From contig JBAZNZ010000003.1 of assembly GCA_041648975.1 (NCBI GenBank), positions 9,664 through 73,663 on the forward strand: a DNA stretch of 64,000 nt. The letters run 5' to 3'. Position 1 is the stretch's first letter. Every line of letters starts with the position of its first letter. Origin of the DNA: Candidatus Omnitrophota bacterium. Lineage in GTDB: Bacteria > Omnitrophota > Gorgyraeia > 2-01-FULL-45-10. The notes beneath the pieces are model-generated. The model ran no database searches. It was not told the DNA's origin and saw only the letters and a program-made list of their open reading frames with translations. The translations under genes were made by a program, and so were the position numbers. This document shows, piece after piece, positions 1-64,000 of this stretch.

Positions 1-823
1 GGGAGCGGATATAGTCCACAGTCCACAGTCCATAGTCCATAGTTTTAAGGAATGCGACATAACGGACGAAAAGGTTGTTCTCGATGTTGTTACGGAAGTA
101 AGGCCTGATATTGTCATCCATACTGCCGCAATGACGGATGTAGACGAATGTGAAACCAATAAAGATAAAGCTTATAAAATAAATTCCGAGGGGACTTGGA
201 ATGTGGCGCTCGGATGTAAAAAGATTAACGCATCGCTCATTTACATAAGCACCGATTTTGTGTTTGATGGGAAGAAGAAGGAGCCTTACAAAGAGTCGGA
301 TAAAGTCAGCCCATTGAGTGTTTACGGTGATTCGAAGCTTAAAGGCGAAGAGGCCGTGAAAAAGGCTATAAAGAGGTATTTTATCGTCCGAACGAGCTGG
401 CTTTACGGAGGGCATGGCAAGAATTTTGTGGATACCATTCTCTTGAAAGCGAAAGCCGGGCAAACGTTGAAAGTGGTCGATGACCAGTCCGGATCGCCTA
501 CATATACGAAAGACCTGGCTAAGGCGCTGCATGCGCTGTTGGACAAGATGTTCACTGGTAGCGGATTAGAAATTGCGGATTATGGAACATATCACGTGTC
601 AAATTCCGGCAGCGTCTCCTGGTGCGATTACGCGAAAGAGATAATAAGGTCAGCCGGTTTGAAGATAAAAGTGGCGCCGATCTCTTCGGAAGAATTAGAC
701 AGGCCGGCGAAAAGGCCGGCTATGTCTGTGCTGGATAATTCAAAGTTCAGGGTGTTTACGGATTACCGGATGCGTGGATGGAAGGAAGCGTTAAGGGACT
801 ATATGACTGCAAATGTTACGTAA
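1..823 (+). CDS. rmlD: dTDP-4-dehydrorhamnose reductase (RmlD), 5'-truncated at window edge
   Basis: Frame 2 is open from nt 2 with no upstream stop. Translation ...FKECDITDEKVVLDVVTEVRPDIVIHTAAMTDVDECE...YISTDFVFDG...PYKESD...PLSVYGDSKLKGE matches the conserved RmlD core (PDVVINAAAYTAVDKAE / STDYVFDG / YGxSKLxGE). The track start at 131 is an internal Met. Confidence 0.8.
   Translation, partial: GADIVHSPQSIVHSFKECDITDEKVVLDVVTEVRPDIVIHTAAMTDVDECETNKDKAYKINSEGTWNVALGCKKINASLIYISTDFVFDGKKKEPYKESDKVSPLSVYGDSKLKGEEAVKKAIKRYFIVRTSWLYGGHGKNFVDTILLKAKAGQTLKVVDDQSGSPTYTKDLAKALHALLDKMFTGSGLEIADYGTYHVSNSGSVSWCDYAKEIIRSAGLKIKVAPISSEELDRPAKRPAMSVLDNSKFRVFTDYRMRGWKEALRDYMTANVT
13..43 (+). repeat. Tandem heptanucleotide repeat (AGTCCAC)2(AGTCCAT)2 plus partial unit, inside the 5' part of rmlD
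   Basis: Direct reading of nt 13-43: agtccac agtccac agtccat agtccat agt. The unit length is not a multiple of 3. Confidence 0.6.
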
Positions 824-910
824 GGGTAGAGAAGGTTAATTAAGGTTACGTAAGGTTGATTTTTGTAACTTTACGTAACCTTCACTAACTTTCGTAACAT
901 TACGTAACCT
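816..910. promoter_or_regulatory. Array of four perfect copies of the 8-bp palindrome TTACGTAA (816, 846, 871, 900) plus a degenerate copy TTCGTAAC (891). Extended sites GGTTACGTAA are arranged head-to-head and form a 12-bp inverted repeat (842-853 / 871-882). Candidate operator or regulatory element upstream of the dehydrogenase gene.
   Basis: Read directly from the 102-bp gap between rmlD stop (821-823) and ATG 926. The motif spacing is 30/25/29 bp. GGAG Shine-Dalgarno at 914-917. Confidence 0.45.
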
Positions 911-925
911 AAATGGAGATAGAGT

Positions 926-2230
926 ATGTTCAAGGGACTTGAGAAGAAGATTCTAAGCAAAAAGGCGAAGATAGGCATAATAGGGCTCGGTTATGTAGGA
1001 CTGCCGCTTGCCGTCGTCTTCGCTAAAGGCGGATTTGAGACATACGGTATAGATATAGATAAGAAGAGGGTGGACAGGCTGAAGAGGGGCGAGTCGTACA
1101 TATTGGACGTGCCGGCCTCAGATGTCGCAAAGGCCCAGAAGAGCGGCAAGCTGACCGCGACCGCGGACTTCAGTGTCATTAAAAAGCTGGACGCCGTTAT
1201 AATATGCGTCCCTACTCCGCTCAATAAGACGAAAGAGCCGGACGTCTCATACATAGTGTCGGCCGTCGAGAACATAAAACGCCATATGAAACGCGGCCAG
1301 ATAGTCGTGCTGGAATCTACGACATATCCGGGCACTACCGAGGAGGTCATGCTGCCTGTCCTGGAGTCGAAAGACTTTAAGGAAGGAAAGGATTTTTATC
1401 TGGCGTTCTCGCCGGAAAGGATAGACCCGGGCAACGCCAAATATAAGACCGAGAATACCCCTAAGATAATCGGCGGCATATCCGAAGAATCTACGCGAAT
1501 AACGAAGATATTGTATGAACAGGTGATAGAGACGATCATCCCTGTGTCGTCCTGCAAAGTTGCGGAGATGGTGAAACTGCTGGAGAACACGTTCAGGATA
1601 GTGAACATAGGAATGGTGAACGAGTTGATGCTCATGTGCGATAAGCTGGGAATCGATGTATGGGAGGTAATCGAGGCGGCCAGGACAAAGCCTTACGGTT
1701 TTATGCCCTTCTATCCCGGACCCGGCGTCGGCGGCCATTGTATTCCCGTGGATCCGATATATCTATCGTGGAAAGCCAGGGGGCATGGTTTTGAAGCCAG
1801 GTTCATAGACCTGGCGTCCCACGTGAATTCACTTATGCCGCATTATGTGATCGAAAAGGTAACAAGCGGGCTTAACGACCATAAAAAGGCGCTTAAAGGA
1901 TCAAACGTTTTCGTGATGGGAGTTACCTATAAGAAAGACATAAAGGACCTTCGAGAGTCGCCGGCGCTGGAGATCATACATATTTTACAGCAGAAAGGCG
2001 CGAACGTTTCATATTACGATCCCTATCTTCCGTATTTGAAGATGGACGATATGGATCTGAAGTGCGTTAAATTCGATAAGCATACGTTTGAGAACGCGGA
2101 TTGTGTCGTCATAATCACAGACCATTCGAGCGTGGATTACAAATTTATGCTTAAGCACTCGAGGCTCGTGGTAGACACGAGGAACGTATTGAAAAACATG
2201 AAAGACAGGACCAAGATAGTGAGGTTATGA
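926..2230 (+). CDS. Nucleotide-sugar 6-dehydrogenase, UDP-GlcNAc/UDP-ManNAc dehydrogenase family (TviB/WbpA/WecC-like)
   Basis: N-terminal Rossmann GIIGLGYVGLPLAVVFAKGG, catalytic GGHCIPVDP, 434 aa. Typical of the TviB/WbpA family rather than short Ugd. Confidence 0.8.
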   Translation: MFKGLEKKILSKKAKIGIIGLGYVGLPLAVVFAKGGFETYGIDIDKKRVDRLKRGESYILDVPASDVAKAQKSGKLTATADFSVIKKLDAVIICVPTPLNKTKEPDVSYIVSAVENIKRHMKRGQIVVLESTTYPGTTEEVMLPVLESKDFKEGKDFYLAFSPERIDPGNAKYKTENTPKIIGGISEESTRITKILYEQVIETIIPVSSCKVAEMVKLLENTFRIVNIGMVNELMLMCDKLGIDVWEVIEAARTKPYGFMPFYPGPGVGGHCIPVDPIYLSWKARGHGFEARFIDLASHVNSLMPHYVIEKVTSGLNDHKKALKGSNVFVMGVTYKKDIKDLRESPALEIIHILQQKGANVSYYDPYLPYLKMDDMDLKCVKFDKHTFENADCVVIITDHSSVDYKFMLKHSRLVVDTRNVLKNMKDRTKIVRL

Positions 2231-3174
2231 TGGCGCGTTACCTGGTTACCGGCGGAGCCGGATTCATAGGATCGAATATAGTAGAAGAGCTTGTCAGGCG
2301 CAAGGCGAAGGTAAGGGTGCTCGACAGTTTCATCACCGGGAAGATGGAGAATATAAAACCTTTTATGGGCAGGATAGAGCTCGTAAAAGGTGATATACGG
2401 GATAAGAGGGCGCTTGGCAAAGCTCTTAAAAGCATAGATTTTGTAATCCATCAGGCGGCTCTTCGCTCAGTCCCTAAATCGGTTGACGATCCGTTCACGA
2501 CTAATGACATAAACGTATTCGGCACGCTCAACCTGCTCATGGCCGCGAAGAAGGCGAAGGTGAAGAGGGTCGTCTACGCTTCCTCAAGCTCGGTTTATGG
2601 GGACGCTAAGACTTTTCCACAGAGAGAGTCGGACCTTACGTCGCCGATCTCTCCTTACGGCGTATCGAAACTGGCGGCTGAGAACTACTGCATCACTTTT
2701 GCTAAGACGTTCGGGCTGGAGACCGTATCGCTCAGGTATTTTAACGTATTCGGCCCACGCCAGAATCCGGAGTCGAAGTATTCAGCCGTCATACCGATGT
2801 TCATATTCCAGATGATGAAAGGGAAGCCTCCGGTAGTCGAGTGGGACGGCAAGCAGGCCAGGGACTTTACGTATGTGGCAAATGTAGTCGAAGCGAATTT
2901 AAGGGCCTGCGTTACGCCCGGTATATCCGGAGAGGTATTTAATGTGGCATGCGGTACGAGCATTTCAGTTAACGAGATTGTGAATGAGCTGAATGAGATC
3001 CTCGGCACGGATATTAAAGCTATCCGCGCGCCCAAGAGAAGGGGAGATGTCCGGACTACATATGCGGACATATCTAAGATGAAGAGCTTGCTGCGGCCGA
3101 AAAAGATAGTGCCTTTCAGCGAAGGCCTGCGTCTTACCATCGACTGGTTTCTGAGGTCGAAAAGGACAGGGTAA
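2227..3174 (+). CDS. NAD-dependent nucleotide-sugar 4-epimerase (TviC/WbpP/Cap-like SDR)
   Basis: [16 protein letters not shown] Rossmann, YGVSKLAAENYC (YxxxK). ATGA overlap with the upstream dehydrogenase, as in the TviB-TviC arrangement. Confidence 0.8.
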   Translation: MMARYLVTGGAGFIGSNIVEELVRRKAKVRVLDSFITGKMENIKPFMGRIELVKGDIRDKRALGKALKSIDFVIHQAALRSVPKSVDDPFTTNDINVFGTLNLLMAAKKAKVKRVVYASSSSVYGDAKTFPQRESDLTSPISPYGVSKLAAENYCITFAKTFGLETVSLRYFNVFGPRQNPESKYSAVIPMFIFQMMKGKPPVVEWDGKQARDFTYVANVVEANLRACVTPGISGEVFNVACGTSISVNEIVNELNEILGTDIKAIRAPKRRGDVRTTYADISKMKSLLRPKKIVPFSEGLRLTIDWFLRSKRTG

Positions 3175-3176
3175 CT

Positions 3177-3719
3177 ATGTCACATATCCTTAAAAGATCT
3201 CTGGTTGTATTTTCCTTCCTGCTGGTGGTCTTGCTGGGATTTTTTTCGTCATCCCCGTATTTCAAGTCGCGCCTGGGCGGGGCGGTGAAACAGGTCGAAG
3301 AGATGGCGTACGATTACCATTTTAAGAAATTAGAGATATATCCGTCGGCTAGACTTTTTTTTATTCTTCCCGAAGGAGCGTACTCTACGTTTTACAGGAC
3401 CAGGTTCACGGACGGCATGGCATACCAGGTATTGTCGAACGTCTTCATAAACTCGTTCTTCCAACCTCTATTCCTGTGTATTTTTACCCCGCAGGTAGTC
3501 CTGCATTACCTGCTCCTGCCGTTTTTCTTATACGGCTCGATAAGGTATTTCAAGAAGGTCCCGCTCCTGATAATATTTTTTATCGTGTCTATGTTTGGTT
3601 TGTGTGTAAAGAATGCGGTGGTAGAAACCCTGGTGAGGCACAGGATGGTATGCGACTTAATATACATATCGATCGGTATAGCTGGTTTGACAGACTCGAT
3701 TACAAGAAAGTTATTCTGA
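3177..3719 (+). CDS. Hypothetical polytopic membrane protein (frame 0). Possibly a fragment of a larger frameshifted membrane-protein gene.
   Basis: ATG 3177 coupled to the upstream stop. Strongly hydrophobic 180 aa. Overlaps the next ORF by at least 74 nt in another frame. Confidence 0.35.
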   Translation: MSHILKRSLVVFSFLLVVLLGFFSSSPYFKSRLGGAVKQVEEMAYDYHFKKLEIYPSARLFFILPEGAYSTFYRTRFTDGMAYQVLSNVFINSFFQPLFLCIFTPQVVLHYLLLPFFLYGSIRYFKKVPLLIIFFIVSMFGLCVKNAVVETLVRHRMVCDLIYISIGIAGLTDSITRKLF

Positions 3720-4258
3720 TAGCTTTCCTGCTGCGGGTCATATTCGCTTCCGTATATGATATAGGCGTATCTGTTACGGGCAGGGATATCCTTCTGCCGG
3801 ACGGCAGGTTCTATTCGGCGATGGGCCGGTATATACAGATTTTGTTGAACGGCAACAGCGCGTTCCGGATCACCGATGCCATGGCGCCGCAGGACACACA
3901 TAGCCGGGAACTTCTTGCCGCAACGATAGCAAGGACCAAGGGAGGCCTTCCTGTCGTGGATAACGAGACAGGAGCTTTTCTTTATGTCGTAGGCGCCATA
4001 TATTTCCTGTTCGGGTATTTCCCGATCTTTGTGAGGATTTTTAATATCATCCTCAGCATCTCCTGCGTCTTTTTCATCTTCAGGATAGCGGCCAGGCATT
4101 TCGGCGAAACGCCGGCGAAGATATTTCTTATTATAGGGCTGTTCCTGCCCACGCAATTAGTTTATTCTATTACGCTTTCCAAGGACTTCACCAGGATGTT
4201 CCTTGTCTGTTTTGTTCTATGGATCATTTACGGAGGTGTGAGATGGAAAAGAGTATAA
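3646..4258 (+). CDS. Hypothetical polytopic membrane protein (frame 2), start uncertain. ORF open from 3476.
   Basis: First ATG in frame at 3646 (MRLNIHID...). Hydrophobic segments FLLRVIFASVY, FLYVVGAIYFLFGYFPIF and IIGLFLPTQLVYSI resemble N-terminal helices of GT-C/ArnT-like proteins. Confidence 0.3.
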
Positions 4259-4557
4259 AGAGGCTCATAATATTCCTTCTTGTATATCTTGTGCTTTTCT
4301 GGATAGGATTCAGGTCGGGCGAGATATATAACCGGATGAAGAACAAGGTCGCGATCGAAAGGGTAATAATACCGCAGTCCCCCAGATATTACTACATCGT
4401 AGAAAATAGTACGGGAAACTGGGGCAGTACCGTTACGTTTTCAAGAGTCGGTGAGGACGATACCATACTGCAGTTTTTCTTCAATGAAAAGCTCAGGCCT
4501 CTTCTCAAACTGCGCGACCTGAAAATATATAAAAATGACGGTGAAAGGATATATTAA
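4243..4557 (+). CDS. Hypothetical small membrane-anchored protein (frame 1), start uncertain. ORF open from 4219.
   Basis: MEKSIKRLIIFLLVYLVLFWIGF transmembrane anchor followed by a soluble about 80 aa tail. Overlaps the previous ORF. Confidence 0.3.
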   Translation: MEKSIKRLIIFLLVYLVLFWIGFRSGEIYNRMKNKVAIERVIIPQSPRYYYIVENSTGNWGSTVTFSRVGEDDTILQFFFNEKLRPLLKLRDLKIYKNDGERIY

Positions 4558-5502
4558 ATGAAAAGAGCAAAAAGCGTTCTTATCACCGGAGGGGCAGGTT
4601 TTATAGGATCGCATCTTTGTGAACGTTACATACGCAAAGGGTGTAGAGTCATATGCATGGACAACCTGATAACCGGCGGCATGGAGAACATCTCCCACCT
4701 TCTGCGTGATAAAAACTGCAGATTTATAAAACATAACGTTACCAAATATATCGATGTGAAGGGCCCGGTCGATTATATACTGCATTTTGCGTCTCCCGCG
4801 AGCCCGGTCGATTACATAAAATATCCGATACAAACGCTGAAAGTCGGCTCTCTGGGTACGCATAATGCGCTCGGTCTTGCCAAAGCAAAAGGAGCCAAAT
4901 TCCTTTTGGCGTCCACAAGCGAGATATATGGGGACCCTATGGTAAATCCTCAGCCCGAGACTTACTGGGGGCACGTGAACACCATCGGCCCGAGAGGCGT
5001 CTATGACGAGGCTAAGAGATTCGCGGAGGCTATAACTATGGCCTATCACAGGATACATAGAGTCGATACCAAGATAGTTCGTATATTTAATACATTCGGC
5101 GAAAGGATGAGGAAAGAAGACGGAAGGGTTATACCGAATTTCATAACACAGGCTATTAATAATAAGCCTATCACTGTATACGGCGCAGGTTTGCAGACCA
5201 GGAGCTTCTGCTATATTTCAGACCTGACAGAGGGTATTTGCAAACTCATGGTGTCGTCTATGCATGACCCTGTTAATATAGGAAATCCCCGTGAAATGAC
5301 TCTCTTGGAACTTGCGCGTATAGTTATAAAGATTACCGGAAGCAAAAGCAGGATGGTATTCAGAACATTACCCGTCGACGATCCGAAGGTCAGGTGCCCG
5401 GATATAAGGAAGGCCCGCCGGCTATTGAGATGGCAGCCGAAGGTAAGCATCGAAGAGGGCCTTGGCAGGACCATTGAGTTCTTTAAGTCGAAGACATGCT
5501 AA
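4558..5502 (+). CDS. UDP-glucuronate decarboxylase / UDP-xylose synthase (UXS/ArnA-decarboxylase-like SDR)
   Basis: [41 protein letters not shown] (YxxxK), NTFGERM. High similarity pattern to the UXS1 family. Shine-Dalgarno GGTGAAAGGA upstream. Confidence 0.8.
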
Positions 5503-5509
5503 GACATGT

Positions 5510-6943
5510 ATGAAAAAAATTCTTCTCATAAATCCTCCGTATTTTTACCAGATATTTTCCGGATCCATGGTCAGGGCGATGGTGAGCCCCGGCATAATGC
5601 CTCTGGGGTTGGCCTGTGTCGCAGCTTCTCTCAGGGAAATCTCCTTCAGGGTTGAGATACTGGACCTTAATCTCGTTAAAGACCCCGAAGCAACCTTGAG
5701 ATCCAAGATCAATTCATTTAAACCGGATATTGCGGGTGTTACTTTCACAACACCTTTGTCCGGTATAGCGAAAATTTTGGCCGGAATAATAAAAGACGCG
5801 GACCCGGGTATAATAACGGTCTGCGGCGGGCCCCACGTATCGATACTGCCGGAAGAGACGCTGAAAGATTCGAAGTTTGACGTAGCCGTCTTGAGAGAAG
5901 GGGATCTTTCGTTGAAAGAGATAGCCCTGGATGTTCCATTAAGCCGGATAGACGGAGTAGCCTATAAGGCGCAGGGCGGTATAATGGTAAATCAACCGAA
6001 ATCATATATAGAAAACCTTGATAAGCTTCCCTATGCCGGCGTGGACCTGTTCGATTCCGGTAAGTATACCTATCCAAGGGTTACCGCAAGGAGAAATCCC
6101 GTGGCCTCTCTCGAGACGAGCAGGGGATGTTTTTCGAGATGCTCCTACTGTAATAAATCCATTTTCGGACACAAGTTTCGGGCGAAGAGCGCGGGAAGGG
6201 TCGTCGATGAGGCTGAATTCATCCTGAAATCCGGATACAGGGAAATACACATTATAGACGACGGTTTTACGACCGACATGGAAAGGGCTTTTGCGATATG
6301 CAGCGAAGTGAAGAAGCGAGGCCTTAACTTCCCATGGTATGTACGCGGCGGCGTAAGGGTAGACAGGGTATCGAGGGATCTTCTGCGCGAGATGAAGAGC
6401 GCCGGATGTTACAGGGTGCCTTACGGGATAGAATCCGGCGATCAGTCTGTTCTTGATAATATAAGGAAAGGGATAACGCTTCAGCAGGTTGACAATGCCG
6501 TAAAATGGGCGAAAGAAGCGGGGATGATAGTAGACGGTTATTTTATGATAGGCCTCCCGGGAGAGACGGTCGCATCGGTGGAAAAGTCGATTGCCTTTGC
6601 CCGCAGCCTGGACCTGGATTACGCCAAATTCTCCATAACCGTTCCTCTCCCCGGGACGGAAATGTTTGAAAAACTGAAGAGGGACGGAAGGCTCCTGACC
6701 GAGGATTGGACCAAGTATAATTTCGCGCAGTCCCCGAGGTGCATATATAAGCATGAGAATATCAGCTGGAGCGACCTTGAGATGTACTATAACCGCGCTC
6801 ATAATAACTTCTATTTCAGGCCGGGTTATATACTAAGGCGCTTTATCGCCGGTGTGAAGAACGGCGAACTTCTCGCGTATATTAAAGCATTCTTCGATTT
6901 CGCGGGTAGTATTGTCGTAAACTTTAGGAGGACGCATGGATAG
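5510..6943 (+). CDS. Cobalamin (B12)-binding radical SAM protein (class B), copy 1
   Basis: N-terminal B12-binding-domain signature (MKKILLINPP..., CGGPHVS), radical SAM SRGCFSRCSYCNKS (CxxxCxxC). The track TTG start at 5462 was moved to ATG 5510. Confidence 0.85.
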   Translation: MKKILLINPPYFYQIFSGSMVRAMVSPGIMPLGLACVAASLREISFRVEILDLNLVKDPEATLRSKINSFKPDIAGVTFTTPLSGIAKILAGIIKDADPGIITVCGGPHVSILPEETLKDSKFDVAVLREGDLSLKEIALDVPLSRIDGVAYKAQGGIMVNQPKSYIENLDKLPYAGVDLFDSGKYTYPRVTARRNPVASLETSRGCFSRCSYCNKSIFGHKFRAKSAGRVVDEAEFILKSGYREIHIIDDGFTTDMERAFAICSEVKKRGLNFPWYVRGGVRVDRVSRDLLREMKSAGCYRVPYGIESGDQSVLDNIRKGITLQQVDNAVKWAKEAGMIVDGYFMIGLPGETVASVEKSIAFARSLDLDYAKFSITVPLPGTEMFEKLKRDGRLLTEDWTKYNFAQSPRCIYKHENISWSDLEMYYNRAHNNFYFRPGYILRRFIAGVKNGELLAYIKAFFDFAGSIVVNFRRTHG

Positions 6944-7820
6944 ATCCTTGAGCGTGATAGTTCCGGTGTTTAATGAAGAGGGCGGTATAAAGGCCGTTTT
7001 GGATTCCCTCATTTCGGAACTTGGGAATATAAAAATCCCGTATGAGATAATAGTTGTGGACGACGGTTCGGCGGACTCTACGGCCGAGATACTGAAGAGC
7101 TACAAAGACAGGGTCGGGATCATACGTCATCCGGAGAACATGGGTTACGGGCGGTCCATTAAGGACGGCATTCTCAAGGCGAAATATCCGTATATAGCAA
7201 TGCTTGACGGCGACGGTTCCTATCCCGTCGGAAGCATAGGCGATCTCTTCCGTAATATGGGCGAATATGACATGGTGGTGGGAGCGAGGACGGGAGATAA
7301 TTATAAAGGCGCGCTCTTGAAGTATCCGGCCAGGCTCGTTTTTTTATGGCTGAGCGAATTCGCGTGCGGCAGGCGCATCCCGGACGTCAATTCCGGGTTC
7401 AGGATCTTTAAGAAAGAGGTTGTGATGAAATACTTTAATACGTTATGCCTGGGGTTTTCGTTCACCACGACCATCACTCTGGCCATGTCGCTGGGAGGGT
7501 ATTTCATAAAATATATGCCGATCGAATACCACAAACGCAAGGGCGCTTCGAAGGTAAGGTATTTCAGAGATACCTTAAGGTCGCTCCAGATAATAGTGGA
7601 GACGATACTCTATTATAACCCTATAAAGATATTCATACTTTTATGCGGTTTCCTGTGGGCCGTTATGGTCATAGCAGTCGTTGCGTGCGCGTTTTTGGGA
7701 CTGGATTTTCTCACACTCCTGGCAATAGAATCATTCCTTGCGTCGTTTATAGTATTTGGTCTCGGCCTGATAGCGGATCTTATGAGAAAGATTGATCTTA
7801 AGAATTCCGATACCGAATAA
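6936..7820 (+). CDS. GT2 polyprenyl-phosphate glycosyltransferase (Dpm1/ArnC/GtrB-like) with C-terminal transmembrane helices
   Basis: SVIVPVFNEEGGI...YEIIVVDDGSADST DxD region. Two C-terminal hydrophobic helices. AGGAGGA Shine-Dalgarno at 6926-6932. Confidence 0.8.
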   Translation: MDRSLSVIVPVFNEEGGIKAVLDSLISELGNIKIPYEIIVVDDGSADSTAEILKSYKDRVGIIRHPENMGYGRSIKDGILKAKYPYIAMLDGDGSYPVGSIGDLFRNMGEYDMVVGARTGDNYKGALLKYPARLVFLWLSEFACGRRIPDVNSGFRIFKKEVVMKYFNTLCLGFSFTTTITLAMSLGGYFIKYMPIEYHKRKGASKVRYFRDTLRSLQIIVETILYYNPIKIFILLCGFLWAVMVIAVVACAFLGLDFLTLLAIESFLASFIVFGLGLIADLMRKIDLKNSDTE

Positions 7821-7836
7821 AATATAAGAGAGAGAT

Positions 7837-9591
7837 ATGTCCTGGAAAAGAGCCCTGCCTATTTTCCTCATTGGCTATATCGCGGCTAATTTAGTTTATG
7901 CTTCGCAAAAGACGGTTCTTGTAGATCCCGATGGCGCGTCGCGCGGAATGTTTGCGGTAATGGCCAAAGAGATCACACAGGATATCGCCTCGTCGAGATC
8001 TTTCTCCGCAGCCCGGATACTGCGGATAGTCAAAAAATATAATGCGCATTACCAGGTAGGCCCCGAACCGCTTTTTGTATGGACGCCGCTCCAATTATCC
8101 TACCTGTACCCATTAAGCTTTATTCCTCTTGATCACGAATTTGTCTTTGCCCTCACGAATCTTGCTTTTCTCATACTCCTGGCTGTATTCATATATAAAT
8201 TGGCTTATCTGACATTCGAGAATGAGGGATACGCGTTAATATCAAGCATATTATTTTTACTGCATCCCATTGTTTTCGATACCGCCATATCCTTGAGGCG
8301 GGGAATGGGGGAGACGGCTTTTCTTACAGCCGCAAGCTACTGTTTTGTCGTGTTTTTGAAGACCCGCAGCATAAGAGCGTTCCTCGATTCACTTATCATA
8401 GCGCTTATCGGCTTCTTTTACAGAGAAACAATGCTTCTTCCCGTCGTTGCCATTTGTGCGCTCGGAGTTTTCGTTATATCCCGCAATATACCATGGCCCG
8501 AGTATGCTAAAGGCTTTCTACGCTACCGCGGCAGGTTATCGGTGATCGCGGTATTATGCCTTATTCTTTTTTTATACCTGTCCTCTGAGATATATATGAC
8601 TAAAAAAGGCGTAGGAACCCTTTTAACGAAGGGAAAAGAATATAACAGCCAGCGCGTGAAGAATGTGGCCGTTAAAGGTCTCGTTACCATGGACGATTAT
8701 TTTAAAGTGGAGTCTGTATACGCGCCGCTTAGATTTGACAGGAACCTGTTTGAAAAGATGGAGCAGACGCAACCGGAGTTTTACTCAAAGATTCGGCTCA
8801 TAGAATCACGGTTTGGCATCCCGCACTATAAAAAATCATTTTTTATCGCAAGCACCATCTTTTATCAATGGTATCTTCTGCCTTTTTTCATTATAGGGAT
8901 CATCGCGGCCCGCAAAGCCGCTAAGATACGATATGCGTCCGGCTTTATCCTGTTCTCCGCGCTCCTTTACTTCGCGGCGCTCTCGCTGACAGGCACTATA
9001 CCCGATTTCAGCCTTCCTATGATACCCGCTGTCATGATATTTTGTACTTTAGGGATATTCGAAGTCGCCGGTAACCTGAATAAGTATTTAAAGGCCGCTT
9101 TATTTTGCGGGCTTTTTTTCATAATTACAATAAGCGGTTTATATGCGTTGCAAAATATCCAACTTCACCAAAGGATGCATGTAAGGTCTTCGCTGGTCAT
9201 AAGCGACATATTAAAAGATAACAGCGGAGGCGCTCCTTTTACATTAATGGTGGACAGCTATGTCGCTCCGGAATACGGCCTTCGCGCTGTTCAAATGGAT
9301 AAAGCAGGCGTGATGTATCTATTACCGGTTTCCGCTTTCACATTGAAGAAAGATAGATTGGCGGATTGCATGAAAAGGAAAGGGCTTAATCGGAGGTCGG
9401 GCTTTCTGGGCGATATATCCTGCCCTGGAATAGAATATATCGCGGCATTTTCCGAAAAACAATATGACTATTACAATTCGATAATATCGCCGGCAAAGAT
9501 GCCTTTCAATATAGATATGGTAATAAGCGAGCCTAGCGCCGCCACGAAAACATATATATATAAGAGGAATGATGATTACGACATTATTTAA
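7837..9591 (+). CDS. Polytopic membrane protein, putative GT-C fold glycosyltransferase (ArnT/PMT-like) with C-terminal soluble domain
   Basis: 584 aa with more than 10 predicted transmembrane segments, then an about 130 aa hydrophilic C-terminus. Sits immediately downstream of a Dpm1-like GT2, as in the ArnC/ArnT and GtrB/GtrC pairs. Confidence 0.5.
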   Translation: MSWKRALPIFLIGYIAANLVYASQKTVLVDPDGASRGMFAVMAKEITQDIASSRSFSAARILRIVKKYNAHYQVGPEPLFVWTPLQLSYLYPLSFIPLDHEFVFALTNLAFLILLAVFIYKLAYLTFENEGYALISSILFLLHPIVFDTAISLRRGMGETAFLTAASYCFVVFLKTRSIRAFLDSLIIALIGFFYRETMLLPVVAICALGVFVISRNIPWPEYAKGFLRYRGRLSVIAVLCLILFLYLSSEIYMTKKGVGTLLTKGKEYNSQRVKNVAVKGLVTMDDYFKVESVYAPLRFDRNLFEKMEQTQPEFYSKIRLIESRFGIPHYKKSFFIASTIFYQWYLLPFFIIGIIAARKAAKIRYASGFILFSALLYFAALSLTGTIPDFSLPMIPAVMIFCTLGIFEVAGNLNKYLKAALFCGLFFIITISGLYALQNIQLHQRMHVRSSLVISDILKDNSGGAPFTLMVDSYVAPEYGLRAVQMDKAGVMYLLPVSAFTLKKDRLADCMKRKGLNRRSGFLGDISCPGIEYIAAFSEKQYDYYNSIISPAKMPFNIDMVISEPSAATKTYIYKRNDDYDII

Positions 9592-9705
9592 ATCGTTTAA
9601 TATAAAATAAACACTCCCGCTTTATAATGCATCGCAATATCCCTATCTAATTGATAACAAACAAGTTATATAAATAGCTAATGGTCAGTACATTCTATTT
9701 TGATA

Positions 9706-9734
9706 TTGACATATTACTGATAAAATGCTATTAT
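9706..9734 (+). promoter_or_regulatory. Sigma70-like promoter TTGACA-N17-TATTAT
   Basis: TTGACA 9706-9711, exact 17-nt spacer, TATTAT 9729-9734. AT-rich 190-bp gap. GGAGAT Shine-Dalgarno at 9771-9776 then GTG 9782. Confidence 0.5.
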
Positions 9735-9781
9735 TCCCATTGTAATCTGACACTAATATCGCAAAAAAAAGGAGATCGAGC

Positions 9782-10888
9782 GTGAAGACACCGTTATTGG
9801 ACTTAAGGGCTCAATACAAACAGATAAAGTCAGACGTAGACAAAGCCATCCGTAAGGTTATCGACAACCAGAATTTTGTATTGGGCGAGGATGTAAAGAA
9901 GCTTGAAGTCGAAATTGCGTCATATTGCAACGTAAGATACGCTGTCGGGGTGGCTTCAGGCACGGACGCCCTGATATTATCGCTTAAGGCCCTCGGGATA
10001 AGGGAAGGAGATGAAGTCATCACGTCTCCTTTTACTTTTTTTGCGACTGCGGAGGCGGTCTCGATCGTCGGCGCGAAGCCGGTATTCGTTGATATCGATC
10101 CAAAGACTTTTAATATAGACCCGTCCCTCATCGAAAAGAAGATCAACAGAAATACAAAAGCGATAATACCGGTCCATTTATACGGCCAGTGCGCGGATAT
10201 GGACCCAATAGTAACAGTGGCTAAGAAAAATGGGCTTAAGATAATAGAGGACTGCGCCCAGGCCGTAGGGGCCAAGTATAACGGCATAAAGGCCGGCTCG
10301 ATGGGAGACGCGGGAGCTTTAAGCTTTTTCCCGAGCAAGAATCTCGGGGCCTTCGGTGACGGAGGAATGGTGATCACTAACGATGAAAAGATCGCCGAAA
10401 AGATAAAGATGCTGCGCGTCCATGGCAGCGCAGCCAGATACATCCATTCCGAAATAGGAATGAATTCCAGGCTGGATAATCTTCAGGCTGCAGTCCTAAG
10501 AGTAAAACTTAAACGTCTCGATAAATGGCTCGATATGCGGCGGCAGAAAGCTCGTTACTACAACGAACGCCTTAAGGGTTTACCTCTGACTACGCCCCAT
10601 GTTCCCTCGTATAATATACATACCTACCATCTATATGTCCTGAGGGTCAAGTCCGACCTTCAAAGACTTATGACCTTTCTGACGGATTCAGGCATTGAGA
10701 CCAGGACCTACTATCCAGTACCTCTTCATCTGCAGGAATGCTATAAGCACCTCGGGTATAAGGAAGGCGATCTTGTCCATGCCGAGTCGGCCGCGCGGCA
10801 GACATTCTCTATTGCCGTCTATCCTGAGATGAAGAGACAGGCAGCGGATCATGTGATAAATAAGATCAAGGCGTTTTTTGGAAAGTAG
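9782..10888 (+). CDS. DegT/DnrJ/EryC1/StrS-family PLP-dependent sugar aminotransferase (GTG start)
   Basis: Family-typical N-terminus VKTPLLDLRAQYKQIKSDVDKAI, plus TSPFTFFATAEAV and IIEDCAQAVGAKY. Confidence 0.85.
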   Translation: MKTPLLDLRAQYKQIKSDVDKAIRKVIDNQNFVLGEDVKKLEVEIASYCNVRYAVGVASGTDALILSLKALGIREGDEVITSPFTFFATAEAVSIVGAKPVFVDIDPKTFNIDPSLIEKKINRNTKAIIPVHLYGQCADMDPIVTVAKKNGLKIIEDCAQAVGAKYNGIKAGSMGDAGALSFFPSKNLGAFGDGGMVITNDEKIAEKIKMLRVHGSAARYIHSEIGMNSRLDNLQAAVLRVKLKRLDKWLDMRRQKARYYNERLKGLPLTTPHVPSYNIHTYHLYVLRVKSDLQRLMTFLTDSGIETRTYYPVPLHLQECYKHLGYKEGDLVHAESAARQTFSIAVYPEMKRQAADHVINKIKAFFGK

Positions 10889-10893
10889 CCGAT

Positions 10894-12765
10894 ATGTGCG
10901 GAATAGTTGGAGCCTTCAATCTAAATAACCGGCCTGTTGACCATGCCAGCATTGAAAAGATGGGCAGGGTCCTTTCTCACAGGGGGCCCGACGACGAAGG
11001 CTCGTTTTTTGACGGCAATATAGGCCTGGCACACCGTAGGCTTTCTATCATCGACCTATCCAGCGATGGCCATCAGCCTATGCATAATGAAGATAACACC
11101 TTGTGCATAGTACATAACGGCGAGATCTACAACTATCTGGAGCTCATGGCCGAGCTCAAATCCCTCGGGCATCTATTCAGGTCCCATTCGGATACGGAAG
11201 TCATAATCCACGCATATGAAGAATGGGGAGCCGGTTGTCCGGGCAAATTCAACGGGATGTGGTCGTTTGCCATATGGGACAGGGGCTGTAAGACTCTTTT
11301 CTGCAGCCGCGATAGGTTCGGGGTAAAGCCGTTCTATTATTTTATGGATAAGGACAAATTCGTCTTTGCTTCGGAGATCAAGGCCGTCCTGGAGTATGAC
11401 GGTGTCCCTAAAGCCCCCGACAATGACGCCATATACCGGTATCTCGCCAAAGGCTACGGATATATGGATACCGACGAAAATACCTTCTTCTCACGCATTA
11501 AACAGCTTAAGAGCGGTCATTGCCTGTCGGTATCAGCGGACAATTTTGAATGCAGGAGATACTGGAATATAGATTTTGAAAATAAAGACCACGCCATAGA
11601 TTTTGGACGCGCTAAAGAAAAATTTTCATTTCTGCTGGATGATTCGGTGAAATTAAGGCTGAGAAGCGATGTCCCTGTTGGCATATCCCTGAGCGGCGGG
11701 ATAGATTCGTCGTCGCTTGCTGTAGTAATGTCCGGGATGCTGGATAAGAAGATAGAGAGCTTCTCGGCATGCTTTGATATGGAAGGATTTGACGAGCGCT
11801 CCTATATCAACGAAACGCTAAAGGATAAGAAGATAGTTCCAAACTTTGTCTTTCCTGAAGCGAAATCGCTTATGAGTGAATTCGAGAAGATGGTATGGCA
11901 TCAGGACGAACCGTACAGCGGGGCCAGCGTTTATTCGCAGTGGCGGGTTATGGAAGAGGCTCATAAAAAAGGGATAAAGGTGCTCTTGACCGGCCAGGGA
12001 GGGGACGAGACCCTGGGAGGTTACTACAAATATTATCCTTATTACCTGGCTGACCTGTTCGCGTCGTTCAGATGGCCGTATTTTTCCATGGAGCTGAAGA
12101 CCCTAAGCTCGGTTGCCGGCTATTCACTATCGAGCGCTTTTTTCTCAACGATGAAAGTGATGGGTTCCAAGTGGTGCCCCGCATGGATCAAGGAAGGTAT
12201 AAACGGGGGTTTTGATCGCCGTCCGTTATTCCTCGACAGGGATTTCCCGGGCGCAGATCCGGTCAATAAGAAAGACCGCAGACGGGCCGGTTTCGGATCC
12301 TTCACAGACACGGAATTGTATAATTCTCTGGTAGTGTCGCCGCTCCCGTCACTCCTGCACATAGACGACAGGAACAGCATGGCCCATTCGGTAGAATCAC
12401 GCACGCCGTTCCTGGATTACAGGCTTGTAGAATTTCTCTTTTCGCTGCCGTACGACATGAAGATATCCAATGGCTATACGAAATACATATTGCGCGAGAC
12501 GTTAAAGGGCCGCTTGCCGGAGAGCATAAGGACTCGGCGCGACAAGATGGGTTTCGTCACGCCTACCGGCGTCTGGTTCAGGCGCGAGCTTAAAGACGAT
12601 ATATTGGAGATATTCAATTCCTCCGATTTCAAAAAGAGAGGAATATTCGATAAGAAAGGCGTGGACGAAGCGCTCTACGCGCATTTTTCCGGAAAGAGGG
12701 ACTTGTCATTTACTATATGGAGTTGGATTAACCTGGAGCTTTGGTTCAGGCGATTTTTTAACTAA
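10894..12765 (+). CDS. Asparagine synthase (glutamine-hydrolysing)-family amidotransferase (AsnB/WbpS/PseA-like)
   Basis: MCGIVGAF Ntn Cys2 start, class-II GATase domain, PP-loop SLSGGIDSS, 623 aa. Confidence 0.85.
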   Translation: MCGIVGAFNLNNRPVDHASIEKMGRVLSHRGPDDEGSFFDGNIGLAHRRLSIIDLSSDGHQPMHNEDNTLCIVHNGEIYNYLELMAELKSLGHLFRSHSDTEVIIHAYEEWGAGCPGKFNGMWSFAIWDRGCKTLFCSRDRFGVKPFYYFMDKDKFVFASEIKAVLEYDGVPKAPDNDAIYRYLAKGYGYMDTDENTFFSRIKQLKSGHCLSVSADNFECRRYWNIDFENKDHAIDFGRAKEKFSFLLDDSVKLRLRSDVPVGISLSGGIDSSSLAVVMSGMLDKKIESFSACFDMEGFDERSYINETLKDKKIVPNFVFPEAKSLMSEFEKMVWHQDEPYSGASVYSQWRVMEEAHKKGIKVLLTGQGGDETLGGYYKYYPYYLADLFASFRWPYFSMELKTLSSVAGYSLSSAFFSTMKVMGSKWCPAWIKEGINGGFDRRPLFLDRDFPGADPVNKKDRRRAGFGSFTDTELYNSLVVSPLPSLLHIDDRNSMAHSVESRTPFLDYRLVEFLFSLPYDMKISNGYTKYILRETLKGRLPESIRTRRDKMGFVTPTGVWFRRELKDDILEIFNSSDFKKRGIFDKKGVDEALYAHFSGKRDLSFTIWSWINLELWFRRFFN

Positions 12766-12774
12766 AGGCAGGAC

Positions 12775-13851
12775 ATGAATAGCATGAAAGACGTTCTAAA
12801 TGTATTCCGCGCAAATTATTCTTTCCGTCAAAAGATGAACTATCTGAAATACCGTTTTTCCGCGAAAGAGGAGACCCTGGGCTACGAACCGATAGTGATT
12901 TCTGTCGTAGCTACGGGACGCTGCACCCTTTCCTGCGACATGTGCCCTACGCACTCGAAGAAAATGCCTAAAGACTACCCGCATATTCAGAGTCCTTCGA
13001 AAGATATTTCATTCGAGGATTTTAAGCGAGCGGTGGACGCGCTCCCCAGGGCTTTACATGTCCATATAATAGGCTCCGGCGAGCCGCTTTTGAACAGGGA
13101 CTTTTTCAGGATAGCCGAATATGCGGCCGTTAAAAAGCGCATGAAGGTAAAGACATTCTCAAACGGCACTACGATAGAGAAGAACATCGATAACATTATC
13201 AACTCGCCGCTTGACGGTATTACCATAAGCCTCAACGGCCATTCTCCAGAGGAATTCAGCCGAATGACGGGATGCCCCAAAGAGACATATTCCAGGATAT
13301 ATGACGCTACGGCCAGGCTAATAAAGGCGCGCGATAGTTCAGGCTCGAAGGTCAAGGTCAAGCTCTCATTCATAATAGACAGGGTAAATTATGTGAATAT
13401 GCCGTTGATGATAGAAACAGGCGAGCGCCTCGGCGCGGATTCGATATTTTTCTGTAACTTTCTTCCGGCCCCTTACAAGGGGTTTACTGCGGACGAGCGC
13501 ATGATATTTACCTATGATTTGAGAGAAATCGATTTTATGAGGGGCGTCTATTCGCGGCTGGATCCGGTCATGAAAAAAAAGATCAGTCTTCCCGACGCGA
13601 TCGATCCTGGCAGGACCAAGAACGGCTGTAATACATATTTTACGCAGATACGCATTGACGGTGAAGGAAGGGCGTCGAGCTGCTCTATAATGCTCTTGAA
13701 TATGAAAGGTAGCGGCCGCGTATGGGATTACGGCGTGTGGAACAACGCGTTCTTCAGAAATATGCGGAAGACCTTCCTCTCGGACAGCGCCGGGCTGCTC
13801 CCCGAGCCATGCCGCGTATGCCCTGAAAATAAAGGCGTTATTTTAAGGTAA
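12775..13851 (+). CDS. Radical SAM protein with C-terminal Cys-rich SPASM/twitch-like domain
   Basis: GRCTLSCDMCPTH (CxxxCxxC). C-terminal cysteines (CNTYF, SSCS, CRVCPE). Confidence 0.75.
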   Translation: MNSMKDVLNVFRANYSFRQKMNYLKYRFSAKEETLGYEPIVISVVATGRCTLSCDMCPTHSKKMPKDYPHIQSPSKDISFEDFKRAVDALPRALHVHIIGSGEPLLNRDFFRIAEYAAVKKRMKVKTFSNGTTIEKNIDNIINSPLDGITISLNGHSPEEFSRMTGCPKETYSRIYDATARLIKARDSSGSKVKVKLSFIIDRVNYVNMPLMIETGERLGADSIFFCNFLPAPYKGFTADERMIFTYDLREIDFMRGVYSRLDPVMKKKISLPDAIDPGRTKNGCNTYFTQIRIDGEGRASSCSIMLLNMKGSGRVWDYGVWNNAFFRNMRKTFLSDSAGLLPEPCRVCPENKGVILR

Positions 13852-13859
13852 AAATATTT

Positions 13860-15398
13860 ATGAGAATACTTTTTATAGATCCATTGGGCGATGAGGAATC
13901 GACCGGCCTGAATATAGGGATAGCGTATTGCGCGGTGAGCCTGATTGAGAGAGGCCATACGGTCAGCATCCTGGATATGGTGAATCTGCGGCAGCATGAC
14001 CCGTTCGAACGCATAGAGGCGGCTGTGAAAAGCCTGGATCCCCATATTGTAGGGATCTCGATAACTAACATGAGTTTTAACAACTCCAGGTCCTGTATAA
14101 AAGATATGAAGCGTTATTTTAAAGGCAAGATATTGCTGGGGGGGCCTGAGATAACGGTGCTGGGCTCCAGGTCGCTGGAGATGATGCCGGAGGCGGATAT
14201 GGCGGTTATCGGCGAGGGAGAGAGAACTCTTCCTGAGCTGTTAAGCGCTCTCGAAGGAGAAAAGGACCTGTCGTCCGTCCAAGGGCTGGTTTGGCGCAGT
14301 CTCGGCAGGATAACGGCCAATCCTCCGCGCCCTTTTATCATGGATCTGGATTCAGTTTCTTTCCCGCAGTATGCCGCCTTCGGCGTAGATGCCATGGACG
14401 TTTATCCTATTATAACAAGCCGCGGCTGCCCCTATGGGTGCATATTCTGTTTTTCGCATCTTGGCAAGAAATGGAGGCCCAGGACCCCGGAGAACATCTT
14501 AAAAGAGATAAAAACGGCTAAAGAAGTTTATCGCGCAAAAATGTTCCATGTAACCGACGCCTCATTTAACGTAGACATAAACCGGGTGGAGAGGTTCTGC
14601 GACCTGCTGATAGAAAATAAGATCGACATGCCCTGGGTTATACAGGGGTTCAGGGCGGACAGGGTAACTGAAAAAATGGTAAAGCGGCTTCATGACGCGC
14701 GCTGCAGGCGCATATGGGTGGGTATAGAGACGCTCGAGCAGGATGTATTCAAAAATATCAATAAAGGGGAAACGATAGACCAGATAAAAAATAGCATTGC
14801 GCTGATGAAGAAGTACGATATGGAGATCTTTGGATACATGTTGATGGGTTTACCGGGAGATACATTCAAGAAAACTTTATGGTCATTTGAAAATGCCCGA
14901 AAGCTCGATCTGGATGTCCTGGCATACTCGTCATGCGTCCCTTTTACCGGGACAGCCATGGAGAAATGGGTGAAGGCGAATGCTGTCAGCCTGGAGGATT
15001 CGTATAACATATCCTCGATAGGAACGCGGTATGACCGTATCGCGTTCGAGACGAACGAATTCTCCGCGAAGGAGAGGGTGCGTGCGCGGATGATCTTAAA
15101 TGTAAAGAGCGGCAGCTATAATGAGCCGGGCCTGCATCCCGTTATTTTCAAGATAAAAAAATGGATATTGATATTGAGATACGATCTTGCCAATATATCG
15201 AAGCGCCTGAAGCAGTCGATCGTATACAGACATCGGTATAAAAAGAGCGTTGATAATATCAATCTTAAGAGGGGGATTTATTTCTCGCGGCTGCCCGACG
15301 GGACGTGGGGAGCGAAAAAAGGCGGATGCGAGCGGAAGGCGCAGGGTAAAAGAATATTTCTGGACCTTAAGCGCCTTGTCGCGCATGAAGTGGACTAG
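13860..15398 (+). CDS. B12-binding radical SAM protein, copy 2
   Basis: MRILFIDPLG B12-domain start, SRGCPYGCIFCFS. Confidence 0.85.
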   Translation: MRILFIDPLGDEESTGLNIGIAYCAVSLIERGHTVSILDMVNLRQHDPFERIEAAVKSLDPHIVGISITNMSFNNSRSCIKDMKRYFKGKILLGGPEITVLGSRSLEMMPEADMAVIGEGERTLPELLSALEGEKDLSSVQGLVWRSLGRITANPPRPFIMDLDSVSFPQYAAFGVDAMDVYPIITSRGCPYGCIFCFSHLGKKWRPRTPENILKEIKTAKEVYRAKMFHVTDASFNVDINRVERFCDLLIENKIDMPWVIQGFRADRVTEKMVKRLHDARCRRIWVGIETLEQDVFKNINKGETIDQIKNSIALMKKYDMEIFGYMLMGLPGDTFKKTLWSFENARKLDLDVLAYSSCVPFTGTAMEKWVKANAVSLEDSYNISSIGTRYDRIAFETNEFSAKERVRARMILNVKSGSYNEPGLHPVIFKIKKWILILRYDLANISKRLKQSIVYRHRYKKSVDNINLKRGIYFSRLPDGTWGAKKGGCERKAQGKRIFLDLKRLVAHEVD

Positions 15399-15401
15399 AG
15401 C

Positions 15402-16742
15402 ATGGGATCACGAAAACGGAAAGCGCTTCTCATATCTTACGCATGGCCGCCGATGGAAGGCATCGGCCTTTTGCGGGTGTTGAAGTTCGCTCAATACCTG
15501 CCGCTGTACGGATGGGAGGCGTCCATATTAACCGTAAAAACAGCGGCGGACAGCTCATCGTGCGACGAGGGCTTTGTTCAAGCCGGCACAAAAGTTTTCA
15601 GGTCTGAATACAGGGATCGCGCGGAAGATATCAGGCGGATTTTCAGGATTACTAAGAAGAGCGGCCTCGCGCATAGCGGCAGTTCTAATCGGGATCCGGA
15701 AAAAAAGAGGAGAAAAAATACTGTTCCGTCTTTTATGCGGGAACTCATAACGATGCCGGACGGCCAGATAGGGTGGTATCCTTTTGCCGTTCAATTGGGG
15801 ATGGAAGTCCTGCAGAAGAATAGGTTTGATATCGTTTTCAGCACATCGCCTCCCGAGACCGCCCATCTGATTGCCCGAAAGATGAAAAAAGAATATGGTA
15901 TCCCGTGGGTCGCCGATCTAAGGGACCTTTGGGCAGACGACCATTTTAGGCCCAGAACTATATTTAAAAAGGTAATGTTAAAATTCATAGAAAGGAATAC
16001 GTTGAGAGACGCCGATGCCGTGGTAACGGTATCGGAGCCATGGGCCCGGACGCTGCGGACTTCGTTGGGCAAAAGCTGCCCCGATGTTAAGGTGATAACA
16101 AACGCTTTTGACGACAATGATTTCGCTTCCATGCGGTACGGCAGAAATAAGAAATTCACCATAAGCTATACCGGGAAATTGCACAGGGAGTATCAGAGGG
16201 TAGATCCTTTTTTCAAAGCGCTCAGGGATCTTATAGCGGAAGGCCGCATAGACAGGAACAAAATATTTGTAGATTTTTTTATAATGGGTTATGACAAGCC
16301 GGATATAACGGCTATCGCAAAGATGTACGGGCTCAGCGACGTGGTAAGAGAGTCCGCAAAAGTCAGCTATTCCGAGTCCCTTAAGATACAGAAGGCGTCC
16401 GATGCCCTGCTTTTAATACAATGGATCGGTAAGGGCGGCGAAGGGTGCCATACCGCGAAGCTGTATGATTACCTGGGAGCGAGGAGGCCTGTGATTGCCT
16501 TGACGACCAGGGGAGGCGTTATGAAAGATCTGGTGCGGGCCACATCATGCGGTGCCGCAGTTTACGGCGATCACGATCTGCGGGAGAGCATATTGGGATT
16601 ATATACAGAGTATGTAGCTAAGGGGTATGTTGATTATACCGGGAACGAGTTGGAGATACAAAAACATACCAGGGCGATCAAGGCCGGAGAATTGGCCGGC
16701 CTTTTCGATTCACTTGTCGCCGATACGGGTAAATTAGAATGA
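15402..16742 (+). CDS. Glycosyltransferase, GT4-like (GT-B fold)
   Basis: N-terminal LLISYAWPPMEGIG..., C-terminal GKGGEG...RPVIALTTRGGV sugar-nucleotide-binding region. Confidence 0.7.
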   Translation: MGSRKRKALLISYAWPPMEGIGLLRVLKFAQYLPLYGWEASILTVKTAADSSSCDEGFVQAGTKVFRSEYRDRAEDIRRIFRITKKSGLAHSGSSNRDPEKKRRKNTVPSFMRELITMPDGQIGWYPFAVQLGMEVLQKNRFDIVFSTSPPETAHLIARKMKKEYGIPWVADLRDLWADDHFRPRTIFKKVMLKFIERNTLRDADAVVTVSEPWARTLRTSLGKSCPDVKVITNAFDDNDFASMRYGRNKKFTISYTGKLHREYQRVDPFFKALRDLIAEGRIDRNKIFVDFFIMGYDKPDITAIAKMYGLSDVVRESAKVSYSESLKIQKASDALLLIQWIGKGGEGCHTAKLYDYLGARRPVIALTTRGGVMKDLVRATSCGAAVYGDHDLRESILGLYTEYVAKGYVDYTGNELEIQKHTRAIKAGELAGLFDSLVADTGKLE

Positions 16743-18043
16743 AAAAAATATTTTTTCCTATAGATGCGGTTATTTTCCTGGTGTTATACTGCGCTCTCGC
16801 GCTCTGGCTCGCCGTGGTAACGGTATACTCCGCTTTCAATCCGCGCAAGAAGAAGATAGGCAAAAAAATGCTGGAATTGGCGCATTACAATATTAACGAT
16901 ATAGAGCGTGAGGGGCTGTCACATCCGGTCTTTGAATATGACCTCGGGGGCTATTTTGAAAATATAGTCACGGTCATTTTTTCAACTACGGATACAAAGG
17001 AGTCGGATAAAATATACAAGCCTTTCCATCGGATAATCAGCGTCCCTCAGCAGCCGGAAGGCATATTGAGGCGTCTCGGTTTTAGTAAGACCAACTTTGC
17101 ATTGAGCGTTATACGGCTTTTGTCTAAATGCGTCAAGGCGGCGAAGGAAGAGAAGGCGACATTTTTCAGGGCTCAGGATCCGCATATGCTGGGGCTTGCG
17201 GCTTTCCTTTGCTCCGCTATTGCAGGGATCCCGTATACCATACATGTGCTCCAAAACTACGATATCTCGACAAGACGCGTCCAGCGGATAGTCTTTCCTC
17301 CTTTTATATTTAGGTCCGTTGAGAACGGCATCGAGCGGATGATATTGAAAAATGCCTTATTTGTGACCGCCGGATGCGCCAATTATAAATTCTACGCGCT
17401 GTCTCACGGCGCCATGCCTGAAAGCGTTTTTTCATCCAGGATGCCGGCCGGGAAAGCCCATTTGAAGGAACCCGCTCTCCGCAAGGACCTGAAAGGCGAG
17501 CTGGGCCTTTCAGGCAAGCGCGTTATACTCTATGTGGGAAGGTTGGAAAAGGTAAAGTTCGTGGAAGACCTCATCCTGTGTTTTAAGGAAGTAGCGGTTT
17601 TAGCGGATGACGCAAGGCTTGTGATCGCCGGGATGGGCAGCCTGGGAGAGGACCTGAAAGCCATGGCAAGACGATCCGGCTTGGAGAATAAGACCCTGTT
17701 TCTCGGGAAAGTTTCCCGGGACCGTCTGGTGGACCTTTATTACACAGCCGATGTCATACTATTTACGCATGCCGGCGTTACTATCGTGGAGGCCCTGCTC
17801 GCTGAAAAACCTGTGGTAGCTTATGACCATGACTGGGCGGGGGAAGTAACAGGATATAACGAGAGAGGGCTGTTGGCGCAATTCAGGGATTTCCGCGCCC
17901 TGGCGCGCTGTGTTACGGAAATATTGAATGATAAAGAGCGCGCTGCGTCTCTTGGTTCAGCTGGAAGGAAATTCGCGCTTTCCTACTTTACCAGAGATGT
18001 GATATCCGGCATAGAACGTGCCGCTTTTGAGCGGTTCGAATAA
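16739..18043 (+). CDS. Glycosyltransferase family 4 with N-terminal transmembrane anchor
   Basis: ATGA overlap. N-terminal hydrophobic helix. C-terminal glycos_transf_1 region VILYVGRLEKVK...TIVEALLAEKPVVA. Confidence 0.75.
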   Translation: MKKIFFPIDAVIFLVLYCALALWLAVVTVYSAFNPRKKKIGKKMLELAHYNINDIEREGLSHPVFEYDLGGYFENIVTVIFSTTDTKESDKIYKPFHRIISVPQQPEGILRRLGFSKTNFALSVIRLLSKCVKAAKEEKATFFRAQDPHMLGLAAFLCSAIAGIPYTIHVLQNYDISTRRVQRIVFPPFIFRSVENGIERMILKNALFVTAGCANYKFYALSHGAMPESVFSSRMPAGKAHLKEPALRKDLKGELGLSGKRVILYVGRLEKVKFVEDLILCFKEVAVLADDARLVIAGMGSLGEDLKAMARRSGLENKTLFLGKVSRDRLVDLYYTADVILFTHAGVTIVEALLAEKPVVAYDHDWAGEVTGYNERGLLAQFRDFRALARCVTEILNDKERAASLGSAGRKFALSYFTRDVISGIERAAFERFE

Positions 18044-18055
18044 GGCGGTCTTATT

Positions 18056-19543
18056 ATGAAAAAGATGCTTAAAGCGACGGCTACGGCAAGCTCGATAACC
18101 GTATCCAATATCTTTACGGCGCTGGTTAGGTCCAAGTTTACGGCTGTTGTTCTCGGAACCTCGGGCGTAGGGCTTTTTTCCCAGGCGTTCAATCTGTTGA
18201 ACTTTTCCATAACGGTAGCGTCTCTGGGCATAGGCAGGGGAGTCACTAAGTACGTTTCCACATTTTCCGCGCAGGATAAGGAAGAAAAGACGTCGTATAC
18301 GATCTCTTTCGCGGTTATGACGCAGCTTGCGGCTACGGTGGCGCTGGCTGTTTTGATGATCGTTTTTTCCGGTTTTGTATCGCGCTACCTATTCCTTTCG
18401 GAAAGTTATTCGAGACTTGTGCTTTTTCTTGCGGTAAGCATCCCTCTGATAGTCTTATCCGGCACGTTTGAGGCGGTGCTTGTAGGATTTGGCCACTATA
18501 AAAATTTTACGTATGGCAGGGTTGCGGCGGCCCTTATTTCTCTTGTGCCGTTATTCGGCTTCATATATTTCATGGGATTCAGGGGGACATTCCCGTATCT
18601 TTTAGCCAGTTCCCTTATAGCGTTCGGCATAGGATACTACCTGATATACCGCAAAGTGCCGAGGGAGGTGTTCGCCTCTATATTTGATTTCCGTAATTTA
18701 ATAAAGAGGTACGATAAGGGCTTGAGCCGGATGATCCTGTCATACGGCGCGACGTCTTTTATTACGGGAGGGCTGGGGCTTTTTTGCGTAGTCTTCTTAA
18801 GGACTATACTCATTAACTATTTCGGCCCTGAAGCAAACGGCCTTTATCAGGTCGTATTCGCCATGTCCGCGAACTACCTGACGCTCTTTACCAACGGGAT
18901 ATGGGCCTACTTTTTCCCCAAGGTCTCTTCTCTGTCCGCCGGCCCGGACAAGCAGGAGTATATGAATGAATTGAATAACGCTTTGAGGTTCTGCCTTGTC
19001 GGGGTTATCCCGTTCGCCGTATGCTTATATATTTTGCGCGATGTTGTCATAAGGGTAGTATTCTCGGTGAAATTCCTTCCGGCCGCGGACCTTTTTTCTA
19101 CACAGCTTGCGGGAGACATGTTCTACCTGATCTTTTATCTGTTATGCGCATCGCTATTGGCCAGGGAGAAATTGAAGATGTACCTGGGCATAGGGCTCGT
19201 ATACAACGCCTGCCTTGTCGTGGTATTTCTATGTGCCGCAGGGCATATGGGCTTGAGGGCTATTACCTTCTCGTATATGGTCTCAAACATGGCCGCAGCT
19301 CTTATCCTCGTGTTTTATCACAGCAGGGTCCTGGGCGTAAAAATATCTCATGATAATTTGAAATTGGCCGTTAAGGGCGCGCTGGTGCTGGGGGCGGTAT
19401 TTTTCACCGGCGACTTCGGAATTTTGGGCGCTCTTCTCAAGACAGTCTTTACCGCGGTATGCATCTATTTCATATTGACGGAACATGAAAGAGGAAAGGT
19501 GTTCGGATATATAAGGTCCAAATTGAGCTATGGCAGAAGATAA
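18056..19543 (+). CDS. Wzx-type oligosaccharide flippase (MOP superfamily polysaccharide biosynthesis protein)
   Basis: 495 aa with about 12-14 transmembrane helices. AAGGCGG Shine-Dalgarno. Sits in a glycosyltransferase block. Confidence 0.7.
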   Translation: MKKMLKATATASSITVSNIFTALVRSKFTAVVLGTSGVGLFSQAFNLLNFSITVASLGIGRGVTKYVSTFSAQDKEEKTSYTISFAVMTQLAATVALAVLMIVFSGFVSRYLFLSESYSRLVLFLAVSIPLIVLSGTFEAVLVGFGHYKNFTYGRVAAALISLVPLFGFIYFMGFRGTFPYLLASSLIAFGIGYYLIYRKVPREVFASIFDFRNLIKRYDKGLSRMILSYGATSFITGGLGLFCVVFLRTILINYFGPEANGLYQVVFAMSANYLTLFTNGIWAYFFPKVSSLSAGPDKQEYMNELNNALRFCLVGVIPFAVCLYILRDVVIRVVFSVKFLPAADLFSTQLAGDMFYLIFYLLCASLLAREKLKMYLGIGLVYNACLVVVFLCAAGHMGLRAITFSYMVSNMAAALILVFYHSRVLGVKISHDNLKLAVKGALVLGAVFFTGDFGILGALLKTVFTAVCIYFILTEHERGKVFGYIRSKLSYGRR

Positions 19544-20495
19544 GATAAGTCTTATTATACCGATGCGGGACGAAGAGGGCTCGGCAAACGCTTTGCTGGC
19601 ATCGGTGTTCGAACAGAGCCGGATACCTGATGAAGTTGTAATTGCGGACGGCGGGTCGACCGACAGGACGCCGGAGATAGTGCGGTCTTTTATAGATAAG
19701 GGATATCCGGTAAATTTTATAAAGTCGGGCGACGCTTATCCGGGGAAGGCCAGGAATATCGCGATAGAGGCGTCGCGCAATGAGCTCATAGCGATGACCG
19801 ACGCGGGTATCACGGTCGATAAGGCGTGGCTTGAGAATCTATACAAAAAGATTAAGGAAGACGCTTCCGTAGATGTCGTATATGGAGTATTTGAGCCAAA
19901 AAAAGACACGATCTTTAAACGGTATTCCTCTATAGCGTTCGTGCCGCCGAAGAGGCACGTTGACGGCAGGCAGATGAGGACGTTCTTCCTTGCCTCTATG
20001 CTGCTTAAGAAGCGCGTCTGGAGGGACATCGGAGGATTGCCGGAAGACCTGAGGTCAGCGGAAGACAGGATATTCATGGAAGAGATAAAAGCGAAGGGAT
20101 ATAAGACGCTCTTCGCTCCCGACGCGCTTGTGACTTGGGACATACCGAGGGGGCCGAAAGAATTATTCGGCAGGTTTTTTCTCTATTCGTATCACGGCGC
20201 GCGGGCCGGAAGGATGAAGGATTGGCATATACCGGTGATCCGGATATATTCCGTTCTCTTGCTCATGGCCGCTATGGGGATAGTCATTTCGCCGCTCTTT
20301 TTTTACGCGCCTCTATTGCTTCTCATGGCAAGAGCTTTCGGGCTTATCCTGGAGAGGGAAGAGGGCGGGCTTTGGCATAAGCTAGATCCTATGCAATTCG
20401 CCGTGGTATTTTTCTGCATGCTTCTTATAGATGCAGCCATGTTCTCAGGCATGGTGAAGTATTTCTTAATAAATAGGAAAGAAAGATGCGCATAA
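19530..20495 (+). CDS. Glycosyltransferase family 2 with C-terminal membrane helices
   Basis: LIIPMRDEEG...VVIADGGSTDRT. Confidence 0.8.
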   Translation: MAEDKISLIIPMRDEEGSANALLASVFEQSRIPDEVVIADGGSTDRTPEIVRSFIDKGYPVNFIKSGDAYPGKARNIAIEASRNELIAMTDAGITVDKAWLENLYKKIKEDASVDVVYGVFEPKKDTIFKRYSSIAFVPPKRHVDGRQMRTFFLASMLLKKRVWRDIGGLPEDLRSAEDRIFMEEIKAKGYKTLFAPDALVTWDIPRGPKELFGRFFLYSYHGARAGRMKDWHIPVIRIYSVLLLMAAMGIVISPLFFYAPLLLLMARAFGLILEREEGGLWHKLDPMQFAVVFFCMLLIDAAMFSGMVKYFLINRKERCA

Positions 20496-23191
20496 CTTTA
20501 ATATATCCGCTGTTATCAAGAAGGCGCGCCTCTGTAGACGAGAATAAGCAGTTCTGGCCGCCGCTGGGTTTGGCATATCTTGCCTCTGTGCTCGAAGACG
20601 CCGGACACAGCGTCCAGATAATAGACAGGGATATAGTGTTGAGGCAGAACTCTCTCGATTTTGGGAAAACAGATCTTATAATGATAGACAGGATAGGGCA
20701 ATTCCGCTCGGATATGGTGGGGATAAGCGCAACGACCCCTAATATGCCGGACGTCGACCATATTTCAGGCGTTATAAAGAAGAACAGGGATATACCGATA
20801 GTTTTGGGCGGCACCCACGCGACAGGCGAGCCCGAGCTTTCCATAGAGGAGTTGAAGAATGTGGATCTCGTCGCCCGCGGCGAAGGTGAGAATATCGTTG
20901 TAAGCCTGGCAAATGGGTTAAATTGGCAGGATATAAATGGACTGACGTTCAGGAAAGGAGCCGATATTATATCGACGCCTGACGCCGAGCCGATATCCGA
21001 CCTGGACAAATTGCCTCTTCCCGCAAGACATCTTCTCGAGATGTCTTATTACACAAGGCCAAGCAGGTTCACGAGCAGGAACCTGAGCCTTAGGACTACT
21101 TCGATATTTACGGCCAGAGGATGCCCGTATAGATGTAATTTCTGCGCGGGGCCGCTGATATTCAACGGAAAGGTCAGGTATCATTCGCCTGAAAGGGTGG
21201 TAAAGGAGGCCGAGGAACTTGCAGACAGGTATGCTGTCGAAGCCTTATATTTTGCGGAGGATATGTTCCTGAGCAATAAGAAGAGGGCCGAAGAGGTGCT
21301 CAATCTTTTTATACAAAAGGGCCTCGACAAGAGGCTGCGGTGGGTCGCCCAGGCTAAGGCGAGCGTCATCACGGAAGACCTCCTGGCGTTCATGAAGAGG
21401 TCCGGGTGCATAGGCGTAGAATACGGGTTCGAATCCGGCTCGCAGCGCGTCCTGGATCTAATGAACAAAAAGATGAAAGTGGAAGAGAGTGTAATGGCCG
21501 CGAGCCTGGCGAAGAAGGCCGGCATGAGATTCCAGGCGAATATCATAGTGGGGTATCCGGGCGAAAAACCGGAAGACTTCAATATGACCATTAAGCTTAT
21601 CAAAAAGACCAGGCCTAACATGATCGGCTTTAACATATTTATGCCGCTTCCGGGAACACAGAGTTACAGAGACCTTAAAGCGGCTGGCAGGGAGCTGCCG
21701 GACTGGCAGGATGTCGGCGATCAGGAGAAGACTCAAGTCAATTACGCGGATATGGGTGAGGGCGTATTCGAAAAGATGTATCTAAGGGCCAGATTCACGA
21801 CGATATTGCCGATAAATTTTTATAATTTCGTAAAAGATAACATCGCCAACCCCGCCAGGCTTTTCAGTGTCCTCACTACGCAGTTCGGCGGGATAATGGT
21901 CAAAACCATGCGGGCGTTTCCGGCGATGCTCGGTGTTAAAAGACGGAAAACACGTGTTGTTTCCCGCATGAATATATTATTCCTGTCTTACAACGGACTT
22001 TTAGAGCCTATACTGCCATCCCAGGGTTTGTCTTATATGAAAGAGCTGAGCAAAAAAGGAGCGAGTTTTGTCCTGTTGACGTATGAGAAAGAGAAAGACC
22101 TGAGAAAGGCCGGAAGGAACGGAATAAAAGACCTGAAAGAGAGCCTTAAAAAAGAAGGTATAGAATGGCATATCCTGAGGTATCATAAATATCCACCGAT
22201 AATATCGACCGTATTCGATCTTACGATGGGCGTGTTATGGTCGTATTTTTTAATGATAGCGAATAATATCAGAGTGGTCCATGTTAGGGGCGTTACGCCC
22301 GGTTTTATCGCGCTCGCCCTGTCCCATATCAGGAAGATTAAAATAATTTTCGATATGAGGGGTTTCCTGGCGGAAGAATATGCCGCCGGCGGGATATGGA
22401 AAGAGGGAAGCGTTATCTATAATATGGTAAAGCGTCTCGAGAAGAATCTTTTAAAACGCGCCGACGCCGTCACAGTTCTTACTAACAAGCACTATGAGTT
22501 TAACGGGGCTTCCGGTTCCGTGAAGCCGGGTTCAAAACCTATGGAGGTCGTGCCATGCTGCGTAGACCTCGGTCGATTCAAACCGGACGCCGCGGAGGCT
22601 AAGCGTATCAGAAAAGAGACCGGCATCGGCAGCCGGTTCGTCTTCATGTATCCCGGTAAGATAGGGACGTTCTATCTTATGGACGAAATGATGGAGTTCT
22701 TTAAGTGCGCCAAAGCACTTATACCCGAAAGCCTGTTTTTAGTATTGACCAAAGACGCCAAGGAGCTTATCGCCGCGTCGGCAAAAGACCACGGTATAGA
22801 TCCGCAGGACATCAGGATAATGACCGCTGAATTTGATGAGATGCCCAAATATCTTAATCTTGCCGACGCCGGGATATTTTTCATCAACCCGTACAAAAAA
22901 ACAGGATCGTCGCCTATAAAGATGGGAGAGTTCCTTTCTTCCGGTATCCCGGTTATAATAAATCCGGGGGTCGGCGATACCGAGGAGATAGTCAGGTCGA
23001 ACCGCGTCGGTGTAGTCGTTGATAAATTCGACAGTGAACATTATGTAAGAGGGGTCAAAGAAATAACGGACCTCCTCGCCGGGGACGGCGGACTGAAAGA
23101 ACGGTGCAGGGACACTGCAAGAAGTTATTTATCGCTGGAAGAAGGCGTTAATAAATATTACAAAATATACGAAAGCCTGATCAAGGTATGA
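20486..23191 (+). CDS. Fusion protein: N-terminal B12-binding radical SAM domain (copy 3, about aa 1-480) plus C-terminal GT4 glycosyltransferase domain (about aa 495-901)
   Basis: MRITLIYPLL and RGCPYRCNFCAGP in the N-terminal half. In-frame continuation through MNILFLSYNGLLEPILPSQGLSY...glycos_transf_1 region GIPVIINPGVGDTEEIV. No stop codon between the domains. Confidence 0.8.
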   Translation: MRITLIYPLLSRRRASVDENKQFWPPLGLAYLASVLEDAGHSVQIIDRDIVLRQNSLDFGKTDLIMIDRIGQFRSDMVGISATTPNMPDVDHISGVIKKNRDIPIVLGGTHATGEPELSIEELKNVDLVARGEGENIVVSLANGLNWQDINGLTFRKGADIISTPDAEPISDLDKLPLPARHLLEMSYYTRPSRFTSRNLSLRTTSIFTARGCPYRCNFCAGPLIFNGKVRYHSPERVVKEAEELADRYAVEALYFAEDMFLSNKKRAEEVLNLFIQKGLDKRLRWVAQAKASVITEDLLAFMKRSGCIGVEYGFESGSQRVLDLMNKKMKVEESVMAASLAKKAGMRFQANIIVGYPGEKPEDFNMTIKLIKKTRPNMIGFNIFMPLPGTQSYRDLKAAGRELPDWQDVGDQEKTQVNYADMGEGVFEKMYLRARFTTILPINFYNFVKDNIANPARLFSVLTTQFGGIMVKTMRAFPAMLGVKRRKTRVVSRMNILFLSYNGLLEPILPSQGLSYMKELSKKGASFVLLTYEKEKDLRKAGRNGIKDLKESLKKEGIEWHILRYHKYPPIISTVFDLTMGVLWSYFLMIANNIRVVHVRGVTPGFIALALSHIRKIKIIFDMRGFLAEEYAAGGIWKEGSVIYNMVKRLEKNLLKRADAVTVLTNKHYEFNGASGSVKPGSKPMEVVPCCVDLGRFKPDAAEAKRIRKETGIGSRFVFMYPGKIGTFYLMDEMMEFFKCAKALIPESLFLVLTKDAKELIAASAKDHGIDPQDIRIMTAEFDEMPKYLNLADAGIFFINPYKKTGSSPIKMGEFLSSGIPVIINPGVGDTEEIVRSNRVGVVVDKFDSEHYVRGVKEITDLLAGDGGLKERCRDTARSYLSLEEGVNKYYKIYESLIKV

Positions 23192-24267
23192 AAGTGTTAT
23201 TTATAGTTCCGTATCCGAACGAAGGCGCCTCTAACCGTCTCAGGGTGGAGCAGTTCCTGCCGTATTTAAGAGCGAACGGCATAGAATATACCTTAAGGCC
23301 GTTTATCGGAAGGGGCTTTTACAGGATATTATACCTGCGTCATAAATACTTGAAGAAGATATTGTTCTTCATTTTTGCCACAGTGGCCAGGATCTCGGAC
23401 ATATTCAGGGCCATGGCGCATGATATAATATTTATTCACCGCGAGGCGTATCCATTCGGCCCGCCCGTATTCGAACATATATTCCGCTGTCTCGGCAAGC
23501 CGATCATATACGATTTCGACGACGCGATATTTTTGCGCAATACGAGCGGTATAAATAATTACATCGAGAGGTTTAAGAATCCGGGTAAGATATCGGGGAT
23601 AGTAAGCCTAAGCCGGTATGTCATAGCCGGCAACCGGTATCTTCGCGATTTCGCGGCTAGATTTAATATAAATGTTATAATAATACCCACCACCATAGAT
23701 ACCGATATGTACCGTCCGCCGGCCAGGCGGCCGGACAAAAAAGAAGTGGTCATAGGATGGATAGGGAGCAATACGACAAGAAGGTTCCTGCGGGATATGG
23801 AGGACGTATTCAAAGAATTGTCCGCCCGTTACGACAATCTGGTATTCAAGATCGTCGGCGGTTATCATCACTCCGAATTAAAGAACGTCGTGAATATTGA
23901 ATGGTCCATGGAAAGAGAGATAGAGCTCCTGGGGACATTCGATATCGGCATAATGCCGATGCCGGACGATGAATGGACGCGCGGGAAGTGCGCTTTCAAG
24001 GCGATACTGTATATGGCATGCGGTATCGTGCCGGTCTGCTCTCCCGTTGGGGTGAATACGGAGGTCGTGCAGGACGGGGTGAACGGTTACCTGGCCAACG
24101 ACAAGAGCGAATGGGTCGGGAAACTATCGGCCCTCATAGAGGATAGGGGCCTGAGGGAAAGGATGGCCGCCTCGGCCAGGGCCCTTGTGGAAAAAAAATA
24201 TTCGGTGAAAACTTATGAGCCGGTTTTTCTCAGGACATTGAGAGCGGCGGGAAGTGAAAATGGCTAG
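23188..24267 (+). CDS. Glycosyltransferase family 4
   Basis: MKVLFIVPYPNEGASNRL, IGWIGSNT, CGIVPVCSPVGVNTEVV. Confidence 0.8.
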   Translation: MKVLFIVPYPNEGASNRLRVEQFLPYLRANGIEYTLRPFIGRGFYRILYLRHKYLKKILFFIFATVARISDIFRAMAHDIIFIHREAYPFGPPVFEHIFRCLGKPIIYDFDDAIFLRNTSGINNYIERFKNPGKISGIVSLSRYVIAGNRYLRDFAARFNINVIIIPTTIDTDMYRPPARRPDKKEVVIGWIGSNTTRRFLRDMEDVFKELSARYDNLVFKIVGGYHHSELKNVVNIEWSMEREIELLGTFDIGIMPMPDDEWTRGKCAFKAILYMACGIVPVCSPVGVNTEVVQDGVNGYLANDKSEWVGKLSALIEDRGLRERMAASARALVEKKYSVKTYEPVFLRTLRAAGSENG

Positions 24268-25681
24268 GATAGCGTTCCTTCAGCATATATGGTACGAGAC
24301 AATGGGCCCCATGTATCTCTCGGCGTCGGTCAAGGCCCGCGGCCACGAATGCGAAATGTTCATAGGCAGGGAGGACAGGATACTGGATGAGATCACGCGT
24401 TACAGGCCGGACATAGCGTGCTTTTCCGTCATGACGGCGCAGTTTCCCTGGGCCATAGCCCTGGCCGAGAAGATAAAGAGAAGTAACAGCGATATCGTCG
24501 TAGCTTTCGGCGGCGCGCATCCGACATTTTTCCCTGAAATGATAGAAGAGAAATCTGTCGATGTGATATGCGTCGGAGAAGGTGAACTCGCTTTGTCGGA
24601 GCTTGCCGACGCCCTAGACGCCGGGAAGGATATCACGGCTATAAAGAACCTGCATGTAAAACCAGGGGGCAGGGTCTATAAAAACGAGGTCAGGGACTTC
24701 GTGTCCGATATCGATACCCTGCCGCCGCCTGACAGGGCGCTCTACTACAAGTATCCTTTTCTGGCGAAAAGCCCTGAGAAATCGTTCATGTGCGGCAGGG
24801 GATGCCCTTATAACTGCACCTTCTGTTTCAACCATATATACATGCGTCTTTACAAGGACAAGGGGCCGTTCGTAAGATATCGGAAGGTGGAGAGCGTGAT
24901 CAGGGAGCTTATCGATGTGAAGAGTAAATACGGCCTTGAGCTCGTATACTTCCAGGACGACACATGGGTGCTTAACAAAAAATGGCTGTATGAATTCCTG
25001 CCGCGATATAAAAAAGAGGTGAGGCTTCCCTTCATAGCTTATGTGCGGGGCAATATGGTCGATGATGAACTCGCTTTCAAGCTAAAGGATGCGGGCTGCA
25101 GGGTGGTCGATATGGGGGTCGAGACCGGTGATGAGGCGCGCCGCAACGCGATACTGAAAAAAGGGATAACGGATTTCGATCTGGAGAACGCGGCCCGGTT
25201 ATTCCGGAAGCACAAACTTATGTTCAGGACCACAAATATGCTGGGCCTGCCGGGAGAGACGATTGACCAAGCGCTGAGGACCCTCGATGTCAACATTAAA
25301 CTCAGGCCGAATTTCAGCTGGTGCTCGATATTCCAGCCGTTCCCAAAACTCGAGCTTACGGATATGGCCATAGCAGAGGGGTATATTCCTAAGGATGGGA
25401 GTCTGAAGATAGGGGGGTCATACAAAACGAGCCTTCTGAATATGCCGGACATAAAACGCATCGTAAACCTCCAAAAATTCTTCATAATAACGGTCAAGTA
25501 TCCGTCGCTGTCGCCGCTGGTCAAAATATTGATACGGTTTCCAAATAATGCCCTGTATGATGTTATCGGATTTTTATGCTACGCTTTCATGTATTACAGA
25601 TACACGGGCACAAGTTTCATAAGGCTTCTAAGGGAAGCGGTCAGGATGTTCTCGGAAAAAAGCTATGAACATGTATCATAG
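24260..25681 (+). CDS. B12-binding radical SAM protein, copy 4
   Basis: CGRGCPYNCTFCFNH. GTG 24254 / ATG 24260 start with 8-nt overlap of the upstream stop. Confidence 0.85.
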   Translation: MARIAFLQHIWYETMGPMYLSASVKARGHECEMFIGREDRILDEITRYRPDIACFSVMTAQFPWAIALAEKIKRSNSDIVVAFGGAHPTFFPEMIEEKSVDVICVGEGELALSELADALDAGKDITAIKNLHVKPGGRVYKNEVRDFVSDIDTLPPPDRALYYKYPFLAKSPEKSFMCGRGCPYNCTFCFNHIYMRLYKDKGPFVRYRKVESVIRELIDVKSKYGLELVYFQDDTWVLNKKWLYEFLPRYKKEVRLPFIAYVRGNMVDDELAFKLKDAGCRVVDMGVETGDEARRNAILKKGITDFDLENAARLFRKHKLMFRTTNMLGLPGETIDQALRTLDVNIKLRPNFSWCSIFQPFPKLELTDMAIAEGYIPKDGSLKIGGSYKTSLLNMPDIKRIVNLQKFFIITVKYPSLSPLVKILIRFPNNALYDVIGFLCYAFMYYRYTGTSFIRLLREAVRMFSEKSYEHVS

Positions 25682-25693
25682 CGGAAGACGGCA

Positions 25694-26665
25694 ATGATCG
25701 TAAAGACATACAGGTTAAAAGACAGAGGGGCCGCCGGCCAGGATATCTCGTCCTGGACAGAGGATTGGGATAAGGTGCAAAACCTGGCCCGGGGCGCGGA
25801 AGGCACAGACCGAAACCACCTCTCTTTCTTCCTGAAGAAATATTTTCCGCGCCCGCCCGCCAGGATACTCGACGGCGGATGCGGCACGGGCAGATATGTG
25901 ATATCGTACAGGTCAAAAGGATATGACATTACGGGGGTGGATTTCTCCGAGGAGACTATCAGGCGCATCAAGGCGGAGATGGGTGAGGATTATCCCGTCC
26001 AAACAGCTGATATAACGGCCCTTCCGTTCAAAGACGATGCGTTCGACTGCTATTTATCCGGCGGCGTAATGGAGCATTTCGAGGACGGCCCCGACAGGGC
26101 GCTTAGGGAAGCGCACAGGGTCCTGAAAAAAGGGAGCGGTATATTGCTTATGACCGTTCCTTATGTCAATGTCATTCGGAGGACACGGCTTTGTATTTCA
26201 GGCAAGAGGAAGGCCGGCGGACTTTTCCATAGAGTGGTTAAGAAGTGCGGTGTAGATACGGACAGCTGTCCGGGCCTATTATTTTGCGAATACGCTTTTG
26301 ACGCAGGCTCGATAAGTTTTTATCTTGAGAATAACGGGTTTAAAGTGAAGAAGGTCTACCCTACGGATTTTTTATGGGGTGAAATCGGTTCCCTGCTGCG
26401 CCGGTTTATGGTATCGCCACGCGCATCGTCGGGGACAGCGCCGCAGAAGACAGTATCCGCCGGCCAGATGGTAAGGGCCGGAATGGGACGTAATAATGCG
26501 ATAAGGGACACGATGTATGACCTGTTCGTTACGGAGAACAGAGAAAGATTGTTGTATAGATCGACGATCGGCAAGCTTAACCACCTGAGTGGTCATATGG
26601 TGCTCATAGTAGCCAGAGTTCTGCCGCGAACTGCGCAAGGAGAGGATGTCCATGAGCGAAAATAA
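25694..26665 (+). CDS. Class I SAM-dependent methyltransferase (type 11/12)
   Basis: ILDGGCGTGRYV motif I, GGVMEHFED post-I region. Confidence 0.8.
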   Translation: MIVKTYRLKDRGAAGQDISSWTEDWDKVQNLARGAEGTDRNHLSFFLKKYFPRPPARILDGGCGTGRYVISYRSKGYDITGVDFSEETIRRIKAEMGEDYPVQTADITALPFKDDAFDCYLSGGVMEHFEDGPDRALREAHRVLKKGSGILLMTVPYVNVIRRTRLCISGKRKAGGLFHRVVKKCGVDTDSCPGLLFCEYAFDAGSISFYLENNGFKVKKVYPTDFLWGEIGSLLRRFMVSPRASSGTAPQKTVSAGQMVRAGMGRNNAIRDTMYDLFVTENRERLLYRSTIGKLNHLSGHMVLIVARVLPRTAQGEDVHERK

Positions 26666-27401
26666 TAACGTAGATGTCAGCATAATCGTAGCCTGTTATA
26701 ATGACGCCCCTCATCTAAAGAACAATGTCGGCCAGATCATGGATATAATGGATACGACCAGATACTCATACGAGATCATATTTGTAGACGACAAGAGCCG
26801 CGATAATTCCAGGGATATGATAGATCAGATCATCGCCGAGCATCCCGGCCGGCGCCTGAGTAAAAAATTCCACGAACAGAATATGGGAAGAGGCCGCAGC
26901 GTTACCGACGGATTTATCGCCGCGAAAGGGAGGATCATGGGATATCTCGACATCGACCTCGAGATACACGCAAGGTATATACCTTCGGTGCTGCTCGAAA
27001 TAGAAAAAGGCGCCGACTTTGTCATTGCCAGAAGATTATTCGACCTCAATTATCATTCCATCGTACGGTTCATAGTGAGCAAGGGCTATATCAGGTTCTC
27101 CGGCATGGTCCTAGGCATGAAGGGGATAGATTCGGAAAGCGGGTTTAAGTTCTTTAACAGGAAGACGATGATGGGGGTAATAAATAGCGTCAAGGACGGC
27201 CACTGGTTCTGGGACACGGAGGTCGTCTGCCGGTCGAGACTCGCCGATAAAAAGATCATCGAGGTGCCGGCTCTATTTGTAAAATTACCGCACAAGCCCA
27301 GTACCGTAAGATTTTCAAAGGATATTGCCGATTATGTAATAAAGATATTCAAGTTCAGGCGGGAACTGCGGGAAGATATATGCAAAACAAAAGGGAGGTG
27401 A
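26646..27401 (+). CDS. GT2 polyprenyl-phosphate glycosyltransferase (Dpm1-like), second copy
   Basis: VSIIVACYNDAPHL...YEIIFVDDKSRDNS. Confidence 0.8.
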   Translation: MSMSENNNVDVSIIVACYNDAPHLKNNVGQIMDIMDTTRYSYEIIFVDDKSRDNSRDMIDQIIAEHPGRRLSKKFHEQNMGRGRSVTDGFIAAKGRIMGYLDIDLEIHARYIPSVLLEIEKGADFVIARRLFDLNYHSIVRFIVSKGYIRFSGMVLGMKGIDSESGFKFFNRKTMMGVINSVKDGHWFWDTEVVCRSRLADKKIIEVPALFVKLPHKPSTVRFSKDIADYVIKIFKFRRELREDICKTKGR

Positions 27402-27403
27402 AC

Positions 27404-29218
27404 ATGTCATACATATCATACGTGGCGGCTTTCGTATGTCTGTTTGCGGCTGGTTTTCTCACGACCCTTTTTACGCTCGAGATAAAGTCGATATACATAC
27501 AAGGAATATTTTGGAAGATGCCGCTCCCGGTAATATATTGGGGATTGGCTGTTCTATACGCATTCACCCATAGCAGGTTGTTTAAGGCCGGTTTTAAGAA
27601 CTCCCTGGCTCGTATAATAAAGCCCTGGCTCCTGGCGGAGCTGGCCGTTTTGCTGGTCGATCTTCATGTCAGGCTTGGCGCTTCAAATCCGCTTAACAAG
27701 GTGTATATGGTATACGTGATTGCTGTTATGCTGGCCGTTTTTGCCCTTGTGGGGTATCTTGCCGCGTGTTTTGCGAAAGACTGCTTTACAAAAAAGAGCG
27801 GTTTATTTGACATCGGATTAATATATCTTATGACATTCATTGCGCTTTCGGGCATTCTTTTGAAAAGCGGATTTGTTGCGGGGCTTCTGGCGATGGTTGG
27901 AGCGTTCGGCGCGTCGTTCGTCGTTGACGCCGGCGTCACATTCGGAAGAGCAGCGCGCGCAGTTTCGAAATTCTTTGAGAAGAGATGGAAATTCCTTGTA
28001 TTTGTGTATCTGCTGGCGGTCATTCTTCGCATCATGTTCGGGGTGATACTCATAATACAGACTGGGGAGCGTTTTACCGTCGCCAGCTGCGACGGACTCA
28101 GCTACGACGAGAACGCGCAGATGATAGCCAAGGATTTCAAATCCCTTTTTGACGGCTCGCTCGTCTTCGTCGTATTCGGTCCCTACTATTGGATATTCTT
28201 AGGCCTTATTTATAAAATATTCGGCAGGAACTTCTATGCGGTATCTTTCATACAGAGCATCCTGGCCTCTTTCATGGCGCCGCTGGTCTATTATATTATG
28301 CTCAAACTGACCAGCCAGGAGAGGATGGCCAGGCTTGCCGCCATATTGACGGCATTGTGCATGTCGCTTGTATATCTTGCCGCGGTGCTCCAGCCCGAGG
28401 CTCTCATGATACCGCTATTATACCTGTATGTGCTTTTACTGGCAGGCTATTCCGAAAAAGGAAAAAATATTATAGGTATATCGGCACTAACAGGGCTCGT
28501 CTTCGGCCTCATGAACGGCGTGCGGTCCATAATGGTCCTCTTTCCGGTGTTCGCCTTTATATGGCTTCTCTTTTTTGTAAAAAGCATGGGCCTGAGGTCG
28601 AAGGTGGTCAACTTCATACTGTTCCTCGCCGTTACGTTCATCGCGACCTACCCGGCGGAATACATGTACTCAAAATACCGGAACGCCGATTTTACGCAAG
28701 ATGCAAATACGCTCGTCATAAGCCAGGGGGTGGGGACGTTCAGGCACCATCATTCGGAACTCGACAAGCTCGGCTTCAACCCGTTCGCCAGTATCACAGG
28801 CTCGATAAAGGCGCTCCAGGAGCATCCCGTCGAGATCCCCACCATATTCCTTAAGAAAGTAGCGGTCAACATCCATGCCTTCTTTTTCATAACGTTCTTC
28901 GGGTTCTTCAATCCTTTTATTCTCGTCCTGCCGTCCAGGTACTATAACGCTTTCGGCTCGTACATGCTTTCCTACATATACATCTTTATCATACTTGGCG
29001 CATTCCTGTGGTTCTCGAAAAAAAACAGGCGGGACCTCGTCTGGCTGTTTTTCCTGATCTTTGTGTATTATTTCATATCGCATCCTCTGTTTTTTACCAT
29101 AAGGACCGGCCGCCACAGGGCGCCGCTCCATCCGTTCTTTATTATGCTGTTCGTGATAGGTTTCTATTATGTATGGGATTGTATTAAAAAATGGGAAAAG
29201 AACCGGAAGATAAAATGA
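27404..29218 (+). CDS. Polytopic membrane protein, putative GT-C (ArnT/PMT-like) glycosyltransferase, second copy
   Basis: About 604 aa, hydrophobic throughout. GGGAGGTG Shine-Dalgarno at 27393-27400 precedes ATG 27404. Downstream of a Dpm1-like GT2. Confidence 0.5.
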   Translation: MSYISYVAAFVCLFAAGFLTTLFTLEIKSIYIQGIFWKMPLPVIYWGLAVLYAFTHSRLFKAGFKNSLARIIKPWLLAELAVLLVDLHVRLGASNPLNKVYMVYVIAVMLAVFALVGYLAACFAKDCFTKKSGLFDIGLIYLMTFIALSGILLKSGFVAGLLAMVGAFGASFVVDAGVTFGRAARAVSKFFEKRWKFLVFVYLLAVILRIMFGVILIIQTGERFTVASCDGLSYDENAQMIAKDFKSLFDGSLVFVVFGPYYWIFLGLIYKIFGRNFYAVSFIQSILASFMAPLVYYIMLKLTSQERMARLAAILTALCMSLVYLAAVLQPEALMIPLLYLYVLLLAGYSEKGKNIIGISALTGLVFGLMNGVRSIMVLFPVFAFIWLLFFVKSMGLRSKVVNFILFLAVTFIATYPAEYMYSKYRNADFTQDANTLVISQGVGTFRHHHSELDKLGFNPFASITGSIKALQEHPVEIPTIFLKKVAVNIHAFFFITFFGFFNPFILVLPSRYYNAFGSYMLSYIYIFIILGAFLWFSKKNRRDLVWLFFLIFVYYFISHPLFFTIRTGRHRAPLHPFFIMLFVIGFYYVWDCIKKWEKNRKIK

Positions 29219-30654
29219 AAAAGGCGTTCCTTTTATATCCGCCTACCGGATTGTACGACAGGTCGGACCGCTGCCAGTCGTACCTGGAGAGTGAAACAGG
29301 GGCTTTGGTCTCTCCTCCGATGGACATACTTTATATGGCCGCTGTATTGGAGAAGGCCGGATACAGATGCTTTGTCAGGGACTATACCATCGAAAAGAAA
29401 GGGTGGGCCGATGTGCGCCTGGACCTCGAGAGAGAGCTGCCTTCCGTGCTCGTTGTGAGCACAACGATGTCTACGCTGAAAGAGGACTTGAAGGCCTGCG
29501 ATATGGCTAAGGGCATTAAACCTGACTGTCTAACGGTCGCTAAAGGAGGATATGTAGGGGATGACAGCGAGGCGCTGCTCAGGGTCAACGGGAACCTGGA
29601 TATATTTATCAATAACGAACCGGAATTCGTGATTCGGGAGATAGTTTCTCTATCGCGCCTGCAGGATATAAGAGGCATAAGCTATAGGGCATACGGCCGG
29701 ACCTTCACAAACCAGCCCAGGCCTTTTGGGGACGATCTCGATTCTCTTCCTCTGCCTGCCAGGCACCTGATAAGGAACGAATTATACAGGATGCCGGACA
29801 CGCGCAGACGGTTCACGACCATATTGACAGGAAGGGGCTGTCCGTTCAAATGCATTTATTGCATGGCAGGTAAGGTCGGCGGCGCACACCTGAGGCTGCG
29901 ATCGCCGGAGAACATCGTCCGCGAGCTTGAAGAATGCATGACGCGGTTCGGCATAAAGGATTTCTGGATGAGGGCGGACACGTTCACTTTCGATAAGAAG
30001 TGGGTTGCCGAGATATGCCGTCTTATCACAGATAAGGGGCTGCATATAAAGTGGATGACGAACAGCCGCGTGGACAGGATAGACGATGAGATGCTGTACG
30101 CGATGAAACGTTCAGGCTGCACGGTAATAGGTTTCGGCATAGAGAGCGGCAACCAGGGACTTCTCGACAGGATGAAGAAGGGTATAACCCTGGAGCAGTC
30201 GCGCAGGGCCGTGGAGATGTGCCGAAAGCACCGGATAAAGACCTACCTTAACTTCATCGTAGGGCTTCCCTGGGAAAGCGAGGAGACTTTCGAAGAGACG
30301 ATAAGGTTCGCGAAGTCGTTAAAGGCGGATATGTATAATTTCAGCATCTCATACCCATTTCCGGGGACGGAGTTGTATGAATATGTGAAAGAGAAAGGGC
30401 TCCTGAAGTCCGACGAGGATCTGAAGACTTACGGGTTTTTCGAGCCCGTCGCGGATACGCATTACATGAAGCGCGAGAGGCTGGGCCGGCTGAAGGAGGC
30501 CGCTTTCAGGAAGGTCATGCTCGACCCGCGTTTCGTTCTCAGGACCATATCGAATATGAGGTCGCCCGCCTTGATCGCGGCTTATTGCAGGGAAGCGGCG
30601 CGGCTTTTAGGCGTAATCTACGGGAAAACCAGGAAAGGGAAAGGGCCGAGATGA
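29215..30654 (+). CDS. B12-binding radical SAM protein, copy 5
   Basis: MKKAFLLYPP start (ATGA overlap), TGRGCPFKCIYCMAG. Confidence 0.85.
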   Translation: MKKAFLLYPPTGLYDRSDRCQSYLESETGALVSPPMDILYMAAVLEKAGYRCFVRDYTIEKKGWADVRLDLERELPSVLVVSTTMSTLKEDLKACDMAKGIKPDCLTVAKGGYVGDDSEALLRVNGNLDIFINNEPEFVIREIVSLSRLQDIRGISYRAYGRTFTNQPRPFGDDLDSLPLPARHLIRNELYRMPDTRRRFTTILTGRGCPFKCIYCMAGKVGGAHLRLRSPENIVRELEECMTRFGIKDFWMRADTFTFDKKWVAEICRLITDKGLHIKWMTNSRVDRIDDEMLYAMKRSGCTVIGFGIESGNQGLLDRMKKGITLEQSRRAVEMCRKHRIKTYLNFIVGLPWESEETFEETIRFAKSLKADMYNFSISYPFPGTELYEYVKEKGLLKSDEDLKTYGFFEPVADTHYMKRERLGRLKEAAFRKVMLDPRFVLRTISNMRSPALIAAYCREAARLLGVIYGKTRKGKGPR

Positions 30655-31421
30655 CCGGAAAAAGAGTGTCGGACTCATGGGAGGAATTCCTTAGCCGCGG
30701 CGGGGTCTATTTCCCGAAAGATGTGGACAGAGGATTCTTTTCGGACATATTGTCATCGCGCTGGGTAGTATCCCTATTGAAGGACGGATCCCGTAAAAAA
30801 TTCCTGTCGGCGGGATGCGGGCTGGGAAGGTTTGCCATTGCCATAGCCGCAGCAGGGCGGGATGTTGCTTTGATGGATTGTTCGGAAGAGTCTCTCAACG
30901 CCGCTAGACTGCTGGGGGAGATAGCCAAACGGCACTTCGGCGACATTAGCATCAGGTTCTTAAAGGACGACTTGGAACGTACCTCGTTCGCGGACGGCGA
31001 GTTCGATGTTACATTTAATGAGGGCGTTGTGGAGCACTGGCTTGACCGCGGCGAGAGGATAAAGGTGATAAAGGAAATGGCGAGGATAACAAGGGATGGA
31101 GGGGTTGTTTCGATAAGGGTAATTAATAATAAGAACCCTTTATATAATCTCATATACAAGAAAGCGCTGAGGGAAGACGTGCCTGCGCACCACAGGTATG
31201 ACATGAGAGAGCTAAAGGCCGAGATGGAAGACGCAGGGCTCGATCCTGTCCTGTGGGACGGTGAGACGATCAATGATCCGGACGAATACTCCGCGAACAA
31301 GCTCCTGATAAAGACGCTTCGCATTGCGGCCCTGGCAATAAACACGGCCCCCAAATTCGTCAGGGAGGCTTTCTGTCCTTCGATATTCTGCACGGCGATT
31401 GTAAGGAGGACGCGGCCATGA
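30651..31421 (+). CDS. Class I SAM-dependent methyltransferase, second copy
   Basis: LSAGCGLGRFAIA motif I, EGVVEHW. ATGA overlap with the upstream gene. Confidence 0.75.
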   Translation: MTGKRVSDSWEEFLSRGGVYFPKDVDRGFFSDILSSRWVVSLLKDGSRKKFLSAGCGLGRFAIAIAAAGRDVALMDCSEESLNAARLLGEIAKRHFGDISIRFLKDDLERTSFADGEFDVTFNEGVVEHWLDRGERIKVIKEMARITRDGGVVSIRVINNKNPLYNLIYKKALREDVPAHHRYDMRELKAEMEDAGLDPVLWDGETINDPDEYSANKLLIKTLRIAALAINTAPKFVREAFCPSIFCTAIVRRTRP

Positions 31422-32830
31422 GAGCGCTTTTAATAAACCCTTCGCAGGAAAAAGTCTACGGGATGAAGATGTCGCAGATATATCCGCCGCTGGGGCTACT
31501 CTACGTCGGCACTGTCATTAAACTATTAGGACACGAGGTTCGGCTGCTGGATATAGATATCGATAAAGTGACGCCTGTATCGTTCAGGGAAAAATTATCC
31601 GGCTTCAAACCCGGACTTATAGTTATAACGAGCGTCACTCCTACGGTCAAAGACGCCTTAAGCTGGGCGCGCGCCGTCAAAGAATACGACAGTTCCATCA
31701 GGGTTATCATAGGCGGGATACATGCCACTATCGATCCCGTCGTTACGGCCGAAAAGAAAGAGATAGATTTTGTGGTCGTGGGGGAAGGCGAGAAGACTGT
31801 CGAAGAGCTGGTAAAGGCGATCGATGAAGGGAAGAACGATTATTCCGGGATAAGCGGAATATTATATAAAGAGGGCGGGCGGGTCATCCGTAATAAACCG
31901 CGCGAGTTGATAGCGAACCTCGACGATATAACATTCCCGGACAGGAGCCTCCTCCGGTCGCTCAATGATTATGTCCCGCCCGATGCGGTGCGCACTCCGG
32001 TCGCGACCATAATGACTTCAAGGGGCTGCCCGGGCGATTGCACATTTTGCTGCACCAAACAGATATTCACCAGGCATGTCAGGCTTAGAAGCGTGAAGAA
32101 TATAATGGATGAGATTGATATGCTGGTCGCCCAGCACGGCGTTAAAGAGATACATATAGCGGATGACACATTTACGATAAATAAGCAAAGGGTGCTTGAT
32201 TTCTGCAAAGCGATCCTGCAGAGAAATTATGACCTGACACTCGAGTTCATGAACGGCATCAGGGCGGACTGCGTGGATGAGGACATATTGAAGGCGCTCA
32301 GGTCGATAAAGGTAAGGAACGTCGGTTTCGGAGTTGAATCCGGCAATAAGGAAGTGTTGAAGCTCGCCAGGAAGAACATAAGCCTGGATAGGGTAAGGAG
32401 CGCTTTCAAGCTGGCCAAAAAATTCGGCTTCGAGACGTGGGCGTTTTTCATCATAGGGCTTCCGGGAGAGACTGAACAAAGCGTCAGGGAGTCGATAGAT
32501 TTTGCCAAGGAGCTCGATCCGGATTTTGCAAAGTTCCTGATACTTAAGCCTTATCCCGGCAGCGAAGCATTCAGCTACCTTTCGGAAAGAGCTCTTATAG
32601 ATAATTATGATTATGACATGTACGGAGTATATACACAGCCCGTACATCACCTGCCGGGGATGTCAAAAGACGACATGATACGGTGGCAGAAGAAGGCTTT
32701 TACCGGTTTCTATCTGCGCCCCTCGAAAGTGATGAGCCATTTACTTCGGATAAGGTCCCTGACTCAGCTGTCCCTTGTAGCGCGCGGCTTTGTGTTCGTT
32801 GTTTTCAATATATTCAAAAGGCGGAAATAA
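31418..32830 (+). CDS. B12-binding radical SAM protein, copy 6
   Basis: MRALLINPSQ, SRGCPGDCTFCCTK. AAGGAGGA Shine-Dalgarno at 31403-31410. Confidence 0.85.
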   Translation: MRALLINPSQEKVYGMKMSQIYPPLGLLYVGTVIKLLGHEVRLLDIDIDKVTPVSFREKLSGFKPGLIVITSVTPTVKDALSWARAVKEYDSSIRVIIGGIHATIDPVVTAEKKEIDFVVVGEGEKTVEELVKAIDEGKNDYSGISGILYKEGGRVIRNKPRELIANLDDITFPDRSLLRSLNDYVPPDAVRTPVATIMTSRGCPGDCTFCCTKQIFTRHVRLRSVKNIMDEIDMLVAQHGVKEIHIADDTFTINKQRVLDFCKAILQRNYDLTLEFMNGIRADCVDEDILKALRSIKVRNVGFGVESGNKEVLKLARKNISLDRVRSAFKLAKKFGFETWAFFIIGLPGETEQSVRESIDFAKELDPDFAKFLILKPYPGSEAFSYLSERALIDNYDYDMYGVYTQPVHHLPGMSKDDMIRWQKKAFTGFYLRPSKVMSHLLRIRSLTQLSLVARGFVFVVFNIFKRRK

Positions 32831-32833
32831 GAG

Positions 32834-33565
32834 ATGAGAGCGAAAAATATAAAGCGCGCGGCCATTATTCTGGTGTGCGTGTTAATAGTCGCCGGCGTTC
32901 TTAACTTACAGGTTTCAATACGGCAGAACATCGACGGTAAGACGCGGAGGATCACTATGCCGCTTTATGTGAAGTGGATAGAGTTTCTGTCGCGCCATTA
33001 TGAATACGACAGGATCGCGAAAGAGGTCGCCTCCTCCCGCAGGACGGACGCGGAAAAGGCATTGGCCATTTTTAAATGGACCGGCGATAGTATTAAAAAA
33101 GTGCCGCAAGGCATGCCGGTAGTAGATGACCATATCTATAATATTATCGTGAGGGGGTACGGCACCGACAGCCAATCGCAGGACGTCTTTACTACACTCT
33201 GTTCCTATGCTCATGTGCCGGCATTCTGGGAGAGGGTCTACTACAACGACCGCAAGTCGATGTTCATTATGTCATTTGTCAAATTGAACGGCAAGTGGGC
33301 TATCTTCGATTCGTATAATGGGACGTATTTCATGACCGCGGACGGGAAGATTGCTACTATCGATGATATGTCCGGCAAGGACTTCGGGGATTCGTCTTAT
33401 AGGGGAGTTCCTTTTAGCGAGCTGAAACAGGAATTGGAGCGTATTTTGAATGAAAAAAGGACGACTCGTCCCGAGAAACAGATGCCCGCAAGAAGGATAT
33501 GGTTTGAGATCAAAAAAGTCTTGGGTATAGAGAAAGAGGATGAGAAGGAGAGCGGAGAGGTATAA
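32834..33565 (+). CDS. Hypothetical membrane-anchored protein (possible transglutaminase-like Cys/His domain)
   Basis: N-terminal transmembrane helix AAIILVCVLIVAGVL. Segment GYGTDSQSQDVFTTLCSYAHVPAFWERVYY loosely resembles the transglutaminase-core Cys region. Confidence 0.4.
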   Translation: MRAKNIKRAAIILVCVLIVAGVLNLQVSIRQNIDGKTRRITMPLYVKWIEFLSRHYEYDRIAKEVASSRRTDAEKALAIFKWTGDSIKKVPQGMPVVDDHIYNIIVRGYGTDSQSQDVFTTLCSYAHVPAFWERVYYNDRKSMFIMSFVKLNGKWAIFDSYNGTYFMTADGKIATIDDMSGKDFGDSSYRGVPFSELKQELERILNEKRTTRPEKQMPARRIWFEIKKVLGIEKEDEKESGEV

Positions 33566-33568
33566 TTA

Positions 33569-33597
33569 TTGACATAATGCAGGTACTATGGTATATT
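33569..33597 (+). promoter_or_regulatory. Sigma70-like promoter TTGACA-N17-TATATT upstream of the regulator gene
   Basis: TTGACA 33569-33574, exact 17-nt spacer, TATATT 33592-33597, 38 nt upstream of ATG 33636. Confidence 0.55.
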
Positions 33598-33635
33598 ACG
33601 TTTGAAATGTTCTAAACAAAGCGAAAGGTAATAAT

Positions 33636-34133
33636 ATGAATAGAAAATTGGAGATGGCTCAGGATAAATTCATAGAGAGCATAGGTAAGCTATGCGGCAG
33701 CTTCGGTCTTAACAAATTTGTTGCGCAACTATATGCTGTGCTTTATCTTAGCAACAAGCCGCTGTCTCTGGATGAGATGGCTGAGGAACTCGAAGTCAGT
33801 AAAGGCAGTGTCAGTATTAATATCAGGGAACTGGAGAAATGGGGCGCTGTAAAGAATATATGGGTAAAGGGTTCCAGGAAGGACTATTATGAGGCCGAAC
33901 TTGATATAAAGAAGGTATTTGCCAACAAGCTGAGATCGGCAGTGCAGAAGAGGATAGCGGAAGTATCCAACATGACGGATGAATTCAAGAAGATAACAAA
34001 GTCCGCCGCGACTGAGCTTACCGATGAGGAGAAGGTCATAGCGCAGGTATATGAGGAGCGGTTGAAGAAGATAGAGGAGTTGAAGGCTATGGCTGCGACC
34101 GCGTTGAGCCTCGCGGAAAAATTTCTACAATAG
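33636..34133 (+). CDS. GbsR/MarR-type winged-helix transcriptional regulator
   Basis: FIESIGKLCGSFGLNKFVAQLYAVLYLSNKPLSLDEMAEELEVSKGSVSINIRELEKWGAV matches the GbsR/MarR_2 helix-turn-helix pattern. Confidence 0.6.
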   Translation: MNRKLEMAQDKFIESIGKLCGSFGLNKFVAQLYAVLYLSNKPLSLDEMAEELEVSKGSVSINIRELEKWGAVKNIWVKGSRKDYYEAELDIKKVFANKLRSAVQKRIAEVSNMTDEFKKITKSAATELTDEEKVIAQVYEERLKKIEELKAMAATALSLAEKFLQ

Positions 34134-34142
34134 GACGGTAAT

Positions 34143-35327
34143 ATGAAAGATTTCGGATTTAGGGTAAGGACAAATTTGAAATACGGGGTAGGCGTTTCAG
34201 CCAGGCTGGGGATATTTGTAAAGGAATTGGGTTTCCATAAGGCCGCGATTATAATAGATGCCGGAGTCAAGAGCCTGGATGCTACCGCAAAAGCCGCCTC
34301 AAGTTTGAAGAATGAAGGGCTGTACGTAGAGACGTTTATAAACGATGTTGCCGAGCCGGACTACGATTATCTCGAGAATTATAAGGCCGGGTTTATGGAT
34401 AAGGGGTTCGAGGTGATAATAGGCATAGGCGGCGGCAGCACAATGGATCTGGCAAAAGGAATAGCCACTCTGGTCACGAATCCGGGCAAGGCTATCGAAT
34501 ATAGAGGGTTTCCGGCGCTGAAGTCCAAGCCGCTTCCAGTGATCGCCATCCCCACCACAGCCGGGACCGGGAGTGAAGCAACGTATAATGCCGTATTTAC
34601 AGACGCCGCCCAGAAGAAGAAGCTCGGCATCAATTCCGAATATAACTTTCCTGTTCTCGCCATTCTGGACCCGTCATTCATCCTGAATTGTCCGAAGAGC
34701 GTCGCCGTATCTTCCGGGATGGACGCGCTTACACATACGCTCGAAAGTTTTGTCCATAAGGACCATACGCCGATATCCAGAATTTTTTCGAAAGAGGCCT
34801 TCAGGTTAATATTTAACAGCCTGATGGTTATGCCTGATAAGCCGCACGATATAGAGATCTGCTCAAGGTTGCAATGGGGGGCATATCTGGCGGGGATAGC
34901 GCTTATCAACGCCGGCTCCGGCCCGTCGGGGGCGCTCTCATATCCGTTGGGTGCGCATTATAAAGTGCCGCACGGGATGGCGGGCGCGGTATTTCTTTCA
35001 ACCGTTACGGAATTTAACGTCTCGCGCGGTTACCAGGATTACGCCGAGCTTTACGACCTGATAGAGGGCTCTGTCAGGGGACTTTCCATAAAAGAGAAGA
35101 ACGAAGCTTTCGTCGAATATATGAAAGCCTTGGACGAGAAGATGGGTATCCCCTCGAAGCTTTCAGCGCTGGGGCTGAAAGAGAGTGATGTCTCTTTTTT
35201 GATAGATCAATATGATGTTTTGAAGAAGGCCATTGAGCAAAACCCTGTCGACATAAGTAAAAAAGACTTATCGGATATGCTCGGCAGGATGAGAGAGGAA
35301 AGGGACCTTAAAGATGCCAGGATTTGA
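34143..35327 (+). CDS. Iron-containing (group III) alcohol dehydrogenase family oxidoreductase (possible KdnB-like sugar oxidase)
   Basis: GGGSTMDLAKGIA glycine-rich motif. His-rich metal site region (ALTHTLESF..., HGMAGA). Confidence 0.8.
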   Translation: MKDFGFRVRTNLKYGVGVSARLGIFVKELGFHKAAIIIDAGVKSLDATAKAASSLKNEGLYVETFINDVAEPDYDYLENYKAGFMDKGFEVIIGIGGGSTMDLAKGIATLVTNPGKAIEYRGFPALKSKPLPVIAIPTTAGTGSEATYNAVFTDAAQKKKLGINSEYNFPVLAILDPSFILNCPKSVAVSSGMDALTHTLESFVHKDHTPISRIFSKEAFRLIFNSLMVMPDKPHDIEICSRLQWGAYLAGIALINAGSGPSGALSYPLGAHYKVPHGMAGAVFLSTVTEFNVSRGYQDYAELYDLIEGSVRGLSIKEKNEAFVEYMKALDEKMGIPSKLSALGLKESDVSFLIDQYDVLKKAIEQNPVDISKKDLSDMLGRMREERDLKDARI

Positions 35328-36489
35328 ATTGGTGGGCAAGGAGGAACGCCAGGCGGTACTCGATATATTTGATAAGTACGGCGGTATCCTGTTCAAGCAC
35401 GGATTTGACGGAATGCGCAACGGTTCTTTTAAAGTCCAGGAATTCCAGAAGGTTTTCGCGAAGAAATTCGGTTCAGGATACGCGCAGGCCGTTACTTCGG
35501 GCTCGGTGGCGCTGAAGGTAGCGCTGCAGGCTCTCGGGATCAGGCCCGGCGACGAGGTGATAACACAGAGCTTCACCTTTGTAGCCACGGTCGAAGCTAT
35601 AATGGAATGCGGCGCCGTCCCCGTAATTACGGAAGTGAACGAGACCCTTACCATGGATCCTGAGGACCTTAAACGCAGGATCACACAGAAGACAAAGGCG
35701 GTGATACCGGTCCATATGTACGGCGCTTCCTGCAACATGGATAAGATAATGAAGATAGCGAAAGACGCGGGGCTCAAGGTCCTGGAAGACAGCGCGCAGG
35801 CGATAGGCGGGAAATATAAGGGAAAGCTCCTGGGCTCGATAGGAGACGCGGGGGCGTTCAGTTTCGATTTCGGGAAAGCGGTCACCTGCGGCGAGGGTGG
35901 GATGATCATTACGGATGACAAAGAGATATACCAGAAGGCGATGGAGTTTGCCGATCACGGCCACCAGTGCAACCCGAACTTCCCCAGGGGCGAGGACACG
36001 AGACGGCAGGCCGGATTCAACTATCGCATGATGGAACTGCAGGGCGCGTTAGGGATCGTCCAGCTTGCCAAGCTTGACTACGCAATCTCTCAGCAGAAAA
36101 AGAATAAAGCGGAGATAATGGCGGGGATTAAAAATGTGAAAGGGCTCAAGTTCAGGTCCTTTAACGACGCGGAAGGCGAGACTGCCGATACGCTTACTTT
36201 TACCGTGGAGAGCGTCGAAAAAGCTAAAAAGTTCGTAGAGAAACTTAAGGAGAAGAAGGTAGGCACTAAGAACCTGCCGGACGCGTTCAATTGGCATTTT
36301 TCGGGGACGTGGGACCATCTGCTCTCCGGCCTGGACCCATATAAAGGGAAAGACCTCACCGGGTTGTGGCCGAGATCTTACGACCATTTGAGGAGGACGA
36401 TAGCGCTCCCGATCAATATAAAGATGTCCGGCGAACAGATCGACAGGATCGTTGGGTCTGTAAAAGAGATAGCTAAAGAGGTTTTATGA
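35314..36489 (+). CDS. DegT-family sugar aminotransferase
   Basis: AVTSGSVALKVAL, ITQSFTFVATVEAI, AFSFDFGKAVTCGEGG (PLP lysine). Confidence 0.85.
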   Translation: MPGFELVGKEERQAVLDIFDKYGGILFKHGFDGMRNGSFKVQEFQKVFAKKFGSGYAQAVTSGSVALKVALQALGIRPGDEVITQSFTFVATVEAIMECGAVPVITEVNETLTMDPEDLKRRITQKTKAVIPVHMYGASCNMDKIMKIAKDAGLKVLEDSAQAIGGKYKGKLLGSIGDAGAFSFDFGKAVTCGEGGMIITDDKEIYQKAMEFADHGHQCNPNFPRGEDTRRQAGFNYRMMELQGALGIVQLAKLDYAISQQKKNKAEIMAGIKNVKGLKFRSFNDAEGETADTLTFTVESVEKAKKFVEKLKEKKVGTKNLPDAFNWHFSGTWDHLLSGLDPYKGKDLTGLWPRSYDHLRRTIALPINIKMSGEQIDRIVGSVKEIAKEVL

Positions 36490-37118
36490 CGTTAGGTATA
36501 ATACCGGCCCGCGGAGGGTCTAAGGGCATACCGCGAAAAAATATAAAGATGGTAGCAGGTAAGCCCCTGATCGCATGGACTATTGAGGCGGCGAAGAAGT
36601 CGAAACTATTGGATCGCTTTGTGGTCTCGACGGACGACGCGGTAATAGCCAATATCGCAAAACGGTGCGGAGCGGACGTTATAAATCGCCCCGCGAGACT
36701 GGCGACGGATAAAGCGACGACGCTTTCCGCGTTGCAGCATGTGCTTTCGCTGATCGACACGGACACGGTAGTGCTGCTCCAACCTACTTCCCCGGTCCGT
36801 AGCCCGGGATTGATAGACAGGTGTATAAAGAAGTTTCGCAGGACGAAAGCGGACAATCTCGCGACAGGATTTATATGCAAATTCATGGAGTATGGCTCGT
36901 ATATAAATAAGAGGCGCCAGGACCTGAAAGGATTTTTCTACGACGACGGCAATGTATATGTTATAAAGGCAGACCTGATAAAGAAGGGAAAGATATTCGG
37001 TAAAAAGGCTGGACGTATATTTACCTCGAAAGAAGAGAACGTAGAGATAGACGATGAATTTGAATTATGGATGGCGGGAGAGATCCTGTCGAAACGCGCC
37101 GGCGGGGGCAGACAGTAA
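36486..37118 (+). CDS. Acylneuraminate cytidylyltransferase family (CMP-nonulosonic acid synthetase; NeuA/LegF-like)
   Basis: IIPARGGSKGIPRKNI CTP_transf_3 signature. ATGA and TAATG overlaps with neighbours. Confidence 0.8.
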   Translation: MTLGIIPARGGSKGIPRKNIKMVAGKPLIAWTIEAAKKSKLLDRFVVSTDDAVIANIAKRCGADVINRPARLATDKATTLSALQHVLSLIDTDTVVLLQPTSPVRSPGLIDRCIKKFRRTKADNLATGFICKFMEYGSYINKRRQDLKGFFYDDGNVYVIKADLIKKGKIFGKKAGRIFTSKEENVEIDDEFELWMAGEILSKRAGGGRQ

Positions 37119-38164
37119 TGCGAAGATATGTTACGATTGCGGGAAGGAAGATAGGAGAAGGCCGGCCGGTATTTATCATAGCCGAGGCCGGCGTGAACCA
37201 TAATGGCAGCCTTGCCATAGCGATGAAGATGGTCGACGCGGCTAAAAACGCCGGCGCCGACGCCGTTAAATTCCAGACCTTTAGGGCAGAGGAGCTTGTG
37301 GTGAAGGACGCGCCGAAAGCCGCTTATCAAAAGAGGGCGGTCCCCGGGAAATCGCAGTTCCAGATGCTCAAGTCGCTTGAGCTCTCCGAAGAAGCGTTTA
37401 AAAGATTATCCGATCACTGCAAAAAAAGAAAGATACTATTCCTCTCTACTCCGTTCGATCTTCAAAGCGCCACTCTCTTGAATAGGCTTGGAGTGTCCGC
37501 CTTTAAGATCAGTTCGGGTGAGATAACCAACACCCCTTTACTAAAACAGGCAGCCGGATACGGGAAACCGATCATCCTTTCTACCGGCATGTCAACTCTA
37601 CGTGAGGTGAGGGAAGCCGTTGATGTAATTTATTCGGCCGGCAACAGGCGCCTGATACTGCTGCACTGCACTTCTAATTATCCGGCGCGTTACGAAGACG
37701 CCAATCTAAGGGCGATCGTTACGCTTCAGAAAAATTTTGACTGTCCGGTAGGATATTCGGATCACACAGAAGGATTGGAGGCGTCGATTGCGGCGACGGC
37801 ATTAGGAGCCTGTGTTATCGAGAGACATTTTACCCTGGACAGAGCCATGAAGGGCCCGGACCATAAGGCGTCCTTAGACGTTAAGGGGCTGGAGGATCTG
37901 GTGAGGTCTGTCAGAAATACCGAAAAGTCCATGGGCGGCGGCATAAAAGCCCCTGCCTCCGCCGAGGAAGAAGTGAAGAGGATAGCAAGGAAGAGCGTCG
38001 TGGCGCTTGAAGATATCCCAAAAGGCCGAACAATAAGACGGAGCATGCTTACGGTGAAGAGGCCAGGGACAGGTTTGAGTCCTAAATACCTGTATATTCT
38101 GGATGGAAAGAAAGCCAAACTACGCATAAAGAAGGACGAGGTCTTGACCTCGGATATGATATGA
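37118..38164 (+). CDS. NeuB-family nonulosonic acid synthase with SAF domain (NeuB/LegI-like)
   Basis: FIIAEAGVNHNGSLAIA, DAVKFQTF, GYSDHTEG, C-terminal SAF region. The track start at 37067 was moved to ATG 37118. Confidence 0.85.
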   Translation: MRRYVTIAGRKIGEGRPVFIIAEAGVNHNGSLAIAMKMVDAAKNAGADAVKFQTFRAEELVVKDAPKAAYQKRAVPGKSQFQMLKSLELSEEAFKRLSDHCKKRKILFLSTPFDLQSATLLNRLGVSAFKISSGEITNTPLLKQAAGYGKPIILSTGMSTLREVREAVDVIYSAGNRRLILLHCTSNYPARYEDANLRAIVTLQKNFDCPVGYSDHTEGLEASIAATALGACVIERHFTLDRAMKGPDHKASLDVKGLEDLVRSVRNTEKSMGGGIKAPASAEEEVKRIARKSVVALEDIPKGRTIRRSMLTVKRPGTGLSPKYLYILDGKKAKLRIKKDEVLTSDMI

Positions 38165-39306
38165 AACGTAAAGTCTGCGTTATAACAGGGTCGCGGTCGG
38201 ATTATGGGATTCTCCAACCGGTGATGAAGGCGATAAAAAAATCTAAGCGCCTGGAACTCTTTGTTATCGCCACTTCCATGCATCTGATGAAGGAATTCGG
38301 CTATACGGTCCGCGAGATAGAGAAAGACGGTTTTCATATAAACAACAGGATAAACATTTCGTATTGGGAGGATACCGGCCATGCAATGGCGTTCTCCGTC
38401 GGGAAGGCCGTATCGATGTTCTCTGACAGTTTTCTCCGGCTGAAGCCCGATATAGTATTGGTGCTGGGCGATAGAGGAGAGATGCTTGCCGCGGCCATCG
38501 CCGCGAATTATATGAATATACCCGTCGCGCACATTCACGGAGGCGAGGTGTCGGGGCACATAGACGGACTTGTCAGGCACGCTATAACGAAGTTGTCCAA
38601 CATACACTTTCCCGCTACGGATAAGGCGAAAGAAAGGATAAAAAAGCTGGGTGAGAGGCCGGATACGGTCTTTAAAGTCGGCGCGCCTGCCCTGGATAGT
38701 GTACTATCCGGCCGTTACGCGGGCAAGAAAGAACTTCTTAAGAAATACGGCCTCAATGACGGTCCGACATTGATCGTGGTCCAGCATCCTGTAAGCGCCG
38801 AAACAGGCAAGTCGGCGTCGCATATGCGGACGACGCTGGAAGCGGTCAAAGAGTTACAGATACAGACTATTGTAATATACTCCAATGCCGACGCCGGAGG
38901 CAGGAAGATGATCGATGTGATAAAAAGATACGAGAGGCATTCGCTCATAAAAGCCTTTAAGAGCATACCGCACGCAGACTACCTGGGGCTTATGAGAATA
39001 TCGTCCGTCCTGGTGGGAAATTCTTCAAGCGGTATTATCGAAGCCGCTTCGTTCAAGCTTCCGGTCGTAAATATTGGCGATCGACAAAGGGGCCGCGAGC
39101 GTTGCGGTAACGTCATAGACGCCGATCATGGGATGAACGCAATTTTAAGGGCGATCAAAAAGGCGCTTTTCGATAAGAAATTCAGGAATAAGGTGAGACA
39201 TTGCAATAATCCTTACGGCGACGGTCACGCAGGGCAACGTATAGCAGACAGACTGGCCGCAATACGCCTGAACAAAGAACTGCTTGTTAAGCAATTGACC
39301 TATTGA
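38161..39306 (+). CDS. UDP/GDP-N-acetylglucosamine 2-epimerase (hydrolysing), NeuC/LegG family
   Basis: VCVITGSRSDYGILQP, HIHGGEVSG, 381 aa. Confidence 0.85.
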   Translation: MKRKVCVITGSRSDYGILQPVMKAIKKSKRLELFVIATSMHLMKEFGYTVREIEKDGFHINNRINISYWEDTGHAMAFSVGKAVSMFSDSFLRLKPDIVLVLGDRGEMLAAAIAANYMNIPVAHIHGGEVSGHIDGLVRHAITKLSNIHFPATDKAKERIKKLGERPDTVFKVGAPALDSVLSGRYAGKKELLKKYGLNDGPTLIVVQHPVSAETGKSASHMRTTLEAVKELQIQTIVIYSNADAGGRKMIDVIKRYERHSLIKAFKSIPHADYLGLMRISSVLVGNSSSGIIEAASFKLPVVNIGDRQRGRERCGNVIDADHGMNAILRAIKKALFDKKFRNKVRHCNNPYGDGHAGQRIADRLAAIRLNKELLVKQLTY

Positions 39307-39314
39307 GGGGCAAA

Positions 39315-39938
39315 ATGAAGAAAAGGGAAAAGATCGTGATATTCGGCGCCGGCGGGCATGGCAGGGTAGTCCTCGATATCCTCGCGGAGGCAGGCGCCGA
39401 TACAGCCGGTTTTATCGATGAGGATATACAAAAGGCAGGCTCTATTATAAACGGTTTTAAGGTCCTGGGAGACTGGAAGTATCTGGAGGGCAGGAAGGAT
39501 CTCTCTGTCGCCCTGGGTATAGGCGATAATGAAATGCGTGAGAAGATATTCAGAAAAGCAAAAAAGTTTGGCCTGGATATCCGCTCAGCCGTACATCCGA
39601 AGGCAGTCATTTCCAGAACGGCAAAACTTGGCGAAGGCGTTGTCATTATGGCCGGGGCGGTGGTCAATACTGGCGCCGCGCTGGAAGACGGGGTTGTGGT
39701 TAATACAGGAGCGACGGTCGATCACGATTGCCGTCTCGGAAGGTTCTGCCAGTTATGGCCCGGTTCGCATCTGGCGGGCACTGTAAGTGTCGGTGAATTT
39801 TCGTATATCGGTACGGGCGCATCCGTTATCAATAATATAAGAATAGGCAGGGAAGTCACAGTGGGCGCAGGGGCCGCGGTCATATCGGATATACCCGATA
39901 ACGTGAAGGCTGTAGGCGTGCCCGCAAAAATTATATAA
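39315..39938 (+). CDS. Hexapeptide-repeat sugar N-acetyltransferase (NeuD/PglD family)
   Basis: IVIFGAGGHGRVVLDIL N-terminal Rossmann-like region, then left-handed beta-helix hexapeptide repeats. The track TTG start at 39303 was moved to ATG 39315, which has a GAGGGG Shine-Dalgarno. Confidence 0.8.
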   Translation: MKKREKIVIFGAGGHGRVVLDILAEAGADTAGFIDEDIQKAGSIINGFKVLGDWKYLEGRKDLSVALGIGDNEMREKIFRKAKKFGLDIRSAVHPKAVISRTAKLGEGVVIMAGAVVNTGAALEDGVVVNTGATVDHDCRLGRFCQLWPGSHLAGTVSVGEFSYIGTGASVINNIRIGREVTVGAGAAVISDIPDNVKAVGVPAKII

Positions 39939-39949
39939 GGAAATATGTC

Positions 39950-41329
39950 ATGAAGCTGAAAAACCTTAAAGATGTCATTGCCGGCGCGGGGTCGTCGATA
40001 AAAGACGTCATGAGACTTATCGACCATTCGGGCTTGAGAGTAGCTTACATAGTAGACGCGCAAAAAAGATTGGCAGGAGCCATAAGCGATAGCGAGATCA
40101 GGAAGGCGATCCTGCGGGGTGTGGACATTCGTAACAAAGCGTTGGATATAGCCAATCCCGACCCGATCGTCTTCCGGGAAGAAGACGCGGCAAATCCTTA
40201 TTCCGCGGAGCGGGCCGTCAAGCGCTTGCTGGAGAAGATGCCGGACAGCCGCTATATTCTTGTCGTTGACAGGAATAGCCGGCCGAAAAAGATCGTGCGC
40301 TGCCGGGCATTCACAAGCGTGGCGAATAAAGAAAAACATGAACATACGGGAAGGAAGATACTTGTGGTGGGCGGCGCGGGATATCTGGGATCTATCCTTG
40401 TAAGAAAGCTTCTCGCGCGCGATATCAAGGTCAGAGTCCTCGATATCCTGATGTACGGGTCAAAATCGGTAGAGGGCCTTCTTAAAAACAGGATGTTCGA
40501 ACTTGTAAATGGCGATATGCGTGACATATCTACAATAGTCAGGGCGCTGTCGGGCGTCGACGCGGTTGTCAACCTTGCGGCGATAGTAGGCGACCCGGCC
40601 TGCAAAAACAGGCCTGAAGCGGCGATAGAGACAAACTACCTCGCGAATAAGGCCTTGGCCGAGGCGTGCAAGTATCACCAGATAAACAGGTTCGTCTATG
40701 CCTCTACGTGCAGCGTGTACGGGACGATGGATGGGAATAAACTACTGGACGAAAATTCCGCCCTCAATCCGGTTTCGCTCTACGCCAGGTCCAAGATACA
40801 TGCCGAGGAGGGGATACTAAGCCTCATGGACGAGAACTTCTCCCCGACCATATTGCGGATGGGGACATTATACGGCTGTTCGCCGAGGATGAGGTTTGAC
40901 CTCGTAGTGAATACAATGACTAAAACAGCGGTGAAGTCAGGCAGGATATCGGTCCATGGAGGCGGTAAACAGTGGCGTCCTATGCTGCATGTCGACGATG
41001 CCGCCGAGGCCTACATAAAATGTCTGGAGGCCCCTATTCACAGGATAAGAGGCGAGATATTCAATGTCGGCTCGGAAGACGAGAACTACAGGATAATCCG
41101 CCTGGCAGAGATAGTGAAGGGGTGTGTACCGGGCTCGAAGCTGGTAATGGAGGGGAAGGCAAATGATCCGAGGAACTATTCGGTCTCATTCGCCAAGATA
41201 AGGAAGGCCCTGAAGTTCAGGCCTGTCGTCAGGATGGAGAAGGGCGTCATGGACATAAAGAAGAAGATAGGCGAGGAGATCGATAACGTGGACGATCCGA
41301 AATATTATAACGTGGAATACAGCCAATGA
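39950..41329 (+). CDS. Fusion of tandem CBS domains with an NAD-dependent epimerase/dehydratase (SDR) domain
   Basis: N-terminal about 120 aa CBS-pair-like region (VMRLIDHSGLRVAYIVD...AISDSEIRKAIL). Then VVGGAGYLGSILVRKL Rossmann and YARSK (YxxxK). Confidence 0.75.
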   Translation: MKLKNLKDVIAGAGSSIKDVMRLIDHSGLRVAYIVDAQKRLAGAISDSEIRKAILRGVDIRNKALDIANPDPIVFREEDAANPYSAERAVKRLLEKMPDSRYILVVDRNSRPKKIVRCRAFTSVANKEKHEHTGRKILVVGGAGYLGSILVRKLLARDIKVRVLDILMYGSKSVEGLLKNRMFELVNGDMRDISTIVRALSGVDAVVNLAAIVGDPACKNRPEAAIETNYLANKALAEACKYHQINRFVYASTCSVYGTMDGNKLLDENSALNPVSLYARSKIHAEEGILSLMDENFSPTILRMGTLYGCSPRMRFDLVVNTMTKTAVKSGRISVHGGGKQWRPMLHVDDAAEAYIKCLEAPIHRIRGEIFNVGSEDENYRIIRLAEIVKGCVPGSKLVMEGKANDPRNYSVSFAKIRKALKFRPVVRMEKGVMDIKKKIGEEIDNVDDPKYYNVEYSQ

Positions 41330-42510
41330 ACCATAAAGAGAAGCCGGCGATATTAGGCGGAAAACCCGTTTTCAAAGAACCGGTCCCCATTACCAGGCCC
41401 ACTATCGGCCGCATAGGGCGCCTGAAGAAAGCGTTTGGGGAGATATTGCGCACCAGGATGATCACGAACTCGGATTACGTCAGGCGTTTCGAATCGAAGC
41501 TGTCGAGGCATATAGGGGTAAAACACGCCGTTGCACTTTCCAGCTGCACAAGCGGGCTCATGCTGATAATGAAAGCGCTTGAGCTGAAGGGTGAGGTGAT
41601 AATGCCGAGCTTCACCTTTCACGCTACTGCCCACGCGGCAGTATGGAACGGCCTTAAGCCGGTATTTGTCGACTGCAATATAGATACCTACAATATTGAC
41701 CCGGACGAAGTGGAAAGATCCATCACATCCAGAACGTCGGCGATAGTCGCAGTGCACATATTCGGGAACCCGCCGGACATAGGAGCCCTGACCAAGATAG
41801 CTAAAAGGCACGGGCTGAAGCTGGTCTTTGATGCCGCCCACGGCCTCGGATCCGCATATAAAGGGAAGAGGGTGGGTTGTTTTGGGGACGCCGAATCGTT
41901 CAGTTTGAGTCCCACCAAACTTCTGACCACCGGCGAGGGCGGCGTAGTGACGACGAATAATGACCGGATCGCCAATTTCGTCCGTATGGGCAGGACGTAT
42001 GGGGATCCTGGTAGTTACGATCCCGCGTTCTCGGGCCTCAGCTCGAGAATGACGGAGTTTTCCGCGCTGCTCGGTATCGAAGGGCTCGACCTCCTGGAAG
42101 AAAACGCAAGACGGAGGAACAGGCTGGCCGGATTGTACAAAGAACTGTTATCCGGGATACCCGGCCTGAGTTTTCAGAAAATAGATAAAAGCCTCCGGTC
42201 GAGCTATAAGGACTTCTCGGTCCTGGTCGATAAGGATATGTTCGGCTTGTCGAGGGACTTACTCTTTGATTCTTTGGCCGCCGAGAACATTAGCGCCAAA
42301 AAATATTTTTATCCTCCTGTACACCGCCAGAGAGCATTCGCCTCTTTCGGCCAGGCCGGCAAAAAGCTAAAAAATACAGAAATACTGTCCGACAACTCAT
42401 TGAGCCTGCCGCTCTATTCCGATATGCCGGAGTCCGACGTAAGTAAGATATGTCTTGCCGTGCGCCGCTCGCATCGTTATGCCCGGGAGATATCGAAGGC
42501 CGAGAGATGA
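41326..42510 (+). CDS. DegT-family sugar aminotransferase
   Basis: PAILGGKPVF, SCTSGLMLIM, SLSPTKLLTTGEGG. Confidence 0.85.
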   Translation: MNHKEKPAILGGKPVFKEPVPITRPTIGRIGRLKKAFGEILRTRMITNSDYVRRFESKLSRHIGVKHAVALSSCTSGLMLIMKALELKGEVIMPSFTFHATAHAAVWNGLKPVFVDCNIDTYNIDPDEVERSITSRTSAIVAVHIFGNPPDIGALTKIAKRHGLKLVFDAAHGLGSAYKGKRVGCFGDAESFSLSPTKLLTTGEGGVVTTNNDRIANFVRMGRTYGDPGSYDPAFSGLSSRMTEFSALLGIEGLDLLEENARRRNRLAGLYKELLSGIPGLSFQKIDKSLRSSYKDFSVLVDKDMFGLSRDLLFDSLAAENISAKKYFYPPVHRQRAFASFGQAGKKLKNTEILSDNSLSLPLYSDMPESDVSKICLAVRRSHRYAREISKAER

Positions 42511-43664
42511 AAAAGATATGTTTTTTCTTACAGACGCCTCTCACAAGACGCGATTATGAAAGATTCGGAGTAGAGTTGCTTAGAAATATTGGGTTTGAGG
42601 TATTGTTCCTGGATATGACGGCAGTCATGAATCCTGATTATAAGTCATCAGAAAAGATTGCTACGGATAGTACAGTATACTGTAATACTTACGATGATGC
42701 AGATAAATTTCTGAGGGATAGCGGGGATATGTTCGGTATAGACATGATAGGCGCCCGCGTGATAAACGTATTTTTTTACAGGATATTGAAAAGACATAAG
42801 GTACGCTATGCCGCTTTTTGTGCTAATAGTATTCCGACCTCTTATTCCTGGAACAGCAAAGGCATGGATCTTATCGGAAATATAAAAATATTATTTGGAA
42901 GCATAGTTTGGCGGCTTCCGAATTCATTGTTGGGGCTGCCTACGCCAGATTATGTCTTAGCCGGCGGAGAGAGATATTCTCCAAAACGACCTCAACCCGG
43001 CAGTGCCACGCGGGTAATATGGGCACATTCACTTGATTACGATAAATATCTGGAATATTGTTTGAGCGACCGCATTCCTCTTATTGACGGAGGGTATGCC
43101 GTTTTTCTTGACGAATATTTTCCGCTACATCCAGATTATAATATAAAAGGCGGTATGCATAAAAATCCTTTTAGCGAGGACAGGCAAGGCGAATATTATA
43201 CAGGAATGAACAGGTTTTTTTCTTATCTGGAAAACCGTATTGGCATACCTATCGCTATCGCTGCACACCCGAAGTCGAAGTACGAAGACATGCCGGGTGT
43301 GTTCGGAGAGCGTAAGATGTTTAAAGGTAAAACTATAGAATTGGTGTCGCGCGCCAGATATGTAATAGCACACGTCAGCACTTCCGTAAATTTTGCGGTA
43401 TTGTTCAGAAAACCGATAGTATTCGTTACCATGAATGCGATGGAAAGTACGCCTTATGGTCCTTTAATATCGAATTTCGCATCTCAATTTAATGAGAGGG
43501 TTGTCAATATAGATCTTGACCCTGCCGGTTGGCCTGCGAAAGAACCGGTTATTGTGGCAGAGGGGCCGTATAAGGAATACGTTAGGCGTTTTATCAAAAC
43601 CGACGGTTCTCCGCAACTTCCGTTCTGGCAGATAGTGGGCGACAGGCTAAAGGCTTATAACTGA
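42507..43664 (+). CDS. Hypothetical protein; candidate GT-B-like (sialyl/NulO- or capsule-type) transferase
   Basis: No signature motif recognised. Two His-Pro dipeptides (FPLHPDY, AAHPKSKY). Sits just after the CMP-nonulosonate pathway. ATGA overlap places the start at 42507. Confidence 0.3.
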   Translation: MKKICFFLQTPLTRRDYERFGVELLRNIGFEVLFLDMTAVMNPDYKSSEKIATDSTVYCNTYDDADKFLRDSGDMFGIDMIGARVINVFFYRILKRHKVRYAAFCANSIPTSYSWNSKGMDLIGNIKILFGSIVWRLPNSLLGLPTPDYVLAGGERYSPKRPQPGSATRVIWAHSLDYDKYLEYCLSDRIPLIDGGYAVFLDEYFPLHPDYNIKGGMHKNPFSEDRQGEYYTGMNRFFSYLENRIGIPIAIAAHPKSKYEDMPGVFGERKMFKGKTIELVSRARYVIAHVSTSVNFAVLFRKPIVFVTMNAMESTPYGPLISNFASQFNERVVNIDLDPAGWPAKEPVIVAEGPYKEYVRRFIKTDGSPQLPFWQIVGDRLKAYN

Positions 43665-43665
43665 T

Positions 43666-45633
43666 ATGACTAAGATGGCAGTATTCGAAAAGTTGAGTTT
43701 CATCTCGCTTCCCATCGCGGCGGGTTATCTGGCCATGGGATATGAGGTGGGCTATTTCGATAAGAACGTATCGTCCGCTTTTTCAGTGTTATACGGATAT
43801 TTTCATCGCACCGGGAAGATCAAGAAAATGCCGCCGGAAGACTTTACTCTTGCGATGCAGTATGAAGCCCATAACGCGGCGCTTGACATCGTAGAGAGCG
43901 CATATGAGGTGCGCTTCAGTAAGAGCGGTGCCATAAGGCTTATAGCAAGGATGATGGGTTCCGACCTGGTCCATTCTATTTACAAAAAAGCCCTCCTTGC
44001 AAGGATATACGATTATTATCGTATGCAGTCGGTGTTGAATAAGATGGCGGTTGACGCCGGTCCCGGCAGCCGGCTTTGTTTTGTCGCCTGCGATTATATG
44101 GTCATGGAGAAGATGACCGCTTTCGGCAAGCCGCGCGGCGGTCTCGATAAACGTTTTTTCATATCATGGTGGTCGCGCATATTGTCATTAGCTGCGGGGA
44201 TGGGCGGTTATATAGCAAATATATTCTGCCTTTTTGCCTTTCCCGTATGGATATCGGCCAAAGTGAAAAAGGTAGACCGTGACAAGCCGCTGGTAAAGGA
44301 CTATCAGGCCGGTATCCGCGTATATCAGGGAGATTTCGGGATGTGCGGCAAATACCGCTCCATGGATTTTATTCTCGATGGCAGGGACCTCAATGCCTCG
44401 AATGTCCTTTTCTGCGCGGAGACGTATTTGTCCGGGGACTACGTTTCCGAGATAAGAAAACGTGGATACAGCCTTGTTGTCCTGCCGGAGATACTGTGCC
44501 GTGTCAGCCGCGCATTCTTAAAGGAAAAGGTATTCAAAGTCTTTCTGCCTTTCTGGGCCCAGTCCATGGCCGCCTCTTTGACGGAAAGCGGTTTTATAAC
44601 CAAGACGACCGTGACCATATTACGCGATTATCTCCTGTGGTCCAGGTTCCTGGATGAGTTCCGTATTAAGCACTACGCAGTCTACAACAATTATGAACGT
44701 GGGCACATAACGAGGAACATCCTCCTTTCGAAGAGGGACGTCACTACCTGGTATTATATACATTCCGGTCACAATCCGGACCTCTTCAATGCCCCGGACG
44801 AACCCGATTACAGACATACATTCTTCTCCTATATGTATTATGACAGGTTCCTGTCTTGGGGCGGCAGGGTGACGCGGTATTATTCATCTTTCATTACCCA
44901 TATTGGGAAGTTTGAGAACTCGGGATGCCTGTGGTCGGAGCATGTGAGGAAGGCGGCGGAGGACAAAGAACTTTATTCCTCAAAGCGAAGGTCTATTCTC
45001 AAAAGCCTGGGCAGGGACTCGGGCAGGATAGTGGCCGTATTCGATACGACGGTAGGAGCGGATGCGCCCCTGCAGCTTGAGGACATGGCCGCTTTTGTGA
45101 CTGGCATAGTGAGGCTTATGGATGAAGACCCTGATATCGTGGTCGTTTTCAAGGAAAAATGGCTGTGGAATGAATTGCTGGAGCGTGAACCCGGGATAGC
45201 GTCTTATTATCAGAAGCTTTATGAGCATGCGCGCTGTTACCGTACAGGAGGCAGCAACAGGGACTCCACGGAAGTGATGGCTGTTTCCGATCTTGTCATA
45301 TCCGCTCCTTTTACGGCACCTACAACGGAAGCGCTCGGCGCCCGGAAAAAGGCGATCTATTTCGATGCCACGAACAGGTTCAGGGGTCGTTTCTACGACA
45401 CGTTCCCGAAGCTGGTTGCTCATAATTATAATGAGTTGAAAGGCCTTGTACGTTACTGGCTGGACGAGGCTTCGGACAAGGATTTCAGCGACTATCTCGA
45501 CAGGCATATAAAAGGCAAGATAGACGCTTATGTCGACGGCAGGGGAATAACGAGATTCCGCGCCTTTCTGTGCGGAAAGGAAGAGGCAGCCAAGCATGGT
45601 GAAGATAGCTACGCCCATATCGGGTCTTTTTAA
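43666..45633 (+). CDS. Hypothetical large protein (655 aa), function unknown
   Basis: Long uninterrupted ORF with uniform codon usage and no recognisable motif. Confidence 0.3.
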   Translation: MTKMAVFEKLSFISLPIAAGYLAMGYEVGYFDKNVSSAFSVLYGYFHRTGKIKKMPPEDFTLAMQYEAHNAALDIVESAYEVRFSKSGAIRLIARMMGSDLVHSIYKKALLARIYDYYRMQSVLNKMAVDAGPGSRLCFVACDYMVMEKMTAFGKPRGGLDKRFFISWWSRILSLAAGMGGYIANIFCLFAFPVWISAKVKKVDRDKPLVKDYQAGIRVYQGDFGMCGKYRSMDFILDGRDLNASNVLFCAETYLSGDYVSEIRKRGYSLVVLPEILCRVSRAFLKEKVFKVFLPFWAQSMAASLTESGFITKTTVTILRDYLLWSRFLDEFRIKHYAVYNNYERGHITRNILLSKRDVTTWYYIHSGHNPDLFNAPDEPDYRHTFFSYMYYDRFLSWGGRVTRYYSSFITHIGKFENSGCLWSEHVRKAAEDKELYSSKRRSILKSLGRDSGRIVAVFDTTVGADAPLQLEDMAAFVTGIVRLMDEDPDIVVVFKEKWLWNELLEREPGIASYYQKLYEHARCYRTGGSNRDSTEVMAVSDLVISAPFTAPTTEALGARKKAIYFDATNRFRGRFYDTFPKLVAHNYNELKGLVRYWLDEASDKDFSDYLDRHIKGKIDAYVDGRGITRFRAFLCGKEEAAKHGEDSYAHIGSF

Positions 45634-46363
45634 AGATAAGGCCGCCGCGCTCTCTATATCGGCGCATTCGGACTGCCTGGAGTTCCGCGACCATAGCCTG
45701 GGCTCAGAGCTTAAGAAGCAGGAGATATTTCATTGCGACCTGCAACCTATACATGTTTTTAGCGATAAAGAGACAGGTTACTTGCGGCATGTCAAAAAAA
45801 ATAAGCCGGGATTGAAGCTTGTTACTTTTCACATCGCTTCATGCTGCGACAGGCCCAGGCTTAAAGGCGGCATGTTCGAGCCAGGCGGCAGGCGTTACAC
45901 GAGACAGGAGTTGCTGAGGACGGCCGGGCGCAATTTCAGGGCGATAAAGAGGATATTTGGCAGTAAGACGAAGATCGCCGTCGAGAACAACAACTTTTAT
46001 CCTACGGGCGCGTATAAATATATCACGGACGCGGATTTCGTTTCGGAGATGGTCCGCGGGAATGCCATATATTTCGTGTTTGACATCGCGCACGGCGTGA
46101 TAACGTCCCGAAACAGGGGGATCGACTACCGCGGATACAAGAGGGCGCTTCCGATGGACAGGGCGGTGCAGTTGCATGTAAGCGCCCCGGGATCGCGACA
46201 CGGCATTGCCTATGACGCGCATAGGCTGCCGGGCGATAATGAGTATGGGGAGGTCAGGGAGCTGCTGGCGGAATATCCCGGTATAGAATATGTGACCGTG
46301 GAGTATTATAAAGGCGCCAAGGATCTTGTCGCCTCACTGGAAAGGATGAGAAGGTTGCTATGA
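45596..46363 (+). CDS. Hypothetical protein; possible DUF692/xylose-isomerase-like TIM-barrel (MNIO-like) enzyme
   Basis: PISGLF, CLEFRDHS, LVTFHIAS, IAVENNNFYP and FVFDIAHG loosely parallel the conserved DUF692 blocks (GVGLR, WVEIHSEN, LSLHGVGLS, LENVS, LLDVNH). Confidence 0.3.
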   Translation: MVKIATPISGLFKDKAAALSISAHSDCLEFRDHSLGSELKKQEIFHCDLQPIHVFSDKETGYLRHVKKNKPGLKLVTFHIASCCDRPRLKGGMFEPGGRRYTRQELLRTAGRNFRAIKRIFGSKTKIAVENNNFYPTGAYKYITDADFVSEMVRGNAIYFVFDIAHGVITSRNRGIDYRGYKRALPMDRAVQLHVSAPGSRHGIAYDAHRLPGDNEYGEVRELLAEYPGIEYVTVEYYKGAKDLVASLERMRRLL

Positions 46364-47130
46364 GCTATCTAGACGGACAGTTCGGGCTCAGGGATAAAGT
46401 GGCGCTGATTACCGGTGCCTCGGGGCAGCTCGGCCGGCGGCTGTGCGAAAGTTTCGTCAAGGCGGGGGCCAAGGTGGCAGGGCTGGACAAGGTCATATCG
46501 AAAGCGAAGACAGACGGCGTCGAATATTACAGAGCCGATATAACGAAGAAGAAGGATGTTGAGGGTGCTCTGGGGCGCGTAGCCGGGAAATACGGGACCA
46601 TAGATATAATGATCAACAACGCGGGTGTCAGCGTTTTCGAGCCTTTCGAGAAGAGGCCCGAGAAGAGCATAGACCATGTCATGGACGTGAACCTGAAAGG
46701 GACGTTCTTCTGCATCCAGTCGTACGTCAATATATTCGACAGGTGTAAGCTGAAGAAGGGCTCGATCGTCAACGTTGCCTCCTTTTACGGCGTCATATCT
46801 CCGGACTTCAGGATATATACGGACTGCAAGAGAAAGAATTCCGAGATCTACGGGGCTACCAAGGCCGGTGTCATACAGATGACTAGATATTTCGCCGTCC
46901 ACCTGGCTTCCAGGAATATCCGGGTGAATGCGGTATCTCCGGGCGGGATATACAATCCCGATAATCCGCAGGGGAAAGATTTCATAAAGAACTATTCGGC
47001 GAGGTGCCCCATGGGAAGGATGGCCAGGGACGGGGAGATCGCGGGGGCCGTCATGTACCTTTCCGGTGACGCGGCAAGCTATACGACCGGGCACAATATA
47101 GTAGTAGACGGCGGCATGAGCTGCTGGTGA
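46360..47130 (+). CDS. Short-chain dehydrogenase/reductase (classical SDR)
   Basis: ITGASGQLG, NNAGV, YGATKAG (YxxxK). Confidence 0.8.
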   Translation: MSYLDGQFGLRDKVALITGASGQLGRRLCESFVKAGAKVAGLDKVISKAKTDGVEYYRADITKKKDVEGALGRVAGKYGTIDIMINNAGVSVFEPFEKRPEKSIDHVMDVNLKGTFFCIQSYVNIFDRCKLKKGSIVNVASFYGVISPDFRIYTDCKRKNSEIYGATKAGVIQMTRYFAVHLASRNIRVNAVSPGGIYNPDNPQGKDFIKNYSARCPMGRMARDGEIAGAVMYLSGDAASYTTGHNIVVDGGMSCW

Positions 47131-47147
47131 GAGAAGGCGGGTGCGAT

Positions 47148-47999
47148 ATGGGTTACTCAAGAAAAGACCTTAAAGATTACGGGCTCGGCACAAATAACGG
47201 CATCTACGTTATAGCGGAGATAGGTATAAACCACATGGGTGACATCGACTCCGCCAGGAACCTCATAGGGTCAGCGCGCAGGGCCGGCGCGGACGCGGTG
47301 AAATTCCAGACTTATGTGACAGAAAGAAGGACGCATAAAGGCTCTCCGATATTCGATATACTGAAAAGGTGCGAGCTTCCGTTCGAGGCCTTCAGGGAGC
47401 TTAAGGATTATTCGAGTTCGCTCGACATAGAATTTTTCTCGACGCCTTTTGACGCCGAGAGCGTGGATTTTCTGGAGAGCATCGGCTGCCGCATATACAA
47501 GGTATCGTCGTTCGATGTGACGAACCATGCGCTTCTTTCCAGGGTCGCCGCCACGGGCAAGACTGTCATGATGTCCGTAGGCATGGCCAATATGGGCGAG
47601 ATACAGGACGCTTACAATATCCTGAAAGGCGGGACCTCAAAGGTCGCGCTGTTACATTGTATCTCCGCGTATCCGTCCAGGCCGGAAGACGCGAACCTGG
47701 CCGCGATATATGTCCTGAAGGAAAAATTCGATTGTCTGATAGGCCAGTCCGACCATACGAACGATATCGTGATACCGTTGTATGCGGCCTCGGCCGGAGC
47801 GCAGGTCGTCGAGAAGCATTATAAGATCGATGAACGGATGGACTGCGTGGATGCGGCCGTGTCTATTACTGAGAAACAGATGGCCGGGATGGTGGAAGAG
47901 ATGAGAAAGCTCGATAAGGCGCTTGGAAGGGGCGAGCTGGGGGTGAGGCCCGCCGAAAAAGGCTGCGAGATATTCCGGAGAAAAGCGGGGGCGCGATGA
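47148..47999 (+). CDS. NeuB-family synthase catalytic (TIM-barrel) domain lacking the C-terminal SAF domain
   Basis: YVIAEIGINHMGD, DAVKFQTY, GQSDHTND. Stops about 60 aa short of SAF-containing NeuB. The start was moved from GTG 47127 to ATG 47148. Confidence 0.75.
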   Translation: MGYSRKDLKDYGLGTNNGIYVIAEIGINHMGDIDSARNLIGSARRAGADAVKFQTYVTERRTHKGSPIFDILKRCELPFEAFRELKDYSSSLDIEFFSTPFDAESVDFLESIGCRIYKVSSFDVTNHALLSRVAATGKTVMMSVGMANMGEIQDAYNILKGGTSKVALLHCISAYPSRPEDANLAAIYVLKEKFDCLIGQSDHTNDIVIPLYAASAGAQVVEKHYKIDERMDCVDAAVSITEKQMAGMVEEMRKLDKALGRGELGVRPAEKGCEIFRRKAGAR

Positions 48000-49069
48000 A
48001 TAAACTTTACGTTTTTCAGGATGGGAGGAAGAATGATTATTCTAAGGAACTGGAGTGCGCTTATAAGACGTACGGCAAGGGCTCTCCGAAGTCGAAATTT
48101 CGCGGTATTTCCGTGGACAAGCTCATCGACCACTCCACAGAGGTGATCATATCGAACGGGCTGCCCAAGAACTGGTATTTCATACTGAAGGGCCTCAACA
48201 TAGTGACGATCACGCTGGACAGGCTGGATAAGCATTTAAATCTGGCCGACATAGTCATAGATTTCAAGAGCCAGGACAGCAACAGGTATTTTACGGGCCC
48301 CGATTATTCCATACGCAACAATAAGGACCTGGAATTCGACAGCATAGCGAACCTGATCAAGAAGCTAGAGTGGGACTCGGGGTTCTTCGGTTTCCCCGTG
48401 GCCCTGCTCAGCTCGCGCTATCTTACGGAAAACATAATGCACCGAATAGAGAAGTTCATAAAGCGCGAGAATATAAGACTGGTCGAGTATCTCTGCAACT
48501 GCCACGACAGCCGGAGCGTCAAGATTGCCGAAAAGAACGGTTTCCATTTCGCCGACATTCGGCTCTCATTCGAAAAGGTCCTCAGGGAAAAGCATGGTCC
48601 GCAAATGCCGAAAGCGATACGGTTCGGAAAGGCTGATAAGAAGGATGTGAGGACGCTCAAGCATATCAGCGAGGACCTGTATAAGGACAGCAGGTACTTT
48701 TTCGATACCAATTTCAACAGGAGTAAGATAAACGAATTCTACCAGAACTGGATAGAGAAAGCCGTCCTGGGAAAATACGACGATGAATGTTTCTGCCTTT
48801 ATACGAATGGCGTTCCCGTGGCTTTCTGCTCGTTGAAATATAATATAGGATCGAGCGTCACCATAGGGTTGTTGGGGCTCTCCAACGAATATCAGGGCAA
48901 GGGGCTGGGCAAGGTGCTGCTATACAGCATCTTCGATATGCTGATCGACAGGGGGGTATCGAGAGTATCCGTCGTCACGCAGGGGCGTAATTATGCGGCC
49001 CAGCGCCTATACCAGAACGTCGGGTTCCTTACCAAGGCCACGGAGCTCTGGTACCACAAATGGATCTGA
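47996..49069 (+). CDS. GNAT-family N-acetyltransferase with an N-terminal about 180 aa domain of unknown function (PseH-like; N-domain possibly a PseG-like remnant)
   Basis: C-terminal GNAT core EYQGKGLGKVLL...RNYAAQRLYQNVGF. Confidence 0.7.
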   Translation: MNKLYVFQDGRKNDYSKELECAYKTYGKGSPKSKFRGISVDKLIDHSTEVIISNGLPKNWYFILKGLNIVTITLDRLDKHLNLADIVIDFKSQDSNRYFTGPDYSIRNNKDLEFDSIANLIKKLEWDSGFFGFPVALLSSRYLTENIMHRIEKFIKRENIRLVEYLCNCHDSRSVKIAEKNGFHFADIRLSFEKVLREKHGPQMPKAIRFGKADKKDVRTLKHISEDLYKDSRYFFDTNFNRSKINEFYQNWIEKAVLGKYDDECFCLYTNGVPVAFCSLKYNIGSSVTIGLLGLSNEYQGKGLGKVLLYSIFDMLIDRGVSRVSVVTQGRNYAAQRLYQNVGFLTKATELWYHKWI

Positions 49070-49968
49070 TGGAGAAGATATCGAGGTTTACCCTGGGCGC
49101 GGCGCAATTAGGGCTGCCTTACGGCATTTCCGGCAGGCCTCTCGTGGACTCGCCGGAGGACATACTGCGAGCCGCCCGCGAAGCGGGTATAGACACGATC
49201 GATACCGCTAAGGCATACGGAAACAGCGAAGAGATGATCGGCCGGTATCTGAAAAAGAACGCGGGATGGTCACCTGATATAATAACGAAGATAAAGATAG
49301 AGGGCGCAAGCGCCGCTGAGCTCGTTCGCGAGGTCGAGATGAAGTTGGACGACAGCCTGGAGAAGCTCGGCCGCAAAAGCATATACGGCCTCATGCTCCA
49401 TAATTACGGAGCGTTAGCCAGGCATAAGCGCTCTCTTGTCGACGCGATGGCGCAGTTGAAAGCGGCCCGTAAGGTAGCCAAGATAGGCATTTCGGTTTAC
49501 GGCGCCGATGAGCTGAAGATCTCGCTGGGATATGATGAGTTCGAGATATTTCAGGGGCCGGTAAACTTGTTCGACCGCAGGATAACGAGTTCGGGATCGT
49601 TGAAAGAGATAGTCCGGCGTAAAAAGTCTTTCTTCGCAAGGTCGGTGTTTCTGCAGGGGCTTTTTTTCATGGATGACGAAGCATTGGCCGGCAAGGTCCC
49701 GGAAGCCCGGACCTATATAGGTAAGCTGAGGGGATTGTCCGAAAAATCGGGCATGAGTGTGGCGGAACTGGCATTTTCATATACGGGAAGCATCGAGGGC
49801 ATAACGAGCCTTGTGTTGGGAGTCAAAAGCAGGAAACAGTTGAGCGATCTGATAGCGTTGTTAAAGACAAAACCCATCGCGCGGGACCTTGCGGGACAAA
49901 TAGAGAAGATATTCTCGGATGTGCCGCAGTATGTATACGATCCCAGGAGATGGCCTAACGCGGTATGA
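49060..49968 (+). CDS. Aldo/keto reductase
   Basis: IDTAKAYGNSEEMIG, LMLHNY. Confidence 0.8.
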   Translation: MDLMEKISRFTLGAAQLGLPYGISGRPLVDSPEDILRAAREAGIDTIDTAKAYGNSEEMIGRYLKKNAGWSPDIITKIKIEGASAAELVREVEMKLDDSLEKLGRKSIYGLMLHNYGALARHKRSLVDAMAQLKAARKVAKIGISVYGADELKISLGYDEFEIFQGPVNLFDRRITSSGSLKEIVRRKKSFFARSVFLQGLFFMDDEALAGKVPEARTYIGKLRGLSEKSGMSVAELAFSYTGSIEGITSLVLGVKSRKQLSDLIALLKTKPIARDLAGQIEKIFSDVPQYVYDPRRWPNAV

Positions 49969-50948
49969 CTATGAAGCGATATAAAACGGCAATAGTAGGG
50001 CTGGGGAATATAGCGTGGAAATTCGACGCGAGGGTAAGGTCGGCGGACCCGCTTACTCATGCGGGCGCGTATATGAAAAATCCCCGGACTGTCCTTGTCG
50101 GCGGCTGCTCGCCCGACAAGCAGGACCGCAGAGATTTCGAAAAAAGATACGGGGCGCCGGCATTCGCGGGCATAGAGGAGATGATCGGGAAGACGGAGCC
50201 CCATATAGTAAGCATATGCTCCCCGTCTGCTCTTCATTACGAGCACGTGGAGTACAGCCTCCGCAAGAGGGTGCCGATGATATGGCTGGAGAAGCCGCCT
50301 ACATTGACGGTCGAAGATATTGACGGCCTTATATATAAGGTAAGGGCAGCCGGTTCGTCCAGGTTACTGGTCAATTACCAGAGGCGCTATTGCCGGTCTT
50401 ACGCCCGGCTTAAAGAGCTTTTGGCGCGCCGAGCCCTGGGCAGGATCGTCTCCGTGAACTTGACGTATTCGAGAGGGCTGGCGACCAACGGTTCCCATAT
50501 CCTTGATATGGCGTTTTTCCTTACGGGAGACAAAGTAGATGCCGTGATCGGGCCTGTCTCTCCGGCTTCCGGGTCTGCCAATCCGTCGTTTATGATGAAA
50601 CTGGCCGGCGGGATCCCGTGTTCCGTATCCGGCATGGACCTGCCGTATCATTGCATCGACGTATCGGTCACCTGCGAACGGGGGCGCGCTTCCATAATAC
50701 ACGGCGGCATGAAGACCGTCTGGGAGATGAAGGAAGAACATGAGCTTTTCCCCGGGTTCTACAGGCTGCGTGACGCGGCGAAGAACCTTATAGGGCCAGG
50801 CGGTTTCAAGGGAAGCATGACTGCTGCGCTTGGTGATATTATTAACGCTCATGAAAAGAGAAGGGAGCCTGTGAGCAGCCTTCGCACCGCCAGACGCTCG
50901 CAGCTTGTGATGGAAGAGGTCAATAAAAGGATAAAGGCGGCGGGATGA
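49965..50948 (+). CDS. Gfo/Idh/MocA-family NAD(P)-dependent oxidoreductase
   Basis: TAIVGLGNIAWKF Rossmann, EKPP motif (WLEKPPTL). Confidence 0.8.
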   Translation: MTMKRYKTAIVGLGNIAWKFDARVRSADPLTHAGAYMKNPRTVLVGGCSPDKQDRRDFEKRYGAPAFAGIEEMIGKTEPHIVSICSPSALHYEHVEYSLRKRVPMIWLEKPPTLTVEDIDGLIYKVRAAGSSRLLVNYQRRYCRSYARLKELLARRALGRIVSVNLTYSRGLATNGSHILDMAFFLTGDKVDAVIGPVSPASGSANPSFMMKLAGGIPCSVSGMDLPYHCIDVSVTCERGRASIIHGGMKTVWEMKEEHELFPGFYRLRDAAKNLIGPGGFKGSMTAALGDIINAHEKRREPVSSLRTARRSQLVMEEVNKRIKAAG

Positions 50949-52060
50949 AGATACTTGCGGTTTCGGGAGATGTAGGCGGGGCCAGGGCCGTAATGCCGGT
51001 CCTGAAGAAGCTCTTTGACGAGAAGACGCCGTTCGTCATATCGGATAACGGTTTTCTCGGTAAAGAAGCGCCTGCCGAATGGCCGCGCGCGGTCCTGCCG
51101 GATTGGAGCGACAGGGATTCCGTGAAGGGGCTTATTGAAAAAGAGGGCGTCACACTTGTGATCTTCACTACGAGCGTCAAGGACGCTGTGCCTCTCGGCG
51201 TTGCCCGGGCCGCGCGGAACGCAGGTTTGCCTGTGATATGCATATTGGATAACTGGATGACCTACCGCAAACGCATGGAGGTCGACGGCCTGGAGACATT
51301 CCTTCCGGACGTATATGCGATGATGGACGAGCTTGCCTTTGAAGAGGCCGTAGCCGACGGCCTGCCGCCTTCGATACTGAAGGTCACAGGCCAGCCCGCA
51401 CTGGCGTCCATCGCGGAGTCCTACAGGTCGATGCGCAGAGAGGACTATGCGGACAAACTGCGTTCCTGCGGGATAATGAAGGATAAACAGCTTATAGTCT
51501 TTATCTCGGAACCCGCGGAGAAGGACCAGGGGGCGGGACCGTCATCGACGAATTTCAGGGGTTACACGGAGAAGACCGTGTTGCGGCAGTTGTGCGCCTG
51601 TTTGCAGCCGTATTCCGGCCGGATCCAGATAGGTATAGCGCCCCATCCGCGCGAAGACCAGGAGGAATTGAGCAGGTCCTGGGAGGCGTACCGGGGCGGC
51701 CTGACGGGCGGTATATTGAAAAATACAAGCGGCAGGGAATCGGTATTCCTTGCGGACGGCGTAGCGGGCATGGCATCCATACTTCTTTATGAGGCGTACC
51801 TGGTGGGCAAGCCTTCCATAAGTCTTCAGCCCGGCCTGAGACTGCCGCAGTTAGCCTTTATGAAGAAGAAGAAAGGGTGCCGCTTTCTCGACGATCCGGG
51901 ATCGTGGAAAGAGTATGTAGACGGCTGGATAGCCGATGTCAGGAAAGCGCCGGGGGCGCACAAGATCGACCCGGAGCTTGAATTTCACCTGAAGGCCTCG
52001 GACAGGATCATACGCACCATAAAGGATTCCATGAAGCTTATTAAAAAGAAGGGGGCTTGA
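50945..52060 (+). CDS. Hypothetical two-domain Rossmann-like (GT-B-like) protein, unknown specificity
   Basis: ILAVSGDVGGARAV N-terminus. Second half LIVFISEP...IAPHPRED. No clear family signature. Confidence 0.3.
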   Translation: MKILAVSGDVGGARAVMPVLKKLFDEKTPFVISDNGFLGKEAPAEWPRAVLPDWSDRDSVKGLIEKEGVTLVIFTTSVKDAVPLGVARAARNAGLPVICILDNWMTYRKRMEVDGLETFLPDVYAMMDELAFEEAVADGLPPSILKVTGQPALASIAESYRSMRREDYADKLRSCGIMKDKQLIVFISEPAEKDQGAGPSSTNFRGYTEKTVLRQLCACLQPYSGRIQIGIAPHPREDQEELSRSWEAYRGGLTGGILKNTSGRESVFLADGVAGMASILLYEAYLVGKPSISLQPGLRLPQLAFMKKKKGCRFLDDPGSWKEYVDGWIADVRKAPGAHKIDPELEFHLKASDRIIRTIKDSMKLIKKKGA

Positions 52061-52062
52061 GC

Positions 52063-52782
52063 ATGAATGTGGCGATAATACCCGCCAGAGGCGGGAGCAA
52101 GCGGGTACCAAAAAAGAATATCAAACTTTTCATAGGCAAACCGATCATAACGTATTCCCTGAAAGAGACCGTGGACAGCGGACTCTTCGATAGGGTCATA
52201 GTCTCTACCGATTCGGAAGAGATAGCGGCAATAGCCAGGAGCGCCGGGGCGGAGGTCCCGTTCATGCGCCCCGCCGAACTGTCGGACGATCATACACACA
52301 TAGCGGACGTCGTAGAACATGCGATCAAGTGGCTTAAGGCGGACGGCTGCGACGTTGAATATGTATGCTGTATATTCTGCACAGCCCCGTTCATACAGAA
52401 AAAATATCTAAAGGAAGGCCTTGAGAAGATAAGGAAGACCAAGACCGATTCGGTATTCACGGTCACCAGCTTTCCGTTCCCCATATTGCGGGGGATGAGG
52501 ATAACCGACAAAGGGACCCTCGAGATGTTCTGGCCGCAGTATGAATTCACCAGGTCCAACGACCTCGAGGAGGCATATCATGACGCGGGGCAGTTCTACT
52601 GGCTGGAGGCCGACCGCTTCCTCAAGAATAAGAGATTTTTTACGAAAGACGCCCTTCCGATAATCCTGCCCAGGTATCTTGTGCAGGACATAGATACCCC
52701 GGAGGACTGGGAGACGGCCGAGATGCTGTATGAATCCATCCAGAGAAAAGATAATAAAAAAGAGGAGGGAGTAAGAAGATGA
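52063..52782 (+). CDS. Acylneuraminate cytidylyltransferase family (PseF/LegF-like CMP-nonulosonate synthetase), second copy
   Basis: VAIIPARGGSKRVPKKNI. The start was moved from TTG 52057 to ATG 52063, which has an AAGGGGG Shine-Dalgarno. Confidence 0.8.
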   Translation: MNVAIIPARGGSKRVPKKNIKLFIGKPIITYSLKETVDSGLFDRVIVSTDSEEIAAIARSAGAEVPFMRPAELSDDHTHIADVVEHAIKWLKADGCDVEYVCCIFCTAPFIQKKYLKEGLEKIRKTKTDSVFTVTSFPFPILRGMRITDKGTLEMFWPQYEFTRSNDLEEAYHDAGQFYWLEADRFLKNKRFFTKDALPIILPRYLVQDIDTPEDWETAEMLYESIQRKDNKKEEGVRR

Positions 52783-54110
52783 AGTTGGCTATTAACGGCG
52801 GAAGCCCGGTAAGAAAGAAACTGTTCCCAGGATACAACTATATAGGCGCGGAGGAGAAAGCCGAGGTCATGAGGGTGCTCGATTCCGGAGTGCTGTCCCA
52901 GTTCCTGGGGTGCTGGCACGCCGACTTTTACGGCGGGCCCGAAGTGAGGACACTCGAAAAGGAATGGGCCGAGTATTTCGGCGCCAAGCACGCTATCTCG
53001 GTAAATTCCTGCACCTCCGGGCTGATATGCGCCGTAGGGGCCACAGGCGTGGAACCGGGGGAGGAGATAATAGTGACTCCGTACAGCATGTGCATATCCG
53101 CCGCGGCGCCCCTGTTCTACAACGCCGTCCCCGTTTTTGCCGATGTTGAGGAGGATTACTATTGCCTCGACGCCGATTCTATCGAAAAACGCATCACGCC
53201 GAGGACGCGCGCCATACTGGTCGTGGACCTTTTCGGCATGCCGTATGACGCCCAGAGGATAAACGCCATCGCGAAGAAGCACGGCCTGATAGTCATAGAG
53301 GATACCGCCCAGGCGCCCGGCGCCCTGAATAACGGCAAGTATACGGGGACGCTCGGACACATGGGAGTCCATTCGCTGAATTATCATAAGCATATCCATT
53401 CGGGCGAAGGCGGCGTCATCCTGACCAATGACGACAAGCTGGCGGAGAAGGTCCAGCTGATACGCAACCACGGGGAGGCCGTCGTCGAGAAAAAAGGAAC
53501 GAAAGATATAGTGAACATCATCGGGTATAATTTCAGGATGACGGAGATGGAGGCGGCCGTAGCGAGGTGTCAGCTCAGGAAGCTGAAGAAACTCTTATCC
53601 GATCGCCAGGACAACTGCGCCTATCTGAACGAAAAGCTCGGGCAGGTCCCCGGTATCGTCCCGACGAAGCTGAGGAAGGGATGCACGCATTCCTACTATG
53701 TCCATCCCCTGAAATATAAAGAAGAGGTCACCGGCGTGCCCCGGAACGTCTTCATAGACGCGGTCAGGGCGGAGCTCGCGCCGTTGGCGCTGCGCGAAGG
53801 CGAAGGCGTAAAGATAACGTCCGGTTACTGCAGGCCGCTGTATTTACAGCCGATATTCCAGAAGAAGATCGCTTACGGGTCCAAGGGTTGCCCGTTCACA
53901 AAACCGTGGTATGAAGGCAGCGTAAGTTATGACAAGGGAATATGCCCCACCGTCGAGCGCCTCTTCGAGAAAGAGCTGTTTATCCACGAGATGATAAGCC
54001 CCCCGATGACGAGAGAGGACCTTAACGATGTGGTCAAGGCATTCGAGAAGGTATACGAGAACAGAGAAGAGCTAATGCAGAAAGCAGCAGGAAAGGAGAC
54101 AGTTAGATGA
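52779..54110 (+). CDS. DegT-family sugar aminotransferase (PseC-like)
   Basis: SCTSGLICAV, HSLNYHKHIHSGEGG (PLP lysine). AGAGGAGGGA Shine-Dalgarno. Confidence 0.85.
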   Translation: MKLAINGGSPVRKKLFPGYNYIGAEEKAEVMRVLDSGVLSQFLGCWHADFYGGPEVRTLEKEWAEYFGAKHAISVNSCTSGLICAVGATGVEPGEEIIVTPYSMCISAAAPLFYNAVPVFADVEEDYYCLDADSIEKRITPRTRAILVVDLFGMPYDAQRINAIAKKHGLIVIEDTAQAPGALNNGKYTGTLGHMGVHSLNYHKHIHSGEGGVILTNDDKLAEKVQLIRNHGEAVVEKKGTKDIVNIIGYNFRMTEMEAAVARCQLRKLKKLLSDRQDNCAYLNEKLGQVPGIVPTKLRKGCTHSYYVHPLKYKEEVTGVPRNVFIDAVRAELAPLALREGEGVKITSGYCRPLYLQPIFQKKIAYGSKGCPFTKPWYEGSVSYDKGICPTVERLFEKELFIHEMISPPMTREDLNDVVKAFEKVYENREELMQKAAGKETVR

Positions 54111-55492
54111 AGTTGCTATTCGTGATGTATGACAATGAAGGGCCGAAAAACAGTATGCCGGTCGGGCCGTGCTACGTGGCGGCCTATGCCAAGGAGAACG
54201 GATACGGCGATATAGCCTACTACAGCCAGGATGTTTATCATTATCCGGAAGAGCATCTTACGAAGTATCTTGATGACAACCGTTTCGATGTGGTGGGCAT
54301 CGGTTTTTGCGCCGGCTATTTCCAGCTGAAAAAGATCAAGATGATATGCGACGCCATCCACAAGTCGAAACACAGACCCTTTATAGTGTTGGGCGGTCAT
54401 GGGCCGAGCCCCGTGCCGGAGTTTTACATTAAATACATGGGCGCGGATGCCACTGTTTCGGGCGACGGAGAGCTGCCGTTCCTGAATCTTGTGAAGGCGC
54501 TTGAGAACAAGACTCCTCTTAGCAAGGTAAAAGGGATATCCTACCGGGACGGCGATAAGGTGGTCGTGAACGAACGGGAAGCGGCCATAAAAGACCTGGA
54601 TAGTCTGCCGTTCCCTCTTTACGAACTCCTGCCTATGGAATATTATCTTGCCGCCAAACTGGCGGGCCAGAGCGCTACAGACCGCATGATATATCTTACG
54701 CCAAGCAGGGGATGTACGTATAATTGCAATTTCTGCCAGCGGCTTGAGCCCGGGATCCGCCTCAGGTCTCCCGGCAACATAGTAGAGGAGATAAAAAAAT
54801 ACAAGAAGGACTACAACGCGACGTTTATACATTTTGTAGATGAGCTGTTCATGTTAAGCAAGAAACGTATCTATGACCTTACGGAGGCATTTCTGAAGGC
54901 GGACCTTAATATAAAATATTTCTGCACGGGGCGCCTCAACATCGCCGATGAGGAGATACTCGGCATGATGAAACGCTCGGGTTGCGCATATATAGACTAC
55001 GGCATAGAACAGTTCGATAACGCTGCTCTCGCTGCCATGGATAAGCAGCAGACCGAGGATGATATAATCCGCGGCATAACGGCGACACAGAAGGCCGGCA
55101 TCAACATCGTATTTAATATAATATTCGGCAATATCGGGGATACGAAAAAAAGCCTTCGTAAGTCGATAGAACTGCTGAAGAAATACAATGATTACGGCCA
55201 GGTCAGGGCGATCAGGCCGGTAACGCCGTATCCGGGCTCGCCTCTTTATTATTATGCCATAGATAAGGGGCTTCTTAAGGGGCCGGAGGATTTTTACAGG
55301 AAGCATACGAATCTTGAGCTTCCGACGGTGAACTTCACCAGCATACCGGACAAAGAGTTCATAGACCTGATGTTCGAGGCTAATAAGGAAATACTTCACG
55401 ACCACTACGACCATGTAAGAGATGAGACCATTGAAACTTTCCGGAAGGTCTATTATGAGAAGGACGCGAGTTTCAGGGGGACGAGGCATTAG
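54107..55492 (+). CDS. B12-binding radical SAM protein, copy 7
   Basis: MKLLFVMYDN, SRGCTYNCNFCQRL. Confidence 0.85.
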   Translation: MKLLFVMYDNEGPKNSMPVGPCYVAAYAKENGYGDIAYYSQDVYHYPEEHLTKYLDDNRFDVVGIGFCAGYFQLKKIKMICDAIHKSKHRPFIVLGGHGPSPVPEFYIKYMGADATVSGDGELPFLNLVKALENKTPLSKVKGISYRDGDKVVVNEREAAIKDLDSLPFPLYELLPMEYYLAAKLAGQSATDRMIYLTPSRGCTYNCNFCQRLEPGIRLRSPGNIVEEIKKYKKDYNATFIHFVDELFMLSKKRIYDLTEAFLKADLNIKYFCTGRLNIADEEILGMMKRSGCAYIDYGIEQFDNAALAAMDKQQTEDDIIRGITATQKAGINIVFNIIFGNIGDTKKSLRKSIELLKKYNDYGQVRAIRPVTPYPGSPLYYYAIDKGLLKGPEDFYRKHTNLELPTVNFTSIPDKEFIDLMFEANKEILHDHYDHVRDETIETFRKVYYEKDASFRGTRH

Positions 55493-55495
55493 AAT

Positions 55496-56545
55496 ATGAA
55501 GAATAAGGCCGCGGAAAAGGAATGGAAGCAGCTACGGTATACCAGGGACCCGGACGAGATGATCGCCGGTGTAGTGGGTAAAGAGTATATGGAATACCGC
55601 AAGCGCTGGGAGCGCGCCGGCCGGTTGCAGGTGACCGGCAAATATCCGACGCATCTCGATTTCGAATTCCGGTACGGGTGTAACTTGAAATGCCCCTATT
55701 GCATACTCCAGATAGGGTCCTCGGAATTGGGCGAAAACCACCCTTATCACATCAGGAATAAGTCGCTCAGCATCACGTTCGAGAAGTTCGAGGAGATACT
55801 CAAAGAGGGTATATCGCATGGGCTTTCGTCCATTACGATAGGCGGCAATAATGAACCCCTGCTGACGCGAGATGTCGCCAGATACATAAAACGCGCCAGG
55901 GAACTGGGCATAGTAGATGTAATTATGCTTACCAACGCTACATTGCTTACGGAGAAGATCTCCGCAGAGCTGCTGGATTCCGGAATAACCAAGATATATT
56001 TCTCCCTGGACGCCATACGGCAAGAGACATACAGGATAGTGCGCAAGGGCGGCGATTTCGGTAAGGTCATGAAGAATATAGAATATTTCCTGAAACTGAA
56101 GAAAGAGAAAGGGCAGGTCCTGCCGATAACCAGGGTCTCTTTCGTAAAGAATAAGCTGAACGAGGCCGAAGCGGAAGAGTTTGCCGAGTACTGGAAAACA
56201 AAGGTCGATTTCCTTTGCTTCCAGGCGTTCGTGACGCCGGCCTACGGGTATTCGGGCTATGAGACGCTCCGGAAAAAGTTCCAGATGGAGAACAAGGAGC
56301 TGAAAGAACCGGGCGTCTGCAGCCAGCCTTACCAGCGCCTGACTATTTACAGCGACGGGTCCGTGCATCCCTGCTGCCGGTGGTACGGATCGACCATAAT
56401 CCTGGGAAATATTAATTCAGAGAGTATCTATGATATATGGAATTCCGCAAAGATGAAAAAATTCAGGCTTGCGGTAAATGACAGCGTTCCGGATAATGTG
56501 CCCAAGGAATGCCGGATATGCAGGAAGACTATCTTTGGTGAATAG
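55496..56545 (+). CDS. Radical SAM protein with C-terminal SPASM-like domain, second copy
   Basis: YGCNLKCPYCILQ. C-terminal CSQPY...HPCCRWYG...CRICRK. Confidence 0.75.
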   Translation: MKNKAAEKEWKQLRYTRDPDEMIAGVVGKEYMEYRKRWERAGRLQVTGKYPTHLDFEFRYGCNLKCPYCILQIGSSELGENHPYHIRNKSLSITFEKFEEILKEGISHGLSSITIGGNNEPLLTRDVARYIKRARELGIVDVIMLTNATLLTEKISAELLDSGITKIYFSLDAIRQETYRIVRKGGDFGKVMKNIEYFLKLKKEKGQVLPITRVSFVKNKLNEAEAEEFAEYWKTKVDFLCFQAFVTPAYGYSGYETLRKKFQMENKELKEPGVCSQPYQRLTIYSDGSVHPCCRWYGSTIILGNINSESIYDIWNSAKMKKFRLAVNDSVPDNVPKECRICRKTIFGE

Positions 56546-56548
56546 ATA

Positions 56549-58033
56549 ATGGCCACAGCGGAACATAAGATAAAAAATATATTGTTCTACCTTATACCTT
56601 CTTTCATAGGCAACGCGCTGCCTTTTATCACGCTTCCTATAATAACGCGTTTCCTGTCGCCGCAGGATTTCGGCATATCGGCTCTTGCTATGAGCACGAC
56701 GCTGATCATAGCGAATATCCTGGTATGCAATGTCGATACGGCGGCGTACCGGTACTATTTTGAATACAGGAAGAACGCGAAAGAAGTGGCGGGATTGATA
56801 AATACGAGCCTGGCGTATATTTTACTGGTCGGCGTCGTCTCCATTCCGATCGTCTATTTTGCCAGTAACGCTATTTCGAGGCTTATTATAGGTTCTGCGG
56901 AATATGCGCAGGCTTTATTCATTTCGTACATAAGCGCCTGCCTTTCCGTGCTGGTAAATTTTTATCTGATGTTCTACCGGAATATGGAAAAGGCCAAAGA
57001 TTTCTCTTATTTAAAGACAATCCAAACGCTTATAGGCACGATACTTACTCTGGTATTGATCATAAAATTCAGAATGGGTTATATGGGGCTCATATACGCG
57101 ACGTTCGGATCGTTTCTTATCGCGTTCCTGGTAGTTTCCGCGCGGTTCATGATAGATTTTCCTTTTCATTTCAGGGCTAAGATGCTTATCGATAACCTGA
57201 AATACGGGATACCGCTTTTGCCTAATATGTTCAGCGGCTCCATATACCAGTTCTTTGATAAATACATGCTGCAGAGGATCGTCTCGCTGTCGAGCACAGG
57301 CATATTCAGTATAGCGCAGAACATATCTACGAGGCTCTTCACGTTCATGACCGCGGTCCAATCGACGTTCGAGCCGATATTCATGAAAGACATGTTCGAC
57401 CGCGGCGCCGAAGGGGCGAGATCGGTCGGAAGGAATTTCACGGTATTTACATACATATCGCTGTCCGTCATCCTCGGCACTATATTGTTCGGGGAGGAGA
57501 TAATCTATATCCTGGCCCCGAGCAGCTATTATGGGGCTATAAATGTTTTCATGATCCTCCTGGGCGCTATATCAATGCAGACATTCGGCAAGATCGTCGG
57601 GCCGCAGCTGGCATATCCTAAAAAAGCCTATCTGTCGTTCCCCATAAGCCTTGCGGGGCTGGCAGTCAACATATCGCTGAACCTGTTCCTTATACCGAAG
57701 TGGGGGGCGTCCGGCGCCGCGTTCGCTACATTCGTTACCATCGCTTTGAGTAATGCCATATCGGTCTTCATAGCGCAAAAATTCTACAAAATAGAGTATG
57801 AGAAATTTTTCCTGCTGCTTATATATTCGAATGTTTTTATCAGCACATTCCTGCTGATATATATGAGGCTGATTGACGCCCCGATCCTGCTTAAGTATGG
57901 GTTGAAGATAGCGTCGTTGGCCGCTTACGCTTATGCCGGAGTAAGGGCCCGGATAATTACAAAAGGCAACATCAGGATCGTTATGAACATATTAAGATTA
58001 AGAACCTCTACTGAAAAATATGTAGAGATATAG
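56549..58033 (+). CDS. Wzx-type flippase (MOP superfamily), second copy
   Basis: PFITLPIITRFLSPQDFG N-terminal signature. About 14 transmembrane helices. Confidence 0.7.
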   Translation: MATAEHKIKNILFYLIPSFIGNALPFITLPIITRFLSPQDFGISALAMSTTLIIANILVCNVDTAAYRYYFEYRKNAKEVAGLINTSLAYILLVGVVSIPIVYFASNAISRLIIGSAEYAQALFISYISACLSVLVNFYLMFYRNMEKAKDFSYLKTIQTLIGTILTLVLIIKFRMGYMGLIYATFGSFLIAFLVVSARFMIDFPFHFRAKMLIDNLKYGIPLLPNMFSGSIYQFFDKYMLQRIVSLSSTGIFSIAQNISTRLFTFMTAVQSTFEPIFMKDMFDRGAEGARSVGRNFTVFTYISLSVILGTILFGEEIIYILAPSSYYGAINVFMILLGAISMQTFGKIVGPQLAYPKKAYLSFPISLAGLAVNISLNLFLIPKWGASGAAFATFVTIALSNAISVFIAQKFYKIEYEKFFLLLIYSNVFISTFLLIYMRLIDAPILLKYGLKIASLAAYAYAGVRARIITKGNIRIVMNILRLRTSTEKYVEI

Positions 58034-58045
58034 AAAGGACCGATC

Positions 58046-58816
58046 ATGATAGACCTGAAAGCCAGGTTAAAAGCCAATAAGCTTACTATAGGATCCTGGA
58101 TCACGCTTGCGTCCCCGGCCATACCGGAGATCATGGCCCGGTGCGGGTTCGACTGGCTCACAGTCGATATGGAACATTCGGCTATAACCATCGAAATTGC
58201 CCAGGACCTTATACGGATCATCGGGCTGTCAGGCGTCGTGCCTCTAGTGCGCGTCGGCAAGAACGACCCTAATCTAATAAAGAGGGTCATGGATGCCGGT
58301 GCGCACGGCGTGATCGTGCCTATGGTGAATTCGCCGGAAGATGCCGAGAGGGCGGTCAGCGCCGTCAAATATCCGCCTGTCGGGAAGAGGGGCGTCGGCC
58401 TTGCGCGGGCGCAGGGGTACGGCCTTGAATTCGGGAAGTATAAAAACTGGGTCAATAAAAAAAGCGTAGTTGTCGTCCAGGTAGAGCATATAGACGCGGT
58501 CGAAAGCCTAGAAGGCATACTCGCGACCCCGGGGGTGGATGCTTTTATTGTGGGACCGTATGACCTGTCGGCTTCGCTGGGAAGACCTGGGGAATTCGAA
58601 CATCCCGACGTCAAGGCGGCGCTTAAAGAGGTGATTTCTGTATCGAAACGGATGAATAAATGCGCCGGGTTTCACGTCATCCCGCCGGACAGCCGGCTGC
58701 TTGCTAAAAAATCCGAAGAAGGCTATAGGTTCTTAGGGTTCAGCCTCGATACGCTCTTTTTGGGCCGGTCATGCATGGATGAAACAACCGCCGCGCGCAG
58801 GAAGATGAGGAGATAA
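58046..58816 (+). CDS. HpcH/HpaI-family class II (pyruvate-specific) aldolase
   Basis: GSWITLASP, DWLTVDMEHS, GVIVPMVNS, VGKRGVG. AGAAAGGA Shine-Dalgarno. Confidence 0.8.
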   Translation: MIDLKARLKANKLTIGSWITLASPAIPEIMARCGFDWLTVDMEHSAITIEIAQDLIRIIGLSGVVPLVRVGKNDPNLIKRVMDAGAHGVIVPMVNSPEDAERAVSAVKYPPVGKRGVGLARAQGYGLEFGKYKNWVNKKSVVVVQVEHIDAVESLEGILATPGVDAFIVGPYDLSASLGRPGEFEHPDVKAALKEVISVSKRMNKCAGFHVIPPDSRLLAKKSEEGYRFLGFSLDTLFLGRSCMDETTAARRKMRR

Positions 58817-58819
58817 GAG

Positions 58820-59611
58820 ATGAATATCGCAGCTATAATACCCGCCAGGATGGCGTCGACAAGATACCCCGGAAAGCCCCTTGCCAGGATACTCGGCATG
58901 GAGATGATAGGCCATGTCTATTTCCGCAGCCGCATGTCCAAGCTCCTTAACGGTATATATATAGCCACATGCGATAGCGAGGTGAGTGATTACGCGAAAT
59001 CGATAGGCGCGCCGTACATCATGACAAAGGATACTCATGAGAGGGCGTCCGATCGCGCGGCGGAGGCTATGCTTAAGATCGAGGCGGATACCGGAAAGAA
59101 GCTGGACATAGTCGTGATGATACAGGGCGACGAGCCGATGATTGCGCCGGAAATGATAGACGAGGCCGTGAGGCCGCTTGTCGAAGACAGCTCGATACTC
59201 GTGTCGAACTCCATGGCCGATATCATGACCAGGCAGGAGCAGGAGGACCCGAACGAGGTGAAGGTCGTTGTCGATAATGACGGCTTTGCGTTATACTTTT
59301 CGCGCGAGCCGATACCGTCATGGAAGAAAGGCGCGAAGGCCGTGCCGATGCGCAAACAGGTATGTATAATACCTTTCAGGAGGGATTTTCTTTTGAAGTT
59401 CAACGGGCTTAAGCAGACGCCGCTCGAGATCGTCGAGTCGGTCGACATGCTGAGGGTCCTCGAAAACGGATATAAGGTAAAGATGGTCCCGACGAAATAT
59501 GTGACGTACAGCGTCGATACGCCGGAGGATCTAAGGACCGTCGAAGAGGCCATGAAGGGCGATAAGCTCCTGGCCGGGTATTTCCGGGCCGCAAAGGCAG
59601 GGAGGGGGTAG
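58820..59611 (+). CDS. KdsB-family cytidylyltransferase (CMP-3-deoxy-ulosonate synthetase)
   Basis: AAIIPARMASTRYPGKPL (KdsB IIPARxxSTRxPGKPL signature), VVMIQGDEP. Confidence 0.8.
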   Translation: MNIAAIIPARMASTRYPGKPLARILGMEMIGHVYFRSRMSKLLNGIYIATCDSEVSDYAKSIGAPYIMTKDTHERASDRAAEAMLKIEADTGKKLDIVVMIQGDEPMIAPEMIDEAVRPLVEDSSILVSNSMADIMTRQEQEDPNEVKVVVDNDGFALYFSREPIPSWKKGAKAVPMRKQVCIIPFRRDFLLKFNGLKQTPLEIVESVDMLRVLENGYKVKMVPTKYVTYSVDTPEDLRTVEEAMKGDKLLAGYFRAAKAGRG

Positions 59612-59615
59612 CCGT

Positions 59616-60056
59616 ATGGAAAAGGTCTCCGCGCTGAAAATAGAGGACTTTAAGGAAGGCAAGAGCTATTCGTTCGAAAAGACCGTGACGGCCGCGGACA
59701 TCGACGTCTTTGCCGCTATAACGGGCGATATCAGTCCTCTGCATATGAGCGATGAGTTTGCCCGGGCTAGAGGGTTCAAAGGCAGGGTCGCGCACGGCGT
59801 GCTCCTCGCGGGATTTGTGTCGAAGATTATAGGCGTGGACTTTCCCGGCGAGAACTGCCTCCTACAGACCATGAGCCTGAAATTTTCCACGCCATGTTAC
59901 GCCGGAGACACATTGCGTATCACCGCGTCCGTCAGCCAGGTTTCAACCGCCGCAGGCGCAGTGGTCCTTGATATAGTGATAGAAAATGCGGCAGACCGCG
60001 TAACTGTGGCAAAAGGGAAAGCGCAGGTAGGTTTTACGAAGACGACAGGAAAATAA
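59616..60056 (+). CDS. MaoC-like (R)-specific enoyl-CoA/ACP hydratase, hot-dog fold
   Basis: ITGDISPLHMSDEFA, RVAHGVL. Confidence 0.8.
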   Translation: MEKVSALKIEDFKEGKSYSFEKTVTAADIDVFAAITGDISPLHMSDEFARARGFKGRVAHGVLLAGFVSKIIGVDFPGENCLLQTMSLKFSTPCYAGDTLRITASVSQVSTAAGAVVLDIVIENAADRVTVAKGKAQVGFTKTTGK

Positions 60057-61693
60057 TGAAGGATATAGAGTTCATTTTTATAGCGCAGTCGGAGACGATC
60101 GATTACGGAGGGTATTCAAAGCTGCCCGCCGACAGGATCGAACTTTACAGGGATCTCGTCTATCCGCGCATGGTGTATTTTAAGGGAGCCTTCCGTTCGC
60201 ATCTCGACCTGATAAATTATTTTACGGAAGGAAAATTCTTTAACGAGGCAGGATACGCTGAGCGCCGTAAGCTTCTTAACATGTGGAACCTGCCCGGCAT
60301 GAACAGCCTCCATCTTGCGAACTACCTCGCGCAATACGGCATTGCGGCTAAGGTTATAAATAATTTCGACGCGGAATGGGATATATTCCGCGACGCGTAC
60401 GGATCCGCGAAACGCCCTCCGATCGTCGGCATTTCGACTACGTTCCATCTTTCTTATATGGAGGCTAAGCGTATCGCAGGAGAGATAAGGAAGGAATATC
60501 CGGACGCTGTCATAGCGCTGGGCGGCGCATTCGTGAACGAGCAGTCCATAAACGGGGAACTCAGGGACATGGAAAAGCCTATGCGCAAATACGGCATAAA
60601 TTACATACTCCATGCGTTCAATTCCGAGGCCGATCTGAGGGACCTTGTCCTGGCCTCAAGAAAAGGCGCGCTGCCGGGCAGCGTTAACAACCTCGCCTAT
60701 CTCGGCGGCGGCGATCTCAAGTCCTGCGCATTCGGGACGACGGGGACGAAATGGAACGACCCTGTCCTGGAGGATGATCCCGAGTTATGGGATAAGCTGG
60801 ATATGAAGTTCGTGAACCATACCGTCCAGACGAGGACTTCGTACGGCTGCCCGTTCTCCTGCGCGTTCTGCTCATATCCGAAGACGGCGAAAAAATTCTG
60901 CCAGATGGACATCGATGCTGTCGAAAAACAGGTAAATGGGCTTCTGAAGATTCCGGGCGTCGATAAGATAATATTCGTCGACGATACATTTAACGCGTCT
61001 CCTGCCCGTTTTAAGGACATATGCCGCAGTCTCGGCAAATATAATTTTGAATGGTTCGCCTTCCTGCGGGCCAACCTTATAGATGAGGAAACGGCAAGGC
61101 TGATGGTCAGGTCCGGATGCAGGGGCGTCTATCTCGGTATAGAATCGGCCGATGACGCTGTGCTGAAGAATATGAACAAGAAGGCCACGCACTCTCAATG
61201 TCTCGAGGGCATAAGGTTTCTGAAGAAATACGGCGTAACTACCGTGGCCGCGTTTATAATAGGTTTTCCGGGCGAGACGGAAGAGACCCTTAAGGAAGAT
61301 GTAGAGTTCATAGAGTCGAGCGGGGTCGATTTTTACACCCTGAAGGAGTTTTATTACATGAAGCATACGGCCGTATACGAGGATCGCGGCCGGTTCGGCC
61401 TGTCGGGCATTGGGAACAAGTGGCGGCACGATACGATGGATTACAAAAAGGCGCAAGCTGCGAAGATAGATATGTTCAGGTCAATCAAAAACAGCGTATA
61501 TGTCGATGCGGATACGAGCCTGTGGTATATAGCTTACCTTTATGACCAGGGATACGATATAAGCCGGACAGCGGCGGCACAGCGCCGTATAAACGGCATC
61601 GCGGCCCGGCAGATAGACGGTATGACGGATGATAACGACAGGCTCTTTAAAGAGCTAGGCGAAATATTATCGAAAGAGGCGGTGCGCAAATGA
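60056..61693 (+). CDS. B12-binding radical SAM protein, copy 8
   Basis: TSYGCPFSCAFCSYP. TAATG overlap with the upstream gene. Confidence 0.85.
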   Translation: MKDIEFIFIAQSETIDYGGYSKLPADRIELYRDLVYPRMVYFKGAFRSHLDLINYFTEGKFFNEAGYAERRKLLNMWNLPGMNSLHLANYLAQYGIAAKVINNFDAEWDIFRDAYGSAKRPPIVGISTTFHLSYMEAKRIAGEIRKEYPDAVIALGGAFVNEQSINGELRDMEKPMRKYGINYILHAFNSEADLRDLVLASRKGALPGSVNNLAYLGGGDLKSCAFGTTGTKWNDPVLEDDPELWDKLDMKFVNHTVQTRTSYGCPFSCAFCSYPKTAKKFCQMDIDAVEKQVNGLLKIPGVDKIIFVDDTFNASPARFKDICRSLGKYNFEWFAFLRANLIDEETARLMVRSGCRGVYLGIESADDAVLKNMNKKATHSQCLEGIRFLKKYGVTTVAAFIIGFPGETEETLKEDVEFIESSGVDFYTLKEFYYMKHTAVYEDRGRFGLSGIGNKWRHDTMDYKKAQAAKIDMFRSIKNSVYVDADTSLWYIAYLYDQGYDISRTAAAQRRINGIAARQIDGMTDDNDRLFKELGEILSKEAVRK

Positions 61694-63573
61694 ACGGTCA
61701 GGATAAAAAAGAAGCCTTGAGGAAGGTCAAAGAGGACATCAAACGCTCCGAATATAAGAGCGCATTTTCGCGCCTCGATCTCATAACCAGCCACGACGAC
61801 GATTTTGTCCTGCAATCGAGGTATGCCGCCCTTTTCAGATCGATCAGGACGGAAGGCCTCGATCTTAAAAAGATCCGTGTAGCGGTGCTTGCGACCAGCA
61901 CCGTCAGCCATTTCAACGATATATTAAGGTACTGGCTGGCGAAAGAAGGATTCGACGCCGACATATACGAATCGGAGTATGATACTGTCAGGCAAACGAT
62001 AATGGACAAGAACAGCCCCCTCTACGACTTCGGACCGGACATAGCCGTGATATTTACGAATTACAGGGATGTCGCGTTCGATGTGCCGCCGGGCAGCTCC
62101 CGCGAGGAAATTAAAAGCGCGGTTTCGTCGGCGGTCCGCGATGTAGCGTCCCTCTGGGACGCGCTTAACAGGAATTCGAAATGCCATATAATACAGAATA
62201 ACGCGGACCTGCCGTACCACCGCACTTTCGGAAACTTCGAAGGCGCGGCACCATGGACGAAGATCAATGTCCTGAGGCTGTTCAACCTTGAGCTCGCCAG
62301 CGCGGCCGTGCCCGGCGTGACCATATTCGATCTCGATTTCGTATCGTCGGCGTACGGTAAACGCAAATGGCATGACGCCGAGTATTGGTACCATTCCAAA
62401 CACGCTTTCAGCCTGGATGCGACAGGGCTGGTCGCACACGACCTGTCTAAGGTGATAGGCTCGATAAAAGGGCGGGCAAAAAAATGCCTCGTCCTCGACC
62501 TCGACAATACCATCTGGGGCGGAGTAATAGGCGATGACGGTATCGAGGGCATCGCGCTCGGCAGCGGTCCCGACGGCGAAGCATTCGCGGATTTCCAGCG
62601 GTATCTCGCGCTCCTGAAGAGACGCGGGGTCATACTTGCCGTATGCAGCAAGAACGACGAGGAGACCGCCAAAGAGCCGTTCCTCAAACACCCGGACATG
62701 CACCTTAAGCTGGAGGACATGGTCGTATTTAAAGCGAACTGGGATGATAAGCCGTCCAATATAAGGCAGATAGCGTCAGAGCTGAACATAGGGCTCGACG
62801 CAATAGTCTTCGTCGACGACAATCCGGCCGAGCGGGAGCTCGTGAGAAGCACTCTTCCGATGGTGAGCGTCCCGGAACTGCCGCCGGACCCGGCCGGTTA
62901 CGTCCACGCGTTGACAAGCCACTCATATTTCGAGACGGTCTCATTCTCCGACGAGGATAGGGCTCGGACCGAATATTATAAAAGTAATGTCACGCGCCTG
63001 GGGTTTCAAAAGCAGTTTACCGATCTCGCCGATTATCTGAAGAGCCTTGGCATGGAGATGGCGGTATGGACATTCGACGATTTCAACCTCCCCCGTATAT
63101 CGCAGCTTGTGAATAAGTCGAACCAGTTCCATCTTACTACGACCAGATACACCGAACAGGAACTGAGATCGATGCGGGACGACCCCAAGAGGATCTGCCG
63201 GTCATTCAGGCTTAGGGACCGTTTCGGCGACAACGGCCTGATATCGGCGGTAATACTTGAGAAGAAGACGCCCGGCGAGGCGGTGATAGATACCTGGGTC
63301 ATGAGCTGCCGCGTCCTGTCGAGAAGCTGCGAGGAATTTATCTGCCGGGAGATGATAACCCTGGCAGAAGAGGCAGGTGTGAAGAGGATAACGGGTAAGT
63401 ATATACCGACGAAGAAGAACAGGCTCGTCAGCGGATTATACGAAAGACTCGGCTTCCGTACCGCAGGTCAGGAAGCCGAGGCGTTTCTATGGTCGCTCGA
63501 TATCGGCCGGGGGACAACGCTTCCGGAGACATTCATAAAGAGGGCCGTTGAAACAGATAGTGTAAGGATGTAA
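61690..63573 (+). CDS. FkbH-like HAD-superfamily (subfamily IIIC) phosphatase/acyltransferase with C-terminal GNAT-like domain
   Basis: CLVLDLDNTIWGG HAD motif I, AVCSKND, VFVDDNP. Then a C-terminal acyltransferase-like domain, as in FkbH/OzmB glyceryl-ACP synthases. Confidence 0.75.
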   Translation: MNGQDKKEALRKVKEDIKRSEYKSAFSRLDLITSHDDDFVLQSRYAALFRSIRTEGLDLKKIRVAVLATSTVSHFNDILRYWLAKEGFDADIYESEYDTVRQTIMDKNSPLYDFGPDIAVIFTNYRDVAFDVPPGSSREEIKSAVSSAVRDVASLWDALNRNSKCHIIQNNADLPYHRTFGNFEGAAPWTKINVLRLFNLELASAAVPGVTIFDLDFVSSAYGKRKWHDAEYWYHSKHAFSLDATGLVAHDLSKVIGSIKGRAKKCLVLDLDNTIWGGVIGDDGIEGIALGSGPDGEAFADFQRYLALLKRRGVILAVCSKNDEETAKEPFLKHPDMHLKLEDMVVFKANWDDKPSNIRQIASELNIGLDAIVFVDDNPAERELVRSTLPMVSVPELPPDPAGYVHALTSHSYFETVSFSDEDRARTEYYKSNVTRLGFQKQFTDLADYLKSLGMEMAVWTFDDFNLPRISQLVNKSNQFHLTTTRYTEQELRSMRDDPKRICRSFRLRDRFGDNGLISAVILEKKTPGEAVIDTWVMSCRVLSRSCEEFICREMITLAEEAGVKRITGKYIPTKKNRLVSGLYERLGFRTAGQEAEAFLWSLDIGRGTTLPETFIKRAVETDSVRM

Positions 63574-63581
63574 GGAGGGCT

Positions 63582-63833
63582 ATGACCGGCAAGAGGGATT
63601 CTATAAAGGAGCGCCTGAACGGGATTTTCAGGGAAGTCTTTGACGACGATACGATCGAGATATCGGATACTATGACAGCGAAGGATATCGCCGAGTGGGA
63701 TTCGCTGAATCATATAGTACTCGTAGTCGCCGTGGAGAAAGAGTTCGGCCTGAAGCTTAACGCCGCAGAGGTCGGGAAGCTGGAGAATGTCGGATCGATG
63801 CTGACGCTCCTCGAAGGCCGCGCTACAAAATAA
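63582..63833 (+). CDS. Acyl carrier protein (phosphopantetheine attachment DSL motif)
   Basis: 83 aa, IAEWDSLNHIVLVVAVE. Perfect TAAGGAGGG Shine-Dalgarno, 6-nt spacer. Confidence 0.8.
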   Translation: MTGKRDSIKERLNGIFREVFDDDTIEISDTMTAKDIAEWDSLNHIVLVVAVEKEFGLKLNAAEVGKLENVGSMLTLLEGRATK

Positions 63834-63846
63834 TAACGAGGCACGG

Positions 63847-64000
63847 ATGGATTTCATATCTATTAAATTTGCCGTCTTTGTAATGCTTGCGCTTACCGCA
63901 TTTTCGGTCTGTCCGAAAGCGCGCCGCATGAGTGTTATCATGCCGTTTATCAATCTGGCGTTCCTAGCCACGTTTGTGACCGATCTGCGGCAGCTTGCGC
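63847..64000 (+). CDS. MBOAT-family membrane-bound O-acyltransferase (DltB/AlgI-like) N-terminus, 3'-truncated by window edge
   Basis: MDFISIKFAVFVMLALTAF... matches the characteristic MxFxSxxFxxFxxxxL MBOAT start. Immediately follows the ACP, as in dltC-dltB. Confidence 0.5.
   Translation, partial: MDFISIKFAVFVMLALTAFSVCPKARRMSVIMPFINLAFLATFVTDLRQLA

Follow-up and report, generated by a model that had tools for sequence, protein, structure and literature searches.

We favor, with moderate confidence, the view that a class II pyruvate aldolase and the product of the gene directly after it, a KdsB-like cytidylyltransferase (CT), carry out two steps of a self-contained, PEP-independent route to a CMP-activated 2-ulosonic acid other than Kdo, which would be the glycosyl donor for a surface glycan. 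The two genes lie in a 64,000-nucleotide stretch of Omnitrophota DNA, the whole of which we call the window. Our evidence consists of family memberships, intact catalytic residues, conserved gene linkage, cassettes without PEP-dependent synthases and a CT whose sugar pocket is distinct; what we infer is which way the aldolase runs, what it acts on, in which order the steps follow and what a PGDH-like dehydrogenase does. A preliminary description of the window had suggested that the aldolase replaces a PEP-dependent synthase and feeds the CT, yielding a third ulosonic acid. That remains the best-supported reading and gains considerable weight from comparative genomics, with the genes recurring in glycan loci of LPS-free lineages without KdsA and, mostly, without NeuB; its two-gene view, however, misses a cassette of five to six genes.

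The aldolase and CT genes and their neighbors

The genes around the pair are as follows.
56549-58033, + strand: Wzx-type flippase (cluster c18; PF01943, PF13440), directly upstream of the aldolase
58046-58816, + strand: class II (metal-dependent) pyruvate aldolase, HpcH/HpaI family (cluster c0; PF03328, E=9.6e-35)
58820-59611, + strand: KdsB-like CT of the distinct clade c2 (NCBIfam NF009905; PF02348 CTP_transf_3, E=2e-41)
59616-63833, + strand: inserted acyl module, whole block, from profile matches; outside the conserved cassette
59616-60056, + strand: MaoC dehydratase of the acyl module
60056-61693, + strand: PhpK-like B12 radical SAM protein of the acyl module
61690-63573, + strand: FkbH of the acyl module
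63582-63833, + strand: ACP of the acyl module

The adjoining class II HpcH/HpaI aldolase (256 aa) and KdsB-family CT (263 aa, N-terminus MNIAAIIPARMASTRYPGKPL) were confirmed, with coordinates exactly as first described. Only 3 nt separate the aldolase stop codon (TAA) from the CT start codon (ATG), and GAGGAG lies within the 3’ end of the aldolase gene. The 12-nt gap between the flippase and aldolase genes carries an AAAGGA ribosome-binding site, and in a tally of upstream neighbors Wzx family c18 also preceded the aldolase in 7 other loci.

The pair had been placed between Wzx and an FkbH-ACP module. Both flanks are as described, but FkbH-ACP is an insertion and not a conserved neighbor. The acyl module runs on past the window end with a DltB-like MBOAT and then a 352-aa unknown, and the PGDH-like dehydrogenase, SDR, cyclase and HAD genes of the source genome come after it, at window-equivalent positions ~66355-68900 (12774-15507 of locus L083). 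Elsewhere the 2-hydroxyacid dehydrogenase comes directly after the CT. This MaoC/rSAM/FkbH/ACP/MBOAT block has been inserted into the cassette and is specific to the source genome.

The pair belongs to a cassette conserved across two domains

The cassette consists of the aldolase, the CT, a PGDH-like D-2-hydroxyacid dehydrogenase, an SDR, a PF04199 cyclase and a HAD phosphatase. We found 472 relatives and analyzed the best 80 loci, chosen by aldolase similarity and subjected to crude ORF calling. Co-occurrence of the aldolase-kdsB pair in other genomes, which had been put forward as a check, was readily found: an orthologous KdsB-like CT (43-71% identity) lies on the same strand within ~6 kb downstream of the aldolase in 57 of the best 80 loci. 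In another 19 of these 80 (type B), a CT of a second, NeuA-like clade, 59-70% identical across domains, sits directly upstream of the aldolase. Aldolase-CT adjacency is kept in 76 of the best 80 loci, with tight or overlapping gene junctions, and is far beyond chance. Two different branches of the ulosonate-CT family have been recruited to the same cassette, and the aldolase lineage co-varies with the CT type.

Among the 44 loci with full flanks, the CT was present in 40, the 2-hydroxyacid dehydrogenase in 37, a phosphatase in 30 and the SDR in 29. HAD and IMPase phosphatases were mutually exclusive in this set, which indicates non-orthologous replacement of a required step. NeuB was encoded within 10 kb in 14/44 full-flank loci and absent in 30/44; it was absent within that distance in 12/14 type-B loci. 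Type-C loci carry in addition a GmhA-type ketose-phosphate isomerase, the counterpart of KdsD. An SAM methyltransferase (c7) was found in 24/73 loci and a Maf-like gene in 13/19 type-B loci, and Wzx, GTs and ABC transporters lie near cassette loci. For the Maf/MptE-like profile PF01973, family c35 scored 43.5 bits against a cutoff of 34.6; family c30, at 25.1 bits, is under the cutoff and shares the G-x-G-P-S motif. As a contrast to these arrangements, a Pseudomonas plasmid has kdsA, a kdsB-kdsC fusion and kpsF together.

One over-long homologue (P0074) was considered as evidence of fusion and rejected; it joins the aldolase to only the last ~90 CT residues, is probably a deletion or chimera, and is uninformative.

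Carriers number in the hundreds, are mostly uncultured and include archaea, Patescibacteria, Dehalococcoidia and a Bacillaceae isolate, with a Spirochaetia MAG (L040) also among them; archaea, Patescibacteria, Dehalococcoidia and Bacillaceae lack LPS. In the cultured Methanococcoides sp. AM1, the cassette (8044-13972 of locus L093) is three genes from AglB/STT3; in Ferdinandcohnia sp. Marseille-Q9671 (9324-14479 of locus L094) it lies inside a Wzx/Wzy locus, with an FAA_hydrolase as the hydrolase. Hydrosulfovibrio ferrireducens CB1MN (locus L070) is a further carrier. Two Dehalococcoidia loci (L012 and L033) have a phosphonate module directly after the cassette (LicD, a fused CT-PEP mutase, phosphonopyruvate decarboxylase and Fe-ADH). 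Phage and plasmid collections yielded no members of the c2 clade, the plasmid matches being canonical kdsB genes of at most 40% identity. A full-text literature search returned no description of the aldolase-CT pair or of the cassette.

The aldolase retains the catalytic residues of HpaI but lies outside the catabolic families

The PF03328 HpcH_HpaI profile covers aldolase residues 15-232, the full TIM-barrel domain, at 120 bits against a cutoff of 25, and the nearest solved structures are HpaI, YfaU and GarL (E ~1e-41 to 1e-43). All of the HpaI catalytic and metal residues (D42, E44, H45, R70, Q147, E149 and D175) are present in the window aldolase and each is kept in at least 71/74 family members, with E44, H45, R70, E149 and D175 found in 74/74. 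Because the fold and catalytic residues are identical to those of the class II 2-keto-3-deoxy-acid aldolases HpaI, GarL and RhmA (YfaU), to which identity is ~40%, pyruvate-enolate chemistry is expected. Those enzymes are catabolic and encoded in degradation operons, whereas the cassette subfamily is found in glycan-biosynthesis operons and the window aldolase falls under all of their NCBIfam equivalog cutoffs (HpaI, 184.7 versus 368.8; GarL, 171.8 versus 393 and 170.1 versus 406.75; RhmA, 151 versus 441). The family also has specific residues of its own, the invariant Y172 (Ala174 in HpaI) and H210, and Q123 in 73/74 members. No degradation operon (hpa, gar or rhm genes) was found around the aldolase in the window, where its neighbors are the flippase, CTs, GTs and NulO genes, nor in 80 related loci or two cultured carriers.

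We propose that this enzyme serves the cassette as its ‘synthase’ and forms the C-C bond. N-acetylneuraminate lyase (NanA) and Kdo aldolase (EC 4.1.2.23) are likewise pyruvate-dependent aldolases; they act reversibly on ulosonic acids and are used synthetically in vitro. Physiologically, however, both are catabolic, and we know of no biosynthetic operon that links either of them to a CT; NanA moreover belongs to another family and works by class I (Schiff-base) chemistry, whereas the cassette aldolase is class II.

The CT has an altered sugar pocket

The CT passes the KdsB-named subfamily models NF009905 (304 bits versus a cutoff of 255) and NF003952 (272 versus 193), but misses the KdsB equivalog cutoffs (TIGR00466, 146.6 versus 155.2; NF003948, 175.9 versus 281). 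Its nearest solved relative is E. coli K-CKS/KpsU (1gq9, E=2e-38). Clade c2 is monophyletic and separate from true KdsB, with a median identity of 37% and at most 42%. The CTP and Mg residues R10, R15, K19, Q98, D100 and D235 (E. coli/Klebsiella numbering) are common to six true KdsB proteins and at least 85% of the c2 family. Seven positions invariant in the six true KdsB are replaced in c2 (D50 by C, R164 by K, H181 by Q, Y185 by I, Y187 by F, E210 by D and Q211 by M); one of them belongs to a published contact pair (Q98/Y185) and the other six are known from conservation only, so that the argument draws on this pair and on conservation patterns rather than on a structure. In KdsB, Q98 and Y185 bind the C5-OH of Kdo, and 5-deoxy-Kdo is inactive (PMC12199768). 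Isoleucine takes the place of Y185 in 39/52 c2 members, and Q98 is kept. In c2 numbering the seven replacing residues are C51, K169, Q180, I184, F186, D209 and M210, candidates for lining the sugar site.

The preliminary description had envisaged a Kdo- or Kdn-like product. Judged from sequence, Kdo or a sugar close to it is an unlikely product: the CT falls in a separate clade, seven KdsB-invariant positions are replaced, among them the tyrosine ligand of the Kdo C5-OH, and the protein misses the KdsB equivalog cutoffs. We propose that the CT activates, as its CMP derivative, the ulosonic acid made by the aldolase.

The window has three CTs and two NeuB synthases

Two further CTs, each part of a pathway with its own PEP-dependent synthase, are encoded upstream.
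36486-37118, + strand: NeuA/LegF-like CT, Leg/Neu-type pathway (PF02348, 98.7 bits)
37067-38164, + strand: NeuB-family synthase with SAF domain, Leg/Neu-type pathway (PF03102, 335.8 bits, plus SAF)
47127-47999, + strand: NeuB-family synthase (PseI-like), PEP-dependent, Pse-type pathway (PF03102, 245.8 bits)
52057-52782, + strand: PseF (CMP-pseudaminic acid synthetase), second CT (TIGR03584, 318.8 bits versus a cutoff of 205.7)

The tally is three CTs and two NeuB synthases. KdsA had been said to be absent here, and our searches agree: profiles for DAHP_synth_1/KdsA, KdsC, KdsD and PEP mutase matched no + strand ORF of the window, and tblastn with bona fide KdsA found nothing in the window or in 85 loci totaling 1.39 Mb. 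The window also has no homologue of c35 or c30, no other Maf-like or TagF-like transferase and no GxGPS motif, which counts against a sugar-donor product.

A proposed pathway and its relation to known routes

In the pathway that we propose, the aldolase would turn pyruvate, or a donor of the hydroxypyruvate type, into a Mg2+-bound enolate that attacks an aldehyde to give a 4-hydroxy-2-oxo acid. The acceptor is probably an aldose phosphate or an acid-aldehyde out of central metabolism, and this aldol step would replace the PEP condensation of KdsA or NeuB. A phosphatase, HAD-IA in most loci and IMPase-family elsewhere, would remove phosphate from the intermediate much as KdsC does in the Kdo pathway. 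The CT would then let the anomeric C2-OH of the cyclized keto acid attack CTP, forming the CMP-sugar, and release of PPi would draw the reversible aldol step forward. The SDR, together with the PF04199 hydrolase/cyclase and O-methyl- or O-acetyltransferases where present, may tailor the sugar; a Maf-like (PF01973) or TagF/KpsS-like GT-B enzyme would transfer it, and Wzx/ABC or AglB systems would export or attach the glycan. The PGDH-like dehydrogenase may supply a 2-oxo-acid donor or acceptor, for example (phospho)hydroxypyruvate from 3-phosphoglycerate.

The closest comparison is the CMP-Kdo pathway (KdsD, KdsA, KdsC and KdsB/KpsU). The CTs are homologous, with the same fold and CTP/Mg2+ residues; a phosphatase step is common to both, some cassette variants have an SIS-type ketose-phosphate isomerase, and the proposed product is likewise a CMP-activated alpha-keto sugar acid for surface glycans. 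The routes differ in the C-C bond-forming enzyme (a class II pyruvate aldolase of HpcH fold versus the PEP-dependent KdsA), in the phosphatase (HAD-IA or IMPase versus the HAD-IIIA KdsC), in the additional PGDH-like dehydrogenase, SDR and cyclase genes of the cassette, in its altered CT sugar pocket (Y185I, H181Q, E210D, Q211M and others), and in its occurrence in LPS-free archaea, CPR bacteria, Chloroflexota and Firmicutes.

The nonulosonic acid pathways (NeuB/PseI/LegI with NeuA/PseF/LegF, or Kdn-9-P synthase, phosphatase and CMP-Kdn synthetase) share with the cassette a PF02348 CT and CMP activation of a 2-keto-3-deoxy acid. Type-B cassettes resemble them further in having NeuA-like CTs and Maf-like (PF01973) putative transferases, and in their placement in flagellin, S-layer or N-glycan loci. 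Unlike these pathways, the cassette core has neither a NeuB-family PEP-dependent synthase nor UDP-/GDP-hexosamine tailoring genes, and its precursors seem to come from central metabolism.

A partly parallel arrangement is found in an uncharacterized polysaccharide locus on a Leisingera caerulea plasmid, which encodes an HMGL-like aldolase, a KdsB-like CT and a HAD phosphatase. Its CT is sister to clade c2 and has four c2-type substitutions (K164, Q181, C183 and F187), but unlike c2 it keeps Y185 and E210. The Leisingera aldolase has a DRE-TIM/HMGL fold unrelated to HpcH, and the operon lacks the PGDH-like dehydrogenase and the SDR.

Alternative explanations

Several observations sit uneasily with a sugar donor. 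The preliminary description had condensed an aldose with pyruvate, and that simple scheme gives no obvious role to the most tightly linked partner, the PGDH-like dehydrogenase; reduction at C2 by this enzyme would leave no anomeric center for CMP activation. An aldolase, an SDR and a hydrolase (PF04199, or FAA_hydrolase in Ferdinandcohnia) also resemble, by analogy, a set for non-phosphorylative catabolism of deoxy-sugar acids. The HpcH-family enzymes characterized so far work in catabolism, and an aldol equilibrium favors synthesis less than PEP condensation does. The dehydrogenase would find a natural role, as would the phosphatase and methyltransferase c7, if the cassette made not a sugar donor but a 3-deoxy-aldonic (polyhydroxy-acyl) side chain: the aldolase would join pyruvate to glyceraldehyde(-3-P), reduction of the keto group at C2 would fall to the D-2-hydroxyacid dehydrogenase, and the acid, once dephosphorylated and O-methylated, would end up on an amino sugar or a nonulosonic acid. 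The 2-methoxy-4,5,6-trihydroxyhexanoyl-Pse of the Treponema denticola flagellin glycan is a precedent (PMC13439194), the window encodes Pse- and Leg-type pathways, and a Spirochaetia MAG carries the cassette. We nevertheless consider this scheme unlikely. Almost every locus has a CT of the ulosonate-activating family, recruited from two branches, and the reaction of such CTs requires an anomeric C2-OH; no enzyme for activating a carboxylate is conserved (an AMP-binding motif occurs in 1/1292 neighbor proteins); most loci, including that of Methanococcoides with its AglB, have neither NeuB nor a nonulosonic acid pathway in the surrounding 10 kb; Maf-like transferases lie within the operon; and the best 120 matches to the Spirochaetia aldolase include no Treponema protein.

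The CT might activate some other compound, such as a small hydroxy acid or a phosphonate-related molecule, with the aldolase and dehydrogenase merely supplying or recycling a 2-oxo-acid precursor. The PhpK-like radical SAM gene near the CT in the window, the two Dehalococcoidia loci with a phosphonate module and the 3-phosphoglycerate/hydroxypyruvate chemistry suggested by a PGDH-like enzyme all lean this way. A general phosphonate explanation was rejected, however, as the window and most loci have no PEP mutase, and the rSAM/FkbH block is an insertion specific to the source genome. To our knowledge KdsB/NeuA-type CTs act only on the anomeric hydroxyl of ulosonic acids, and a CMP-monoester at a non-anomeric hydroxyl has no known transfer chemistry, which leaves this proposal improbable. 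We judge it quite improbable that the CT is a genuine CMP-Kdo synthetase served by a Kdo aldolase running in reverse, from D-arabinose and pyruvate to Kdo for capsule or O-antigen. Kdo aldolase is a known enzyme activity, NCBIfam names NF009905 3-deoxy-manno-octulosonate cytidylyltransferase, and the capsule-specific K-CKS is the nearest solved relative; yet the missed equivalog cutoffs, the replaced pocket positions and the separate clade all speak otherwise, as does the presence of this CT in archaea, CPR bacteria, Dehalococcoidia and Bacillaceae, and the dehydrogenase, SDR, cyclase and phosphatase would be left without explanation. That all characterized close relatives (HpaI, GarL and RhmA/YfaU) are catabolic speaks for a catabolic aldolase, degrading hydroxy acids or deoxy-sugar acids, whose position beside the CT is incidental. 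Such an explanation is strongly disfavored and would be very improbable given the adjacency conserved over two domains, the tight junctions and the scores below every catabolic equivalog cutoff, and given polysaccharide or N-glycosylation loci devoid of catabolic dehydratases, kinases and uptake transporters.

Implications for acidic sugars on microbial surfaces

We know of no established route to Kdo, sialic, legionaminic or pseudaminic acid or Kdn that does not use a PEP-dependent synthase, and genome surveys for ‘sialic-acid-like’ acidic sugars search for NeuB or KdsA. An aldolase-based cassette, if our reading of it as a route to a CMP-activated ulosonic acid is true, escapes such surveys. 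We see a roughly even chance that the cassette represents a previously unrecognized PEP-independent logic for CMP-activated ulosonic acids, in which a class II pyruvate aldolase takes the place of a KdsA/NeuB-type synthase in assembling a new acidic sugar out of central metabolites, and dedicated KdsB-like or NeuA-like CT clades activate it for N-glycans, S-layer glycans or capsules, across hundreds of lineages, archaeal as well as bacterial, among them CPR bacteria, Dehalococcoidia, anammox Planctomycetes, Omnitrophota, Hadarchaeia and methanogens.

Untargeted mass spectrometry has revealed CMP-linked alpha-keto acids without an assigned pathway (SugarBase preprint), and the cassette offers concrete candidate genes for them. 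The same reading would correct a systematic annotation error, the NF009905 ‘KdsB’ name in LPS-free organisms, and thousands of ‘3-deoxy-manno-octulosonate cytidylyltransferase’ annotations in carrier lineages would be misnamed. It would also provide, in the aldolase and the CT, a two-enzyme module with which CMP-sugar analogues could be made without PEP, and would mean that a new class of sugar is present on the surfaces of major uncultured lineages and in archaeal N-glycans.

The aldolase and its cytidylyltransferase partner

The preliminary description had proposed that an HpcH/HpaI-family aldolase and a KdsB-type cytidylyltransferase (CT) form an aldolase-based route to a third ulosonic acid, Kdo- or Kdn-like. 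Both genes were recovered as exact plus-strand open reading frames.

Genes and gene sets in the window (coordinates, strand, description)
36486-37118 and 37067-38164, +, CT and NeuB of a Leg/Neu-type set
47127-47999 and 52057-52782, +, NeuB and PseF of a Pse-type set
58046-58816, +, aldolase, 256 aa; PF03328 HpcH_HpaI, E=9.6e-35
58820-59611, +, KdsB-like CT, 263 aa; PF02348, E=2e-41
59616-63833, continuing into 10266-12777 of the source-genome locus fetched with flanks (L083), inserted acyl block that separates the KdsB-like CT from the other cassette genes

The translational adjacency of aldolase and CT was borne out: the gap is 3 nt, and a Shine-Dalgarno-like GAGGAG lies within the 3' end of the aldolase gene, which itself starts 12 nt after the end of a Wzx flippase gene. 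The solved structures nearest the aldolase are HpaI, YfaU and GarL (E about 1e-41 to 1e-43). The aldolase keeps every residue that class II pyruvate aldolases use for catalysis and metal binding (HpaI D42, E44, H45, R70, Q147, E149 and D175); none of the seven falls below 71 of 74 family members, and five occur in all 74. The family also carries its own signature, with Y172 (Ala174 in HpaI) and H210 invariant and Q123 present in 73 of 74, and the aldolase falls well short of the HpaI, GarL and RhmA equivalog cutoffs. From the retained residues and these scores, we predict a competent pyruvate-type aldolase that is no orthologue of any characterised catabolic enzyme. In one JGI metagenome protein (P0074, 337 aa), an aldolase of the family runs in frame into the final ~90 residues of a clade CT and no more of it, with the motifs QVCIIPF and SIDMLR among them; a deletion or a chimeric assembly probably accounts for it, and not a functional fusion.

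Assignment of the CT to the KdsB family held at one level and failed at another. It exceeds the cutoff of NF009905 (304 bits; cutoff 255), a KdsB-named NCBI HMM that already covers this clade and names it CMP-Kdo synthetase by homology, and among solved structures the capsule CMP-Kdo synthetase K-CKS (1gq9) is nearest to it, but neither KdsB equivalog model was reached (TIGR00466, 146.6 against 155.2; NF003948, 175.9 against 281). We compared 52 family members with six genuine KdsB/KpsU proteins from Gammaproteobacteria, Bacteroidota and Fusobacteriota. Both groups have the residues for nucleotide and Mg2+ (R10, R15, K19, Q98-G-D100-E-P and D235), and the family has fixed substitutions at seven positions where true KdsB does not vary (D50C, R164K, H181Q, Y185I, Y187F, E210D and Q211M). 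In a model from the E. coli KdsB structure with CTP and 2-deoxy-Kdo, Q98 and Y185 hydrogen-bond the Kdo C5 hydroxyl, and 5-deoxy-Kdo is no KdsB substrate (PMC12199768); for D50, R164, H181, Y187, E210 and Q211, conservation suggests a sugar-site role. The clade is monophyletic in a neighbour-joining tree, with median identity of 59% within it and 37% (maximum 42%) to true KdsB, and the best matches to the CT among 72,556 plasmids were canonical kdsB at no more than 40% identity. Given the missed equivalog models, the substituted positions and the separate clade, we dropped the assignment as a CMP-Kdo synthetase; the enzyme most likely acts like one on a different sugar.

A conserved cassette across genomes

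Close relatives of the aldolase, 64-73% identical, are very numerous among uncultured bacteria and archaea. When one genome per species was scanned with their alignment, at least 472 encoding loci were obtained, the best 80 of which were taken with 10-kb flanks. Recurrence of the pair in other genomes, which the preliminary description had marked for checking, was evident: 57 of the 80 have a CT orthologue (43-71% identity by tblastn). It lies 0-6 kb downstream in the same orientation, mostly next to the aldolase or with one gene between them. In a further 19 (type B), the gene immediately before the aldolase encodes a CT of another clade, in the NeuA/PseF branch, that is itself tightly conserved, its members being 59-70% identical among a methanogen, a Bacillaceae isolate and Chloroflexota; the other four loci are broken off or short of flank beside the aldolase. 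Recurrent partners were defined by clustering all neighbouring ORFs and annotating representatives.

Recurrent partners of the aldolase (family handle in brackets)
PGDH-like D-2-hydroxyacid dehydrogenase (c1)
Extended SDR (c3)
HAD-IA phosphatase (c5)
PF04199 cyclase/hydrolase (c14)
SAM or FkbM methyltransferases; hexapeptide acyltransferase
Type C variant: Gfo/Idh/MocA oxidoreductase, GmhA-type phosphoheptose isomerase, IMPase-family phosphatase

Forty-four loci have full flanks (4 kb or more upstream and 8 kb or more downstream). Of these, 40 contain a CT, 37 the dehydrogenase, 29 the SDR and 30 a phosphatase (HAD in 23, IMPase in 7, never both); NeuB occurs in only 14. Cassette genes frequently overlap by a few bases.

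Two variants extend this content. In 6-8 loci (families c16 and c26; L021 12777-14598, L076, L030), a 3-dehydroquinate synthase (DHQS) homologue (E=1e-52 to H. pylori DHQS) and a FabG-type SDR lie beside the aldolase and CT, with a GmhA-like isomerase. Since DAHP, the natural DHQS substrate, is itself a phosphorylated 3-deoxy-2-ulosonic acid, this variant might carbocyclise the aldolase product or a heptulose phosphate. In two Dehalococcoidia/Chloroflexota MAGs (L012 7657-12260; L033 13226-17833), the genes directly after the cassette encode LicD, a Fom1-like fusion of cytidylyltransferase and PEP mutase, phosphonopyruvate decarboxylase and Fe-ADH; they form a module for phosphonate (HEP/AEP-type) decoration, possibly of the same glycan.

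The source genome contains the whole cassette set. Beyond the window end (L083) lie a DltB-like MBOAT gene, a 352-aa unknown, a 2-hydroxyacid dehydrogenase, an SDR, a cyclase and, truncated where the contig stops, a HAD gene. As the dehydrogenase directly follows the CT in other genomes, we read the intervening MaoC, PhpK-like radical SAM, FkbH, ACP and MBOAT block as an insertion; the pair had been placed between Wzx and an FkbH-ACP module, and Wzx is indeed upstream, but FkbH-ACP belongs to the insertion rather than being a true neighbour. Its FkbH is of the glyceryl-ACP-forming type (TIGR01686, 312 bits) and is accompanied by a small ACP; the MBOAT scores 167 bits, under cutoff, with TIGR04091, the B12 radical SAM enzyme resembles the PhpK family (377 bits against a cutoff of 600), and a MaoC dehydratase and the 352-aa unknown complete the block. 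This content suggests a Dlt-like O-acylation system with an unusual loader, transferring a modified glyceryl-type acyl group to a glycan extracytoplasmically.

Glycan genes of the window

Annotation of every substantial plus-strand ORF showed the window, which derives from a Candidatus Omnitrophota MAG, to be one very large glycan locus, whose genes also occur on GCA_028715235.1 contig JAQUSE010000006. Besides the Leg/Neu- and Pse-type sets, it holds many glycosyltransferases, two Wzx-type flippases and ten radical SAM genes. Eight of the latter are B12-binding (5462-6943, 13860-15398, 20486-23191, 24254-25681, 29191-30654, 31418-32830, 54107-55492 and 60056-61693), that at 20486-23191 (901 aa) being fused to a GT4/GT1 glycosyltransferase; the other two are at 12775-13851 and 55496-56545. 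Such density in one polysaccharide locus suggests extensive C-methylation or other radical tailoring of sugars. The Pse-type set opens with a gene (45596-46363) matching the RiPP-modifying MbnB/TglH/ChrH family (PF05114, E=1.6e-9; DUF692-type TIM barrel), an odd location for that family. Three ORFs between or inside the two sets (42450-43664, 404 aa; 43666-45633, 655 aa; 50945-52060, 371 aa) match no Pfam family and may encode transferases or tailoring enzymes; the 404-aa ORF has homologues at 32-36% identity in three cassette loci (L020, L024, L057). No transferase for the cassette product was found within the window.

The reported lack of KdsA was upheld, and KdsC, KdsD and PEP mutase were likewise missing from the annotated plus-strand ORFs; tblastn with a genuine KdsA query, taken from a Pseudomonas plasmid, found no match in the window. 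The window therefore has three ulosonate-type CTs and only two PEP-dependent synthases.

A proposed aldolase-built, CMP-activated sugar

A sugar built by the aldolase and activated with CMP is the best reading of the cassette, and we consider it somewhat probable. The part of the original proposal that keeps its support is a third CMP-activated acid made without a PEP synthase; Kdo, or a closely Kdo-like acid, is unlikely to be that sugar, given the substituted CT positions. The CT belongs to a family that activates 2-keto sugar acids at their anomeric hydroxyl, and essentially every adequately flanked locus encodes a member of it. Two separate branches of this family have been recruited to one cassette, and aldolase lineage co-varies with CT type. 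Most loci have no other enzyme able to make the CT substrate: NeuB is missing from 30 of the 44 full-flank loci and, among type-B loci, from 12 of 14, and no KdsA occurs anywhere in the 1.39 Mb examined. That two unrelated families fill the phosphatase role points to a required dephosphorylation of an intermediate, resembling KdsC acting on Kdo-8-P; the ketose-phosphate isomerase of type C loci similarly recalls KdsD.

The cassette is set in glycan-assembly loci. It follows Wzx in the window and lies amid Bac_transf, WecG, Wzy and Wzx genes in a Gram-positive Ferdinandcohnia isolate. The cassette of Methanococcoides sp. AM1, a cultured methanogen, runs from CT through a Maf-like gene, aldolase, dehydrogenase, SDR and cyclase to HAD and lies three genes upstream of the oligosaccharyltransferase AglB/STT3 (L093 16191-18647), which predicts an unreported acidic sugar in its N-glycan; this locus has two paralogous Maf-like genes (5348-6616 and 8721-9998). 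A Maf-like family matching PF01973 (MptE-like), which we take to be the domain of Maf flagellin transferases, occurs in 13 of 19 type-B loci, often wedged between CT and aldolase, and TagF/KpsS-like GT-B proteins occur in 21 of 73 loci; both are putative CMP-sugar transferases. Carriers include Hadarchaeia, Methanoperedens, Thermoplasmatales, Patescibacteria/Saccharibacteria, Dehalococcoidia and Bacillaceae, which lack LPS; their 'KdsB' therefore does not serve lipid A-core synthesis.

The tightest-linked partner, the PGDH-like dehydrogenase, does not fit a simple scheme of aldose phosphate plus pyruvate. It may make a 2-oxo-acid donor or acceptor, for example (phospho)hydroxypyruvate from 3-phosphoglycerate, with the phosphatase acting afterwards, or may instead work on the second hydroxy-acid end of an ulosaric acid. 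The main rival reading has it reduce the aldol product at C2 to a 3-deoxy-aldonic acid destined to be an acyl substituent. Once 2-O-methylated, such an acid would be exactly the 2-methoxy-4,5,6-trihydroxyhexanoyl group carried by a Pse-type sugar on T. denticola flagellin (PMC13439194), and methyltransferases are common in the cassette; however, the CT is nearly universal, most loci lack a nonulosonic acid pathway to acylate, and no carboxylate-activating enzyme is conserved, an AMP-binding motif appearing in only 1 of 1292 neighbours. A caution is that an SDR together with a hydrolase (PF04199; in Ferdinandcohnia, FAA_hydrolase) is also reminiscent of sugar-acid catabolism of the non-phosphorylative kind.

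Relation to known systems

To our knowledge, all established ulosonic acid pathways use PEP-dependent synthases; NanA and Kdo aldolase are pyruvate aldolases that act on ulosonic acids but are treated as catabolic. A full-text literature search found no description of the aldolase-CT pairing or the cassette. A 2026 preprint on untargeted nucleotide-sugar profiling describes CMP-linked alpha-keto acids with no assigned pathway, and ulosonic acids as known only CMP-activated.

A plasmid of the cultured roseobacter Leisingera caerulea (NZ_CP081095.1, 72274-76333; L091 12275-16334) offers an independent parallel to this reading. Within an ABC-transporter-type polysaccharide locus it has an operon for a 536-aa protein with an HMGL-like aldolase domain, a KdsB-like CT, a HAD hydrolase and a hypothetical protein of 331 aa. 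Its aldolase has the HMGL fold, unrelated to HpcH, and its CT, sister to the clade described here, has four of the clade's substitutions; the operon may represent a second, convergent way of making a CMP-sugar acid with an aldolase. In contrast, the mobilizable plasmid pL21564-1 of Pseudomonas sp. TMW 2.1634 (L092 126-3249) encodes every gene of a canonical capsule-type Kdo set, with kdsA, kpsF and a 428-aa product in which KdsB is joined to a KdsC-like HAD domain.

Strong comparative-genomic evidence supports the cassette as a predicted CMP-ulosonate biosynthesis with a different logic of C-C bond formation and a new CT clade. A widespread PEP-independent route would surprise specialists, and its cultured carriers make it directly testable.

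Follow-up and report, generated by a model that had tools for sequence, protein, structure and literature searches.

Does a bacterial sugar-polymer cluster encode a Dlt-like acylation pathway in which an FkbH-type enzyme takes the place of the adenylating loader DltA? The question is raised by a run of genes in a 64,000-nucleotide stretch of Omnitrophota DNA (the window, meaning the whole stretch analysed). A first-pass annotation of this DNA, made without database searches, had proposed that an FkbH-like loader, an acyl carrier protein (ACP) and an MBOAT decorate an exported glycan with a glyceroyl-derived group. The analysis shows that the parts of this cassette are present and intact and that their linkage is conserved. 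The evidence leans modestly towards a pathway in which an ACP supplies acyl groups to an MBOAT-SGNH pair for O-acylation of the cluster's exported glycan, with the FkbH-type loader standing in for DltA. This reading is inferred from sequence alone; none of its biochemical steps is shown, and there is no experiment on any member.

Gene organization

The window closes with five ORFs, all on the + strand, that overlap by 1-4 nt or are separated by gaps of 8-13 nt. They encode a MaoC-type (R)-3-hydroxyacyl-thioester dehydratase (59616..60056; 146 aa; PF01575, E = 1.8e-19), a B12-binding radical SAM enzyme (60056..61693; 545 aa; PF04055, E = 3.5e-26, with a weak PF02310 match), an FkbH-like loader (61690..63573; 627 aa) with FkbH_N, HAD-IIIC phosphatase and GNAT-fold domains, an ACP (63582..63833; 83 aa) and, after a gap of 13 nt, the first 51 codons of a gene for a DltB-like MBOAT (63847..64000). 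The MBOAT start codon is the ATG at 63847, not 63848, and its ORF is truncated by the window end. The first-pass annotation had placed five consecutive cassette genes here and counted the radical SAM enzyme as the eighth B12-dependent copy in the window; both claims held. In this uncultured Omnitrophota bacterium, the cassette terminates a giant gene cluster for a sugar polymer.

A public contig (L001), 100% identical to the last 10,622 bases of the window, supplies the rest of the MBOAT. Past the window end, the complete gene (L001:10469-11920; 483 aa; PF03062) is followed by one for a membrane-anchored SGNH-fold protein, a putative transferase (L001:11922-12980; 352 aa). The first-pass annotation had suggested extending the contig to find a DltD-like partner, and a candidate for it does come right after the MBOAT. 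Neither the window nor L001 encodes an AMP-binding, DltA-like adenylating loader, and FkbH fills the loader position of the absent DltA. Gene neighbours in the window and in related loci include glycosyltransferases, flippases and sugar-nucleotide enzymes.

The loader and its carrier protein

Against TIGR01686 (FkbH; cut-off 146.65), the FkbH-like protein scores 311.6 bits in an alignment that spans positions 2-321 of the 323-position profile, and it also matches PF21211 (FkbH_N). HAD phosphatase motifs I-IV (DxDxT, S/T, K and DD) are all present, and C540, within W-V-M-S-C-R-V, is the sole cysteine invariant across glycan-linked and natural-product FkbH homologues. That C540 carries the glyceryl group is our own inference. 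The comparison set of ZmaN-like and tetronate-type FkbH homologues shares just 26-29% identity with the cassette protein, which leaves some doubt about the substrate it loads; glyceryl loading from 1,3-bisphosphoglycerate onto the ACP is inferred from family membership, without biochemical data.

The ACP scores 23 bits against PF00550 (cut-off 20.8) and presents its phosphopantetheine site, Ser41, in the motif EW-D-S41-L. Across 73 distinct FkbH-linked ACPs, W39-D40-S41 is kept at 99-100%, with the serine invariant. Among solved structures the closest is 2lml (8e-14), a putative ACP of generic type. The protein is not specifically of the DltC type, the match to DltC (6bug_A) reaching merely E = 0.42.

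The MBOAT and its SGNH partner

The completed MBOAT scores 66.8 bits against PF03062 (cut-off 27), and DltB is both its single NCBIfam match and its best solved relative (3e-21). Non-DltB bacterial MBOATs are missing from the solved structures, so a best hit to DltB is not discriminating. In the alignment to DltB 6bug, the 'IWHG' that holds His328 pairs with 'FWHG', and the catalytic histidine is conserved. Assignment as a DltB equivalog was rejected, because the TIGR04091 score of 167 bits falls below the 375-bit cut-off; the protein is related to DltB and is not a DltB orthologue. Its C-terminus, F478-I-Y480-K-A-F483, is an exact copy of the FxYxxF acyl-shuttle motif defined for DltX and PatA (PMC12148441). 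At 483 aa, against about 400-425 aa in DltB, the protein carries two hydrophobic segments ahead of the terminal FIYKAF, and a motif fused on two extra helices is the hallmark of PatA and other MBOATs that draw on acetyl-CoA, not of DltB (PMC12148441). The SGNH protein combines an N-terminal membrane helix with an SGNH fold in which Ser77/Asp331/His334 are invariant, and its longest structural alignment is with DltD.

Three findings had been named beforehand as refuting the proposal: a downstream ORF that proved not to be an MBOAT, a loader ORF at 61690 without the FkbH cysteine and HAD motifs, and an ACP without a conserved serine in a helix-II DSL context. None was met. The full protein on L001 is an MBOAT with its catalytic histidine, the loader keeps all HAD motifs and the family-invariant C540, and the ACP keeps W-D-S41.

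Conservation across genomes

Recruitment by FkbH similarity alone gave 80 species-level loci, from different species and many phyla. An ACP is present in 71 of them and an MBOAT lies no more than 8 kb away in 52, with the ACP immediately 5' of the MBOAT in 25, often through overlapping stop and start codons. An SGNH-like partner occurs in 36 of the 80 and adjoins the MBOAT in 30. The grouping of FkbH, ACP and MBOAT exceeds chance. It is also recovered in the reverse direction: in a search from the MBOAT, both closest loci with an upstream flank place MaoC-FkbH-ACP immediately before it, and in one the radical SAM gene is there too. L089, the closest homologous locus, repeats the order MaoC-rSAM-FkbH-ACP-MBOAT-SGNH and lies beside NeuB.

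A C-terminal xYxxF ends 36 of 54 MBOATs, including most of the long ones, while the 18 without it measure 326-468 aa. At least 14 of these 18 have a neighbouring ORF for a single-helix microprotein with a terminal xYxxF, on the 3' side except at one locus, where it is 5'. Where a short, DltB-sized MBOAT comes with such a DltX-like microprotein as well as ACP and SGNH genes, the DltX/B/C/D layout is reproduced.

Not every related locus has this composition. Tailoring genes are missing from some FkbH-ACP-MBOAT(-SGNH) loci (L018, L020, L031, L041, L048, L057, L063 and L071), and three close-relative FkbH-ACP loci (L005, L006 and L090) have no MBOAT at all. FkbH-ACP is followed by a GNAT and an aminotransferase (DegT) in L088 and by a WcbI-like transferase in L084. 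Since FkbH-ACP can precede a cytoplasmic GNAT or a WcbI-like transferase, transfer from the ACP to the MBOAT is inferred from linkage and is not shown; gene linkage in close relatives implies that the ACP is clearly able to serve transferases other than the MBOAT.

The tailoring enzymes

The best solved relatives of the MaoC protein are HTD2 (3ir3, 2e-18) and PhaJ (1iq6), and its GD-x-SPLH Asp/His dyad is kept in all 21 aligned cassette-linked MaoCs. Orthologues adjoin FkbH in L003-L012, L088-L090, L092 and L093. The radical SAM enzyme has a CxxxCxxC motif beginning at residue 265, and its best NCBIfam match is TIGR04479 (PhpK family), nearly full length at 377 bits and below the 600-bit cut-off. 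It is the most divergent of the eight window paralogues. Its orthologues (E = 1e-169 to 1e-209) invariably adjoin FkbH, and the other window paralogues match at just 1e-14 to 1e-24. The cassette enzyme belongs to an orthologue group of its own, far from the other seven copies.

Wherever FkbH is at least 47% identical and a flank is available, an orthologous radical SAM gene is immediately adjacent, usually in the order MaoC-rSAM-FkbH-ACP. Among these loci MaoC is absent from the pattern only in L007, where an SDR and a VOC protein are found instead. Because both enzymes are conserved with FkbH-ACP in the closest subfamily, the acyl group is likely a tailored glycerate derivative rather than plain glyceroyl, an inference from conserved linkage. 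Linkage is likewise the sole basis for proposing MaoC as a tailoring enzyme for the ACP-bound C3 unit and the radical SAM protein as its putative C-methylase.

Proposed pathway

In the proposed pathway, the FkbH-like enzyme would take a phosphorylated C3 acid, most likely 1,3-bisphosphoglycerate, and hold it as a thioester on Cys540 while the HAD domain strips the phosphate. The glyceryl group would then pass to the phosphopantetheine on ACP Ser41; these loading steps are all predicted from family membership. MaoC may eliminate the 3-OH of the ACP-bound unit, giving 2-hydroxyacryloyl/pyruvoyl-ACP, and the B12-radical SAM enzyme would probably methylate this to a C4 2-oxo or 2-hydroxy acyl group. 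This tailoring chemistry rests only on conserved linkage and has the least support of anything in the model. By analogy to PatA and to DltB/DltX, the MBOAT would use His328 to carry the acyl group across the membrane onto its own Tyr480 in FIYKAF. Finally, the SGNH protein (Ser77/Asp331/His334) is predicted to lift the acyl group off the tyrosine and esterify a glycan hydroxyl outside the cytoplasmic membrane.

The first-pass proposal of a Dlt-like pathway with FkbH in the DltA position is supported as an inference, while a plain glyceroyl substituent, the simplest form of that proposal, is unlikely here given the conserved MaoC and radical SAM partners. It had also called the combination not an established system, and no publication describing FkbH-ACP-MBOAT-SGNH was found in the literature searched. 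The same gene combination occurs in many bacterial phyla and is apparently unreported.

Comparison with known systems

As in Dlt, a gene for a small carrier protein adjoins that of the MBOAT, and one for a membrane-anchored SGNH-fold protein, a putative transferase, follows; the MBOAT is nearest DltB, with the catalytic histidine and an FxYxxF motif, and related loci place the shuttle motif on a separate DltX-like microprotein. Unlike Dlt, the cassette has no DltA: loading would fall to an FkbH-type HAD/GNAT enzyme, and the source of the acyl group would accordingly be a phosphorylated C3 acid instead of D-alanine. The MBOAT bears the shuttle motif as a fusion and does not reach the DltB equivalog cut-off, the ACP does not specifically resemble DltC, and the operon includes tailoring enzymes (MaoC and the B12-radical SAM enzyme). 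The organism is an Omnitrophota bacterium of Gram-negative type, and a nonulosonic-acid-rich glycan, rather than teichoic acid, is presumably the acceptor.

The placement of FxYxxF on extra helices fused to the MBOAT resembles PatA/AlgI-type systems. PatA/PatB, AlgI/AlgJ/AlgX and related MBOAT-SGNH O-acetylation systems are described as using acetyl-CoA as donor and no carrier protein (PMC12148441), whereas the cassette has a dedicated ACP and loader, translationally coupled to the MBOAT and co-occurring with it across phyla; its actual donor is inferred. With FkbH, OzmB, ZmaN and the tetronate loaders it shares the FkbH domain, identical HAD motifs and the S-C-R cysteine (PMC9057759, PMC7489565), as well as a dedicated ACP gene immediately 3' of FkbH. 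It differs from them in its 26-29% identity, its polysaccharide-biosynthesis setting and the apparent destination of the acyl-ACP, a membrane acyltransferase rather than a ketosynthase, a FabH-like enzyme or an FkbK/I/G set.

The bryostatin BryA-type loading module has the order DH-KR-FkbH-ACP and yields a D-lactyl starter. The cassette similarly pairs a hotdog dehydratase with FkbH-ACP. MaoC and a short-chain reductase, which accompany FkbH-ACP in 11 related loci (8 of these also with an MBOAT), are the enzyme set proposed for converting glyceryl-ACP to lactyl-ACP. In the window, unlike BryA, a B12-radical SAM enzyme takes the reductase's place, the enzymes are free-standing and the destination would be a glycan rather than a polyketide.

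Alternative explanations

The best-surviving rival, which remains possible, sees two adjacent but independent functions. FkbH-ACP, with MaoC and the radical SAM enzyme, would feed a cytoplasmic N- or O-acyltransferase acting on a nucleotide-sugar precursor, for example placing an N-glyceroyl-type group on one of the cluster's nonulosonic acids, and MBOAT-SGNH would be an ordinary acetyl-CoA-dependent O-acetyltransferase of the PatA/PatB or AlgI/J/X type. In its favour, the window holds two NeuB synthases, four DegT aminotransferases, three CMP-transferases and GNAT/PglD-like acyltransferases. N-glyceroyl nonulosonic acids are known and their genetic basis is unknown (PMC5378307), and the C. 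jejuni flagellar glycosylation locus has an fkbH-domain gene, cj1302 (PMC7099621). The GNAT and DegT genes after the ACP in L088, the WcbI-like transferase in L084 and the fused FxYxxF, typical of acetyl-CoA users, also fit. Against it, the MBOAT lies within 8 kb in 52 of 80 FkbH loci from many phyla, straight after the ACP in 25, MBOAT-seeded loci point back to FkbH-ACP, and in the window just 13 nt part the ACP from the MBOAT. Moreover, loci that combine a short MBOAT with a DltX-like microprotein, ACP and SGNH protein have the make-up of Dlt, the sole carrier-protein-dependent MBOAT system known.

The simplest version of the ACP-to-MBOAT pathway, that unmodified glyceryl is transferred and the glycan is glyceroylated like the O-glycerate ester of gellan while MaoC and the radical SAM enzyme act on something else in the cluster, is unlikely. 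It is favoured by the many FkbH-ACP-MBOAT(-SGNH) loci without tailoring genes, by O-glycerate esters on bacterial polysaccharides (PMC9104527) and by the seven other B12-radical SAM paralogues in the window, which presumably act on sugars. Against it, the orthologous radical SAM gene is always beside FkbH at 47% identity or more where a flank is available, and forms a distinct orthologue group.

It is very unlikely that these genes are left over from, or part of, a natural-product pathway (polyketide, tetronate or non-ribosomal) unrelated to the glycan: all characterized FkbH homologues do serve such pathways, those of methoxymalonyl-ACP, hydroxymalonyl-ACP and tetronates (PMC9057759, PMC7489565), and such clusters appear among the plasmid hits (L086, L087), but the window and L001 lack a ketosynthase, a FabH-like enzyme, an NRPS, an FkbI/K-type dehydrogenase and an FkbG-type O-methyltransferase, the natural-product FkbH homologues are a mere 26-29% identical, and the neighbours are polysaccharide genes (glycosyltransferases, flippases and sugar-nucleotide enzymes).

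A proposed FkbH-loaded acyl carrier cassette at the 3' end of the window

The final 4.4 kb of the window holds five ORFs on the + strand, separated by gaps of 8-13 nt or overlapping by 1-4 nt. They encode a MaoC dehydratase (59616-60056, +; PF01575, 1.8e-19), a B12-binding radical SAM enzyme (60056-61693, +; PF04055, 3.5e-26), a 627-aa FkbH-like protein (61690-63573, +), an 83-aa acyl carrier protein, or ACP (63582-63833, +), and the start of an MBOAT cut off by the window end (63847-64000, +) and completed on L001, a public contig overlapping that end. Nowhere in its 64 kb does the window encode an adenylating loader. All functions assigned to the cassette are inferred from sequence alone; nothing biochemical supports them yet.

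The FkbH-like protein exceeds the family cut-off by a wide margin (TIGR01686, 311.6 bits versus 146.65), carries the FkbH_N domain (PF21211), and keeps HAD motifs I-IV (D270/D272, S320, K354, D376-D377) as well as S539-C540-R541. In an alignment of glycan-linked FkbH proteins with two further homologues, one ZmaN-like and from a zwittermicin-type NRPS/PKS cluster, the other of tetronate type and flanked by a FabH-like gene and an ACP, C540 is the sole invariant cysteine. The carrier protein matches PF00550 (23 bits; cut-off 20.8), and its W39-D40-S41 is conserved at 99-100% among 73 FkbH-linked ACPs. The MaoC protein, with its Asp/His dyad intact, is similar to 3-hydroxyacyl-thioester dehydratases. 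The radical SAM enzyme has CxxxCxxC from residue 265 and matches best the PhpK methyltransferase family (377 bits, below the 600-bit NCBIfam cut-off).

The first-pass annotation had described these five ORFs accurately and had proposed a Dlt-like glycan acylation pathway with FkbH in place of DltA. It would have been refuted by an FkbH lacking the catalytic Cys or HAD motifs, an ACP lacking the conserved Ser, or a downstream ORF that was not an MBOAT; none of these is the case, the last being settled by contig extension.

The completed MBOAT combines features of two described types

Two public contigs encode the FkbH-like protein, and one comes from a Candidatus Omnitrophota MAG. L001 is identical to the window across all 10,622 overlapping bases and extends 4 kb further. 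Because the 51-aa MBOAT fragment inside the window has no NCBIfam match, this extension was needed to identify the protein. The completed MBOAT has 483 aa (PF03062, 66.8 bits), and DltB is its sole NCBIfam match, at 167 bits and thus under the 375-bit cut-off. DltB, the only bacterial MBOAT among solved structures, is also its top solved relative (3e-21), and 'MGIWHG' (His328) aligns with the DltB catalytic-His motif. A gene for a putative SGNH-fold protein follows (L001:11922-12980); the structural model available for it is of a homologue.

Work on Dlt and PatAB defined FxYxxF as an 'acyl-shuttle' motif, whose Tyr relays the acyl group from the MBOAT to the SGNH protein (PMC12148441). Dlt carries the motif on the microprotein DltX; every other MBOAT-SGNH system has it fused to the MBOAT through two extra helices (PMC12148441). 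The MBOAT completed here ends in ...PEF-I-Y-K-A-F, which fits the motif with Tyr480. Since this fused motif occurs together with translational coupling to a dedicated ACP, the protein reads as a hybrid of both described types.

Further along L001 lies a gene for an NAD-dependent epimerase/dehydratase-family protein that is not conserved elsewhere. A promoter and terminator scan of the contig returned only intragenic sites, in about the number expected from shuffled sequence.

Conservation of the linkage across genomes

A scan with an FkbH alignment, limited to a single genome for each species, gave 80 loci from many phyla. An ACP is present in 71 of the 80, an MBOAT lies within 8 kb in 52, and the ACP is directly upstream of the MBOAT in 25. 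An SGNH-like partner was detected in 36 loci, adjacent to the MBOAT in 30; these partners were found with an iterated profile, which may have drifted, and ORFs in high-GC loci were called only crudely. In a reverse search of metagenomes seeded with the MBOAT, both of the closest relatives with upstream flank carry MaoC-FkbH-ACP directly upstream, and one of the two also carries the radical SAM gene.

The shuttle motif recurs in two arrangements. Among 54 MBOATs, 36 end in xYxxF, mostly at lengths of 461-534 aa, and the other 18 are DltB-sized (326-468 aa). Beside at least 14 of these 18 sits a small ORF whose product has a single hydrophobic helix and ends in xYxxF; with one exception these ORFs are downstream. 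They probably encode DltX-like microproteins that have escaped annotation and lie outside the Dlt pathway, and the short-MBOAT loci match the DltX/B/C/D layout, with FkbH occupying the position of DltA. The related loci with such ORFs are L004, L015, L018, L022, L024, L026, L031, L034, L040, L041, L048, L057, L062, L067, L070 and L074; the ORF usually lies ~100-500 nt 3' of the short MBOAT, which is about 330-450 aa long in these loci, but just upstream in L062 and ~1.3 kb downstream in L067, and ends for example in ...AIVYKAF, ...DFVYTGF or ...KFIYFAF.

Some loci carry extra transferase genes. Three SGNH-like partners stand in tandem behind one MBOAT in two loci (L003, 11546-14929; L093, 7388-10771), entire MBOAT-SGNH pairs are duplicated in L091, and SGNH-like genes flank the MBOAT on both sides in L092. 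Such arrangements suggest that one ACP may serve acceptors of several kinds.

Predicted acyl group and its tailoring

The FkbH family uses 1,3-bisphosphoglycerate, loaded as a glyceryl unit (PMC9057759, PMC7489565), and by analogy with its family the cassette loader is expected to do the same, in the absence of biochemical data. In nearly all loci whose FkbH is at least 47% identical to the window's, MaoC and an orthologous radical SAM gene stand beside FkbH-ACP. These radical SAM orthologues match the cassette copy at E = 1e-169 to 1e-209; the window's other seven copies match it only at 1e-14 to 1e-24. This conserved linkage and the intact MaoC dyad argue against plain glyceroylation, which the first-pass annotation had considered possible.

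Given the 3-OH on glyceryl-ACP, dehydration followed by radical C-methylation is the most economical proposal. MaoC would dehydrate glyceryl-ACP to 2-hydroxyacryloyl/pyruvoyl-ACP, and the radical SAM enzyme would then C-methylate the ACP-bound unit. The scheme rests on gene linkage only. Other FkbH subfamilies carry MaoC with a short-chain reductase, a VOC protein, or no tailoring genes; the pairing of MaoC with a reductase corresponds to the enzymes proposed to make the lactyl unit of the bryostatin loader. Such variation may point to a modular family.

The glycan cluster and the likely acceptor

The window is a single large glycan cluster, with four GT2, two free-standing GT4-type and one radical SAM-fused glycosyltransferase, two Wzx-like flippases, two NeuB synthases, four DegT aminotransferases and three CMP-transferases. 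In the nearest homologue locus, the same cassette adjoins NeuB. The acceptor is probably an exported glycan with a high content of nonulosonic acids.

Upstream of the cassette, the stretch 35314-54110 encodes a double nonulosonic-acid toolkit. It holds the NeuB synthases (37067-38164 and 47127-47999), CMP-sugar cytidylyltransferases (36486-37118 and 52057-52782), a NeuC-like 2-epimerase, a PglD-like N-acetyltransferase, an MbnB/TglH-like protein (45596-46363) and three of the four DegT aminotransferases, the fourth being at 9782-10888. The third cytidylyltransferase, KdsB-like (58820-59611), lies outside the toolkit and directly follows an HpcH/HpaI-type pyruvate aldolase, the two genes (58046-59611) standing immediately 5' of the cassette; the pair might provide a route to a 3-deoxy-2-ulosonic acid.

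The first-pass count of eight B12-binding radical SAM paralogues also held (5462-6943, 13860-15398, 20486-23191, 24254-25681, 29191-30654, 31418-32830, 54107-55492 and 60056-61693). Two further radical SAM enzymes lie at 12775-13851 and 55496-56545, the latter with a SPASM domain, a density unusual for one glycan cluster. This density suggests that the sugars are extensively modified by radical C-methylation or by other radical reactions. The 901-aa product of 20486-23191 fuses an N-terminal B12-binding radical SAM domain to a C-terminal GT4-type glycosyltransferase.

Relation to known systems and a broader reading

In its proposed working the cassette resembles Dlt, yet it is not a member: it has no DltA, its MBOAT does not reach the DltB cut-off, and its ACP is not of the DltC type. 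With PatA/AlgI systems it shares the fused motif, but it violates their lack of a carrier protein. Its loader is a member of the FkbH family, whose other known settings are all natural-product pathways. Two donors are currently recognised for MBOAT-SGNH systems, D-alanyl-DltC in Dlt alone and acetyl-CoA in every other system (PMC12148441). The cassette suggests a third donor route, in which a glycolysis-derived C3 unit would be loaded by FkbH onto a dedicated carrier, optionally tailored, and exported. No paper linking FkbH and an MBOAT to polymer acylation was found in the full-text literature searched, mostly without subscription journals; the only co-mentions there were aeruginosin clusters, in which the two act separately.

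A bolder reading, as apt to fail as to hold, is that FkbH-ACP-MBOAT-SGNH forms a widespread, undescribed envelope acylation class that attaches glycerate-derived acyl esters to glycans of the cell surface. Exchangeable sets of tailoring genes would vary the acyl group while it is carrier-bound: loci without tailoring genes would yield glyceroyl, MaoC plus SDR a lactyl-type group, and MaoC plus B12-radical SAM, as in the window, a methylated C4 unit, with the VOC protein as a further variant. Cassettes occur in Omnitrophota, Elusimicrobiota, Planctomycetota, Acidobacteriota, Bacteroidota, Bacillota, Pseudomonadota, Cyanobacteria and other phyla.

If this is true, the generalisation that Dlt alone among MBOAT-SGNH systems uses a carrier protein would fall, and glyceroyl and lactyl decorations of unknown origin would gain a genetic handle. 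The cassette offers candidate genes for glyceroyl-type substituents with unsolved genetics: the genetic basis of the N-glyceroyl group of pseudaminic acid is stated to be unknown (PMC5378307), and the reviews searched do not assign any gene to gellan's O-glycerate. Acyl groups on surface polymers govern charge, resistance to antimicrobial peptides, recognition by phages and the immune system, and the physical behaviour of industrial gums.

Alternative readings

In the main rival reading, FkbH-ACP supplies a cytoplasmic transferase that adds, for instance, N-glyceroyl-type groups, and MBOAT-SGNH is an ordinary O-acetyltransferase. In its favour, such groups occur on pseudaminic acid without a known genetic basis (PMC5378307), and Campylobacter jejuni has an fkbH-domain gene inside its flagellar glycosylation locus (PMC7099621). 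Moreover, the ACP is followed by a GNAT and a DegT aminotransferase in one related locus (L088, 11166-12915) and by a WcbI-family putative acetyltransferase and an SDR in another (L084, 10105-12433), so an ACP can serve other transferases. However, ACP-MBOAT junctions recur and often overlap, which keeps this rival low. Those two loci and L090, where an unannotated 366-aa protein follows (11145-12245), are close relatives whose (MaoC-rSAM-)FkbH-ACP module has no MBOAT after it.

The radical SAM enzyme might instead act as a diol dehydratase, since AprD4 is its top solved relative (5e-14); AprD4 scores only 60 bits against 377 for PhpK, so methylation is preferred and the alternative is not excluded. 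A D-lactyl route was also considered through a PGDH-like D-2-hydroxyacid dehydrogenase (L001:12977-13882; TIGR01327, 222.6 bits, below cut-off), whose gene overlaps the SGNH stop codon ~2.5 kb past the window end; no related locus contains this gene, so the route is rejected and the gene is not counted in the cassette. A natural-product cluster is rejected for want of PKS, NRPS or FabH genes in the window and on L001.

Culturable carriers

The cassette occurs in culturable bacteria, which makes the Dlt-like acylation hypothesis experimentally tractable. Carriers include Chryseobacterium, Mucilaginibacter, Granulicella, Paramagnetospirillum and Sinorhizobium meliloti, with several cultured Bacteroidota and Acidobacteriota among them. 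The strains concerned include Chryseobacterium luteum DSM 18605 (L033), Mucilaginibacter sp. OK098 (L049), Paramagnetospirillum marisnigri SP-1 (L009) and S. meliloti strains in which the FkbH gene is intact (L083). On S. meliloti pSymB the cassette adjoins the rkpR/S/T capsule export genes, in the order VOC-MBOAT-409-aa protein-ACP-FkbH (4819-10704 of the plasmid locus L083). The 409-aa protein is annotated as a 'TonB-dependent receptor'; its membrane helix and GGS...DPGH motifs make it more likely a misannotated SGNH-like transferase. Kdo-capsule genes (KpsF, RkpR) also lie beside this cassette. In strain 1021 the FkbH match (NC_003078.1, 631295-632907) falls in two pieces, perhaps through a frameshift.
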